A stretch of 55,310 bases of DNA, the filler included, from Jimgerdemannia flammicorona (Eukaryota): assembly GCA_003990765.1 (NCBI GenBank). It is 3 parts of 3 records of this genome, joined end to end, with 100 filler letters (N's around TTAATTAATTAA, not from the genome) between each part and the next. Parts side by side here need not be neighbours in the genome. Positions count along the whole stretch, not along the records: positions 18,478 to 36,844 come from RBNJ01002225.1; 2 more parts are not named here. One strand, given 5' to 3'. A program made the translations under genes and the position numbers. Of the stretch, positions 1-55,310 are shown piece by piece. The notes below the pieces were generated by a model. The model did no database searches and had not been told where the DNA came from. It worked only from the letters and a program-made list of their open reading frames with translations. How positions within the stretch are numbered: position 1 is the stretch's first letter; every line of letters begins with the position of its first letter.

Positions 1-417
1 GGTGGTCTTCAGATATTTTTCACTTTCAATTACTCTGAATATTATCCAAATATTTTCCGAATCATTTTTTCAGAGCAGAGTTCAGAGGGTCGGGTTCAGG
101 GTCGGGTTCAGGGGTCGGGTTCAGGGTCGGGTTTAGGGGTCGGGTTCATGTTTGGGTTAAGGGTAAATAATGGGTCGGGTGACATACATTTCCAGGTCGG
201 GTTAAAGACAGGTGACGTATTATTCTGGGTCGGGTTAAAGATGGGTGACGTACAATTCTGGGTCGGGTTAAAGACGGGTGACGTATAATTCCGGGTTGGG
301 TTAAAGACGGGTGACGTATAATTCCGGGTTGGGTTAAAGACGGGTGACGTCTAATTCCAGGTTGGCTGTTTTACGGGTCGGGTTTCGGGTTAATCAGGTC
401 GGGTTTGCGGAGCACTA
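1..417. mobile_element. Terminus of a hAT-type DNA transposon: subterminal CGGGTCGGGTT and ~30-bp repeats, TIR GAGCACTA at 410-417
   Basis: Tandem GGGTCGGGTT motifs end in GAGCACTA. The same 8-mer terminates the hAT/MITE ends at 13484, 23950, 32997 and 48030. It interrupts LINE ORF2 after codon 16. Confidence 0.75.
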
Positions 418-466
418 CCCGTAACCCATTAACGTTCAATGAAAATATCCTTGTTGTACTGTTCAT
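418..466 (-). pseudogene. Start of LINE ORF2 (APE endonuclease N-terminus), truncated by the hAT insertion
   Basis: Translates MNSTTRIFSLNVNGLR, the first motif of APE endonucleases, about 30 bp after the ORF1 stop. Confidence 0.85.
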
Positions 467-497
467 ATTGAATAGAAATTGTAAAGGAGACCCCAAC

Positions 498-2414
498 CTA
501 TAATTCCATGCTCATCTCATCCCTCGCCAAGTCCAAGAGCCGCTCAGCTTCCAATTCACCCTCCGCAATATCCCGAGCATCCAGTGCCCCCAAGATTTCC
601 TGACACTCCACCCTGTCCACCTCCTCCATATCTGCCCTATAATCCAAGCAGACTGCGCGCCACTTCTCTAGTCCCTTCCTCGAGTTCCACAATACAAGCG
701 CCCGGTCACTCGCAATCCTTCTAAGCTCCTCCTCATGCTGATTATCAACCTGATACTCGACTGACTCCAGGAGGACAGCCAGGATCTCATTCCTCATCTT
801 CCTTAGTACCTCTTCCCCATGTAGAATCTCCTCCCAATGCCTCTCCTCCATCACCCTGAAGTCCTCACCCCCCAACTCCTCAGCCACTACCCCTTCCAGG
901 GTCTTCCACATCCACTTCTCCTCATTGACTGCCTCCGCCGCCCCCTGAGCAATCTGTCCCCCATCCACCTCGGGGTCCACCAGTGCGCTCCTCCTCACTG
1001 ACTCGTCCCACTCCTCCTCTGGCACATCCATCAGCTCCTCCTCACCTCCTGCCCCATTTGGAATACTATACTGAGGGCGCCCACCTTCTCCCATTTCAGC
1101 ATCCACCTCCAAGTTATCCTCCTGCCCCTCTCCGACTCCAACCTGAGCCCCACCCTGGGCCATCTCTCCCCCTTCAGCCCAGGTGCTCTCCTGCAACCCT
1201 GCAGCCTCCGCCCCGGAGCTTCCACCAGCCCCACCCCCACCCAACTTCGCTAACAGCTCCTTCTGAATCTTCCTCCCCTGCAACCTCTCCCAGGCCCCCT
1301 TCTCCATCCGAACCCTCTTCCCATCCACCTCCCCCACCACCGTCTTCGTCTCAAACTCCCTCCAGGCTAATCTCCTCCTTACAACTGCCCCTTCCAGATC
1401 CTCCAGAGCCTCCAACAGATCCTCCTCCTCCTCCTGCGTCCCCTTCACCCTAGTGACCTTACACTCCACCTGGACCCACCTCAGCACTGCTGGCCAGTCC
1501 CTCGACTTCCCCATATTCTCCTTTCCAGCCAGTCGCACCCTGACATCGACGTCTCCAGTCCTAAGCTCCGTGCCCTCCCAGACCTTGAACCCAACATCCA
1601 CAATCTCGCCATTCTCCTTGATCACCTCCACAACCAACTCCCTGGTCCTTTCCTTCGACACCGTAGGGAGGTCCAACACCGTCAACTGTACCACCTGGGG
1701 GTCCCAGCGCATATACTGGGCCATAGGGACCACAACCCCACCAACCATCACCCCTTTCTCCATGGCCGCCAACAAGGCGTCCTCCTCCTCAAACCCCACC
1801 TCAACCCCTTCCTTTCCCCTCAAGAACTTCACCGACGCTGCTCCCTTAGCCTCCTGCGCCACCAGCCCCAAAATCATTCTCACCGTCACGGCCAAGCCCC
1901 GGAAGCACATCATGACCGCAAATTTGGACCTCGATTTCTTGAGTAACGGGGCCGACACCATGCCCGTCACCCCATCCGCCAGGTCCCTGGGCCTCGTGCC
2001 CCCTCCAAGTCCCAAATTGCCGACCACCATCACATCTGGATTTTTTGCCAGATCCCCAGTCACAGCCCCATCAGCAGTCACATCTCCAGTCCCTACTTCA
2101 GCCCCTTCCCTACCATCAGAGGTACCCTGGGGTGCATCTCCCTGACCCCCGGCAGTAGCCATCGATGCCTTCCCCAGTCCCAGCCAACTATCCAGCCCAG
2201 AAGCCATCTTCCCCATCCTGACCTTGTTAGCAAAGGTCGACCACTCCCCTCCTCTCTGCCTCAGACCTCCCCTCCCTCCGCTGCTGGGGCCCCGGCTAGC
2301 CATCGAGACCCCTGGCATCCCCAAACCATCTCCCCTCCTCCCCACCTGCTGCCAGCCAAAGGCACCGTCACCCCCCTGGCCAGTATGCTCACCAGATTGA
2401 TCATTGCCATCCAT
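498..2414 (-). CDS. ORF1 of an L1/Tx1-like non-LTR retrotransposon (RRM-like central region, acidic C-terminus)
   Basis: Intact 638-aa ORF followed immediately by an APE-type ORF2. The VEVGF...LTVLDLP...ENGEIVDV pattern resembles fungal LINE ORF1. The 5' UTR runs to ~2507, where Gypsy sequence resumes. Confidence 0.8.
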   Translation of the reverse strand: MDGNDQSGEHTGQGGDGAFGWQQVGRRGDGLGMPGVSMASRGPSSGGRGGLRQRGGEWSTFANKVRMGKMASGLDSWLGLGKASMATAGGQGDAPQGTSDGREGAEVGTGDVTADGAVTGDLAKNPDVMVVGNLGLGGGTRPRDLADGVTGMVSAPLLKKSRSKFAVMMCFRGLAVTVRMILGLVAQEAKGAASVKFLRGKEGVEVGFEEEDALLAAMEKGVMVGGVVVPMAQYMRWDPQVVQLTVLDLPTVSKERTRELVVEVIKENGEIVDVGFKVWEGTELRTGDVDVRVRLAGKENMGKSRDWPAVLRWVQVECKVTRVKGTQEEEEDLLEALEDLEGAVVRRRLAWREFETKTVVGEVDGKRVRMEKGAWERLQGRKIQKELLAKLGGGGAGGSSGAEAAGLQESTWAEGGEMAQGGAQVGVGEGQEDNLEVDAEMGEGGRPQYSIPNGAGGEEELMDVPEEEWDESVRRSALVDPEVDGGQIAQGAAEAVNEEKWMWKTLEGVVAEELGGEDFRVMEERHWEEILHGEEVLRKMRNEILAVLLESVEYQVDNQHEEELRRIASDRALVLWNSRKGLEKWRAVCLDYRADMEEVDRVECQEILGALDARDIAEGELEAERLLDLARDEMSMEL

Positions 2415-4002
2415 GTTGTTAGTCGTCAGGCACCAAAAACGTTGTAAAAGTGTTGTCTGAGTTTTGTGTCACCCGAATGTTACTGGTGAAAAGGTACTGG
2501 TCAAGCGTTACTTGATACTTTTTGTGTTTAGGTATTATAAGCTTTCCTCCTTTTCTGAGTATGGTGTTGTCCAGTTCAAACTGTTTTCAAGTCTGGTTGA
2601 TGATGGTGATTGTCTAGGGTTCAAGGTGGTTGGGCATCTTCTACTGCCCAAGATAGCTGATTAATCCATAGTATAACTCCTTATTCATATTGAATAGTCT
2701 TGATGGAGATATTTCAGAGCATCCTTGAGAGTGTATCAGCATTGATATTGATTCTCCCTGAGCAGTACTTGACAGTACAGTCATACTCATGCAGCCTGTA
2801 GATCTATCTGGCATATATTCCTTTGGAGTTCAGAGTGTAAAATAGCCAGGCAAGAGCAGAATGGTCTGTTTGAATAGTGAAGTGTTTTCCAGCTAAGTAG
2901 TAGTGGAACTTGTCTACTGCCCAAACTACTGTTAAGTATTCAAGCTTATATGACTCATAGTTCTGTTCTGCTCCATAGATACCTCAGCTTATATAGAAGA
3001 TTACATATTTATATCCATCTTTCTTCTGAGCTAGAACTGTTCTAAGTTCTATAGTACTTGCATCTGTCTGCAGGATGAACTCTAGATTTCAATCTAGTCT
3101 TCTGAGGATAGATGCTTAGGTCAACCTGGTCTTGAGTTCATTGAAGGTTTTTTGGCATTTCTTGGTCCATTTAAATTTAGTCTCCTTCTTCAGTAGCTCA
3201 TAGATAGGTGCTACAATGTTAGAGTATCTTTTGATAAATCTTCTGTAGTAGGAGGTCAGTCTAAGGAAGGTATGGACTTCTATAGTTGTTCTGGGTCTCA
3301 GGTAGACTACAACAGTCTCAATCTTCATAGAGTCTGTATAGATTCTGGTCTGATTGATGAGGTGTTCTAGATAGGCAATTTTCTGAGCCACAAACTTGCA
3401 TTTCTTATACTTGATATAGAGGCCATGCTTCTTAAGCTTCTTGAGGACTAGCTATATGTGGTTGACATATTTCTATACAGTATTGCTGAAGATAATCACA
3501 TTATCAATATAGACAAAGAGCCATTTTTCAATCTCATTGCTGAAGACTCTGTTCATCATTTGCTGAAAACTTGCTGAGATATTGCACATTCCAAATGGTA
3601 TTTGCAGATAGATATAAGTGGCATCAGATATAATAAGACTGATTTCTCACTAGTATCTTGAGTGAGATCAATCTGATGGAAGCCTGAGAACAGATCCAAG
3701 GTAGTGTAGTATTTGGCTTCACTTCTAAGAGTAGTAAGGATTTCTTGAATATTTGGTAAGAGCTACCTATCCTTTTTAGTGATTACATTGAGCTTTCTGT
3801 AGTTAATATAGAGTCTTAGTACAAACTCTCTAGGCTTGCTTCCTTTCTTTAAAGCAAGGACAATAGGTGAAGCCCAGAGACTGATAGCTTGCTTGATGAT
3901 TCTGACTTCTTCTATTTCCTTGAGTTCTGCTTACAGCCATTCTCTGTAGGCAGGTGGTATGGGTCTGGCTTTCTGGTAGATGGGCTTGGTATCACTAGTA
4001 TC

Positions 4003-4122
4003 AAAAAAACTTGCCCATATAGAACTATCTACTCAGAAAGATAGTGTTATCCTTATACAGGGGCCATGCTAATCTTCTCTATATCATTTCAATTTTTTCA
4101 AGTATCAGCAGTCCCAAAGGAC
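4003..4122 (-). ncRNA. U6: U6 snRNA retrocopy (pseudogene) with 18-bp target-site duplication
   Basis: The minus strand reads GTCCTTTGGGAC...GATATAGAGAAGATTAGCATGGCCCCTGTATAAGGATAACAC...TTTTTTT (U6 core with transitions). It is flanked by TGGTATCACTAGTATCAA at 3987-4004 and 4127-4144. Confidence 0.92.
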
Positions 4123-6910
4123 TTGATGGTATCACTAGTATCAACTTCATGATAGTACTTGGGTTCTTGATTGTAGATATTCCTGAAGTCTGTAATAAGT
4201 ACTTCTTCATTCTGGTATAGGATCTTAAGAAGTTGTTCTTCTAGGGGAAAGTTTTCTCCAATGGTATATGTGTGCTTATTCTGGTCCTTGTCTTTCTTGT
4301 GCTCAAGTTCAGTAATCTTGATGATAGCATAAGCTCCTCTTCCAGTAGATCCAAAGCCTTGTTCTTCTCTCTTAGTTTTGATGAGTTTGATGGCTTCAGT
4401 GATCTTGGACTTCTTGATTTCGTGGATCAGCATCTGGCCAATCCTATCATACTTCTTGACTTCAAATGGGGTGGTGAGGTTGTAATTCCTGACTATGAGA
4501 AAGATCTTGTCAGTATAATCAGGATTAATTACTCCTCCTTTAACTAAGATTTCACTTTTGGCCAGACTGCTCCTAGTCTTGATAATTCTGGCATGGTTCT
4601 CTGGCAACTTGACTCCAATTCTAGTGCCAAGTAGGGTGGTGGTCTGTGGTTTGAGAGTAGCATCTTGAATGCTGGCAAGGTCTATTCCTGTGGCTCCTTC
4701 TGTCTTATATTCAGGAATCTTGGCTTTGGGGTGAAACTTCTTGACCTTGAGGGTGATGTCTGGTTCTTGTTCCTCCTCATCATCACTATCAGCTTGAAGT
4801 TCTGGGGGCTGGTCATCTTCTTTGGCTTTCTTTTTTGCTTCAGCAACTTCTTCCTCATACTTCTATTGGTGAATTATCCTCACTTTACTAATACAGAACC
4901 AGCAGTTATTCAGATGTTCAGAGCAGTATATTCTAGTACCATAGAGGCATCTTTCTTGAGGGGCATAGCTATCAATGATCTTGTTGTACTACTGCTCATC
5001 TGTGAGCTTGGATGTTTTGTTCTTGTATTTGTTCACCAAGTGTATGAAGACTTTATCTCCTTCCTCTATATCTGATAGAACTCCTTTATGGATATTAATA
5101 GAGACTCATATCTTTCTTTCTCTATAGTTGATCTGCATCTTCTGAGTATTGAGATCAATGATGGCCTTGGTCTTGTGAAGTTATTGGTTGCTAATGAGAA
5201 TATCATAGTTGGTAGTACTTATAACAATCACATCTACTAGGATAGTAGCTCCTCCTATCTTAATGGGGACTTCTTGAATTTTGCCAAGGAGGATAGCTCA
5301 TATACTATCTGCTATGATATAGATTATCTTGGTGGACTCTTCAATGTCCCAGCCTAGATACTCAATTGCCTTCTTACTCATGAGGCATCCTCCAGCACTG
5401 GTATCAATGATGATATCAAAGATATAATCTTCAATCTGATATGGGGTATAGGCTGATGTCTTGTACTGATCTTTGGATTCTTTGTCTGAATCTTCAGATC
5501 CTTCCTGTGCATTGTGAGCTTCTACAATCTTGTACTCTTGATTCTTGGCAGTAGTTGCAAGTCCTACTCTTAACTGCTATCTAAAGGTAGAGACTTCAGC
5601 TAGCTGTCCAAAAGAAGTATTGACCTTCTATTCCTTAAGGTCCTTATAGATATCATACTGGTGGATCTTGGTCTTATATAGCTTTTGTTCCTTCTTACTT
5701 TCACTTTCTCCTGAGACTGGGTGGGCAGCTTCCTCTAACTCTATGTCTTGATCAATCTCCTTAGGTTGGGTCTTGCTTTGGATAGTGATAGCTAGGCTCT
5801 TCTTTGATCTTCCAACTGGCTTGCTGTTGCTCTTCTTGTCATAGGGCTTAGACTGGATTCTGGTACCTTTAGTAGTAGAATAGAATTTGAGCTCCTTGTA
5901 GTATTCTTCATCATCAGTATCACCAATCTTCTTAATGACTACTGCATTGGTTTATTCTCTAGTTCTGCTAGTATTGCTTAGTTGGGCTTTATGTCTTATT
6001 TCAGTTATATAACTCTTTGTATAGTGGCCTTCTTTACTATATCTGAAGTATATGATATTATGTTCTTCTATAGCAGCTGCAAATCTCTGCACTGGTCTCC
6101 TGTTGGCACTTTGGACTTCTCTAACAACATCACCAAGGTATGTAGTCATCTTGGAAAACTACTTGGTGAGTTCCTCCACTGGGTCAGCTTTGACTGTCTT
6201 GGGAGTAGATGAATAGTTGTCTGTTTATAACTATAGTGGGTATGATACTAGTTGGCTTAGATGGCTCTATCTTGATGCCAGTTATTTTCTCTAATAAGTA
6301 TTTGGTGGGGTGTCTGGCAGTCTAATATCTCTGTATAAAGACCACTTTCTGATCAAGGGTCAGTGCAGCTGGAGTAGACCAGATTTCTAGGGCAATTTCA
6401 GAGTGTATTCTTTTGAGGAAGATTGAATCTGCTATTTGTTCCTTGAGAGTATCATTATAACCAGTCAAGATAATCTGATAGCAGATTCAGATATAGAATA
6501 GGTTGGGATCTTTACTGAGTTCCTGGCAGATAGTATTGAGTTGATCCTTGAGAGCTTGTTTGATCTCTTCAGTATAGTATGTTGTTCTGAGGAAGGCCTT
6601 TATATTGACAAGTTTGACTATATCATTATTAGCAAATAGTGGCTACATTGAACTTGTCTCTAGCAAGTCCTCTGAGGCTGACTAGTAGAAGAGCCAATTG
6701 TGCATCCATACCAAGAGCTCATATAGTAGCAAATTATTCAAAGTCTTCAATGAAGGTCAGAATTGACTCTTCAGTAGTATATCTATAGAATGTGGGGGGG
6801 CAAATTTCTATCTTATCTTGAATTCTTGTAGGGGTGACCCTTGTAGTCAGGATAGTTGTTGTAGTAGTGTTTGTTTTTCAGCTTGAAAGTAAGAAATTTG
6901 TCTTAAATCA

Positions 6911-6927
6911 CTAGCCAATGGGCACCA
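6911..6927 (-). promoter_or_regulatory. Primer-binding site of Gypsy family A (TGGTGCCCATTGGCTAG)
   Basis: Starts with TGG, 3 nt after the LTR end. Nearly identical to the TRIM PBS at 15511-15527. Confidence 0.8.
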
Positions 6928-7600
6928 AGTTATTACATAGTAGTTACTGAATTCTTCAAATATATCAGATTCTCTTCAAGGTATATCTCTTAGACTAACT
7001 CAAGTTTGTTATAAGTAAGTTCTTATTGGAGTGCCTTCCTAAGATCTTATAGTCCTCAAACTTCTTATCTTTAAACTGTCTTATTATCTCTTTAGATTGC
7101 TTGCAAGAAAGTGTGTATAAGTGAACTTGACTGACTTTATTTCAGAGGAAATAAGAATGGTATTTATACAAAATATAATTCAATAGTTGCTAATATATAA
7201 AGCTAAATATAAATTTCAATAATCAATAAAATGCTGGAATATAGAAAACTACTAAGTTTTAGGGTCAGTACAGATGGTTGCACAGATTCAAGATACTGAT
7301 ATAACTTTGGTGATACAGGAAAATGGTACTGGAATAATTCTGAGTCACAAGGTCAGAATGCTGGTAGAGGAACAGTTATTACACAGAAAAAGGATACTGG
7401 TATAATTCAGTATAACTAAAGGACTTAGAGCAGAAAGTTCAGAACCATAGAGACTTCATCCTCATCATCACTGTCCTTAAAGAAGATAAGGTCTACAAAC
7501 ATTTTGGTCTCATCATATAGGTTGCACATTTTATGTGCTTTACATATATTATGCAAGATGATATCATCACTAATGATATCATCATGTTCAGTGGCAGTGG

Positions 7601-10527
7601 GATGGCTATGCCCCTCAAGAAAGATGCCCCCATAGTACTAGGATGTACTGCTCTGAACACCTGAATGACTGCTGGTCCTGTATCAGTGAAGTCAGGAAAA
7701 TCCACCAACCGAAACATGAGCAAGAAGCTGCTGAAGCAAAAAGGAAAGCTGAAGAAGATGACCAGCCCCCTGAGCTTTAGGCTGATAGTGATAATGAGGA
7801 GAAACAAGAATCAGATATCACTCTCAAGATCAAGAAATTCCACCCTAAAGCCAAGATCCCAGAATATAAGACTGAAGAAGTCATAAGAATGGACCTTGCC
7901 AGCATTCAAGATACTACCCTCAAACCACAGACCACCACCCTACTTGGCACTGGAATTGGAGTCAAGTTGCCAGAAAACCATGCTGGAATTATCAAGACCA
8001 GGAGCAGTCTGGCCAAAAGCAAAATCTCAGTTGAAGGAGGAGTAATTGACTCTAATTACACTGGCAAGATCTTCCTTATAATCAGAAATCACAACCCCAC
8101 TACCCCATTCAAAGTTAAGAAGCTTGATAGAATTGGCCAGATGCTGATCCACGAAATCAAGAAACCCAAGATCATTGAAGCCATCAAACTTATCAAGACC
8201 AAGAGAGGAGAACAAGGCTTTGGATCTACTAAAAAAGGAGCCTATACTACTACCAAGATTACTGAACTTGAACATAAGAAAGATAAGGACCAGAACAAGC
8301 ACACATATACTATTGGAGAAAACTTTCCCCTGGAGAAACAACTTCTCAAGATCCTGTACCAGAATGAAGGAGTACTTGCTACAGACTTCAGAGATATCCA
8401 CAATCAAGAACCCAAGTACTACTATAAAGTTGATACTGGTGATACCAAACCCATCTACCAGAAAGCCAGACCCATACCACCTGCCTACAGAGAATGGCTG
8501 CAAGCAGAACTTAAGGAAATAGAAGAAGTCAGAATCATCAAACAAGTTATTAGCCCCTGGGCTTCACCCATTGTCCTTGCCCCAAAGAAAGGAAGCAAGC
8601 CTGGAGAGTTTGTATCAAGACTCTGTATTGACTACAGGAAGCTCAATACCATCACCAAGAAGAATAGGCAACCCTTACCAAATATTCAAGAAATCCTTAC
8701 CACTCTTGAAAGTAAAGCCAAATACTACACCACCTTGGATCTATTCTCAGGCTTCCATCAGATTGGTCTCACTTAAGATACCAGTGAGAAATCAGCCTTC
8801 ATCACACCTGATACCACCTATATCTACCTGTGAATACTGTTTGGAATGTGCAATACCCCAGCAAGCTTCCAGCAAATAATAAATAGAGTCTTCAGCAATG
8901 AGATTGGAAAATATCTCTTTGTCTATATTGATAATGTGATCATCTTCAGCAATACTGTACAGGAACATGTCAACCACATACAGCTAGCTCTCAAGAAGCT
9001 CAAGGAGTATGGCCTCTACATTAAGCCTAAGAAATATAAGCTTGTAGCTTAGGAAATTGCCTACCTAGGACATCTCATCAACCAGACTAGAATCCACACA
9101 GACCCCATAAATATTGAGGCTGTTGCAGCCTACCCAAGATCCAGAACAACTACAAAAGTCCATGCCTTCCTTGGACTGGCCAGCTACTACAGAATATTTA
9201 TCAAAGGATACTCCAATATTGCAGCACCTATCTATGAGCTACTGAAGAAGGAGACCAAATTTGAATGGACCAAGAAGTACTAAGAAATCTTCAATGAACT
9301 CAAGACCAGGTTGACCCAAGCACAGAAGACCAGATTAGAACCTAGAATTCATCCTGCAGACAGATGCAAGTACTATAGAACTTGGAGCAGTTCTAGCTCA
9401 GAAGAAAGATGGACATGAATATGTCATCTTCTATATAAGCTGAGGTATCTATAGAGCAGAACAGAACTATGAGTCATGCAAGCTTGAATGCTTAGCAGTA
9501 TTTTGGGCAGTAGACAAGTTTCACTACTACCTAGCTGGGAAACACTTCACTATTCAAACAGACCATTCTGCTCTTGCCTGGCTATTCCACACTCTGAACC
9601 CCAAAGGAATATATGCCAGATAGATCTACAGGCTGCAAGAGTATGACTGTACTATCAAGCACTGCTCAGGAAGAACTAATACCAATACTGATACACTCTC
9701 AAAGATACCTCGAAATACCCCCATCAAGACTATTCAACATGAATAAGGAGCTATACTATGGATTAATCAGCTATCTTGAGCAGTAGAAGATGCCCAACCA
9801 CCTTGAACCCTGGATAATCATTATCATTAACTGGACTTGGAAACAGTTTGAACTAGACAATACTACACTCAGAAAAGGAGAAAAGCTAGTAATATCCAAA
9901 TACAAGAAGTATCAAGTAATGAAGGAAGTACATGAGCAAGAATACCTAGGAGGAACCAATACATATGATAAGGCAAGAAGAACTATGTGGTGGCCCAAGA
10001 TGGAAGAAGACCTGTACCAATTTGTCAAAGGGTATGATAAGTACCAAAAACAGAAACAAGATCAGCAAGATCAGGCACCCAGGTCATCAAGAATTGAGCC
10101 TATCCCTTTCTACTACATTGCAATAGATATCATTGGTCCACTACTAATAATACTATCAGAAAACTGCTATATTATAGTTATTGTAGATCTCTTTACCAAA
10201 TGGATAGAAGCAGGAGCATTATAAGAAGACAATGCTCTCTCTGAATGTGGAAAAGAATTATAAGATCTTAAAACTCATCCAAATTGGAGAAAAGGTCCTA
10301 TTGTATCGAAATATGATAGAAGCCTCATGGTCATGAAAACTGGAGCCTAAATGGGAAGGACTCTTCTATGTGCAAGATATCAAGAGAACTACCTTCTGGC
10401 TTAGAAAAATCTCAGGAAATATACTGCCTACTACAGTATATAGGAATAGACTCAAGAAGTATCACAAACCTATACAAGAGAAGCAAAATGTAATGACTGC
10501 CTGTGAGGTTCTAGTCTGTGAATCATA
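7601..10527 (+). pseudogene. Gypsy family A pol: CPH-x12-CxxC module, dUTPase (7817-8230), RT, RNase H, integrase (core partly deleted near 10240), no chromodomain
   Basis: Motifs TGIGVKLP/RSSLA/GGVIDSNYTG/GFGST, SPWASPIVL, LCIDYRKLN, LDLFSGFHQI, YIDNV, LQTDAS, TDHSAL, WWPKM and IDIIGPL, with in-frame stops. Confidence 0.92.
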
Positions 10528-10841
10528 ACAGCATATCCTGTGACCAGCAGGCTATCTGCCTGAACCATTCTCTAAGAGATATGGCACTAGCAACTACTCA
10601 TCCATGAGACTTTTGAAGTCAGAGGAGTTCAAACCATCAACTGATTGGTCAAGATCAGAATCAGGCCCTTGCTCTATATGAAGGGAGCAATCCTTCACCA
10701 TCATACCAAAATATAAAGAGAAGACACCAGCTCATAAATACCACTTTTCGACCCCTTGTTAGAGGTTATGGGATCAGCAAATTTTTCAGGACTGGACCAA
10801 TGAATAAGGATGCTCGAGAAGATCCTTATTCAGGAGAAAGA

Positions 10842-12456
10842 TATAATGGTGACCTCAGAATGATGATATAAGCACAGGAGACAGCCTTTCCTTATAAGCC
10901 ATCAGATCAGAGTACAAGAAGATCATATAGCATATGAGATAAGTAATGATGACTAACTGTGAGTCATTGTGACTATAATTGAGTATCTTAAGAAATATAA
11001 AAGAAGGATCAAGAAACCACAGTAGCAGCAACCAACAAGACCCACTAATCCCAAAATAGCTCAAAGACTTACTATAAATGAAATTCCTGCCACTTGCCAA
11101 ACCTCAAGATCAAGGAACCACCAAGGCACCTTGGTTGAAGAAAGGATATTCCAAGACATCAGAAGAGCCATGAGGACTCACTCAAGAAGAACTCCTAGTA
11201 TTAATCTGAATACTGGTAACCCTTATCACTATATCCTCTACTGCTGTAAAATGGAAACAAGAATCACCATTGCTATCAAATACCTCCAAATGTGGCAGGA
11301 GTACAAAATAGGAAATCTTCTCTGCTGGGAGTTCTTACAGGCTAGTACTCAAGAGCTACAAGATACCACTCTCATAGATATATGTGAAACAAGGACAGCT
11401 AAGAAGATTCATCAGATCTTCAGACATACACTATGGTTGATCCCCAACTTAAAGTATATTAAAGTCTCAGATTTCAGAGACCTATTATCCCACTGTATTA
11501 ATGCACTAGAAGCCAGAGTAGCTACAGAAGCCCAGTCTACTATCACTCTCAATAGTGATAAAGTAGAAGGCTTCTGGCACCCCATCCTCTAGAACAACCC
11601 AGACCAATTCCTGTAAGGATTGATCTCAGTATTCTAAGGCCCAAGTATCCAGATTAGACCTCCCTAAGACTCTATATTTATCCCCTATTTCATGGAAGAG
11701 AATTTCATAGATTAGAGAGCTCCTGATTTCTCCACCACCAAATGTAATGACATCATTGGTGATGATGTCATCATGCACAACATATGCAAAGCATATAAAG
11801 TACATGAAACATGCAATCTATGCAATGACAATGATGAATTCACAGACCTTATCTCCTTTGAAGACATTCTGATCTCTGATGATAAAGTCCCTATAGTTTT
11901 GAATATTCTACTCTAAGTCTCTTGGTTACACTGAATAATACCAGTACCAGCATTCTGATGTAATACTGAATAATGCCAGTTCCAGCATTCTGATGTAACA
12001 CTGAATAATGCCAGTATCAGCATTTTGATGTAACACTGAATAATGCCAGCACTGGCATTCTGATGTAATACTGAATTATACCAGCATCCTGAACCTATAC
12101 AACCATTAGTACCAACCCTGGAACTTAGCAGTTTTTCCTATCCTGGTATTTTATTTTTTTAGTTATTGGAATTTATATTTAGCTTTATATCTTAGCAACC
12201 ATTGAATTATATTTTATATAAATACTCCTCTTATTTCCTTTGAAATAAAGTCCAGTCAATTTAGTGCAATATACACACTTCCTTGCAAGCAATCTAAAAG
12301 ATAACAAGACAGTTAAAGATAAGAATTTTGAGGACTATAAGACCTTGAGAAGGTACTCCAATAAGAACTTACTTATAACAAACTTGAGTTAGTCTAAGAG
12401 ATACACCTTAAAGAGAATCTGATATATTTAAAGGACTCAGTAACCACTATGTAATA
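10842..12456 (+). repeat. 3' LTR of Gypsy family A (~1.6 kb) containing an ORF and a ~33-bp tandem array (~11930-12090)
   Basis: Preceded by PPT CAGGAGAAAGA. The start TATAATGG is a decayed TGTGATG. The 3' part (~11730-12456) matches 6931-7600 in reverse complement. It ends TGTAATA (decayed CA), with a TATA-like box at ~12215. Confidence 0.8.
11131..11670 (+). pseudogene. LTR-embedded ORF of unknown function (family A copy, decayed)
   Basis: 153-aa ORF plus in-frame continuation past stops. Aligns by eye with ORF 25693-26754 (IFQDIRRAM/IFEAIKKAI; WQEYKI/WHDYKI; HQIFRHTLW/HQIFHHTLW). Confidence 0.8.
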
Positions 12457-13483
12457 CTATATATACATTAGTTGTACTTCTCACCTATAAGTAGATAACA
12501 TTATAGTATATTTCTGCAAATATTTCAGATATTTTGGAATACTTTTCAATCTGTAAAAATTCCTATATTACTAGACTTTACTATATTCTTTACCTATTTT
12601 TATACTTATAAGTAGGAAATTTTGACCTTCTGCAGTTATCTAGATAGTACTCCATTGGTTATATTTAGTCTACTCTAGTTTACTTCTATTTTAGTTTGTA
12701 TTCTTTTTGAGTATATTTCATATTCTTTTATATATATATATATATATCTTATTGAGCAAGAGTGTTAGGATAGTAACTCAATATATAAATATGTAATTGG
12801 TGATTTCATCAGTCTTATATTATCTATCAGTAATGTGTAAAATATGCATCCTATATAAACTTAATAAAAATAACTCTCTTTCTAATAGATATAGTCTGAT
12901 TTTGAGAATTATATTTATATTTTTTAGAGTTTAAGTATTTATAGAGTTTAGAGTATTTAATTTTAGATATACATAGTCTTTTTATTGAGGTTTATTTTGA
13001 AACTTATCTATATATTATAAACTTAAGTCTTAATTGTTCTTTTATTCTATATTTTGTATTCTATCTTTTATTGAGTTACTTACTTGAGAGTATTTATACA
13101 TTTTTGAGATCTTTATATATTGACTAACTATTGGCTAGAAGATATAAGACAGAAAGTCACTAAAAATGATATAAAAGTTACACCATAATGGTGTCATTAT
13201 AAAGTTATAATAATACTATTTACTAATGTTATTTTCATATATTATTTATTAAGTAATGTTCTAGATTATCAACTAAAACTTATGATGTAGTGTCTTATTA
13301 CATTATAAGGTAGTAATAGACTTCTGTATATAGAGTTAGAGGCTCTTTCAGAGTTTTGGATCCAGATGATATAGTATTAGACTCATTAGAGTTTAGTTCT
13401 GATCTAGTGATCATAAATGATAATATAGATACTGTTGAGGCTAGTCTCATATTAAATGGTACAGGAATTCTCTGTGGCCAGAC

Positions 13484-13865
13484 TAGTGCTCTCAACAAAT
13501 TGAATCAAAGGACCAATTTAATTTGATTTGAATTGAATTGAAGACTAATTCAATTTGAGGTCTGATTTGAACTCTATTTTTTAAAATATAATAACTTGAC
13601 CAATATATATCCAAATTCAATAATATTTAGCTTGTTAGATTCCTCTTATTTAGGGAAATCTAATAAGTTAAAGATCATTAAATTTAGACATGTATTTGTC
13701 AAGTTATTATATTTCAAAAAATAGTATTTAAATTGGACCCTCAATTTAATTCAAATTCAATTTGATTCAAACTTAATTCAAATTGAAAAATCTCCAATTT
13801 GATTTGGTTTGAATGATCCTCAATTTGATTCAATTCAAATTGATTTAATTTATTTAGAAGTACTA
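13484..13865. mobile_element. hAT-derived MITE (382 bp) with 8-bp TSD GGCCAGAC
   Basis: Termini TAGTGCTC...AAGTACTA. GGCCAGAC lies on both sides (13476-13483, 13866-13873), with subterminal AATTTGA repeats. Confidence 0.9.
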
Positions 13866-15048
13866 GGCCAGACATTCATAAGTATCTAGACCTGAGAAAT
13901 AGATACTTGAAACAGACTAATAAGTCTATTGAAAACTTTATTCTCATATGACTATATATTATTATTATAATACTCTTGTAAATTAAAGCCATTTATGAGG
14001 TCTAGCTTAATTTGACTTATTAATTAGTTGCTAAGACTATTGATTTCTGCAGGAGTTACTTATCTTATATTACTAATATATAGTATAGAGTATTCTATAG
14101 AGTAATTGGTAGATATGAACTAAAATATACTATCTAAAATAGAGATATTGATTTATCCATGACCTCTGATAAGGTTAAGCTACTTTTTACTAAAAGTCTA
14201 CTAGCTTGATAGTTTTTTAGTATTTGGAAGTATCTTATGATTGATTGCATTCTTATAGCAATTTTATTAGTAGTTTGTAAAAACTATTCTATATTATAAG
14301 TATCAAGATCAATATGTTTTCAGTTATACTGGTATTGGTAATTAAAGATTACTTTCCAAAAGACTTCATAAATATATTCAGAAGATGTAGACATAATTTT
14401 GTTAAGTCTTATTTTTGTTTTTTGGAGGATATCTTTGAGTTTATATAGTAATTATTTAGATAATCATTTTTTAGAGCCAATTTGCTGGATATTTATTTGT
14501 TTATCAAATAAACTATTTTAGTATATAGCAACTATGATTTCATAGCTTATCATAGTCTAGTTTAGCCTATAAAATTACTGATCTTGAAGATCTTACTAGC
14601 TTCTAACATCAGAGGGCTGACAATATCAGAGCTAATTTCAATATATTCTAGTTTCTATAATATTATAGACTATTTTAGTTTATAACATCAATATGGCCGA
14701 AGACTAATTTAGTCTCATACTATTTTTAGCATCCTTAGTCTATTTCTGAGATATATCCATAGTGATATTAGTATAAATATATACTAAACTAGTGTAGAGA
14801 CTAGTATGACTATTATGATATCACTAGCTAAAGAGAGCTAAAATTAGTGCAAAATCATTATGATCTCATTAATATTCTTAGTTTTTTTAGTATATAACCT
14901 TACTGATAATATGAATCCAATGATATCAGCTTGATAATATTATTCTTTGTAATATTGGGATGTAATTTCATTATAATAAATATATATAAATATACTCAGT
15001 ATATTATATTTAGTTATAGCCTTAAATATATATAAATACTCTCTATAC

Positions 15049-17508
15049 TATGATGTATGGTATGAAATCAAAATAGAGAACAGATACTTGATCGCACCTA
15101 GTCCCAAAGTAGTATAGCCACATAGTTAGCAGTCCTCAATTTTGCCACTTGCTAAATATTTTGTAAAGTGCGAGATCAAGTTTCTTGATATAGTATAGCA
15201 TTTTGTAACTGGTGAAATATTTCACAAAGTGTTAAATGACTCATAACTTAGCCACATAATCTAGTAACTATCTCATAGCTAGCAAACTTGTATAAATAAC
15301 CCAGTATCTTCAAGTGAATAAACCTCAGATCGAAATAGTTCAAAGCAAAGAGATAGCAAAGAAACTAGTAAGCCTGTGGACAGATACACTTTGAACTCAC
15401 CCACCCTCTCCTGCAACTTCAAGAGAATCTGCAAGAGTCAGAACAATCAAGTTTTCAAGATACAGAAATCTGACATACTTTCAAGAGTAAGTGTCTGCTA
15501 TGTTACAACTTGGTGCCCATTGACTAGTGATTCAAGATGAATCCTCACTTTTAAGCTGAAAAATGAATAACTACCAGACTGCCAGACCACCAGACTGCCA
15601 TACAGACCATCATGTTGTACATAGTATTTGTCTGCACCATCTGCTGTTAATTGGTTGTTCTAGTTGTCAGCCTCATTTCTGTGAACCGTCATTGATATTG
15701 AACAATAGATGCTCTGCAAAGGACTACATCATTGAGTTAATAGCCAGATCACTCTTTAGTTCAAGGGACAATGTTACAAGAATTAATCGCCGAAACACTG
15801 AACAAACTGCCATACGAATGGACTGCCATGGAGAATTAAAAGATATTGTATATAAACTGCCCAACATAAGAATGCCACCTGACTTTGGACAACATATGAA
15901 TGGAATGGACTGCTCTGAAGAATTAAAAAGACATCATATATGAACTGCCCGAGTGAAGAATGCCACCCGAGTGAAAAATCCCACCCGACTTTTGAAGATA
16001 TAAATGCTGCCCATCATGTATTGTATTCATCTCTGTACCATCTGCTGTTAATTAGTTGTTCCAGTTGTCAGCCTCATTTCTGTAAACCATCATTGGTATT
16101 GACAAAAGACACTCTGTAAAGGACCGCATCATTGAGTTAATAGCTGGGTCACTCCTTAGTTCGAGGGACAACGTTATAAGAATTAATCACCGAAATACTG
16201 AACAAACCACCATATGAATGGACCACCATGGAGAATTAAAAGATGTCATATACAAACCACCCGAGATAACATACAAATGGACCACCCCGAAGAACAGAGA
16301 AGTCATTATATATGAACCACCCAAGTGAAGAATACCGCCTGAATGGACCAATACGAAGAATTAAAAGACATTGTATATAAATCACCCAAGTGAAGAATGC
16401 TGCCTGACTTTTGAAAAATGCTGTCATCCAACTTTTGATGACATATGAATGCCTGAACTGACCTGGAGAATTAAAAGACATCATATATAAACTGCCTGAG
16501 TGAAGAATACTGCCTTATAGACTGCCATGAAGAATTAAAAGATGTCGTATACAAACTGCCCGAGTGAAGAATGCCACCTGACTTTTGAAAAATACCATTA
16601 TCTGACTTTTGATGACATATGAATGCCTGAACCGATCCAGAGAATTAAAAGACATCATATATAAACTACCTGAGAGAAGATGCTGTCTGACTTTTAATGA
16701 CATATGAACACCTAAACCAACCTGAAGAATTAAAAGACATCATATACAAACCACCCAAGAGAAGATGCCATCCAACTTTTGATGACATATGAATACCTCC
16801 CAATATACAAATGCTACCTGATTTTTGAAGATGCTGTAACCCAACTTTTGAATATGTCATCGGACTTTTGATGACATCCTGAATTAATTATTTGAAGACT
16901 TTTTTTTGGGACCTCGAAAAACATTCTGACAACCACTTAGATATAATATTATAAACAAGTCCATGTAGGGGGAACAAATGTATAAACATTGCAATGTAAG
17001 AATTTGAATAGATATTTTTGTGTCAAAAATAACCTATTCAGGGAGAAGATATGATGTATGATATGAAATCGAAATAGGGAACAGATACTTGATCACACCC
17101 AGTCCCAAAGTAGTATAGCCACATAGTTAGCAGTCCTCAATTTCACCACTTGCTAAATATTTCGCAAAGTGCGAGATTAAGCTTTTCAATATAGTATAGC
17201 ATTTTGCAACTGGCAAAATATTTTGCAAAGTGTTAAATGACTCATAACTTAGCCATGTAATCTAGTAACCATCTCATAGCTAGCAAACTTGTATAAATAA
17301 CCCAGTATCTTCAAGTGAATAAACCTCAGATCGAAATAGTTCAAAGCAAAGAGATAGTAAAGGAACTAGTAAGCCTATGGACAGATATACTTCGAACTCA
17401 CCCACTCTCCCCTGCAACTTCAAGAGACTCTGCAAGAGTCAGAATAGTCAAGTTTTTAAGATACAGAAATCCGACATACTTTCAAGAGTAAGTGTCTGCT
17501 ATGTTACA
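15049..17508 (+). mobile_element. Non-autonomous TRIM-like LTR element: two 459-bp LTRs (15049-15507, 17050-17508), PBS, PPT, non-coding internal tandem repeats, 4-bp TSD ATAC
   Basis: Near-identical direct repeats ending TGTTACA, PBS TGGTGCCCATTGACTAG, PPT GGGAGAAGA, ATAC on both flanks, and no gag/pol. Confidence 0.92.
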
Positions 17509-18377
17509 ATACTAAGTATATTATAACCTTTGCTCTACTTTCTCAAATATAAGAGTAAAGTAGTATTCCTATTACAGAATCTTCACATCTAACTTATTAA
17601 TAATTCTGAGTCTAATTAACTTGAGATATAAGTATAATATATTTATCAGTATAAGAACCTAAAAGTAATATCTAGACTCTATTATAACAGATAATTGGAA
17701 CTCAGTACTTTCTCAAGAACTCAGAACTTAAGATTAATAGTTATTATTGACTATCTGTAATATATTAATTCTATTAGTATATAGTTTTAGTATAAGTTTC
17801 TAAATGAAGTTTTATATAAAAAAAGATCTTCAATAATCAATTATATTACTTTCTAAATATTAGAAGAAATCTTATAGTAAATTTACTTTTTTTTTCCTAA
17901 TATGAGAGCTACTGAGTTCCTATTAGTTAATCTTAGATATAGTAGTCAGCTTATGATGAATTATCTTAGTTAATTTTATCTTTATATTCTTATACTACTT
18001 AATATATAAGCTGAGAACTAAGATCCTACATATATCTGATATAGAGATTATTACTCTTAATTTAGATATATATATATATATATATATTTAAATAGAATAT
18101 AACTTATGTAATTTGACTATTGAGAGAGAAATAATATAACTTATATCTATTATCTATATTATATATATAATAAGATACAGAATAAGTAAAATAATATTTA
18201 TAAAAAAGTAAATAAGTATAAATACTATAGATTAGTCTAAAATATATAGTTTAGTTTAATATATATATATATATATAAGAGATTAAATTTAAGTTAGTAT
18301 ATAAACTTATATATAGTCTATAGACTATAATATAGTATACTATATATCTATAAATAGATTTATAGTTTTTTTTTTTT

Positions 18378-18477
18378 NNNNNNNNNNNNNNNNNNNNNNN
18401 NNNNNNNNNNNNNNNNNNNNNTTAATTAATTAANNNNNNNNNNNNNNNNNNNNNNNNNNNNNNNNNNNNNNNNNNNN
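18378..18477. other. Artificial contig linker (N-run, TTAATTAATTAA, N-run)
   Basis: Six-frame-stop spacer inside Ns; identical to 36845-36944. Confidence 0.97.
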
Positions 18478-18537
18478 GGGGGGGGAGGGGGGGGGAGAGA
18501 ATTCAGAAGGCCTTGTGTATGGATTGATGCAACTCAC

Positions 18538-18743
18538 GCGTCAGCTTTGAACATGGCGTCGGAAGCCTTGAAATATGCCTGGATGGCTTGATCATAGGCT
18601 TTTCCGGTCTTGAAGGCAACACCTGCCTTCTCGTAGCATCCACCGGCAATGTCCCAGTCGGGTTTCCTGAACATACCCTTGGAGGCGGCCTTATCTCCGT
18701 CGGCCATCAGCTTGACACCGTCGCGTGTACGTTGGGCCTCCAT
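18538..18743 (-). CDS. NAPG: First coding exon of gamma-soluble NSF attachment protein (gamma-SNAP) homolog; remainder lost at the contig end
   Basis: MEAQRTRDGVKLMADGDKAASKGMFRKPDWDIAGGCYEKAGVAFKTGKAYDQA resembles the gamma-SNAP N-terminus (KPDxDxA...YxKAxVAFK). It is followed by splice donor GTGAGT, in undecayed CpG-rich sequence. Confidence 0.8.
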
Positions 18744-19918
18744 GAACTTGAACTTGGTCGGTATTGATGTTGTAAATGGGGCACACTGTAACAAAACTAG
18801 GCAAACTGAGAATGTGACGTCAACGTCATTCTTGGCGTGTTGCAACAAAGTGAACATGTGATGTCACTCGTGCATTAAGTTCGAAGATTTTATTTTTGCC
18901 GTTACTTTGCTGGTAACAATTATCAAAATAATCATAGTAAGCAAGCCAAAAGTGCTCCCCGTTTTCATACTTCTCTACTTTCTCTTTCTAATCTGGCCAC
19001 TTGTTTGCTTTATATTCCTGAGCAACTTCAGTAAAATTTTTGATACTTGGAGATGGCAAGGTGGGAGAATAATCAGGTAGAATATGAAATTTCTTAGGAA
19101 AGTTTCTTGCACTACAACTAGATAATCATCAATAAAAATATCGAAATCCAGGATATTTTCTTTCATCTTAAATGAGAGAGCGGCCGCGTATATAAGTATA
19201 AAATCGTCATCTTTCCATCCAAGGTAGGTTATGTGATCTATGCCCGATTTGGGAGCCCGTATTTGTCGATTGCGCCACCCCATGTATAAAACAATCGTAT
19301 ATACAAACAAGACCTATCATGATTGACGGGGTGTTCAAATACTTCTGATTCAACCATCAAGCCCCTGAGATATCAATAAAGTCGCACCCGAGCCGGCGCC
19401 CATGCTGTATCCTTGCTCTGGCGAAATCTCGCGCTCTCTCGTGCAACAATTGTGACCAACAAGAATCAACGGGAAGATATGGTCGCAAAACCACTCGAAA
19501 ATATGATGTCGGCACTATGATAGGGATTATCCTTAATCGCTTAGCTTAGCAACTGACAAAAAAAAAAAAAAATCTACCTTATCGAAGAGGTAGACAAAAC
19601 GTCTGATAGAAACGATCGCATCAAAGAGGAGACCTTGCCGCTAGTGCTATCCAACGACTCATGTATTTCATACTTTCAGCAACAACTATACTATTGAATA
19701 TCTTCGTAGATTACTCCAGGACGCCTAATATGCATGCGTGAACCTTCAATGATAAATAAATTCAACTCTACAGCATCTGAGAACATTATACAATTGTTCC
19801 AGTCATAACGGAATTTTAAACGAAACAACCAACCTGTCCAGAAGTTATTGAGAAGGGTCATTCCCTTGTAGAATAATTTTTCTCGAGCATCATCAATTAA
19901 TCTAAATACCTAAGAGCC

Positions 19919-22605
19919 TGTTGTGGCATGAGATTTGTAACTCTTGGTACTTCTAGTACAGCTCAATGTGCCACTTATAGAAGATTTCTATCTTGATCTC
20001 ACTTGACTGATAGTAGTTCCTAGACTCAATGCTTGTTTGATTTGTTCTAGTGGCTAAGTCTCTTGATGACTTCCTGGTCTTGAATTTTAAGGTAGTTTTC
20101 TCACTTATAAGAGAAGTTCTTTAACTCAAACTTGAGCTTCCAATTGCTTCAGATAGTTATCTTCTCTGAACTTTCTGATCTCTTAGAAGCAGTTATTACT
20201 CTGAACTCTTGAACTTTGAAAATTAAATTGTTAACTAACTAATTGAGTGAGATTTATTATAATAAATATATATTAAAGTAAAATACTTTAATATAGTAAA
20301 GTAAGATAAAATCTGAGTCTTTAGACTATATATTAGCAAATTTCTATAAAAAAACACTTTTTAGAATATTTTTATATAGGTTCTTATTATTATTTTTCTT
20401 AAGTATTTTAAAAGACTATTTTATCTTATATATATAATTAATATTAAGATCAGATTGATATCTCAACCAAAGTCTTATTCTGAACTTATTCTGAAGTTTA
20501 AAATTTTCAAAATCTCAGAAAGTTTAAGAAATTAAAACTAGCTTTATAATGAATCATTATATACCTATATATAAGTTACTAGAATTTCCAACTAGCAATT
20601 ATAGATACTGAATATAGTATAACTATATATAGATATATCTAGCATACTATATTTAGTTATAGTTTTGAATCTGTATAAATACTCTTTATATTAAGTATAT
20701 TGTAATCTCAGCTCTACTTTTCCCAAATATAATAGAACTCTCAGATCTGACTTGTTAATAATTCTAAGTTTGATTAATTTGAAATATAAGTATGGTATCT
20801 TTTTCAGTATAAGAACCTAAAAGTAATATTCTAGACTACCCATAATTTTAATTATCTATAATATATTAATTTTATTAGTATATAGTTTTATTACAGTTTG
20901 ATAGTAGTAAAAGTTATAAGTAAGCTTTTCTTAAGAAATTCACTATAAATATAGACAATTTAGTTAATATCATCAATATTATCAGTAATAACTAAAGAAT
21001 ATCTTCACCCTAGCTATTCTTTAGAACTAAGCTAAAGAAGTCAATAGAATTATTACTGAGTAGACTAAGTATAACAGTTCTAGTTTCTTTAAGAGGAAGT
21101 GGCTAAATCTGGAAGTTCTAGTTGACCTAAAGTAGCTTAAAGAGATACTTAAAGGTTCAAGTATTCTTAAAGAATTTCTGGAAGAAAATATTCTGAGCTT
21201 TATTTAGGCAGAGAACAAGAATATTTATATATAATCTGAAAAAAAGATCTGAAAGAATCTTAGAAAGAAAGAGAAATACTAAGAAATAGGTTCTTAATAA
21301 AGCTAACTAATATTATTCTATAATATTCCAAAAGGTTTCATAACTAGCTAAGATAAGATACTTAGTATCGAGGAAAGATAAGAATATTCTAGTAGTATCT
21401 GAACACTAAGAGAAGGTTTCTAAGTAAGTAGAAGGTGGTGGAACATAGTAGAATATTCAAGAAATGATAAGAAAAGACTAACTAAAAGATGCAAAAATAT
21501 ACTAAGACTAAATATAGCTGTGAAATTGATATATCCCTCTCTCTTTAAGAACTAATATCCTTATTGAGTTCTTAGATAACACAAGACTAGATATACTTAA
21601 CCAAAATTTCTCAAACTTATATTGGCACATTGGTAGAAATTAACTATCCTTATATAGGATAAAGGATCTATTACTAGACTAACCAACTGGGAAGAGTTCA
21701 AACTCAGCTAGTAGCTTTATTTTAATGGACTTCTTGTTTATTAAATATTCTACTAGTTCTGGGGTCCCAAAGTAAACTTCTGATACATAAGATACTGGTT
21801 ATTACTATAGGTCATCAATAATCCAAGAAAGTCACTACAGAGATTAAACAATGTGTTTTACCTCAAAGTCTTAAATTAGATCTTAAGAGTTCTTGAGATT
21901 GACTAGTAGTCCCCAGATAGTATCATATTCAGAGTAATTCATCTACTTGACTAGGTATTTAGGATGGTAGTAGTGGATTCATTTATCAAGAATTTTCTCA
22001 GCTTTATACTCAATATGGTCTTTAATAATCACAGAGGCAGAAGGCTTAGGAATTTGACCAGAGTAGGGCAGTGACTGGTTCCAGGTCTTGAGGTGTGATA
22101 TATAAAAGACTGGGTATACTCTTATGATTTCAGGTAGCTTAAAATAGTAGGAGGATGTAGAAACTTATTCAGTAATCTTGAAAGATTCAATATACTTGGG
22201 TTGGAACTTGTTTGAAGGATAGTTGACTTGAGATTATATCTTGAGGTTCTCAGTAGACAGTAGAACTTGATCTCCAACAGTATAAGTGATATCACAGTAT
22301 TTCTTGTCAGTATACTTGGTTTGATACTGTTGAGCCTTCTGAAGATTTATAGTAGTAATTTTGAGTAGTTTGTCCATTTTATCTGTAAGGTTCTTGATAG
22401 TAGAGACTTATATTTAACTGCTTTTCTTGAAAGAGAATAGACTTGTAGGGGTCTTGAAATCTTGACTATAGAGTAACTGAAAAGGAGAAAGACTAGTAGA
22501 TGATTAGATGGTATTGTTATATGCAAACTCTACATAAATTAGATAGTGGTCCCAATTATCTTACTCATAAGAAACATAGTTTCTAAGTATTTGTTCTAGA
22601 GTTCT

Positions 22606-22678
<73 letters not shown>

Positions 22679-23949
22679 GGACTCATGTCCTGCAGAATTT
22701 TATTGGAAGGGAACTTAGACTATATAGGCCAAAACCCTCCCTCACCACCCACCAAGCACTGCCCCCCCATTAACCTAGGCTAGCTATTATCCAGCAGCTC
22801 AATCATACTAGGCACAGCAGGGCCTATATTGGCCTATATCTCATTCTGCGAACTATGCTCTCTCTACTACCAGGGGAAACCCAACCATATGCCAACGACC
22901 GAAAGTATATATCTGAGAACCCAATGTATGTACAAGGCCATGCTCGAGCCGAATAGAATAGCTCCTACCACCTTAAAGAGAATGACAGGCAAAGAAAAAC
23001 CCTTATCAAAGTACAACATAGTGGGTAGGGCCTGGTTCTCCCAGTTAAAGTGAGTAAAGGACTTACATGTGAGGCAGGAGGAAGCCCCCAATATCTCACT
23101 ACTCAAGCCTGCAGGCCTTGATCACATTACCATATCAGCTCCTGGTTCCAGTTAAGTGCAGCCAAGATATCTGAAATAGATAGCCTTGGGCCCCCCAACC
23201 CCCCCTGACAACTAGGGCTCAACCTCGCTGACTACCAAAAGAAGCTGAGAGTGACACCTACCACCTAACTACACTGCATCAATCAAAAGGCCCCACCAAA
23301 ACAACACCTGCCCCAGCCCCAATGACTACCCCCAGCCTGGCACCCTACTGGTTCACCATTATTGCCCTTCCTCCTATTTGTGACAGCCATCTCCCCTCCC
23401 ATCCTGACAACACCTGAAAAGCAGTCACCTATGCCAGAACTGCACTCACTGGGAAGCTCACCAAAGCCAGAGGGCCCCACCACAGGTACCGAAGACCTGC
23501 AGGTAACCTATACTGAGCACTTGATGCCCAAGGTCAGTCGACTCCCTATATAGCCCAAGACACACCAAGACAATACTTTGTTGGTGATGGCAAAAGGAAG
23601 AAGGCACCACACCAAAATAAGTATACTCCATACACAGTTGAAGGCACCAGAATCTACAAAAAAGTGAAGGAAGTACTGATTGGACACCAATAAAGGGGCA
23701 ACTCATCACTATTGCCCTCCTCTCACTATGCCCCTGTAGGTACAGCAAATCAACCTAAGGTAGAGGAGGTAATATTAGGGGAAAGGAGACTCAGAAGGTT
23801 GCCTACCAAACCTTGTGACCAGTAAGGTAGTGGAGAAAGGAGCGTCTAGAGTTCTGTTTATACACTTAGTTTGTCCATTAGTTTGTAGATAAAAGATAGT
23901 AGATATAGCCAATTGAATTCTCAGAGTCTTGAAGAGAGTTTATCAGAAG
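19919..23949 (-). mobile_element. Heavily decayed chromoviral Gypsy element (family C): integrase core/GPF region, chromodomain (~21900-22020), probable 3' LTR (~19919-21535)
   Basis: Minus-strand EYKAEKILDK...KYLVK...DTIW chromodomain and integrase remnants (NRTLEQILRNYVSY, EFAYNN). LTR limits are tentative. Confidence 0.7.
22610..23844 (-). mobile_element. ~1.2-kb poly(A)-tailed non-LTR retroelement (SINE-like / non-autonomous), 15-bp TSD TCTAGAGTTCTGTTT
   Basis: Long poly(T) at ~22607-22675, AATAAAA near the 3' end, and TSD at 22595-22609 and 23845-23859. Homologous to 33843-35030. Confidence 0.85.
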
Positions 23950-25561
23950 TAGTACTCCAAATGAGTCAATTTGAATCAAATCCAGATTTGATTTGTCACA
24001 TGATGGTTTGATCCAAATCTCAAATCTGAAGCTATCTGAATCAACTTGGATTAATCTGAATCACCCTATCTGAATCACCTCATCTGAATCACTCATCTGA
24101 ATCACCTTATCTAAACCACTCAATCTGAATCACTCAATCTGAATCACTCAATCTGAATCACTTAATCCAAATCCTCTAATTCAAATCCTCTAATTCAAAT
24201 CCTCCAATTCAAATTCTCCAATTTGAATCCTCATCCAAATCCTTCAACTAAATTCTCCAATTTGAATCCTCTACATGACTCATATACTAGACATGTCCAC
24301 ATATACAATATATATATATATAAATATATACATATATATACAAACATACAAATACACATGTTGACAGATCAGTCTTCAACAGTTCATAGTACTGATGCTT
24401 CAAGTCAATATCTCTGATAGTTCCATACCTTCCATACAATTCTCACTCTGAAATTTGGCAACATTGTGCTAAGATGAGAGATAATGTTATTTGTAATTAT
24501 TATAGATAAAAAATTAAGATGTACCTATTGATATAACTAATACTTTTATTTAATATACATATGATACTGTTTCATCTACCTTCATAAACTACACTAGTCA
24601 GAAGTTCAAAATACTTAGTGGTACAACTTCAAACATGTATATATAAAAGACAAGCACTCTGACAAAATTAAAAAGAATATAGAGACAAATAAAATTGACA
24701 TCCAAGCTGTGGTAGGTATGTTTATCTAATTTTCTAATTATTTCTATACCAATAACCTTGTTTAATCAAAAATATTTAGCCATACTCTTCAGCAGAATTT
24801 CAAAATCAGCTCATTTGCTAGATTGTGTGCATAGACCAGCTATTCATAACCATTAAGAGTGATCAATTGCATAGCATCTTTAGTCTCCTCAAGGATTTAT
24901 ATTTGCTAAGTGCTAATACTATTTGTAAAGATATTCTGAAGGCCTATAGGAAGGAGCACAATAACTGCCAAATACTTCAGGTAAAATAAGTGTAGTACTA
25001 TAACCTTTGCAAGCTGAATTATATATATATTTTTATAAAGAGCTCACCAATTTAACCTCACATTCAATAAGCAGAATTCAGCAGAAAAAAATTTGTTTAC
25101 AATTGACACATAAATATTCCCCAATGTAATTTGTTTCTGAGTATTACTGGTCATTGGATTGACCTCAATTGGTAGCTTAAATCTCTCACTCTTGACATTG
25201 TCAAACTTGCTGGCTCTCATTCTGGAGACAATATTGCAGATGCTTTTATTGGTTGTATCTGGGAGCTTGGGATCACAACCAAGGTAAAAAAGGAGAGCTT
25301 GCCATCAGGTCAGTATTTTGAGAGAGATCTTAAAATAAAACAGATTTTATTAGTTATTTATTTTCACATAAATTTGCCAACTGAATATTTCAAGTACAGA
25401 TTTTAGCCATTATGATAGACAATGTCACAAATAACTCAACATTTTTCCAAGTTTTAGCAGCCAGCCTCAAATAGGAAAATATGACCTTTAGTACAAAAAG
25501 CTATCATATATGATGCCAGGCCTACATACTGAACCTTGCTGTTCAGGACTATCTTACATAT

Positions 25562-28116
25562 TGTGATGTACACAATTGACAATAGAGTACTGGTGACTGC
25601 TAAGGTCAGACGACATAATAGCGTGACAATCAAATAGACAGCCTGACCCATTAGGTGATCATCCCAAAGAAGACAAGATAATCCGAGCCAAAATGAAGAC
25701 CACATTATTTAAGGAACCATACTCCACCTCAGGGATCGGCACCAAAGAACCAAGTACCCACCACACAATGTCTTCTATTCGCCGAACCAACCAGACCTCC
25801 CACCACTCTACCCCTCTGCCTGGCCCAAAGACCCTGATCTTTGAAGCTATCAAGAAGGCCATTTGGCGCCCAGATACTTCCAAACACTTGAACTTCTACA
25901 CCGAGGACCTTGGACACTTCATCAACTACCGGTATATAATGACTCAACAGCTCAAAGATACTACCAAACGAATGACCCTCTGGCATGACTACAAAATCAG
26001 ACACCGCCTTCGCAATGAGACTCAAGAAGATGACCAGGAAGGCCTCATTACCGAATTGATAACCACTAGCCAGCTAATCAAGAGAGCTCTCTGTGTCCAC
26101 CAAATCTTCCACCATACTCTCTGGGCCATAGCACACTTGCAAGGAGTAACGACTGGCAGTCTTTCCTGCCTTTCAACTGAAGATGCTGACTGGATAGAAT
26201 CTGAAGTAGCCAACTCTACTGGCAGCAACCGCATCGCTGTAGGAAGTCAACAAACCGAATCTACTCAACCAGGTTTCCACACTACCTCACTCCGAGACAA
26301 CCATCAAGGTCACCTAATGAGCCTTATGAAGATGTTTGAAGGACCGCTCATTACTATAGAAGCACCCGTTGGAGCTACCCCTACCACCCACCACCCTATC
26401 AGCTACAATTTACATCTCATCATTTGGGAACCGAATCAAGAAGAAGCCCAAGAGGTCCCTGTCTTTAAGGAGGAAGCCCAAGAACTCCAAGACCCTGCCC
26501 CTGAAGAAACCCTCTCTGACACTGAAACTGATGAGCCTTCAGAAGAAGAAGAGGAGCAACAGAGAGTCTACCAGTCCTCTGTCCACATTCAAGCTGTTCA
26601 AGGGTTGGAGAATGTTGTTGAAGATGACTGGCCACTTTTCTACCCCCTCACCTCTTGGCCGGTGCTTCCCCCTTTTGAGGAGAGGTATGATGAAGAAGAA
26701 ATCTTAACCCAGCAAGATTTGCCTGCCATGGATGAAGGGTACTATTTCCTCTAGAAGCACCACCTGTCAGCCATGAGAATTGTGCAGCCTTCATATCAGC
26801 AAGTCCGAATCCAGCATTGCTACTCAGCACAACCATTTCCAGCGTCGCTATCCAGTGCCACCATTTTCAGTATTTTGTCAGCAAGTCCGAATCTAGCATT
26901 ACCACCCACAACATCCATATCCAGCACTAGCACTCATCTTATTCCTATTCGGCGCAAACAATTATCACACCCGTTTTCAGCATTGCTATCCCCTACAACC
27001 TAATCCATAGTAAACAATAACCTGCACCTCACATCGTGCAAGCCAATAGCATAGCGAAGTTCGCTACAACGTAGTATACCTTAGCCACACCCATAGCTAG
27101 CAAACTTGTAAAAATAACCCATATTCTTAGAGTGAATAAAGCCTCAGCCAGTTTGTGTTTAAAGGTAAAAAGGATTACAAAGAAACCACTGCCTCCAAGA
27201 GACCGGATAAATTCTGAGAACAAGATAACTAGAGCAACGATCGCTCAAGGTTTGAGTTAAAGAATTTTCTCTTGCCACAGAAAGAAAACATTACCCAACC
27301 ACCGCCATTCGAGACCCAAGTTACTCAGCCAAGGATTCAAGACCACAGACTGCCCACAATTCAGCCAGTTTGTGTTTAAAAGTAAAAAGAATTACCAAGA
27401 AACCTCACTGCCTCCAAGAGACCAGATAAATTCTGAGAACAAGATAACTAGAGCAACGATCGCTCGAGGTTTGAGTTAAAGAATTTTCTCTTGCCACGGA
27501 AAGAAAGAAAATGTTACCCGACCGCCGCCATTCGAGACCCGAGACTCAGCCAAGGATTCAAGACCAGACCACTATTCAGACTGCACATTCAGACCGCCAT
27601 TTGAGATTCAAGACCCAGAAACCCAAGGATACCCAGCCAAAGGATACTAGACTGCCAAAGACCGATCCACTGCCAAAGACCCGAACGACTGCTAGGAACC
27701 TAACAAGTTAAGATGGACAAGCGAGCTGTCAACCTCCATTTTTCTGACCTACTGTGCCACGAACCACTTAAAGTCAAGACCATCGCCTGCTTTAATTGAC
27801 CACATAAAGAGCAAGCCCATCATCGCCGCATAAATCCAAAGTTTGCCACCAAGTTAATTGCTGCCAGGAAACTTAGCCAGCATAATCACCGCCCTTATCC
27901 ACTAAAATATTGAGCCACCATCATTGAACAACTGAACGACCTCCCCATTGAACAATTGATCTCCTGCTATTATTATTACTGCATGAAACGAACGACCTGT
28001 CATGTGACCATCGACCCATAACCATTGCGAATGCACTCAGTTTTCCATCGCGTGCTTCACCAGTGGCACACATTGAGCCGTGCAGTCGAAGTTCATTATA
28101 CATAACCAATACCACA
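25562..28116 (+). mobile_element. Solo LTR (2555 bp) with 4-bp TSD ATAT, containing an intact ORF and a ~215-bp tandem duplication (~27145-27560)
   Basis: TGTGATG...ACCACA termini with ATAT on both sides. The TATA/poly(A) region (27092-27150) is homologous to the TRIM LTR (15274-15330). No PBS, PPT or gag/pol. Confidence 0.85.
25693..26754 (+). CDS. LTR(U3)-encoded protein of unknown function, 353 aa; helical-looking N-terminal domain and acidic C-terminus
   Basis: Uninterrupted ORF, homologous by eye to ORFs 11131 and 41609 in other LTRs. Confidence 0.8.
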   Translation: MKTTLFKEPYSTSGIGTKEPSTHHTMSSIRRTNQTSHHSTPLPGPKTLIFEAIKKAIWRPDTSKHLNFYTEDLGHFINYRYIMTQQLKDTTKRMTLWHDYKIRHRLRNETQEDDQEGLITELITTSQLIKRALCVHQIFHHTLWAIAHLQGVTTGSLSCLSTEDADWIESEVANSTGSNRIAVGSQQTESTQPGFHTTSLRDNHQGHLMSLMKMFEGPLITIEAPVGATPTTHHPISYNLHLIIWEPNQEEAQEVPVFKEEAQELQDPAPEETLSDTETDEPSEEEEEQQRVYQSSVHIQAVQGLENVVEDDWPLFYPLTSWPVLPPFEERYDEEEILTQQDLPAMDEGYYFL

Positions 28117-29549
28117 ATATGTATATAAAATATCCAAGAGAGGAGGGGCTCTGAGAATAATTTCTGAGCTATACAAACTAGTTATATTGGTCTGATTATT
28201 CCCACAATGATAAGACAAATTCACTATACAGTATAGGACAATCAGTTTAGCCCTGAAAGAGCTTATATTGGATATTTGTATACATTGAAACTCAACATTT
28301 GCAATGATCTAGCAAATGCTGGAGTTTGCTGTAATATGCATCCTTTTTTCTTTGGTCAGTTGAAGCAACTTATTTCAGATGATTGAAGATTTTTTTTTTT
28401 AAAAAAAAAAAAAAACAAAAAAAGCCAATAGATTCAATAGTGGCTACTGATAAGAAAATATAGGGCAAGGTTCTAGGTAAAAGTGAGTGAGACATACTTA
28501 GGAATATTGTCCAGAGTTTTGAAAGTAGTAATTACTCTGGCTCCATACTTGTTTTGTCTATCTCTGCACAATACAATATCTCACCACATATAACTACCAG
28601 TATTTCAACAATTGTATGAAGAATATAGTCAAATAAATGACTCCAACAATAAGCTCTACAATACCAGTATATAATCTTCTGATTAACTGGCTAGAGGATA
28701 AGCTCAAGGATAGGCTGAAGGGTTGTAGTGATTTATAGTTAAGCCCAGATCAGTGAGATGTCATAGAGGTTGATCTAAGCAAACTTAGAAAATACTACTC
28801 CAAAACAGATACTGCCATATACTCAATCAGTATAAATATGTTAGCATGTAGCTATTACCTCTTCCAAAATAGAGAAATCTCTACAAAAACTCACTCTCTT
28901 TTCTCTGAACAGTACTGGACCCATACTTAAAGCTACAATACTATAAAGATCAGGACTGGGAGTAGTACTTCATTGAGAGAACTAAGTAGGCTATAATTGA
29001 AGTATACTGGAAAAACTATATACTACTATAAGATTCCAGCCAAAGTCTGGATGAATATGCTGAGAGATCCCTCCTGTTCTACATTTACTTCAGCAGAAAG
29101 AGGAAGAGAGAGCTATCAGTGAAAGAGCTGTCATCAATAGACAAACTTACCATTTATCTCACCAGTGACCATGTGATCCTGCTGGAGAATGTGGAGGTGC
29201 TCAACTGGTGGAAGATGAGTTGTCAGACAGATATTGAGCCAATTTAACCTATCAATCTAACTACTACCCTATCCATCAGAGTGTATAGCTGCATCAAACA
29301 AACTTCCCCAGCCTATATAGTATAGCTTGGAACTATCTAGCAATTCCTGCCTCCAGTGCTCCCATCAAGTAAGTGTTCTCAGGTAGGGTAGACCTTGTTA
29401 TCCCAAAGAGATGTGCACTGAATGCTGAGATAATCTAGGTGTATATGTATCTGAAGTCTTGGTGGGGCTCAGGCCACTAAAATTCAGTGGATCCTGGGAG
29501 TTTACAGATAAGTTAGTTGGCCTTGTGGAATATTTAATACCTTTCAAAA

Positions 29550-32520
29550 ATAAAAGGAAAAAAAACCTGAGGACTTAGCCTGAAGTTTGTGACCCAAGTA
29601 GAGCAGTAGTCAGTGGGGTTGGTGACAGTAGAGAGAGTATGCAAAATTTGTAACCCTTTATTAGCAGTAAAGAGCAGCCCCAAGCTGTTAGTACCTGGAT
29701 CAGTGGGCAGGTCGGTGGGTGTGGGGTCAGCAGAGAGAGTGTATAAAATTTGCAGCCCTCTGCCAGTAGTAAGCGATAGCTCTAAGCTACAAGTATCCAG
29801 ATTGGGGGGATTAGTGGAGGAGGGGGTAGATAGAGGGAGTGTACAAAATTTGTGGCCCTCTGCTAGCAGCAAGGGGCAGCCCCATGCTGTCAGTACTCAG
29901 ATCAGTGGGCAGGGTTAGTTAGTGGAGTCAGTGGGCACAGGGTCAGTGGAGGGAGTATGAAAAATTTGCAGTCCTCTACTAGTAGTAAGGGGTAGCCCCA
30001 AACTGCAAATATCTGAGACAGATAGGGCAGACAGAGGGAGTATGCAAAATTTGTGACACTAGCAGCTTGGGGCTCCTTCCAGCAGCCTGTGTCTAGGCTA
30101 GGGGTTGGCAGGATTGGCAGAGGGAGTATACAAAATTTGTAGCTCTCTGCCAGCAGTATAGGGGCAGCCCCAAGCCACTAAGGAGTCTGAGTCTGGGCAG
30201 AGAGTACTTCTGATAGTTGGAGGGTACTTCTGGCAGTTGGAGAGTGCTTCTGACAGTCAGAGGGTATTTTCAGCAGTTAAAGAGTGCTTCTGACAGTCAA
30301 AGTCCACTACAGATTCAGGCCCTATCACTAGTTCAGATCTCATGGACACCCTGGCCCTGCACTGTAGTGCCACACTAGTAGAACTACAGAGCAGGGCCAA
30401 GGGACCAGTAGGGCCCAGCATAATGGCTAAACTAGTGCTACAGAAGAGGTACCTGGCTGCTAGCCCAACTTGTACAAAATGACTGCTAAACTCTCATGAA
30501 AGATTGTCTAACCCTTATAAAAAATTGTCTAACCCTTATGAAAGATTGCCTAACTCTCATGAAAGATTGCCTAACTCTCACAAAAACTACTCTACCTACC
30601 GATCCCAGGCCTTGATGAGTCTGTTATCTATTGTAAGTATGATGATTATTGTGTCTAAGCTCTCCTCAAAGACAATAGTACTATAGTGATTGTGTGGTTA
30701 GAATAGGACAGCTGTATTGGCTGCAAACAGAACCCCAAAACTATAGATGAGAGCATACCAGACTCTGCTACTATCCTCTCTGGTTGGGTCCTTCCTTTCT
30801 AGGATGTAGAATATTACTGAGGTAATGTTGTTATCTATATGTATGGACAGAGAAACATTGCACCTGACATATCCTGATATAATATAAGTATATGATTGGG
30901 TGAACTCTTAGTCCAAGACCTTGTACTGCCAGGCTGTGCTGGTGGATGCCTGCCCTTGGTCTAGCCCCAGAAGCCCTGACTTGGAAACCTGTCAGACAGA
31001 TGGCATCTAGTTAGTCCTTTTGTATGCAAGGGGGGCAGAAGCCCCCTAGGCTACAGAAAACCCCCAGGCTGCAGCACTCAAAAAAAGTGGAGCTCCTCAC
31101 CTTATATGGCATACTAAATTGCACCAAGAATATATATACAGCTGTGCTGAGATCACCACTAAGCTGGTCTGCCATATGCTCTACTAATCTGCTCAAAGAA
31201 CCCCAGATTATAGTCACCATCACTGTACAGGCTGTATCATGCTCATATGCAGTTTGCTCTTTGATGGCACTTCTAAAGTTCCAGTAGGGGTACAGAATCT
31301 TATGCATTTCTGGAATTGTATCAAAAAGAGTATGTCAGTGAAGAGTATGATTATTTGGGAAGGAGTAAAAAAAAGAGAGATGAGTACAGAAGATTTCAGA
31401 TCTCTAGAACCCACCTTTTGCCAGTATTGCAGTATACTCAATTTCTGTCCAAACCACCCCTCCTTGCTTTTTTCACCCCCTCTTTTCTGCTATCTAGTAT
31501 TTGATACAATCTTTACAAATCTTATTAATATGGCAGTGAAGCTCATTGCCATAGAGATTTCTTACCACTATTACAACCACCTCTCCACATTTGTTAATAA
31601 TGATATGATTCTCTTTATCATTGATTACTCCTGCTGGCCAATAGATCTCTTGGTTGAGAACAATTAGCTCTGATTCAAATGTAGACCCCCAAGCCTTGAT
31701 GATGATACTGGTACTGCTCATGCTGAACATCTTACTCTTGAATTTCTCTATTTGATCAGATACCAGATGTAATTGAACTTGGATAACTTTGAACTCTCCT
31801 TTTCAATGGAACTGAGCTCTGATCTGAGTGGCCAAGATAAGTATATAGACAGGTTGCATGTAGATGGGTTGTATGCAGATAGGTTGCATGTGGGCAGATT
31901 GTATATAAATGGGTTGCATATAGGTGTAGGTGTTTTTTAGAGAGAGACCATGTAAAAAATGAAGTTAAATAAAATATAGAGATGGGTATTTCAGAAAAAG
32001 AGTATAAGTGAGTGAGTGAGTGAGTTGTATGCTGACAAGTTGTACAAGTTGCATGAGTTATACAAGATTGCTTATAAAGGCTTACTTTTGTTCCTTTTGA
32101 GACCTCTGCCATATGATATATTGACTCAACAGCTCAGCCACCAAAGGCATGCCCTGTAATATCCACCAGCCTTTCTTCATCTTGATCAGATGTTGTGAAT
32201 AAAGTCAGCAGATCTCACTATAGAGCTATGGACCCTAAGAAAAGCATGAGGTAAATTGGGTCATATTAGAGAAATTTAAATAAATATAAGTAAATAAGTG
32301 GCAGCAGAGTGAGCAATCTACATCTACTATTTACTGCTCCAAAAAGGCTACCATATATATAGCTATGAGGTCTGTAAATTCTGAGATCTGAAGGGCCACT
32401 ATGAGTTGTTGCCAGAATTCTCTCTCATCTCTGCCATTGTCACTGCCATCACCATTGCCACTATCATCACCACTGCCATTACTCCTTAGGCTTTTGATGA
32501 GTAGCTTGTATGCTGTCTAT
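29550..32520 (-). pseudogene. Putative TET/JBP-like 2OG-Fe(II) dioxygenase gene carried in the hAT element (core exon 30988-30600; repeat-rich C-terminal region)
   Basis: The exon after branch ACTAAC and acceptor CTGACAG translates ...NVSLSIHIDNNITSVIFYILERK...WYALIYSFGVLFAANTAVLF*PHNHYST...IILTIDNRLIKAW. It has HxD and a distal HGT-like motif (TAT AGT ACT can derive from CAT GGT ACT by transitions). Outer limits are approximate. Confidence 0.6.
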
Positions 32521-32997
32521 ATGAGAAAGAATCTAATATTATTAGTAGAGAGTGTATTTCTATCTTGAATACTCTCTCTTTTGATGATTATTGCAGGGTA
32601 AAAAATGAGTAGACTAGATCAACATATAATTAAGGACTACTGTTTTATTTACTCATGATGTAGTAGGAAAGAAAAAAGAATAAAGAAAAAAAACAAAAAA
32701 AGAAAGAGACAAAAGAAAGAGTGATATCACCAAAGTGTAGTAGGAAAAAAAAACAAGAGTGAAAATGAACAAAAGAAAGGATAATATTATCAAAGATTTC
32801 AATCTGGATAGATTAATCCAGATAAATCAATCCAAATAGATCAATCAGATGGACCAATCTGGATAGATCAATCTGGATCAATCTGGATGGATCAATCTGG
32901 ATCAGATTACAAGACCAATCCAAGTTGATTTGAATCCATCACATGACAAATCTGAATCAAATCTCATCTGAATCAACTCCATCCATTTGGAGCACTA

Positions 32998-35555
32998 GCA
33001 ATATGATTGAGATCTATAGGCTTGAGTAGTGGGATATTGAAAGTCTTCTCTTATCTTATATATAAGTTCTTTACTCATCTCATTAAAAAGAACTAGGTCC
33101 TATCCACCATTCTATATTTTGAGGAGGATTTTTCTTTACCTATTGCTCTCCTTGGGACAGTGAGGACTATAAATTGACTTATATATAGCCTTATATATAT
33201 GTTGAGAATTCAGATATATACCTTTAGTATATATTTATTACTCTCTGATAGTAAGAAAAGCATAGTGTGCAGAATGAGGTATAAGCAACTTTGTCCTACT
33301 ATACTTGATATAGTTGAGCTACTGGACAATAGTTAGTCTGGGTTTAATGAGGGTATAGTACTCAGTAAGTGATGGGGGAGAGTTTTGACCTATATATTCT
33401 AGGTTCTCTTCCAATAAAATCTATGGAACTTTGGATCTATTAAATATATATATAAGACTATACTAAAGCTAGCTAGCAAAGTCTCTACTATTCCAAATAA
33501 AACAACAGATAAAGAAAATCTCTCCAAAGATATAGAATAGTGAATAGAATCTAGTTCTCTCTGATAAAGTAAGTGAAGAACTTATATGTAGAGCAGGAGA
33601 TATCCCACTACTCAAGTTTGCAGGTCTTAATTATATCACTATATCAGCTCTTAGTTCTTGTTGAGTATAGTCTAAACATCTAATCTGAGTAGTCTTGGGT
33701 TCTTTAATAACTCTAAATAACTAGAGTCCAATCTTATATATATATTATCAAAAGCTACAGAGAGTGATATCTATTATCTAACTACTCTATATTAATTAAA
33801 AGACACTATTAATATAGTGCTCACATCAATTTTGATAATTATGGCCCCTTTCTCCACTACCTTACCAGTTACAATGGTTTGGTAGGCAATCTTCCAAGTC
33901 CACTTTCTACAATTATTACTCTCTTTACCTTGGGTTGGTTTGCTGTACCTAGTACAGGGCAGTGGGAGGGAGGCAATAGTGATGAGTTGCCCCTTTATTG
34001 GTGTCCAATCAGTGTCTTCTCCACTTTTTCACAGTTTCTGGTACCTTCAGCTACATCTGGAGTATATCTATTTTGGTGCAGTGCCTTCTTTCTTTTGTCA
34101 TCACCAACAAGAAACTGTCTTGGTATATCTTAGGCTACATAGGGAGTTTGCTGACCTTGGGCATCAAGTGCTCAGTATAAGTTATCTATAGGTCCTCAGT
34201 GTCTGTGATAGAGCCCTCTAGCTTTGGCGAGCTTCTCAGCAAGCATGGTTCTGGTATAGGTGACTGCTTTTCAGATGTTGTCAGGATGGGAGAGAAGATG
34301 GCTGTCACAGATAGGAGGAAGGGTAATAATGGTGAACCAGTAGAGTGCCAGGCTGGGGACAGTCATCAGGACTAGAGCAGGTGCTACTTCAGTGGAGCCT
34401 TTTGATTGATGTGGTATGGTTAGGTGGTAGGTATCACTCTTGGCTTCTTTTGATAATTTGGTGGATTGGGCCCTAGTTGTCAGAAAGGGTCAGAGGGGCC
34501 CAAGGCTACCCATTTTAGGTATCTTGGCTACACTTAACTAGAACCAGGAGCTGATATAGCAATGTGATTGAGGCCTATAGGCTTGAGTAGTAGGGTATTG
34601 GGGGTCTCCTCCTACCTCATGTGTAAGTCCTTTACTCATCTTGACTGGAAGAACCAGGCCCTACCCACTATTGTGCTTTGATGAGGGTTTTTCTTTGTCT
34701 GTTATTCTCTTTGGGGTGGCAGAGGCTATTCTATTTGGCTCGGACATAGTCTTGTACATATATTGGGTTCTTGGGCATGCACTTTCGGTCATTAGTATAT
34801 GGCTGGGTTTTCTCTGGTAGTAGAGAGAGTATGATATACAGAATGAGGTGTGGGCTACCATAGGTTCTGCTGTATCTGGTATGGTTGAGTTACTAGACAA
34901 TAGCTAGCCTAGGTTAATGGGAGGACAGTGCTTGGTGGGTGGTAGAGGAGGGTTTTGGCCTATATAGTCTAGGTTCCCTTTCAATAAAAATCTGTAGGAC
35001 ATTGAGTCCATTAAAAAAAAAAAAAAAAAAATCAATTTTGATGATTATTACTAGTCTAGCATCTGACTGATTTACTATAATCACTCTTTCACCTATCTAT
35101 AATAGCTATCTTCTCTCTCATTCCAATACTACTTTAAAAGTAGTTATCTATACTAGAACTATAATTACTAAAAAGCTTACCAAAACTTAAAGAGCCTACT
35201 ATAGATACTAAGAACCTACTGAAACCTTCACTGACACTTGATGTCCAAGGTTAGTTAACTCTTTACATAGTCTAAGATATATATATTAAGATAATATCTT
35301 ATTGATAATAATAAAAAGAAGAAAGTATTATATCAAATAAATATATCTCAAATATTATTAGAAGTATTGAAAAAGTAGAGAAAGTATTAATTTGATATCA
35401 ATAAAAAAATAACTCATTACTATTATCTCCCTTCTACTGCCCTATAACTGGTACAGACCAACCTAAGATAGAGAGAGTGAAAGTTAGGAAAAGAGAACTC
35501 AGAAGGTTGTTTATCAAAATCTTATAACTAGTATGATAGCAGAGAAAGAAGAGCC
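32998..35555. mobile_element. Cluster of three copies of the ~1.2-kb poly(A) retroelement; complete copy at 33843-35030 (+) with 18-bp TSD nested in an older minus-strand copy
   Basis: TSD ATCAATTTTGATAATTAT (33825-33842) / ATCAATTTTGATGATTAT (35031-35048) and poly(A) at 35013-35030. The flanks are decayed homologs of the same element. Confidence 0.82.
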
Positions 35556-36025
35556 CTCAGTTACTTTGTTAAAAAGTAATAAAATATTCAATAGTTTCTC
35601 TCAGAAATAGATACAAGTTCTTTATTTTATATAATATAGATGATTTTAGTAATTTTCTAGATAGTGTAGAATTTTTTTTTAAATAGTGAGTAATATAGAT
35701 TCTTCTGAATTAGCAGATAAGATATAATATAATTCTCTTCTGACCTATTTGGCAAGTGAATTAAAAATGTAGCAGACTTCTTTATATCAAAAAGTAGACT
35801 AGAGTGTAAATTATACATCAGACTTATAATTTTTTAAAAGTAACTTTAAAGCAGGCATTTCTTCTAAGTATTATAATCCTTTCTAAATCAAATAGCTCTT
35901 GGCAGATATATCTCTCAAAGTATAGTAGTCAGACTTGTCTTTTGCTTTTTGGTTTCAATTTCAGACTGAGGTTTATTTACTTTTATCTCTGGGGTATTTT
36001 ATATATATAGTTGTAATTGCTATCT

Positions 36026-36026
<1 letters not shown>

Positions 36027-36099
<73 letters not shown>

Positions 36100-36620
36100 T
36101 TACTTAGACTTTGTCATTTATTACTAATCTATCACATAAATTACATTATTCCCTCCTATTACCCAATACCTCTGGGGAGTCTCCCCTCTATACTCTTATA
36201 CTTGAAAACTATCTTACCACTCACCACTCCAACTTTCCCCTTACTCTATCTACAGATTTTCTCTACCAAATAGTACTACTGATCTCTCTGCAGACCCCAT
36301 CTCAGCCACCAATCTATCAAGATGTCCTCTATCAACCCTTCCCATCTTGCCAACTACTCTCTCAAGCTTAAATGCTTACTCTCTTCAAAAAAAAATAGTC
36401 AGTAACCTGTCAGTCCCATTCATATCACTAATATCTAACCCAAAGTTAGCTACTCCTTCTCTACTCTCCCCACCAATTTATTCCTCAGATCCTCCCATCA
36501 ACCCTACTCACCATCCCCCCTATACACAGTATCCAATCTATTCTTGACTACTAACCAGAATTCACCAAGTATTTTGCACTCTTCCAGCCAATATTCTGGT
36601 ATCTTAGTTACTATTTGATT
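36027..36620 (-). mobile_element. 5'-truncated LINE 3' end with poly(A) tail
   Basis: Poly(T) at 36027-36097. Minus-strand PEYWLEECKILGEFW resembles the end of the ORF2 CCHC (zf-RVT) motif. The coding strand is G-rich, like the LINE at 498-2414. Confidence 0.55.
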
Positions 36621-36844
36621 ACTATATAGCAAACTATAGATTGCTATTTTTGATAATATTTAGCTATTTCTATTAGAAATATAAATCTCAAATTCTGGTA
36701 TAATATATTAACTAGAAATACTAATCTCAAATTCTAATATAGTATACTAGCTAGAAATACTTTGTATCCTTATTTGGCTATCTGGGTTATTTATATAAGT
36801 TGATACAATAGAGCAGTTCTAGTTATTTTTTTTTTTTTTTTTTT

Positions 36845-36944
36845 NNNNNNNNNNNNNNNNNNNNNNNNNNNNNNNNNNNNNNNNNNNNTTAATTAATTAA
36901 NNNNNNNNNNNNNNNNNNNNNNNNNNNNNNNNNNNNNNNNNNNN
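36845..36944. other. Artificial contig linker (N-run, TTAATTAATTAA, N-run)
   Basis: Same spacer as 18378-18477. Confidence 0.97.
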
Positions 36945-39900
36945 AACAACCTGACCACCAGAACACTAGACTTTGTCAAGTTAAGACAAACTGCTAAGGC
37001 CCCAACCAAAGGAAGTCAAAAAGCAGCTGGATATGACCTGTATGCAGCCGAAGAAGCTACAGTTTCTAACCAAGAAGTCAAACAAGTCTATACAGGAATC
37101 AGTATCCAAATCCCTAAAGGACATATTGGAAGAATATGCTGTTGCAGCAGCCTAGCACTGAAAGGACTCTCAGTAGAAGGAGGAGTCATTGACGAAGATT
37201 ATACAGGCGAAATCATTGTCCTATCCGAAACCACAGTTGGACACTCTTCAAGATCCCTATTGGCTTCTGCATTGCCCAGATCTTGTTTGAAAAAATCGAG
37301 TCAACCCTGACAGTCAAGGAAGTCCCTGAACTACTACCTACCATCCGAGGATCCAAAGGATTTGGCTCATCAAACAAGGCCCCAGCCCAACCTACTGTAA
37401 GCAAAGAAAAACAATTCTACAAGAAGATAGAAGATGGATATGTACCAAGTGGCTGATGCCCTCATGGTATTGGAATGTACTCTTCCCGAATGATTGATGA
37501 TTGCTTCTCTTGTGTCAACGAATTGGCTCAAAGAAGAACCAACAGAAGAAAGGCTCCTACAACCAAAATCACCACAATTGGATCAGACAAACTGCTCACC
37601 CTTAAAGCTTTTGTCAATGGAGCACCTGTCAAGATTATGATAGACAGTGGTGCCTCAGGCAACTTCATCAATGAAGAGATAGCAAACAGACTCAAGGTCT
37701 TCACCTCCCCAGTACAGCAAACTCAAGCAGTTGCTACAGCTGATGGAACCTCGCATGTTATTAGCAAAGAAGTCCGCAATCTACCCTTCCGAATTGGCGA
37801 CTACCGAGTATATGTTACCCTCCAAATCGTACCACTTCCTGACAATGAAATCATCCTTGGGACTCCATGGTTAAAATAAGAGAACTCCATGATTGATTGG
37901 GTAAACTATTCCCTGACTATCAAGAAAGGATGCCACAACTTCAAACTACAAGGCGAAAAGGACCCACTCAACTCTAGGGACCCTGGACCAAAGATCACTC
38001 ATATCAATAAGCTACAACTCAAGAAATTGGCCAAGAAATGCCCTCTCTTCGCCATCTCCATCCGACCATCCAAAGGAGAACCTGAGAACTCTGAAGAAGA
38101 TTTTTCTAAAGTTGACAGCCATGTCAGACCACTACTCCAGAAATTCCGAGACATATTCCCAAAGAAGCTCCCGAAAGGCCTACCTCCCAAATGAGCAGTA
38201 GATCATGCCATCAAGACTATCCCAGATACCAAACCAGCCTTCAAGTCAATCTACCACATGTCTCCAAGAGAAATTGATGCACTCAAGAAGGAAATCGACG
38301 AACTCCTAGAACAAGGATTCATCAGACCCAGCATATCACCCTATGGTGCACCAGTCCTCTTTGTTGTCAAGAAAGGAGGAGACCTGTGAATGTGTATTGA
38401 CTACCGCGATCTCAATGAACAGACTATCAAGAACTGTTGCCCACTACTGAGGATCAATGAAATATTCGATAGACTTACCAACCCACAATTCATGAGCTCT
38501 TTTGACCTGTAAAATGGTTACTGGCAAATTGCCATGAAAGAAGAAGACATCTACAAGACAGCTTTCTGAACTCGCTATGGACACTTCGAGTTCCTGGTTA
38601 TGCCCTTTGGCTTAACTAATGCTCCAGCAACCTTTCAGACACTGATGAATACCATTCTGCATCCATACCTGGACAAATTCATTGTTGTCTACATTGACGA
38701 CATCCTAGTCTTCAGCAAAATGCTGGAGGAACATCTTGAACACCTTGAACTAGTACTACTGAAACTCCGAGAAAACAGACTCTTTGCAAAACTCAGCAAG
38801 TGCAAATTGCTCCTGAAAGAAATTCAATTCCTTGGACATATTATCACTCCAAATGGAATCAAAGTGGACCTCAGCAAAATCTCTGCAATCAAAGATTGGC
38901 CCAGACCAAGGAAGCTGAAAGACCTCCAGTCATTCCTGGGATTAGCAAACTATTACAGGCATTTCGTTGCCAACTTTGCTAAAATTGCTACTGTCCTCAC
39001 CCAAATGACCAAGTACAGCAAGAAACAAGAACAACCCTGGACCATGAAACAAGAGAAGGACTTCAACAATCTTATAAATTGGGGACCCAAACAAGATACC
39101 ACCTTTCAAGCACTGAAAGATGCCCTGATAACCACTCCAGTACTTCAAGCAGCAAACCCTGCCCTACCATATGAAGTCACCACTGATGCCTCTGATCTAG
39201 CTCTTGGAGCAGTGCTCATGCAAGAAGGACACCCTGTGGCCTATCACTCCCGCAAGTTCAATGATACCGAAATCAACTACACAACTCACAAAAAGGAAAT
39301 GCTAGCCATCGTAGACACTCTGATTAAATGGTGACCATATCTAGAAGGAGCACACTTCACTGTATTGACCGACCACAAGTCATTAGTCAACATCAAGACA
39401 CAGGCCACCCTTTCTCAAAAGCAAGCTAGATGGATGAAAGTCCTCACCAACTTTGACTACGAAATTCAGTACCACCCTGGCAAGGAAAATATTATTGCCA
39501 ATGCAATCTCCAGACCACCAATTGAAGAGGTTATCCAAACCCTGACTCTGGTTACTAATACTATCATGGAACAAATCATTGCAGCATGTGTTGATGATAA
39601 AGAAGCTCAAGCACTCCGAGAAATCCTGAACAATGATGATGCTGACAAGCATACCTGGTACAATCAATACCAACTCAAGGATAATGCTATCTACTACAAG
39701 GACAGATTGTATGTCCCAAACAACCGAGATCTCCGAAGGACTATCCTATTCGAATGTCATGATGCCCCTACAGCTGGACATTTAGGATTTGATAAATGTT
39801 ACGAAGTTATCTCCTGAAACTTCTATTGGCCCCATATGGCAGATCAGCTCAAAACCTACATCACTTCCTGTGATGCCTGCCAAAGAAACAAGTCCTCAAT

Positions 39901-41032
39901 ACTAGCAAAACCCGGCTTACTCCACCCTATTCCAGTACCATCTGCAAATTGGGAACAAATCTCTATGGACTTCATTGTACAACTACCCCGAACCAAGAAT
40001 GGAAAAGATGTAATTGTTGTCTTTGTGGACTATCTCAGCAAACAAGCCCACTTTGTGCCTACTACCACTACTGCAACAGCACCAGACATAGCCACACTCT
40101 TGTTTGACAACATCTTCCACTATCATAGTCTTCCCAAGATCATTATTAGTGACCGAGATCCGAAATTCACCAGCCACTTTTGGAAAGCCCTCCATGCACA
40201 CCTTGGAATGAAACTTGCACTATCCACAGCCTTTCACCCTGAAACTGATGGCCAAACTGAAAGAATGAACCGAACTCTGGAACAAATGCTAAGGAACTAT
40301 GTTTCCTATAGACAAGATGATTGGCATGAACACCTCACCGCAGTTGAGTTTGCCTACAACAACAGCAAGCAAGCCTCTCTTGGAATGACCCCATTCTTCG
40401 CCAACACTGGACAAAACCCAAACACCTCTTTGACACTTATCTGAACCACCGAAGAACCCTCCACAGTCAAAGCTGTTGAAGAATTCCTACTCCGAATACA
40501 TAATCTAAGCCAGATTGCAATTGAGAATTTATCACAAGCTCAAGAACAACAGTCACAGTATGTTAACCAACACTGCCGAGAAGAAACCTTTGACATTGGA
40601 GAAAAAGTTCTACTAGACATCAGAGGATACCGAGTTGATAACCTCAAGCACAGACTATCCACAAAGCTGAACAGCAAGTTCATTGGACCATTTGAAGTCA
40701 TTGCACAAGTCTCTCCAACCTCCTACAAACTGGCACTACCGGACACCATTAAGATTCACCCAGTCTTTAATGTTCAACGTCTCAAGCGATATAATGACAA
40801 TAATGATGAGCTATTTCCAAATCGGACCACCAAACCACCTGCACCTGTCATCATAAATGACCAAGAAGAATATGAAGTTGAACAAATCCTCAACAAATGT
40901 GGCAACAAGAACCATCCTGAGTACCTTGTCAAATGGAAAGGTTACCCGATCCATGATGCAACCTGGGAACCTAAGACCAATCTTCAGAATGCTACCGACC
41001 TAGTTTAGGAATATGATTCCTTGAACAACTAG
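36945..41032 (+). pseudogene. Gypsy family B (chromovirus) pol: dUTPase (36965-37372), CPH-x12-CxxC module, protease, RT, RNase H, integrase, chromodomain (40867-41020)
   Basis: [70 protein letters not shown] and EYEVEQIL...YLVKWKGY...TWEP. About ten premature stops, mostly TGA. Confidence 0.95.
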
Positions 41033-41457
41033 AACCAAATACTCTGCACCTATCCATACATACTATATATTACCCTCCTGAACATTATAACTATCACAAA
41101 CCAAATCAAGAACTCAGCAAAACAAGACAAGAATACCGACCCTCTGGAAAAATAGCAAAACTGAAAGCAAGCCTATTCTCCCTGTACCACTGGTGGGAAA
41201 CAAGGTGTAGACATTTAAGAAGATTCCTTAGAGGAAATTCTCCAGCAGTAAATGACATCAGAATCACTTCTGGCGCATGGCATTGAACACACGACCCTTT
41301 AACATGTGAATCCAACGCGTTAGGCAACTGTACTATGAGCATGCCACTTTCTGAGAAAATGGACCTTACCAGACTTTTGACCTCCCAAACAGTGTAACAA
41401 TACTAGAATAAATTAGAAGGCTCTGATGAGGACATCGAAAGCTAAGAAGGAGAGAGT

Positions 41458-43497
41458 TGTAAGTGCACAACCTCCAAGCCACTGAAATCACATATGACCT
41501 CCGAACAAATCTGGAAATCACCTGCTTGACTACAAAGCTGAGTCAAACCGAAGTCACAGTGCACAAAGCTGAGTCAATACGAAGTCACAGAACACAAGAT
41601 TTATACAAATGGAACCTTACCAATCAGGACCAAATGCATATATACTGAGCACCGAGACACGTCGAACCAGAGAACCAAAACAAACAACAACCACAACTTC
41701 CAAACACACAAACATGACCACTGAGATCTACAACTGCATCCGCGCTGACATTTGGAATGCCATTGTCAACCGAGCCACACCCCCTCTGCCCCTCATGAAT
41801 ATCCATAGCCTGGCACCCCTCTACTTCGTGGAAGCCCGATGGAACACCCTGAACATGCTTAGCGAGGCCCACCGAATCGGACAAATCTCAAGCTACTACC
41901 AGATCGGCTGCCTCCTGGAAGACATGGTCAAACACTACCATGATACAGACAGTACCCAGATGTCTCAACACCAGAAGCTCATCGCCCGCAAACATCGAGA
42001 ACTCTTCTATGAGTACAATACCTTTATTCCCTGCCTCCGAGTCACTACCAGTGAAATGATTGCTACTCTGTCCTATGGCCAAATCGATGACATGATACAA
42101 GAACTCAACCACAAGTACCTCAAATATGTCCAGACCACAGACAGAACCTTCCCGCACCCTGATGACCACATCCTGCAAATGCCTCAAGTCGGATACGCCA
42201 TGAAGGATGTCTATGATATAATCCACTTCGATGAAGATGAAGCAGAAGACAATGATCCCTCTGATGCCGACATGACCTCTAGCCAAGGATCTCTGCCAAC
42301 CCTGATCACTCCACCAACCTTGCCGATGAACTTACAACAGTTCATAACTACATACGAGACTTATTGGGACAATGACCACTGGTATGAATACCAACCCGCG
42401 TTCACCCCCAACTACTTCAACTATAATGAAGAGACCAGAGAACACAACCTGTACCTCCAAACAACCCTAGAGATCGAACCAACAACCCCACCACCTGAGT
42501 ACGAGCGACTCGAACCACAGCCGCCAGCTTACTACAACCCCGTGACTCATAGTCCTGTAACTTATAGAAGGTACGCAGACAGCGAATCCGATGAAAGCGA
42601 AGACAATATACCCATCCTTTGCCCACCAACACCTTATCCAGTATATGAAACAGACGATGCTATCCTGTGGGATGGAGATGAAGTCCCAATATATTACTAC
42701 CTCAGCCAACAAGGAGAAGTTATCCGCGAACCACTCTTCCTAGATGACTACTTCATCAGAGACGATGCAATCGATGGTGATGTCATTGAAGACTACCCAG
42801 ATAGTGCCTAAACCTATAATTAGTCTAGTAGTTATAGTATAGATAGATTAGCCTTATACGACGTGACTGTGAACTGACTCAGCAGTCAGATGATCTCTTG
42901 ACATGTCAGCTCACACTTGTACTATGTGACTGCATTTGACTCAGCAAGGCACTTAGTGCTATACCCATATCTAGCATAGTCCAGATAGGCCCTTACTAGT
43001 ATAAATACCCCCTCTCCCAGACCTCAGAATCTGACACTCGAACAGACTTGAACAATCCAAACACAACTCCTGAGCACTTCCCCACAATACCCCTTCACAC
43101 AAATATTCCTAGTATAGCAATATCATGAATAGCAAATAAACCTATTCCATAACCCACAAACCACTCTTAAGTAAATCTGCTCCCTGTTAGGTCCTACTCC
43201 TAACCCCATCACAAAATTTCCTAATTGGGTATTGTCTGCAGTGATATGCCAATTCAACTAAGCTGGTCTTAGTTTCTTGAACTTCCTGAAATATGGAAAA
43301 TCCTGAACATTCAGAACTAGTCCGAAAAAGGACTTTGGTTGAGACATCAACCGATCTTGAAATCAATAAGCGTAGAGAACATACTCCATATGAAATTGAT
43401 CTTGACCATAAGAAAATGGTCTTCCAGAACATCCAGAATATCCAGAAAACCTTTCCAGAACTATGTAATGGTTGCCCTAAAAAGTAACCCTCTTACA
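41458..43497 (+). repeat. 3' LTR of Gypsy family B (2040 bp), TGTAAG...CTTACA, containing a 400-aa ORF
   Basis: PPT AAGAAGGAGAGAG immediately upstream, 6-bp inverted termini, TATAAATA at ~43000, and a second copy at 52038-54060. Confidence 0.92.
41609..42811 (+). CDS. LTR(U3)-encoded protein of unknown function, 400 aa; conserved N-terminal domain and acidic Pro/Tyr-rich C-terminus
   Basis: Uninterrupted ORF within the LTR. IYNCIRADIW / YYQIGCLL / ARKHRELF...IPCLRVTT align with ORFs 11131 and 25693. Confidence 0.82.
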   Translation: MEPYQSGPNAYILSTETRRTREPKQTTTTTSKHTNMTTEIYNCIRADIWNAIVNRATPPLPLMNIHSLAPLYFVEARWNTLNMLSEAHRIGQISSYYQIGCLLEDMVKHYHDTDSTQMSQHQKLIARKHRELFYEYNTFIPCLRVTTSEMIATLSYGQIDDMIQELNHKYLKYVQTTDRTFPHPDDHILQMPQVGYAMKDVYDIIHFDEDEAEDNDPSDADMTSSQGSLPTLITPPTLPMNLQQFITTYETYWDNDHWYEYQPAFTPNYFNYNEETREHNLYLQTTLEIEPTTPPPEYERLEPQPPAYYNPVTHSPVTYRRYADSESDESEDNIPILCPPTPYPVYETDDAILWDGDEVPIYYYLSQQGEVIREPLFLDDYFIRDDAIDGDVIEDYPDSA

Positions 43498-43943
43498 CAA
43501 ACACAAACAAAACAAATCCAAATCGAGATTAAAAAACATCCGCAGACCCCAGAGGGGTGAGTACGAGTGAGAGGTGAGACCTTACTCTGCTCCCCTCCGC
43601 TGCCTTCGGCCCCTCGCTTCACTTGGGCTCACTGCAGCTTGCTCCATTTCAGCCTCACCCCTCGCTCGTGCTCACCCCTCTGGGGTCTGCGGATGTTTTT
43701 TAATCTCGATTTAGATTTGTTTTGTTTGTGTTTGTTTGTGATTTTTATCCTGCAACTGGGATTGGCTCCCCCTTTATCTCCACCTATCTCCGGTGGTCAT
43801 GTGGTTCCTAATTCGGTTTGCCCTGAGTTGTGGCATGTCCTCCCTTTTGGGATGTCATATTTTATATATAAGGACCGCGTTTTTACATGGCAATAAATAG
43901 CTGATGCATTTTCAGTTACATTCTTTGTTCGTCCCCCTTATAC

Positions 43944-45170
43944 ATGCCTTTCCACATGTCTTCTGTTCGCTTTGACACTGGCTCTGGGTTCACTCCCTTG
44001 GCTCCCACTGGGCCTTCTTCCTCCTCTGCTGTACCACCTGCCATTGGGGCCTCCGTCCTCATCAATGAGCTCATGGATGAGGAACTTCCTCCTCCCCCTC
44101 CCCCTGCCTTCACTCCTGCTACTGTCTCCTTTGAGACCTACGTCTCTTCTGCCATCCTTTCCCTCCCCTTAGACCTTTGTCCTTCTGGTTGTCCGCTCCT
44201 CTCTCAGTTTCGGTCAGTTCTTGCCCTCTCTGCCAAGGAGGCTCATCTCTGCCATGATGTCGACATCATCGCTCTGCCCACCATCTGCTACTCTGTTCTC
44301 CCTGAGGCCCGCCACCAAGCCCTCTCCGAAGAGGTTTGCGCTACCACTGCCGCCGCCAAGCTTGCCACTGCTGATGCTGCCGCTGCTTCTGCTGCCACTG
44401 CTTCCGCCTCCTTCCAACGTGCCTGTGCCACTTTCGTGGCCTTCGCCTCCTCCCGCCTTTCGGATACTGCCCCCTTCTGTGGCTTTGCCATCCAAGACAT
44501 TCCTTCTGTCACTGCCAATATCGACGCTGTGCATCATTTCCTCCTCACCGGCACCTCTTTTGTTGCTCGCCTTCATGAGCAGGAGTCATCACGTGCTACC
44601 ACTGCTGCTCATGCCGCCGCCCCTGCTCCCCTGCCTACCTCCCCTGAGGTTTCAGTCTCCAAGACCATCTACGCCAAAGCTCGTGCCGCTACTTGTGCTG
44701 AGGTTCGTTCCTTCACCACTGCTGCTGCCAAGGCCCTCTCCAAGACCCCCGCCAAGACCCCTGCCAAGCCCAACCAGACTTCATCGGCCTCTTCCCGGTC
44801 TCCCTCCCCCACCAAGGCTTCCTCCTCTATTCCCCCTACCCCCAAGCATGGCCACCAACTTGGTTCTTGCCCTGTCGGGGCTTGGCCTTACGCTGTCTGC
44901 TCTGGTCACCTCCACCATGCCTACTGGCACCCAGCCAAGTCCATCTGTCCTCATGGTGGTGTTCCTCGCGCTGCTGCCCCTTTGACTGCTTGCTCGCCTT
45001 TGGCCTCTACCAGTTCTTCCTCCGCCTCCTCCACCTGTGCCCCTGAATGTAAGGGCTGCACGAAAGCCTGTGGCCACAAGGTCTGGCACTCTGACAGAGT
45101 GTGCTCCCATTCATTGGGCTCGCTACCTTCAAAAAAAGTCAGAGGGAAGGGGAAGGCCTCCCGCTCTTAA
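43944..45170 (+). CDS. PLE ORF1 (Ala/Ser/Pro-rich, two C/H-rich WH motifs, basic C-terminus)
   Basis: 408-aa open frame starting inside the pLTR, upstream of the RT in the same frame. Confidence 0.7.
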   Translation: MPFHMSSVRFDTGSGFTPLAPTGPSSSSAVPPAIGASVLINELMDEELPPPPPPAFTPATVSFETYVSSAILSLPLDLCPSGCPLLSQFRSVLALSAKEAHLCHDVDIIALPTICYSVLPEARHQALSEEVCATTAAAKLATADAAAASAATASASFQRACATFVAFASSRLSDTAPFCGFAIQDIPSVTANIDAVHHFLLTGTSFVARLHEQESSRATTAAHAAAPAPLPTSPEVSVSKTIYAKARAATCAEVRSFTTAAAKALSKTPAKTPAKPNQTSSASSRSPSPTKASSSIPPTPKHGHQLGSCPVGAWPYAVCSGHLHHAYWHPAKSICPHGGVPRAAAPLTACSPLASTSSSSASSTCAPECKGCTKACGHKVWHSDRVCSHSLGSLPSKKVRGKGKASRS

Positions 45171-47063
45171 ACTTCCCCCCGGTGTGGTTCTCCCCCGGTG
45201 TCCCCATCCCTTCTCGGATTCCATCATCACTTCTGGTGCACCCTGAGTAGTTCCCCCCTTCGCCTTTCCCAGTTGCTTGTCCCGAACTTTTGGGTTTATT
45301 CTTCTCTTGGAACTCTTTTGTCTCCTCCTTTTTCTTCAGCTGACTGCCCCCTTTCTCCCCTTCAAGTCTTTGCCTTATCCTTGGGTCTTTGCTTTGTTTT
45401 TCCTGCAACTCCCTCACAATTCTCCTTCACTGATCCGGCTCGTCTAACACATTTTCATTGTGCTCTTGACCTTGCCATTTTCTTTCAAGATCATGGTGAG
45501 ATGCCCTCTCGCTATTTTGTTCCTAGCGATTGGGTCCCCCCTCCCAATATCTCTTCACACTGTGTATTCCTCAACATGGCTTGCTTACTGTCCATTCCCG
45601 GATGAGCTCGCTCTTACTTGGTTTCGGACCGTGCTGTGCATACCGCACTTAAATCAGTCAAGCAATTGTCTATGCATTTGCTCACAGTCACTGATAAGAA
45701 TCAGAGTTTTGTACTTATTCCTAAGTTGCTCTACCTTGATGGCCTTTCTGCCCTCCTTTGAGCCACAGCTTACAAGCCTAGTGCTCTTGGATTGGATGAG
45801 GTTCTCACTCTTCTTCGGGTTTCTCTGGCTCATGCTAGATCACTTTCAGATTTCCCATTCACGAACCCCATTTTTAACTTCTTCCAGGACTCTTTGTCCT
45901 CTCTGGATATTTCTCTTCTGGTTTTCTATGCTCTTCCTAAAGTTCACAAGCCTATTTTGGCTTGGCATCCTATTACGGCTGCTTACAGTTCTCTTACCAC
46001 CGAGATTTCAAAGTGGTTATCCCACTTCTTTCTCTCCTGGATGGCTCTCTTACAACACCGTCTTGGGCCTGAGTATACTATTCTTCATGATACTCAGGAG
46101 CTTGCCCTTCTCTGCTCCACCATTGTGCCTGTTCACCATTTTTCCCATTTGGCCTCTGGTGACTTCTCTTCCTTCTATACTACTATTCGTTTTGATGAGA
46201 TCGATGATTGCCTTCACTTCTTGGGTTCCTTGGTTTTTCCTTTGGATTCCCTGGTTTCACTGGCTTCCATTGTTGAGCTTATGCTCCTCGTCTGTGGCTC
46301 TAATTATTTTGAGTCAGCCCTTGGCTCCTTTCACCAGACTTCTGGTATTGCCATGGGTACAAATTGTGCCCCCATCCTTGCCAACCTCATTGGCCTGGCC
46401 CATGAATTGTATACGTTACGTGATATTACTTCACCTCTTTCCATTGTGTTCCAGGCTGGGGATATCTTCTTTCACTGATACATTAATGACTTTATTGTCT
46501 TTGCTGTTGCTGGTGTTGATATCCCTAGTGTGTTCCTGGGCATCTACTCTCCCCACCATTCTATTACCTGGGTGTGTGGTACAACTAGTATTCCCTTTTT
46601 GGACCTTTCCATTTCTCTTTCTCCTTTCCAAACTGTTGTTTATTCTCGTTTTCCCCATTCCCAACAGTTTCCTGACTTCTTGTCCAATCATCCTTGTTGC
46701 ACTCTTCTTGAATGCATTTGGGGTGAGGCTCATCATCTTGCATTATGCTACTCCCGTCATTCTGATTGGGTGTCTGCTGTTCGGGTTCTCAGCAACTTCA
46801 TGGTCCATCGTCGTGCCTACTCTATTTCTATTGTTCATGATCTGCTTGCTTCTGTTGAATGGTTTGTTGTTCGCTCTACCCTACTCTCTCCTCTTTATCT
46901 CCTCTCCCTTCCCTCTCTCCCCCCTTACCCTCTCCATACCCCCTCTTCTTTCCCACTCCCAATTCTTGTCGTACCATTTGATCATGCTCACTGGATTGCT
47001 CAATGCCCTGATACCGTCCTGCACTCTTCTCTTTCATACCATGGACTTTTATCTCTTTCCTGA
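45171..47063 (+). pseudogene. PLE reverse transcriptase (ORF2), with three in-frame TGA stops
   Basis: LSLGLCF, SDWVPP, TDKN, FYALPKVHK, DFSSFYTTI, QTSGIAMGTNCAPILANL, *YIND (decayed RYIDD) and IPFLDLSI, all in one frame. Confidence 0.9.
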
Positions 47064-47672
47064 CGCCCTCTGATTGCTCGTTCGCATCTTTCTTCCATTT
47101 CTTCTTCAATCCATCACTCTCATTTTGCATTTTCGTCACCTTCTGGTGCCTCCGGTTCTGCCAGAGAGGATTAAAAAACATCCTTGCCCCCTCCGGGGTC
47201 TCGTGCTCACTCCGGGGTCTCGGCCTTACTCTGCTCCCCTCTGCTGCCTTTGGCCCCTCACTTCACTCGGGCTCACTGTGGCTCGCTCCATTTCGGCCTC
47301 ACCCCTCGCTCATGCTCACCCCTCTGAGGTCTGCAGATGTTTTTTAATCTCGATTTGGATTTGTTTTGTTTGTGTTTGTTTGTGATTTTTATCCTGCAAC
47401 TGGGATTGGCTCCCCCTTTATCTCCGCCTATCTCTGGCAGTCATGTGGTTCCTAATTCGGTTTGCCCCAAGTTGTGGCACATCCTCCCTTTTGAGATGTC
47501 ATATTTTGTATATAAGGACCACGTTTTTACATGGCAATAAATGGCTGATGCATTTTCAGTTATGTTCTTTGTTCATCCCCCTTATACACACCTTTCCACA
47601 TATCTTCTGTTCGCTTTGACACTGGCTCTGGGTTTGCTCCCTTGGCTCCTGCTGGGCCTTCTTCCTCCTCTG

Positions 47673-48030
47673 ATCTTGGTGTCATTTGAAAGCTCTTAAT
47701 AAGGCCTATCTAATGATATCAAGAACATTGAAATCAGATTATGCATTGCTGAGTTATGAAGGAAAACATCTGAATCGCCGATTTTGGAAATTTTGTCAAA
47801 TAGAACATTTTCCTTAATATCTCAGCAATGCATAATCTGATTTCAATGTATTTGGTATCATTAGAAAGGCCTTATTAAGGGCTTTCAAATGACACCAAGA
47901 TTATCAAATTTGGATGATTATTAATCGAGTTATTGATGTAAACATTTAATTGTCTAATTTTGGAAATCAAAATAATGGTTGATTCGAATCCCATCCGAAT
48001 CCCATCTGGATTGACTCATTCAGAGCACTA
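47673..48030. mobile_element. hAT/MITE terminal fragment with an internal ~227-bp palindrome (47674-47900) and TIR GAGCACTA
   Basis: TCTTGGTGTCATTTGAAAG...CTTTCAAATGACACCAAGA inverted arms. The end, TAGTGCTCTGAATGAGTCAAT on the minus strand, resembles 23950. Confidence 0.7.
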
Positions 48031-51000
48031 GTTACCACTCTGCACCATCTCAACAATCTGACCACTAAGATATTAGACTTTATCAAGTTAAGGCCAACCA
48101 CTAAGACCTCAACCAAAGGAAGTCAAAAGGCAGCTAGATATGACCTATATATAGCTGAAGAAGCTACAGTTTCTAACCAAGAAGTCAAGCAAGTCTACAT
48201 AGGAATTAGCATTCAAATCTCTGAAGGACATATTGGAAGAATATGCTGTCACAGCAGTCTAGCACTGAAAGGATGTTTGGTTGAAGGAGGAGTCATTGAT
48301 GAAGATTATATAGATAAAATCATTGTCCTCATCTGAAATCATAGTTGGATACCATTCAAGATCCCTATTGGTTTCTACATTACCTAGATTCTATTTGAGA
48401 AAATTGAATTAACTTTAATAGTCAAGGAAGTCTCTAAAATAATATCTATCATTTGAGGATCTAGAAGATTTGACTTATCAAACAAGACCTCAGCCCAACC
48501 TACCATAAGTAAGGAAGAACAGTTCTACAAGAAGATTGAAGATGGATTTGTATCAAGTAGCTGATGCTTCCATGGCATTGGAATGTACTCTTCTTGAATA
48601 ATTGATGATTGCTTCTTTTGTATCAATAAACTGGCCCAAAGGAGAACCAATAAAAGAAAAGCTCTTATAACTGAAATCACTACTATTAGATCAGACAAAC
48701 TGCTTATACTTCAAGCTTTTGTCAACCAAGCACCTGTTAAGATTATGATAGATAGCAGTGCCTCAGGTAACTTCATTAATGAAGAAACAGCCAATAGACT
48801 CAAGGTCCTGATCTCTCCAGTACAATAGACTCAAGTAGTTGCTATAGCTGATAGAACCTTTTATATCATTAGCAAGAAAGTCTGCAATCTATCTTTCTGA
48901 ATTAACTCTAGATCATATCACTTCTTGACAATGAAATCATCCTTAGGACCCCATGGTTAAAACAAGAGAATTCCATGATTGATTGGATAAACTACTCTCT
49001 GACCATCAAGAAAGGATGCCACAACTTCAAACTATAAGATAAAAAAGATCCACTCAATTCTAGTGATTCTAGATCAAAGATCACCCATATCAACAAACTA
49101 TAACTCAAGAAATTGACCAAAAAAGACCTCTCTTTGCTATCTCTATCTGCCCATCCAAAGGAGAACTAGAGAACAATGAAAAAGACTTTTCCAAAGTTAA
49201 CAGCTATGTCAGATCCTTACTCTAGAAATTCTGAGATATATTCCCAAAGAAACTCCTAAAAGGCCTACCACCTAAATGAGCAGTAGACCATATTATCAAG
49301 ACCATCTCAGATGTCAAGCCAGCCTTTAAGTCAATCTATCATATATCTCTGAGAGAAATTAATATACTCAAGAAAGAGATTGATAAACTCCTAGAACAAA
49401 AATTCATCAGATCTAGTATATCACTCTATAGAGTATAAGTTCTCTTTGTTGTTAAGAAAGAAGGAGATCTGAAGATATGTATTGACTACTATAACCTCAA
49501 TGAATAGATTATTAAGAACTATTACCCACTACCCTGAATTGATAAAATATTTGATAGACTTACTAACCCATAATTTATGAGCTCTTTTGACCTGCAAAAT
49601 GATTACTGGCAAATTATTATGAAAGAAAAAGACTTCAACAATCTTGTAAATTGGGGACCTGAACAAGATACAGCCTTTTAAACACTAAAAGATACTTTAT
49701 AACAACTCCAGTACTTTAAGCAGTAAACCCTGCTCTATCATATAAAGTTACCACTGATGCCTCTGATCTAGCTCTTGGAGCAGTGCTTATACAAGAAGGA
49801 TACTCTGTAGCCTACTAATTTTACAAGTTCAATGATACTGAAATTAACTATACAATCTATAAGAAGGAAATGTTAGCCATCATAGATACTCTGATCAAAT
49901 AGTGACCCTATCTCAAAAGAGTATACTTCACAGTACTGATAGACCATAAGTTATTAGTCAACATCAAGACCCAAGCTATTCTTTTTTGAAAGTAAGCTAG
50001 ATGGATGAAAGTCCTCACCAACTTTGACTATAAAATTCAGTATCACTCTGATAAGGAAAATATTATTGCTAATGCAATCTCCAGACTACCAATTAAAGAA
50101 ATTATCCAAACTCTCACCTTAGTTACCAACTCCATAGAATAAATTATTGCAGCATGTGCTGATAATAAAGAAGCTCAAGTATTTTGAGAAATTCTGAGCA
50201 GTAATAATATTGATAAGTATATCTGGTATCATCAATACCAACTAAAGGACAATACCATCTACTATAAGGATAGATTGTATATTCCAAACAATTGAAACCT
50301 CTGAAAAACTATCCTATTCAAATATTATAATGTCCTATAGCTGAATATTTAGGATTTGATAAATATTATAAAGTTATTTCTCAAAACTTCTATTGGTCCC
50401 ATATGGCAGATTAGCTAAAGACCTACATCACTTTCTGTGATACCTGCTAATACAACAAGTCCTCAATACTAGCAAAACCTAGTCTACTCTACCCCATCTC
50501 AGTACTATCTGTTAATTGGAAACAAATCTCTATAGACTTTATTATACAACTACCCCAAACCAAGAATGAAAAAGATGCAATTGTTGTCTTTGTGAACTAT
50601 CTCAGTAAACAAACCCACTTCATGTCTACTGCTATAACTGCAATGATACTCAAAATTGCTACACTCTTGTTTAATAACATCTTCCACTATCATAGTCTTC
50701 TTAAGATTATTGTTAGAGATTGAGATCCAAAATTTACCAGCTATTTTTGGAAAGCCCTCTATATATACCTTAGAATAAAACTTATACTATTCACAGCCTT
50801 TTACCCTAAAACTGATAGTCAAACTGAAAGAATGAACCAAACTCTGGAGCAAATGCTAAAAAACTATGTTTTCTATAAACAAGATGATTGGCATGAATAC
50901 CTCACTATAGTCAAGTTTGCCTATAACAATAGTAAGCAAATCTCTCTTAAAATGATCCTGTTTTTGCCAATACTGAACAAAACCTAAACACCCCTCTGAC

Positions 51001-54000
51001 ACTTATCTAAACTACTGATGAACTCTTTACAGTTAAAGTTATTGAACAATTCCTACTCTGAATGTACAATTTAAGTCAGATTGTAATTGAGAATTTATTC
51101 TGAGCTCAAGAACAACAGTTATAATATATTAACCAGCACTGTCAAGAAGAAACTTTTGATATTGAAGAAAAAGTTCTACTAGATATCTGAGAATACCAAG
51201 TTGATAACCTCAAGCATAGATCATCCACAAAGCTGAATAGTAAATTTATTGAACCATTTGAAGTCATCATACAAGTCTCTTCAACTTTCTATAAATTAGC
51301 ATTACCAGACACTATTAAGATTTACCCAGTCTTCAATATTCAATATCTCAAGTGATATAATGAAAATGATAATAAGCTATTTCCAAACTGAACTGCAGAA
51401 CCACCTATACCTGTTATTATTAATGATCAAAAAGAATACAAAGTTGAATAAATCTTCAACAAACATGGCTATAAGAACTATCCCAAGTATCTTATCAAAT
51501 AGAAAGGTTATCTGATCTATAATACAATATAGGAACCCAAGACAACTCTCCAGAATACTACTGACTTAGTTCAAGAATATGATTCTTTGAATAACTGAAG
51601 CCTGAATACCCCAGCACTATCAGTCAACACTATATACTACTACTTCTGAACATTCAGTACTCTTATAATTATCATGAATAAAATCAAGAACTCAGTAAGA
51701 CAAGACAAAAGAATATCAACCCTCAAGAAAAATAGCAAAACTAAAAGCCAGCCTATTCTCTCTATATCATTGATGAAAAATGAGATGTAGATATTTAAGA
51801 AGATTTCTTAGAGGAAATTCTTTAGTAGTGATTGATGTCAGAATCACTTCCAGCATATGTTATTGAATACATGACCTTTTATTATAAATTTAATATATTA
51901 GGCAACTGTATTATGAGCATGACACTTTCTGAGAAAAATAGACATTACTGGACTTTTGATCATCCAAATGGTATAATAATAGTAGATCAAAATTAGAAGG
52001 CCCTAATGAGGATGTTGAAAGCTAAGAAGGAGAGAGTTGTAAGCACACAACCTCTGAACAAATCTGAAAATCACATACAAAATCATGAAGCTGAGTCAAA
52101 CTGAAGTCATAGTATATAAAGCTAAGTTAACTCAAAGTCATAGAATACAAGATTTACACAAATAGAATCTTATCAATCAGGACTGAATATATATATACTG
52201 AGTACCAAGATGCATCAAAACAGAAAACTATAACAAACTAAACAATAACTCCAACTATTGAATATATATACAATAATGACTACTAAGATCTACAACTATA
52301 TCTGTATTGATATTTGGAATGTCATTGTCAACTGAGCCACCCCTCCTCTGCTCCTCATAAATATCCATAGTCTAGCATCTCTCTACTTTGTAGAAGTCCA
52401 ATGGAATGCTCTGAACATACTTAGTGAGATCTATCAAATCAGACAAATCTCAAGCTACTACCAGATTGGCCACCTCCTAGATGATATGGTTGAACACTAT
52501 TATGAATAGACATTATCCAGATATCTCAATACCAGAAACTCATTACATACAAATACTGAGAACTCTTCTATAAGTATAGTACCTTTATTCTCTATCTCTA
52601 AGTTACTACTACTGAAATAGTTGCTACTCTATCCTATAGACAAATTGATAATATGATATAAGAACTCAACTATAAGTATATTGAGTATATTCAAACTATA
52701 GATAGAACCTTCCCACACCCTGATGACTACATCCTGCAAATGCCTCAAGTTGGATATACTATGAAAGACATCTATAATATAATCCAGTTCAACAATGATG
52801 AAGCAGAAGATAATGATCTCTCCAATACTAACATGACCTCCAGCCAAACATCTCTGCTAGTCCTGATCACCCTGCCAGCCTTACTGATGAACTTATAATA
52901 GTTTATAACCACCTATGAAATCTATTGAGATAATGATCACTGGCACAAATACCAATCTGCATTTACTCTCAATTACTTCAACTATAATGAAGAGACTGGA
53001 GAACACAACTTATACCTCTAGATAATCATCAAGATCAAACCAACAACTCTACTACTTAAGTATGAGTAATATGAAGTATAACTGTCAGCATATTACAACT
53101 CTGCAACTCATAGTACTATAACTTATAGAAGATATACAGATAGTGAATCTGATAAAAGCAAAGACAATACATCTCTTTTTTGTCTACCAACTCTATATCT
53201 AGCATACAAGACAGATAATGCTATTCTGTGGAATAGTGACAAAGTCTCAATATATTACTATCTTAGTAAATAGGGAGAAGTAATCTAAGAACCACTCTTC
53301 CTAGATAACTACTTTATTAGAGATGATGCTATTGATGGTAATGTTTGAAGACTACCCAGATAGTATCTAAATCTATAGATAGCCTAGTAGTTATTAGTAT
53401 AGTTAGATTAGCCCTATATGATGTGACTGTAAACTAATTTAGTAGTTAGATAATCTCTTGATATGTTAGTTCATACTTATACTATGTGACTATATTCTGA
53501 CTCAATAAGGTATTAAGTGCTATATTCATATTTTGCATAGTTTAGATAGCCCCCTATTAGTATAAATACCCCCTCTCTCAGACCTCAGAATCTCAGACTT
53601 GAATAGATAAGAATAATCTGAATATAACTCCTGAACACTTTTCTACAATATCTCTTCACACAACTACTTCTAGTATAGCAATATCATAAATAGTGAATAA
53701 ATCTATTTAATAACCCATAAACCACTCTTAAGTAAATCTGAACTCCATTAGATCTTACTCCTAACTCCATTATAAATTTTCCTAATTGAGTATTGTCTGC
53801 AGTGATATGCCAATTCAACTAAGCTAGTCTTAGTTTCTTGAACTTTCTAAAATATGGAAAATTTTGAACATTCAGAACTAGTCTGAAAAAAGAACTTTGA
53901 TTGAGATGTCAATCTGATCTTGAAATCAATAAGTATAGAGGACATACTTTATATGAAATTAATCTTAATCTAAAGAAAATAGTCTTCCAGAATATCCAGA

Positions 54001-54060
54001 ACTTCTAGAAAACCCTTTTAGAACTATGTAATGGTTACTCTAATAAGTAATCCTCTTATA
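48031..54060 (+). mobile_element. Second, more decayed copy of Gypsy family B with a ~0.5-kb RT deletion (~49630) and 3' LTR at 52038-54060 carrying the pseudogenised U3 ORF (~52160-53370)
   Basis: Colinear with 36945-43497. Differences are dominated by C>T/G>A, and the LTR end is decayed to CTTATA. Confidence 0.93.
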
Positions 54061-54429
54061 TAAAAACACAGAGAAAAAAGAACTTCCACTTTTACTCAAT
54101 AAAGAGATAAGTCAATTAATATTTTATAAAAGATAGATAAATGTTTTATAAGAGGAAAAAGATCAATTAGCAGTAGAAGCAGATACTCATCTCAAAGCCT
54201 TGAGAGTTGCCAAAGACTAGTATAAAAGACAGAAGCAAGATTTATTAGATAAAATAAAGAAGTTAGAAGTCAAAGTAGTAAGATTAAAAAAGCTAACTTC
54301 TCAAGAATTAGTTATAAGTTAAAAGTCCAATTAGAGTAATGAAATAGCCAATTCACAACTCAAATTGAGGTTAAAAAGTGACCTTGATTAAAAGTAAATA
54401 AGTAAATATTTTTATTCATTAATAGTATA

Positions 54430-55290
54430 AATTGGTTTTAGATAAGTAATATCTTTGAATTTATTTTAAACAAAGGGGCAAATATTGTAATAAAGATATT
54501 TCTGGTATTTCAATTCTATAGAAAGAGGCACTAGCACTGAAAATGACAAGGTCTTGATTATTTGTATAACTTTTAAAGCCTCAGATTTACTACTTTTTAA
54601 TAGGTTGAATTCTTGGAATAAACTATTGGCAATTTTTTATACTTTAATAATATCTGAATTTGCTCTAATGAAAAGAAAATATTGAAACTTTTGTATATCA
54701 GACAACTTCTTGAAGTATATTTTGAAACTACTTACAATGTTGAAGTATTGAAAACCATCTCTGCTGTTATAATACTGTGTTTTATTAATCTAGCAATACT
54801 AGAACTTTTTACCATATTAATGATGTGATCTATACAGTTTACTATGGTTTTGTGATAAAGCCTTTTAATTAGGCCAAAACTACCATCACATTTAAATTTA
54901 GTATTGTCAGAACCATGAAGTTCAATTCAATACTTTTATAATATTTGCAAATTACCAAATATAAATAAAACCAAAGAGTAGCATTATTCTTATTTTGTCT
55001 ACTCACATTATTATAAGTAATTTTTAAGTGCTCTTCACCTTGTTTCAATTGCTTAATTCCATCAAAGACTAAGCTAAGTATACTATTTAGACCCTTTTCA
55101 AGAAGTTCATTTTCATCAAGAATATAATTAATTTGTTTGCAGACTGCTTCATTTTAGATTCTAAACAAATATACTTTATAAGCACTAAGGTAATATACTT
55201 TGCCAATCTATTGATCAGAATGAGGCACATAGACATTTTGGGCTCAGTCATAACTATAATAGGCAACTGCATTAATATAGTAAAATGATA
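54430..55290 (-). pseudogene. Decayed DNA transposase, Sola-like (DDD)
   Basis: Minus-strand YDWAQNVYVP...KQINYILDE, decayed DNCxGQNKNN and ELNFMV..TKFKCDGSFGLIK motifs. Confidence 0.65.
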
Positions 55291-55310
55291 TCTTACTTTT
55301 TTTTTTTTTT

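Follow-up and report, generated by a model that had tools for sequence, protein, structure and literature searches.

In MMTV, the superantigen gene sag is an open reading frame (ORF) lying wholly within the U3 region of an unusually long long terminal repeat (LTR), and is hence present in both LTRs; its product, Sag, is a membrane glycoprotein. The foamy-virus tas/bel genes, which are served by an internal promoter, and nef of HIV and SIV are 3′ accessory genes that begin in the internal region and overlap U3. In plants, the LTRs of Cassandra TRIM elements carry an independently transcribed, non-coding 5S RNA gene (Pol III). Among Gypsy-type elements, the brtn gene of Boty is antisense. Other extra ORFs in such elements include the fungal Ty3/Gypsy "add. 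ORF" labeled in the Figure 3 legend of one study and the Athila env-like ORF named in the same source (PMC2864245), those of rotifer Gypsy-type elements (PMC5408684), and brtn itself, from Boty/BcGypsy1 of Botrytis (bioRxiv 10.1101/2021.04.13.439636).

Here we describe a conserved protein ORF on the sense strand, sited in what appear to be the LTRs of several related Ty3/Gypsy elements, where ordinarily regulatory signals alone are found, in a 55,310-nt stretch of Jimgerdemannia flammicorona DNA (GCA_003990765.1; three parts joined with filler), hereafter the window. We consider it likely that this is a real gene inside the LTR, and we lean, less firmly, toward an overall explanation in which the long LTRs (1.6–2.6 kb) of dUTPase-bearing Ty3/Gypsy elements carry a built-in gene, with an adaptor or transactivator mechanism preferred. 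The likeness to sag would lie in a sense protein ORF inside the U3 of an unusually long LTR. Unlike Sag, however, the protein has no hydrophobic segment and no similarity to it in sequence or fold, and the host is not a retrovirus but a Ty3/Gypsy retrotransposon with dUTPase and chromodomain. With tas/bel and nef the ORF shares the position of a 3′-terminal accessory gene and a proposed internal promoter apart from the main LTR promoter, and its acidic C-terminal region is transactivator-like; it differs in lying entirely past the polypurine tract, and its function is inferred only. No homology to Sag, Nef or Tas was found by Pfam (seven members, E ≤ 1) or in the BFVD viral fold library (best E 0.046, TM ≤ 0.2). 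As in Cassandra, a separate transcription unit within the LTR would be duplicated with it, but that unit is a non-coding Pol III gene, whereas this one is protein-coding.

Like the extra Gypsy ORFs, the present ORF is a gene beyond gag and pol. Those genes lie in the internal region and some are antisense or have Env features, whereas this ORF is sense, encodes no transmembrane segment, lies past the polypurine tract and ahead of the LTR TATA, and has no Pfam match. An antisense gene like brtn was rejected, as the ORF shares the strand of pol in the A element and in both C copies described below, and an Env-like third ORF of the Gypsy/Athila/errantivirus kind was rejected on hydropathy (≤1.09) and on the position of the ORF after the polypurine tract in A and C. 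A search of the literature on fungal Gypsy elements did not find a sense ORF inside an LTR, and an earlier note on this DNA likewise knew of no described fungal Ty3/Gypsy equivalent. In the Pfam, PDB and fold searches given below, the ORF matches no described family.

Family C is present in two copies. The contig of copy 1 begins at 36945, so that no 5′ LTR is available for it. Its pol (36945..41005, +) contains Pfam dUTPase, protease, RT, RNase H, integrase, SH3 and chromodomain matches (E 1e-6 to 1e-27), all in one direction from dUTPase to chromodomain, and is interrupted by in-frame stops and frameshifts. The longest purine run between the end of pol and the end of the element is the polypurine tract AAGAAGGAGAGAG (41444..41456, +), with an identical 13-mer at 52024–52036 in copy 2. 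The tract ends one base ahead of a 2040-nt 3′ LTR (41458..43497, +), which has its TG start beside the tract and TGTAAG...CTTACA ends forming a 6-nt terminal inverted repeat; homology between the copies stops no more than 19 nt from 43497, past which the flanks are unrelated. These features identify family C as a Ty3/Gypsy chromovirus with dUTPase, polypurine tract and TG...CA LTR. ORF calling placed an intact 400-aa ORF, P0002, at 41609..42811 (+), and P0025, a C-type relative that is also intact, begins at the methionine corresponding to P0002 codon 36 (41714). Upstream of the ORF, 41532..41593 (+) consists of two 31-nt units in tandem, with TGAGTCA in both. By eye, a TATA-like string was also noticed at 41601–41607. 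What may be the main promoter, together with the poly(A) region (42875..43140, +), contains TGACTCA at 42875 and 42937, TATAAAT at 43000 and AATAAA at 43135. Copy 2 (48052–54079, about 80% identical to 36945–43516) has a C-to-T/G-to-A hypermutated LTR (52038..54060, +) that retains TATAAAT (53561) and AATAAA (53696) and holds a decayed ORF with many stops (~52162–53345); the decayed fourth copy previously proposed is therefore real.

Family A is represented by elements on both strands. On the plus strand, the polypurine tract AGGAGAAAGA (10832..10841, +) lies directly ahead of a 1615-nt 3′ LTR (10842..12456, +), whose end was set by its match to the minus-strand copy's 5′ LTR and whose start, TATAATG, shows only two G-to-A differences from the TGTGATG of the B unit. 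Its ORF (11146..11916, +) is decayed, with ATA at the Met position and stops at Gln positions of the intact relative P0012 (247 aa), the guide alignment of which, full length at 69% identity, set the extent of the ORF. Motif and repeat scans placed 35-nt tandem repeats (11925–12099), TATATAA (12215) and AATAAA (12244) in the region that follows (11925..12250, +). The minus-strand element has a truncated 5′ LTR (6931..7582, −) with 75% identity to 11747–12456, whose upstream 158 nt (7582 to 7425) correspond to the C-terminal tail and stop of the ORF (about 52 codons), the tail motif reading ...SDDEDEVSMVLNFLL before the stop; an ORF here, 7428–7637 (−), scores 9.2 bits with profile A7, ranking third among 148 window ORFs. 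Three nucleotides past the LTR end is the primer-binding site TGGTGCCCATTGG (6915..6927, −), after which come dUTPase (4101–4862), RT/RNase H and integrase. Pfam content for the family comprises dUTPase, RT and the integrase zinc domain; no chromodomain was detected among ORFs of at least 70 aa of a decayed copy. Of two host traits previously proposed, a dUTPase is found by Pfam in A and C, but the B unit has no pol alongside in the window; and the contrast between a host with a chromodomain and one lacking it stands for C, while absence in A is not established by a search of such ORFs.

The third locus is a 2555-nt LTR-like unit, B (25562..28116, +), with TGTGATG...CCACA ends and ATAT on either flank. 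It carries an intact 353-aa ORF found by ORF calling, P0001 (25693..26754, +), the relatives of which start at the Met of 25768, and a downstream, enhancer-like tandem duplication of ~220 nt (27144..27566, +). Its boundary signs are 4-nt features in AT-rich DNA, and the boundaries are only putative because, within the window, plus-strand pol occurs on neither side, no primer-binding site follows on the 3′ side, and neither a second copy nor an empty site is present. The B unit is probably a solo LTR.

The ORF positions given in the earlier note were borne out, with ATG ORFs at 25693–26754 (353 aa) and 41609–42811 (400 aa) and a decayed ORF near 11131–11592. Its claim that the three proteins are related holds for A and B, since P0001 (B) and P0003 (A) align by BLASTP over 144 aa at 30% identity (E 2e-11), but fails by BLASTP for C, where P0002 is not similar to other members (best E 0.19 and 1.1) and the relationship emerges at profile level. 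Three hhalign runs of C against family profiles gave P values of 0.039, 0.0011 and 0.0058, with collinear alignments in constant register. Residues 1–200 of P0002 scored 15.7 bits by hmmsearch with profile A3 (best of 2000 shuffles, 8.0), and with profile A7 P0002 reached only 6.9 bits, not above its shuffles (best of 5000, 10.5). For P0025 the scores were 22.4 bits with A3 and 15.6 bits with A7 (E for one comparison, 4e-9 and 4e-7, respectively), whereas none of 5000 shuffles exceeded 9.0 bits. By these profile comparisons, C is a member of the same family as A and B, joined at that level only.

Of 1,835,955,588 representatives, a profile search retrieved seven at E ≤ 0.001, with E ≤ 1e-10 for five, and the protein family is, by this count, tiny. 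P0004 and P0011 are 75–77% identical to P0001. Identity to it falls to 23–30% for P0012, P0013, P0014, P0017 and the other members of their clusters, which nevertheless have open frames of 149–342 aa, with invariant residues and tail motifs common to all. No Pfam family was assigned at E ≤ 1 to any of the seven members scanned, and no match was found among PDB sequences. The predicted N-terminal domain, compared with known folds as the earlier note had suggested, matched none (best Z 4.6; best Foldseek E 0.29). A match to an already described LTR-retrotransposon ORF family was looked for in the Pfam, PDB and fold searches and did not appear. A lead from the ESM Atlas to plant ATHILA ORF1/Transposase_32 was rejected, as PF03078 and PF20167 were both absent from hmmscan at E ≤ 1; its score of 0.89–0.90, with 133–137 features in common, is no better than chance according to figures that the tool itself supplies.

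Comparison of the two C copies points to selection on the reading frame. Non-hypermutation changes by codon position (1/2/3) number 19/9/34 in the ORF (p 5e-4), compared with 17/8/46 for pol and 12/10/8 for the remainder of the LTR, which is non-coding. Of the ORF changes, 30 are synonymous and 32 non-synonymous, where 18% synonymous would be expected. With hypermutation-type changes excluded, the omega-like ratio is 0.24 for the ORF versus 0.15 for pol. On this substitution pattern, and on the open frames and common motifs of members only 25–30% identical, the ORF is a true gene with purifying selection on its frame. The intactness of the copy 1 ORF may be luck because the pol beside it is dead, though by our rough estimate this is doubtful.

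The placement of the gene in U3 depends on the order of signals around it. In A and C the ORF starts (11146 and 41609) downstream of the polypurine tract and is followed by enhancer-like repeats, TATA and AATAAA, and with TATA and AATAAA downstream the ORF would sit in U3. The earlier note had put the ORF of all three LTRs between the LTR start and the TATA; this stands for A and C, which have a strict TATA downstream, but in B a pattern search found no strict TATA downstream of the ORF. Location within LTRs is well supported, if short of proof, in A and C by the upstream polypurine tract; no LTR pair covers any of the ORFs within the window, and the LTR label therefore rests on indirect signs. 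The missing pair also favors an ordinary third internal gene, lying between pol and a shorter true 3′ LTR (~550–1350 nt), a reading in line with the LTRs of 339–443 bp reported for one fungal Gypsy family (PMC10787394) and with internal-region ORFs such as the "add. ORF" of the Figure 3 legend (PMC2864245). In the lineage L001, moreover, a purine run and TTGTAAT come directly after the stop codon, as expected for an LTR starting after the ORF. In A and C, by contrast, no purine run of at least 9 nt follows the stop and a clear run precedes the ORF; B has no upstream pol; and the LTR homology of the minus-strand A element continues 170 nt past the ORF stop into the coding tail, upstream of the primer-binding site. 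There the ORF tail and stop lie directly upstream of the 5′ LTR remainder, the primer-binding site and gag-pol, although with the LTR cut at 7582 only the last ~52 codons are visible, and a tandem element upstream would look identical. We regard a third internal gene as unlikely. An ORF placed in R rather than U3, with a 5′-edge TATA as sole promoter and the ORF as first cistron of the genomic RNA and repeated at both RNA ends, seems to us slightly less likely again. In A and L001, only two of four lineages, a strict TATA does lie 73–80 nt ahead of the conserved Met; by our estimate, chance alone would give ~0.26 such matches in 300 nt. The lack of a strict TATA downstream of the B ORF would suit this arrangement. 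The repeats, TATA and AATAAA past the ORF in A and C are nevertheless in canonical order and kept in both C copies, and the arrangement would need an R region of >1 kb read through before gag, for which we know of no precedent.

The gene could also be a passenger, a host gene or fragment captured by an ancestral LTR, without a role for the element or now serving the host. Capture of foreign ORFs by LTR retrotransposons is documented in the rotifer source cited above (PMC5408684), and the B copy stands alone with its frame intact. Such an origin is improbable, however: all four DNA contexts are repeat-like and none has the appearance of a host locus, no cellular homologue occurs among 1.84 billion representatives, and the gene is kept, with its frame under selection, in three or more LTR families that share only 31–39% identity in the RT/RNase H of pol. 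Nor is there evidence that the gene was exchanged across lineages, as had been proposed; that it diverged together with pol is a simpler account. If the long LTRs merely contained open frames by chance and no gene existed, the absence of a Pfam family and of a known fold would be accounted for, but such frames are refuted for practical purposes, and scarcely credible, given the A–B BLASTP match, the profile search with its relatives at 23–30% identity and open frames, and the codon-position bias.

If the gene does lie in U3, as we prefer, that location would copy it into both LTRs at each transposition and let it persist on solo LTRs. A weak promoter of the TATA type, within the LTR's first 150–300 nt, probably drives transcription of the ORF, and the strict TATA ahead of the Met in A and L001 speaks for it; the transcript would stop at the poly(A) signal of the same LTR, so that any LTR could yield an mRNA of ~1.2–1.5 kb. 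We tentatively propose, as a possibility that is itself improbable on present evidence, that the product is an element-encoded adaptor or transactivator whose trans-acting target is the LTR promoter of the family or host chromatin factors. More speculative still is the suggestion that each LTR, solo ones included, is a self-contained protein-coding unit, in which a promoter at the 5′ edge would yield a short mRNA for an acidic-tailed factor acting in trans on the main promoter just downstream or on the silencing machinery of the host. If true, the family would carry a positive-feedback or anti-silencing switch that outlasts the loss of internal genes, and no earlier case would be known of a protein gene that belongs to the LTR itself in an LTR retrotransposon other than a retrovirus.

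The predicted protein would consist of a folded helical N-terminal domain of ~150 aa and a long acidic tail that is disordered, with a brief conserved motif in the middle. The N-terminal domain is modeled as helical (pLDDT ~56–89 per 10-residue block), with a pI of 6.1–7.9 and near-neutral charge, which makes protein binding likelier than nucleic acid binding and gives no sign of DNA binding. No transmembrane segment was found in any of eight members tested (maximum 19-residue Kyte-Doolittle mean 0.46–1.09), in keeping with the earlier view that these proteins are not Env. The acidic tails reported earlier were confirmed in all eight: they have a net charge of −14 to −40, a pI of 4.1–4.3 and pLDDT below 50, and contain 19–24% Asp+Glu and 22–35% bulky hydrophobic residues. 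With bulky hydrophobics amid acidic residues, the tail would resemble an acidic activation or recruitment module, and its composition, no proof of activity in itself, fits that of an acidic transcriptional activator.

Retrotransposon LTRs are regarded as non-coding control regions and are masked by annotation pipelines, and conserved genes inside them would escape annotation systematically. An earlier note had described such a gene in the U3 region of three Ty3/Gypsy LTR families of this window (A, 10842-12456; B, 25562-28116; C, 41458-43497), and as a whole that observation was largely right. The LTR-borne open reading frames (ORFs) form a genuine gene family that is under selection and unusually placed. 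All three ORFs were found where the earlier note had located them, namely the decayed P0003 in family A, P0001 (353 aa; 25693-26754) in family B and P0002 (400 aa; 41609-42811) in family C.

Decayed and nested Ty3/Gypsy elements make up all three pieces of the window, which are separated by linker-like blocks of 100 nt each (18378-18477 and 36845-36944; 44 N, TTAATTAATTAA and 44 N). We take both blocks to be artificial linkers joining three contigs end to end, and family C copy 1 (36945-43516) thus begins at a contig end rather than at a biological breakpoint. A Pfam scan of the 148 stop-to-stop window ORFs of at least 70 aa identified the family C pol at 36945-41005, with dUTPase, aspartic protease, reverse transcriptase (RT), RNase H, integrase, SH3 and chromodomain in the expected order, and weaker copies of the same domains at 47983-51571. 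The scan also identified dUTPase, RT and integrase zinc domains at 7781-10221, and a minus-strand dUTPase at 4101-4862. Chromoviruses with a dUTPase have been described in fungi (PMC2864245); this, together with the repeat-directed hypermutation from C to T in one copy, makes a fungal source likely.

The A and B ORFs share a domain, as claimed, with P0001 matching P0003 by BLASTP at E 2e-11 (30% over 144 residues). The A copy is decayed; an intact public relative, P0012 (247 aa), is 69% identical to it over 11146-11913, and the window copy carries ATA in place of its start Met and stops in place of its Gln. P0002 has no BLASTP similarity to the A or B ORFs. Comparison of the C ORF with the others by hhalign gave P values of 0.039 (4 sequences), 0.0011 (7 sequences) and 0.0058 (profile-profile), with one register throughout. 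In hmmsearch, residues 1-200 of P0002 scored 15.7 bits with profile A3 (shuffle maximum 8.0, n=2000) and 6.9 bits with the broader profile A7, below the best shuffle of 10.5 (n=5000). The C-type N-domain has an intact public relative, P0025, which scored 22.4 bits with A3 and 15.6 bits with A7, exceeding all 5000 shuffles (maximum 9.0). Of the proposed three-way domain, the A/B part stands by BLASTP, while C joins by profiles only, P0002 itself exceeding shuffles with A3 and not with A7. Membership of C is further backed because its position in the element and its architecture are common to A and B, and these comparisons make the C ORF likely a distant family member. The decayed fourth copy that had been proposed belongs to a second family C element (48052-54079), which is ~80% identical to the first.

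The family is tiny: of 1,835,955,588 protein representatives, 7 matched the N-domain profile at E<=0.001, and word-based searches brought a few more family members, as fragments. Diverse relatives (P0012/P0018, P0013/P0019, P0014 and P0017/P0020), with 23-30% identity to P0001, retain open frames of 149-342 aa. Family members have invariant N-domain residues in common, most lineages carry a middle motif, W-x-P-x-L-x-D-N/T-P-D ... F-E/Q-G-P, and the acidic tail often terminates in P-L/M/W-V/I-L-N-F. A scan of metagenome contigs found one locus, L001 (1535 nt; ORF 376-1251). Viral contigs gave zero matches with profiles A7, A5 and A6 or with the family C RT/RNase H, and prokaryote genome contigs, scanned as a contamination check, likewise gave zero.

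The two family C copies provide a record of selection. Copy 2 is hypermutated relative to copy 1, with C-to-T and G-to-A differences numbering 622 and the opposite changes 118, per-site rates of 0.60 at CpG, 0.44 at CpA, 0.29 at CpC and 0.12 at CpT, and a GC content of ~32% compared to ~43% in copy 1; this is the signature of an apparently RIP-like or methylation-driven decay. When hypermutation-type changes were excluded, the remaining C ORF differences fell at codon positions 1/2/3 in the numbers 19/9/34 (p 5e-4), compared to 17/8/46 in pol and 12/10/8 in a mock frame through the non-coding LTR remainder (p 0.67). Of these remaining ORF changes, 30 are synonymous and 32 non-synonymous, against an expected synonymous share of 18%. 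The dN/dS comparison suggested in the earlier note gave an omega-like ratio of 0.24 in the ORF and 0.15 in pol, from a crude, unpolarised substitution count in which all mutation classes have equal weight and most of the signal comes from the tail half. As counted, these changes show that selection acted on the C frame while the two C lineages diverged.

Judged from indirect evidence, the gene likely lies within the LTR; window-wide, no LTR pair spans any of the ORFs. Family C has its longest purine run between pol and the end of the element at 41444-41456 (AAGAAGGAGAGAG); one base separates this run from TGTAAG, the element closes with CTTACA at 43497, and the ORF begins 151 nt past the TG of TGTAAG. 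This 13-mer is unchanged in the hypermutated copy 2, and there are no purine runs of at least 9 nt downstream of the C ORF stop. The flanks outside the family C LTR ends have no homology between copies. In family A, a purine run at 10832-10841 is followed by TATAATG, which is two G-to-A changes away from the B start, TGTGATG, in the same direction as the hypermutation. For another fungus, PMC10787394 notes such a change at the TpG with which LTRs begin. The B unit has TG...CA ends and ATAT at both flanks; no primer-binding site lies behind it, and its contig lacks plus-strand pol. These features fit a putative solo LTR with an intact 353-codon frame, although 4-nt features are weak in AT-rich DNA. 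A second B copy was not found within the window, and a window search for an empty site of the B insertion returned only self matches and one 24-nt chance match.

The strongest evidence for LTR placement is the minus-strand A element, although an upstream tandem element would look alike. Read on that strand, a stretch running from 7582 down to 6931, with 75% identity to 11747-12456, stops 3 nt short of a primer-binding site, TGGTGCCCATTGG, downstream of which lies an internal region with dUTPase and pol. The upstream 158 nt of this stretch encode the tail and stop of the family's ORF, scoring 9.2 bits against the family profile (rank 3 of 148 window ORFs), and therefore the gene appears to be present in this element's 5′ LTR as well; at 7582, where the plus-strand copy meets it head to head, that LTR is truncated. 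The contrary sign comes from L001, where a purine run and TTGTAAT stand directly behind the ORF stop, an arrangement that would look like an LTR start after the ORF and thus speaks against placement inside the LTR.

Within the LTR, the signals 3′ of the ORF argue for a U3 position. In family A these are a 35-nt motif repeated five times in tandem, a TATATAA at 12215 and an AATAAA at 12244; in family C they are a pair of TGACTCA sites, a TATAAAT at 43000 and an AATAAA at 43135, with TATAAAT and AATAAA both kept in copy 2. Because enhancer, promoter and poly(A) signal follow the ORF in canonical order, the ORF would fall in U3. The earlier placement in U3 probably holds for A and C; in B, a 220-nt duplication lies 3′ of the ORF and a strict TATA is absent there. 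TATA strings also occur 5′ of the ORF, at 10996 (TATAAAA) and 11073 (TATAAAT) in A and at 296 (TATAAAA) in L001; in both A and L001 one such TATA is 73-80 nt ahead of the conserved Met. By eye, B (25706-25713) and C (41601-41607) have only looser TATA-like strings, and C has two 31-nt repeats bearing TGAGTCA 5′ of its ORF. The chance expectation of such short TATA matches is ~0.26 per 300 nt by our own estimate. From these putative TATA strings before and after the ORF we propose a two-promoter LTR, in which genomic RNA would come from the downstream promoter, and a short ORF mRNA, ending at the LTR poly(A) signal, from the upstream one. Separately, a 33-nt motif starting GTCAGGCGGAAC occurs in L001 both before the ORF (170-202) and after it (1481-1513), and a similar string, AAGGTCAGACGAC, lies at about 25600-25617, 41 nt inside the B unit; this motif may be a shared upstream control element.

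An AlphaFold2 model of P0001, based on a 13-row alignment, predicts a helical domain at residues ~41-190 (block pLDDT 56-89), with the rest below 50. No fold match was found by Foldseek against the PDB (best E 0.29), by VIA-align against 48161 chains (best Z 4.6) or in the viral fold library BFVD (best E 0.046). A profile search of PDB sequences gave zero matches at E<=10 and Pfam gave zero for 7 members at E<=1, while ESM Atlas leads for P0001 were at chance level and those for the pol piece were generic RT clusters only. All 8 members tested have a near-neutral N-part (pI 6.1-7.9). The rest of the protein is strongly acidic in all 8 (net charge -14 to -40; 19-24% Asp+Glu), bulky hydrophobic residues account for 22-35% of the tails and Pro for 9-16%, and zero TM-like segments were found, which bears out the acidic tail and the lack of a TM segment claimed earlier. 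This composition fits what would be an acidic activation or recruitment tail joined to a protein-binding domain, and on the composition of tail and N-part our preferred reading is an element-encoded adaptor or transactivator, a prediction that we regard as speculative and rather improbable in itself. Other possible roles include a chromatin or silencing antagonist, along the lines of the anti-silencing protein suggested in the earlier note, and a particle-assembly factor. No capsid chain was among the best 50 VIA-align matches of the helical domain, although Gag/capsid kinship may still exist, and by eye none of the canonical SUMO-interaction, Atg8-interaction and HExxH patterns fits the conserved motifs.

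Genes in U3 are known from complex retroviruses: sag of MMTV lies there, and nef as well as the bel genes of foamy viruses overlap it. These are the nearest analogues of the LTR-borne gene by position, although the LTR-borne protein has neither a sequence nor a fold relationship to them. Among retrotransposons, the brtn gene of Boty is antisense. Extra ORFs include an "add. ORF" of unknown function depicted for fungal Gypsy elements (PMC2864245, Figure 3 legend), brtn in Boty of Botrytis (bioRxiv 10.1101/2021.04.13.439636), Env-like ORFs in Athila (PMC2864245) and captured ORFs in rotifer Gypsy elements (PMC5408684). As far as can be seen, all of them are in the internal region, whereas the gene described here is probably within the LTR. 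In agreement with the earlier note, a literature search with sparse coverage of subscription journals (including PMC6431247, PMC12581995 and PMC10787394) yielded no case of a sense-strand protein gene within an LTR, whether of a fungal or of another non-retroviral LTR retrotransposon, and no described fungal Ty3/Gypsy equivalent.

The LTR-borne gene is thus probably a retroelement accessory gene, here native to a Gypsy-type LTR, and would be an independent parallel to the U3 genes of complex retroviruses. A gene in an LTR would double at each insertion and remain on solo LTRs, and an element-derived factor could therefore be expressed from many copies in one genome. Were LTR transcription or silencing regulated by this factor, it would offer a handle on how abundant elements escape or tune host control.

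Several further features were observed. Public contigs carrying family members are mostly 0.6-2.4 kb, near the length of an LTR or of the predicted mRNA (1625 nt for the P0012 contig, 1615 nt for the A LTR), which fits collapsed LTR repeats in assembly, or transcripts. The family A elements at 2508-7582 (minus) and 7601-12456 (plus) form a head-to-head pair with pol regions 87-88% identical, and the junction at 7582/7601 cuts the 5′ LTR of the minus copy and the 5′ part of the plus copy. The region 1-2468 is GC-rich (55%) and C-skewed, with tandem repeats of 12, 25 and 33 nt at 80-362, and has a minus-strand ORF of 638 aa plus ORFs in several further frames, all without a Pfam match. Directly after the family C LTR, a 4.1-kb unit (43580-47672; GC 54%, strong T-over-A skew) lies between 449-nt direct repeats that are 92% identical, and contains long ORFs of 408 and 526 aa, with others overlapping in further frames and zero Pfam matches even at E<=1. 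A ~230-nt palindromic MITE-like element with long inverted arms occupies 47676-47905 and has a related copy near 13488-13771 in the first contig. A DUF7869 fragment (PF25273, E 7.8e-6, at gathering score) was found on the minus strand at 54872-55153. Just left of the B unit are minus-strand integrase/chromodomain remnants (21874-22608 and 23844-23936), and the arms of a 1.2-kb inverted repeat (22657-23843 and 33844-35031; 82% identical) stand some way off on either side of the B region.

Follow-up and report, generated by a model that had tools for sequence, protein, structure and literature searches.

The segment between positions 23950 and 32997 of the window (the whole stretch of DNA analysed here, 55,310 nucleotides of Jimgerdemannia flammicorona, GCA_003990765.1) is a single dead copy of a hAT element, 9,048 bp long and bounded by terminal inverted repeats (TIRs). 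It probably carries, in opposite orientation to the transposase, a complete gene of four exons encoding a Tet-like 2-oxoglutarate (2OG)/Fe(II) dioxygenase, a reading to which we assign a probability of roughly two in three. The insertion of a retroelement fragment would have split the transposase gene, and the dioxygenase gene would have been carried as cargo between the 3' end of the transposase and the right terminal repeat. By extension, capture may have occurred in a hAT lineage and not only in this copy.

Short TIRs with the consensus start YARNG are characteristic of hAT elements. The first-pass annotation had placed the right end at 32997, and TAGTGCTC does occur at 32990-32997 on the minus strand, as the outer end of a right TIR spanning 32936-32997 (minus strand, TAGTGCTCCAAATGG...) that was delimited by sequence match and by alignment with the left end. 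An exact-letter search for the left TIR, allowing up to three mismatches, gave no match and purine/pyrimidine (R/Y) coding was needed; with it, the right end returned one strong match in the window (27/30 positions in R/Y code, 22/30 exact), which defines the left TIR at 23950-24011 on the plus strand (TAGTACTCCAAATG...). The left end and the reverse complement of the right end share 12 of their first 13 nucleotides, and the alignment of 62 columns comprises 40 identities, 14 transition mismatches, 3 other mismatches and 5 gaps, so that hAT ends starting TAGTA and TAGTG are paired across about 60 bp. Because 23950 pairs with 32997, the dioxygenase gene lies inside the TIR-bounded element, flanked by both repeats. 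Short repeats adjoin the two TIRs: ATCTGAATCAC-like units at 24040-24270 (plus strand), recognised by direct reading and putatively bound by the transposase, and about eight copies of a 14-bp unit at 32799-32907, detected with Tandem Repeats Finder. The flanks, ATCAGAAG and GCAATATG, lack a target-site duplication (TSD), the 8-bp duplication expected of the hAT superfamily being absent, and the copy is probably rearranged. Outward from 32996-33000 a different repeat family begins, with matches at 34557-34641 and 23051-23128; the surrounding genome is repeat-rich.

The transposase gene is recognisable in two parts on the plus strand. Its probable 5' and central part (24400-25590) is decayed and was identified by eye from two translated motifs that we take to resemble hAT transposase blocks and that are the candidates for a DDE/RNase-H-like catalytic core. 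At about 25150-25290 the translation reads ITGHWIDLNW..SHSGDNIADAF, and at about 25520-25560 it reads CQAYILNLAVQD; translations of this region had no Pfam match at E<=1, and a PDB search with 25113-25289, which holds the first motif in frame, returned nothing at E<=10. The 3' part (28700-29480) contains the C-terminal dimerisation domain Dimer_Tnp_hAT (PF05699) at about 29292-29462 (residues 865-921 in the frame that begins at 26700; E 6.4e-6, with 26.3 bits exceeding the cut-off of 21.4), which sets the transposase end near 29480, where the first-pass annotation had it. When the six frames of 26700-33100 were searched against Pfam with X at stops, this domain was accompanied by chance-level matches only. 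A probable nested insertion (25600-28430, boundaries approximate and deduced) lies between the two parts. It includes an ORF at 25627-26754 that shares 30% identity (E 9e-12) with 11146-11664, a segment on the downstream side of a Gypsy pol; at 27161-27566 it has a tandem duplication of 219 bp, and at 28390-28425 a run of T/A. The transposase is separated from the convergent dioxygenase gene by tandem repeats at 29600-30585 (self-BLAST, Tandem Repeats Finder), with units of about 100 bp at 29609-30178, 20/40 bp at 30199-30299 and 21 bp at 30489-30585.

Relatives of the dioxygenase were sought with phmmer among 1.84 billion representatives, using a 140-codon exon read-through as query. Five matches were obtained at E<=0.001, led by P0001 (E 4.4e-43, 60% identity) and P0002 (E 9e-17), with P0004 (E 2.3e-4) and P0005 (E 3.5e-4) weaker; the fifth, P0003, a tandem-repeat protein of 3022 aa (E 3.4e-13), was dropped as a repeat artefact. 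A homologue search with P0005, a continuous, intron-free product of 374 aa, added only P0006, one with the family alignment returned two known members only, and one with the upstream exons found none. The five relatives compared below (P0001, P0002 and P0004-P0006) are all metagenome proteins. A profile scan of metagenomes recovered two loci, L001 and L002, which form one distant subgroup and are the only relatives with flanking DNA, and scans of genome contigs and viral contigs found no relative. The L001 gene has four exons, is intact and near-identical to P0004, and belongs to a genome without CpG depletion; no hAT Pfam match was found in this contig (scanned in its three minus frames and in four ORFs of the plus strand), and the four ORFs had no Pfam match of any kind at E<=0.01. 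Public sequencing runs matching 29550-32520 were not found, RNA runs included.

Alignment with these proteins resolves a complete minus-strand gene at 32150-30575, with four exons, canonical splice sites and a spliced length of 1092 nt (364 codons, a multiple of three), interrupted by eight in-frame stops and by no frameshift. Exon 1 (32086-32150) has its ATG at 32150-32148 and a GTAAGC donor after 32086; its product, MPLVAELLSQYIIWQRSQKEQ, starts with MP and contains W-Q-x-x-Q/R-K, resembling by eye the start of P0005 and L001 exon 1. Exon 2 (31415-31818) was located by tblastn with P0005 and P0006, ends at an AAAG/GTGGGT donor, has an alternative acceptor at 31823, and contains stops at 31805-31803, 31496-31494 and 31475-31473. 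Exon 3 (31101-31309), found by tblastn with P0005, is open and stop-free between a CAG acceptor and an AAG/GTGAGG donor; residues 92-227 of P0005 match 31637-31101 with E 5e-9. Exon 4 (30575-30988) aligns by tblastn without gaps to residues 4-133 of P0001 (60% identity, E 1.8e-47), and its stops fall at 30910-30908, 30700-30698, 30598-30596, 30589-30587 and 30580-30578. The exon start at 30988 proposed in the first-pass annotation coincides exactly with a CAG acceptor. Intron positions are common to the window gene and the intact four-exon gene of L001, and the 364-codon model aligned to P0005 over 246 positions with a score of 262, against a mean of 32 (sd 4.4) for shuffled sequences.

The motifs from which the gene had been recognised are all present in one minus-strand frame of exon 4: N-x5-H-I-D, with HID at 30841-30833, the hydrophobic TSVIFYI, NTAVLF-stop-P, H-Y-S-T at 30688-30677 and the terminal IILT..RLIKAW, together with a decayed GG-aromatic segment that reads SSRVWY where relatives have SGGIWY (SSR replacing SGG at 30772-30764). 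The proposed reversion of Y-S (30685-30680) to H-G is confirmed, as all five relatives have H-G there; the residue before it is L, P or V in these proteins and not H. Across homologues the conserved pattern is HxD...GG...HG(T/S), and HxD, GG and HGT are intact in P0001. The claimed HxD...H triad holds in the family, since 5/5 relatives have the first His as well as a distal His-Gly, and 4/5 have the Asp, with Asn in P0004 at a position where the near-identical L001 gene has Asp. The distal His, whose absence from the family would have spoken against a dioxygenase, is replaced by Tyr only in the window copy. An Arg located 20-21 residues past it is found in four of the five relatives and in the window (RLIKAW), being missing at the P0004 column, and is an unproven candidate, by sequence position, for the 2OG-binding Arg of TET proteins.

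Decay is one-directional, of the C>T/G>A type. Among the 52 residue differences between the window copy and P0001, 38 can be accounted for by C>T/G>A alone and 7 by the reverse direction, which agrees with the earlier description of a convergent, spliced gene decayed by transitions, and 29550-32520 retains 3 CpG in 2,971 bases (observed/expected 0.02). The window copy keeps H-I-D; its distal iron-binding His has become Tyr and its Gly-Gly turn Ser-Arg.

Profile searches did not name the family. At E<=10, neither Tet_JBP (PF12851) nor PF20515 nor any other 2OG-Fe(II) profile of Pfam matched the exon, its neighbouring ORFs or the six frames of 26700-33100, and the five relatives had no match to any Pfam family. 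A PDB sequence search with the exon returned nothing relevant at E<=10 (the sole match was NDUFB11, E 0.98), and one with the family profile returned no match. Our own AlphaFold2 models were unusable, with mean pLDDT of 37.7 for P0005 (6 rows) and 40.4 for P0001 (5 rows), and the evidence for the fold therefore comes from the structure predicted in the ESM Atlas for a fragment of 136 aa, identical letter for letter to P0001 (pTM 0.59, pLDDT 0.69). Among the ten structure neighbours listed for this model (TM 0.54-0.63), eight belonged to 2OG-Fe(II) oxygenase clusters and two had no family; the families represented were Tet_JBP (28% of one cluster), 2OG-FeII_Oxy_3 and 2OG-FeII_Oxy_5, along with prolyl 4-hydroxylase and HIF prolyl hydroxylase. 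The predicted model thus supports the double-stranded beta-helix fold of 2OG-Fe(II) oxygenases for the P0001 family; as several of these families occur at similar TM, structure alone cannot single out Tet. Atlas features pointed to a Tet-like affinity. For P0001, a cluster with PF20515 in 72% of its members ranked third (score 0.91, 178 shared features), and for P0005 the first-ranked cluster (score 0.96, 209 shared features) had PF20515 in 15% of members and the eleventh had Tet_JBP in 16%; apart from PF20515 and Tet_JBP, no named family occurred in the feature neighbours listed for the two proteins. The Atlas neighbours of both are mostly Basidiomycota. The original designation as a TET/JBP-like dioxygenase is accordingly favoured by the 2OG-Fe(II) and Tet-like neighbours, but is not matched by any Tet_JBP or 2OG-Fe(II) Pfam hit.

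The association of a TET/JBP gene with a hAT element, thought to be unreported in the first-pass annotation, is already in print: twenty TET/JBP-encoding hAT families from six Puccinia species were published in 2025 for rust fungi, and the TET/JBP genes of fungal DNA transposons were proposed to counter methylation-based silencing (Kojima, 2025, Biology 14:1741, PMC12730594). The pairing itself is therefore not new, and the present finding is confirmatory, adding one more example of a published principle; its novelty lies in a different hAT lineage together with a PE-like dioxygenase that has HxD. The Puccinia hAT7 families are alike in combining a hAT element with a TET/JBP-type gene beside the transposase, in a transposon-rich genome subject to C>T hypermutation (Kojima, 2025). 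They differ in that their gene is of PU type, whereas the window gene resembles the PE type; in that the one 5' end seen, that of hAT7-1_PGr, starts CAACGGTGG, whereas the window element starts TAGTGCTCC; in that the three hAT7 families with a described gene order have the TET gene upstream of the transposase and running in the same direction, whereas here it is downstream and convergent; and in being defined by 7-bp TSDs, which the window copy lacks. TAGTGCTC matches no family terminus among the 5' ends in the available part of Table S1 (Kojima, 2025).

The PE type, known from transposons of Pezizomycetes and Agaricales, appears by eye to resemble the window family in its core, GG..Y...YG.RV..AANT....QP.D.HGT, and in an S-A-G segment upstream; residues 71-102 of P0001 and the PE-type TET domain of EnSpm-22_AB (Kojima, 2025, Table S1) share 17 of 32 positions in our gapless comparison by eye. 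The two are distinguished by the PE hallmark HxE (section 3.4), which is HxD in the window family (HTD, HVD, HID). Both have diverged from classical TET/JBP beyond the reach of ordinary profile searches, the PE type reaching CMD1 in HHpred with E 1.4 (Kojima, 2025). With PF20515 (2OG-FeII_Oxy_6, named 'Tet-like 2OG-Fe(II) oxygenase' by the Atlas) and PF12851, the window family has in common the HxD...H triad and also the GG turn. In Basidiomycota, Kyakuja-Dileera-Zisupton and Plavaka transposons were reportedly described with TET/JBP genes by Iyer and colleagues in 2014; these elements have a transposase of another superfamily, and their AG- or PU-type dioxygenases are recognised by Pfam.

Other readings of the locus were weighed against that of a hAT element with Tet-like cargo. 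The dioxygenase gene might belong to a nested element, for instance a Helitron, which has no TIRs, or might be a host gene trapped by recombination between two different hAT copies. Flanks without a TSD would be expected if the copy were rearranged or chimeric, one nested insertion is already present in the element, and the data contain a single copy; against this, neither a convincing inverted-repeat pair bounding the gene nor any other element boundary was found around it from 29480 to 32990, and self-BLAST revealed no repeat of 29550-32520 elsewhere in the window, its own internal tandem repeats aside. The gene also sits where cargo usually does, with the transposase on one side and a block of subterminal repeats on the other, and TET/JBP cargo is documented for hAT elements (Kojima, 2025), so that we regard non-cargo origins as rather unlikely. 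Chance reading of motifs in non-coding, transition-decayed DNA, which the stops in the frame and the lack of a Pfam match might suggest, is refuted by the phmmer and tblastn matches (E 4.4e-43 to P0001 and 9e-17 to P0002) and by the spliced-model alignment, with canonical splice sites, a length divisible by three and introns placed as in L001, and retains practically no probability.

A further question concerns the class of enzyme, which might be a 2OG-Fe(II) oxygenase of another kind, such as a prolyl-hydroxylase-like enzyme or another hydroxylase of proteins or small molecules, that does not act on DNA bases. The prolyl 4-hydroxylase, HIF prolyl hydroxylase and 2OG-FeII_Oxy_3/_5 clusters equal the Tet_JBP-bearing cluster in TM, the Tet_JBP and PF20515 profiles gave no match, and the Arg at a fixed place past the distal His is not kept in all five relatives. 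The restriction of named feature neighbours to PF20515 and Tet_JBP, however, points to a Tet-like enzyme, as do the identities counted by eye with the PE-type core and the recurrence of the S-A-G segment in PE-type sequences, whose structures match CMD1, NgTET and CcTET (Kojima, 2025, section 3.2.3). The literature searched, moreover, documented no 2OG oxygenase other than TET/JBP as cargo of fungal DNA transposons, and an enzyme of another class appears distinctly unlikely. The Tet-like dioxygenase carried by a hAT element remains our preferred reading. It is also conceivable, though the odds are against it, that the family represents a fourth lineage, so far undescribed, of Tet-like enzymes borne by transposons, invisible to Pfam, with a PE-like core and HxD, acquired independently by a hAT lineage unrelated to hAT7; its intact copies, such as P0005 and the L001 gene, would belong to uncultured eukaryotes.

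On the preferred reading, the intact enzyme would have bound Fe(II) through its His-Asp-His triad and, in the role proposed for TET/JBP genes of other fungal DNA transposons, may have oxidised 5-methylcytosine on the element's own DNA and on DNA nearby. Such oxidation would erase or recode the methylation that keeps transposons silent and makes CpG prone to deamination. The six family members (P0001, P0002, P0004-P0006 and L001) could seed a profile able to find such genes where Pfam fails. A transposon-borne enzyme of the demethylase type would constitute a counter-defence against methylation-based silencing by the host. In the copy at 23950-32997 that protective role is lost, and the arms race with it: nearly all CpG has been stripped, and an iron ligand has been destroyed by the very C>T change that the enzyme should prevent. 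Were the fourth lineage real, the contest between transposons and methylation would gain an enzyme type, a transposon lineage and a host group.

The first-pass annotation had described a hAT transposon carrying an antisense TET/JBP-like dioxygenase pseudogene; the observation was confirmed and its interpretation appears right in substance, since sequence comparison and predicted structure suggest a dead hAT copy whose cargo is the pseudogene of a Tet-like 2OG-Fe(II) dioxygenase. All the motifs it had listed were found in a single minus-strand frame (30988-30600), comprising N-x5-H-I-D (HID at 30841-30833), TSVIFYI, NTAVLF-stop-P, H-Y-S-T (30688-30677) and IILT..RLIKAW. With the 140-codon read-through of this exon as phmmer query against 1.84 billion representative proteins (E ≤ 0.001), five proteins were matched: P0001 (136 aa; E 4.4e-43; 60% identity), P0002 (134 aa; E 9e-17), P0004 (128 aa; E 2.3e-4), P0005 (374 aa; E 3.5e-4) and P0003 (3022 aa; E 3.4e-13), a tandem-repeat protein discarded as a repeat artefact. 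A sixth, P0006 (259 aa), was reached via P0005; P0001-P0006 are metagenome proteins throughout. The positions decayed in the window exon are intact in the relatives, as had been supposed when HYST was reverted to HHGT. P0001 reads ..PTHTDNN.., ..SSGGIWY.., ..NTAVLFQPHDLHGT.. and ..DDRLIKAW, all five relatives share the first His and the distal His-Gly, and the Asp of HxD is present in four of five, P0004 having Asn; the gene on metagenome contig L001, nearly identical to P0004, has Asp at this position.

The window exon aligns with P0001 without gaps over 130 codons, 78 of them identical, and 38 of the 52 differences are obtainable by C>T/G>A alone, the reverse direction explaining only 7/52 and each transversion class 0-3. 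The compatible changes include four stops (from Gln or Trp), the replacement of the distal iron ligand His by Tyr, and Gly-Gly to Ser-Arg. The window is strongly depleted in CpG, with an observed/expected ratio of 0.25 over its whole length and 0.02 for 29550-32520; TpG and CpA are over-represented, and CpG is depleted in every NCG context.

Placement of P0005 by tblastn (residues 92-227 at 31637-31101, E 5e-9; residues 238-345 at 30973-30656, E 1e-7), followed by splice-site inspection, delimited four minus-strand exons: 32150-32086 (ATG start, GTAAGC donor), 31818-31415 (CAG acceptor, GTGGGT donor), 31309-31101 (CAG acceptor, GTGAGG donor) and 30988 to about 30575 (CAG acceptor). The spliced model of 1092 nt (364 codons) contains 8 in-frame stops and zero frameshifts; its alignment with P0005 over 246 positions scores 262, whereas 200 shuffles averaged 32 (sd 4.4). 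In the intact L001 relative the last three exons are open and ordered as in the window gene, and its introns interrupt the protein at the same two sites. Given the four-exon model, the lack of frameshifts and the shared introns, the locus is an entire gene, introns included, as opposed to a captured fragment; it is inactivated solely by point transitions. L001 and L002, a second metagenome contig with a relative, are 99% identical over 2.7 kb, and since the DNA around their genes has 34% GC and an observed/expected CpG of 1.2, their source genome differs in kind from that of the window. Downstream of the L001 gene, in the same orientation, lie two further open frames of 93 and 94 codons (2320-2945, plus strand), which gave no Pfam match. 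In the window, the gap between the convergent transposase and dioxygenase genes is occupied by minisatellites (29609-30299 and 30489-30585) with units of about 100 bp, 20/40 bp and 21 bp, the 21-bp repeat beginning directly past the last dioxygenase codons.

The TET/JBP assignment was not recovered by profile searches: no Tet_JBP or other 2OG family of Pfam was found in six frames of 26700-33100, even at E ≤ 10, and there was no Pfam match for the relatives (P0001, P0002 and P0004-P0006 at E ≤ 10; L001 ORFs at E ≤ 0.01), nor any match of the family profile to PDB sequences. Two AlphaFold2 models of relatives had pLDDT values of 37.7 and 40.4. The ESM Atlas contains P0001 letter for letter (pTM 0.59, pLDDT 0.69). 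Of the ten structural neighbours listed, all at TM 0.54-0.63, eight are 2OG-Fe(II) oxygenase clusters; the families named in them are 2OG-FeII_Oxy_3, 2OG-FeII_Oxy_5, prolyl 4-hydroxylase, HIF prolyl hydroxylase and, for 28% of one cluster, Tet_JBP. Among the feature neighbours of P0001 is a cluster called 'Tet-like 2OG-Fe(II) oxygenase', 72% of whose members carry PF20515 (score 0.91, 178 shared features). For P0005, a cluster with PF20515 on 15% of its members ranks first (score 0.96, 209 shared features) and a Tet_JBP-bearing cluster eleventh.

The hAT identity of the carrier was borne out by a Pfam scan of the same six frames, with X at stops, which detected the hAT C-terminal dimerisation domain (plus strand, about 29292-29462) with E 6.4e-6 and 26.3 bits over a cut-off of 21.4. 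The right end, TAGTGCTC, lies at 32990-32997, and outward of it runs sequence of another repeat family. Exact search gave no match for the left end, and a purine/pyrimidine-coded search, which tolerates transitions, placed it at 23950 (TAGTACTCCAAATG...). The first bases of the two ends match at 12/13, and 62 aligned columns comprise 40 identities, 14 transition mismatches, 3 other mismatches and 5 gaps. The paired ends thus delimit an element of 9,048 bp (23950-32997), which encloses the dioxygenase gene, as had been proposed. The flanks ATCAGAAG and GCAATATG do not match as a target-site duplication, so the copy is probably rearranged. A repeat of about 1.2 kb flanks the element on both sides in two inverted copies, 82% alike (22657-23843 and 33844-35031), with partial copies at 33000-33444 and 35039-35548; one of these partial copies is met by the right end of the element part-way along its length. 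No second copy of the element was found within the window, and no inverted-repeat pair around the dioxygenase gene inside it.

The transposase gene seems split. Its confirmed C-terminal part occupies about 28700-29480, and hAT-like motifs were seen by eye at about 25150-25560, a region that gave no match to Pfam or, with one in-frame query on the first motif, to PDB. Between them, 25600-28430 is a probable nested insertion, with a 375-codon open frame (25627-26754; no Pfam match) akin to one following Gypsy pol elsewhere in the window (11146-11664; 30% identity, E 9e-12). It also contains a T/A run (28390-28425) and, at 27161-27566, a tandem duplication of 219 bp. Gypsy elements dominate the window, some with a dUTPase domain: polyproteins with dUTPase ahead of reverse transcriptase lie at 7781-8776 (plus strand, E 2.6e-25) and 4098-4862 (minus strand, E 9.8e-26), and dUTPase-like stretches were noted by eye at 36897-37310 and 47983-48336. 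Long open frames at 498-2468 (minus), 43905-45170 (plus) and 45448-47073 (plus) lie in GC-rich segments (up to 60%) that are less CpG-depleted than the rest; the frames are strongly biased in composition and gave no Pfam match at E ≤ 0.01. The 5-kb bin 15001-20000 stands out with an observed/expected CpG of 0.59, compared with 0.00-0.07 in six of the ten remaining bins and 0.25-0.48 in four, and may be of more recent origin or free of methylation. Four 44-N runs form two pairs at the filler between joined records (18378-18477 and 36845-36944).

The pairing of hAT with TET had been thought new; it is already known, as Kojima (2025, Biology 14:1741; PMC12730594) reports TET/JBP genes from fungal DNA transposons of eleven lineages, among them twenty hAT families ('hAT7', 7-bp target-site duplication) from six Puccinia species, carrying the PU type. 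A full-text literature search turned up no further publication that pairs hAT and TET. Compared by eye with TET domains from Table S1 of Kojima (2025), P0001 residues 71-102 (SGGIWYDLTYGFRVPFAANTAVLFQPHDLHGT) are identical to the PE-type family EnSpm-22_AB at 17/32 gapless positions, and the upstream S-A-G segment recurs in PE-type sequences, whereas PU-type segments look far less similar. The PE hallmark is HxE; the family described here has HxD instead. This by-eye PE-type likeness and the ESM Atlas neighbours point the same way, to a Tet-like 2OG-Fe(II) oxygenase. As far as seen in the available part of that paper, neither a hAT with a PE-like dioxygenase nor the HxD variant is included. 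The function proposed there for the transposon-borne genes is escape from methylation-based silencing and C>T hypermutation (Kojima, 2025).
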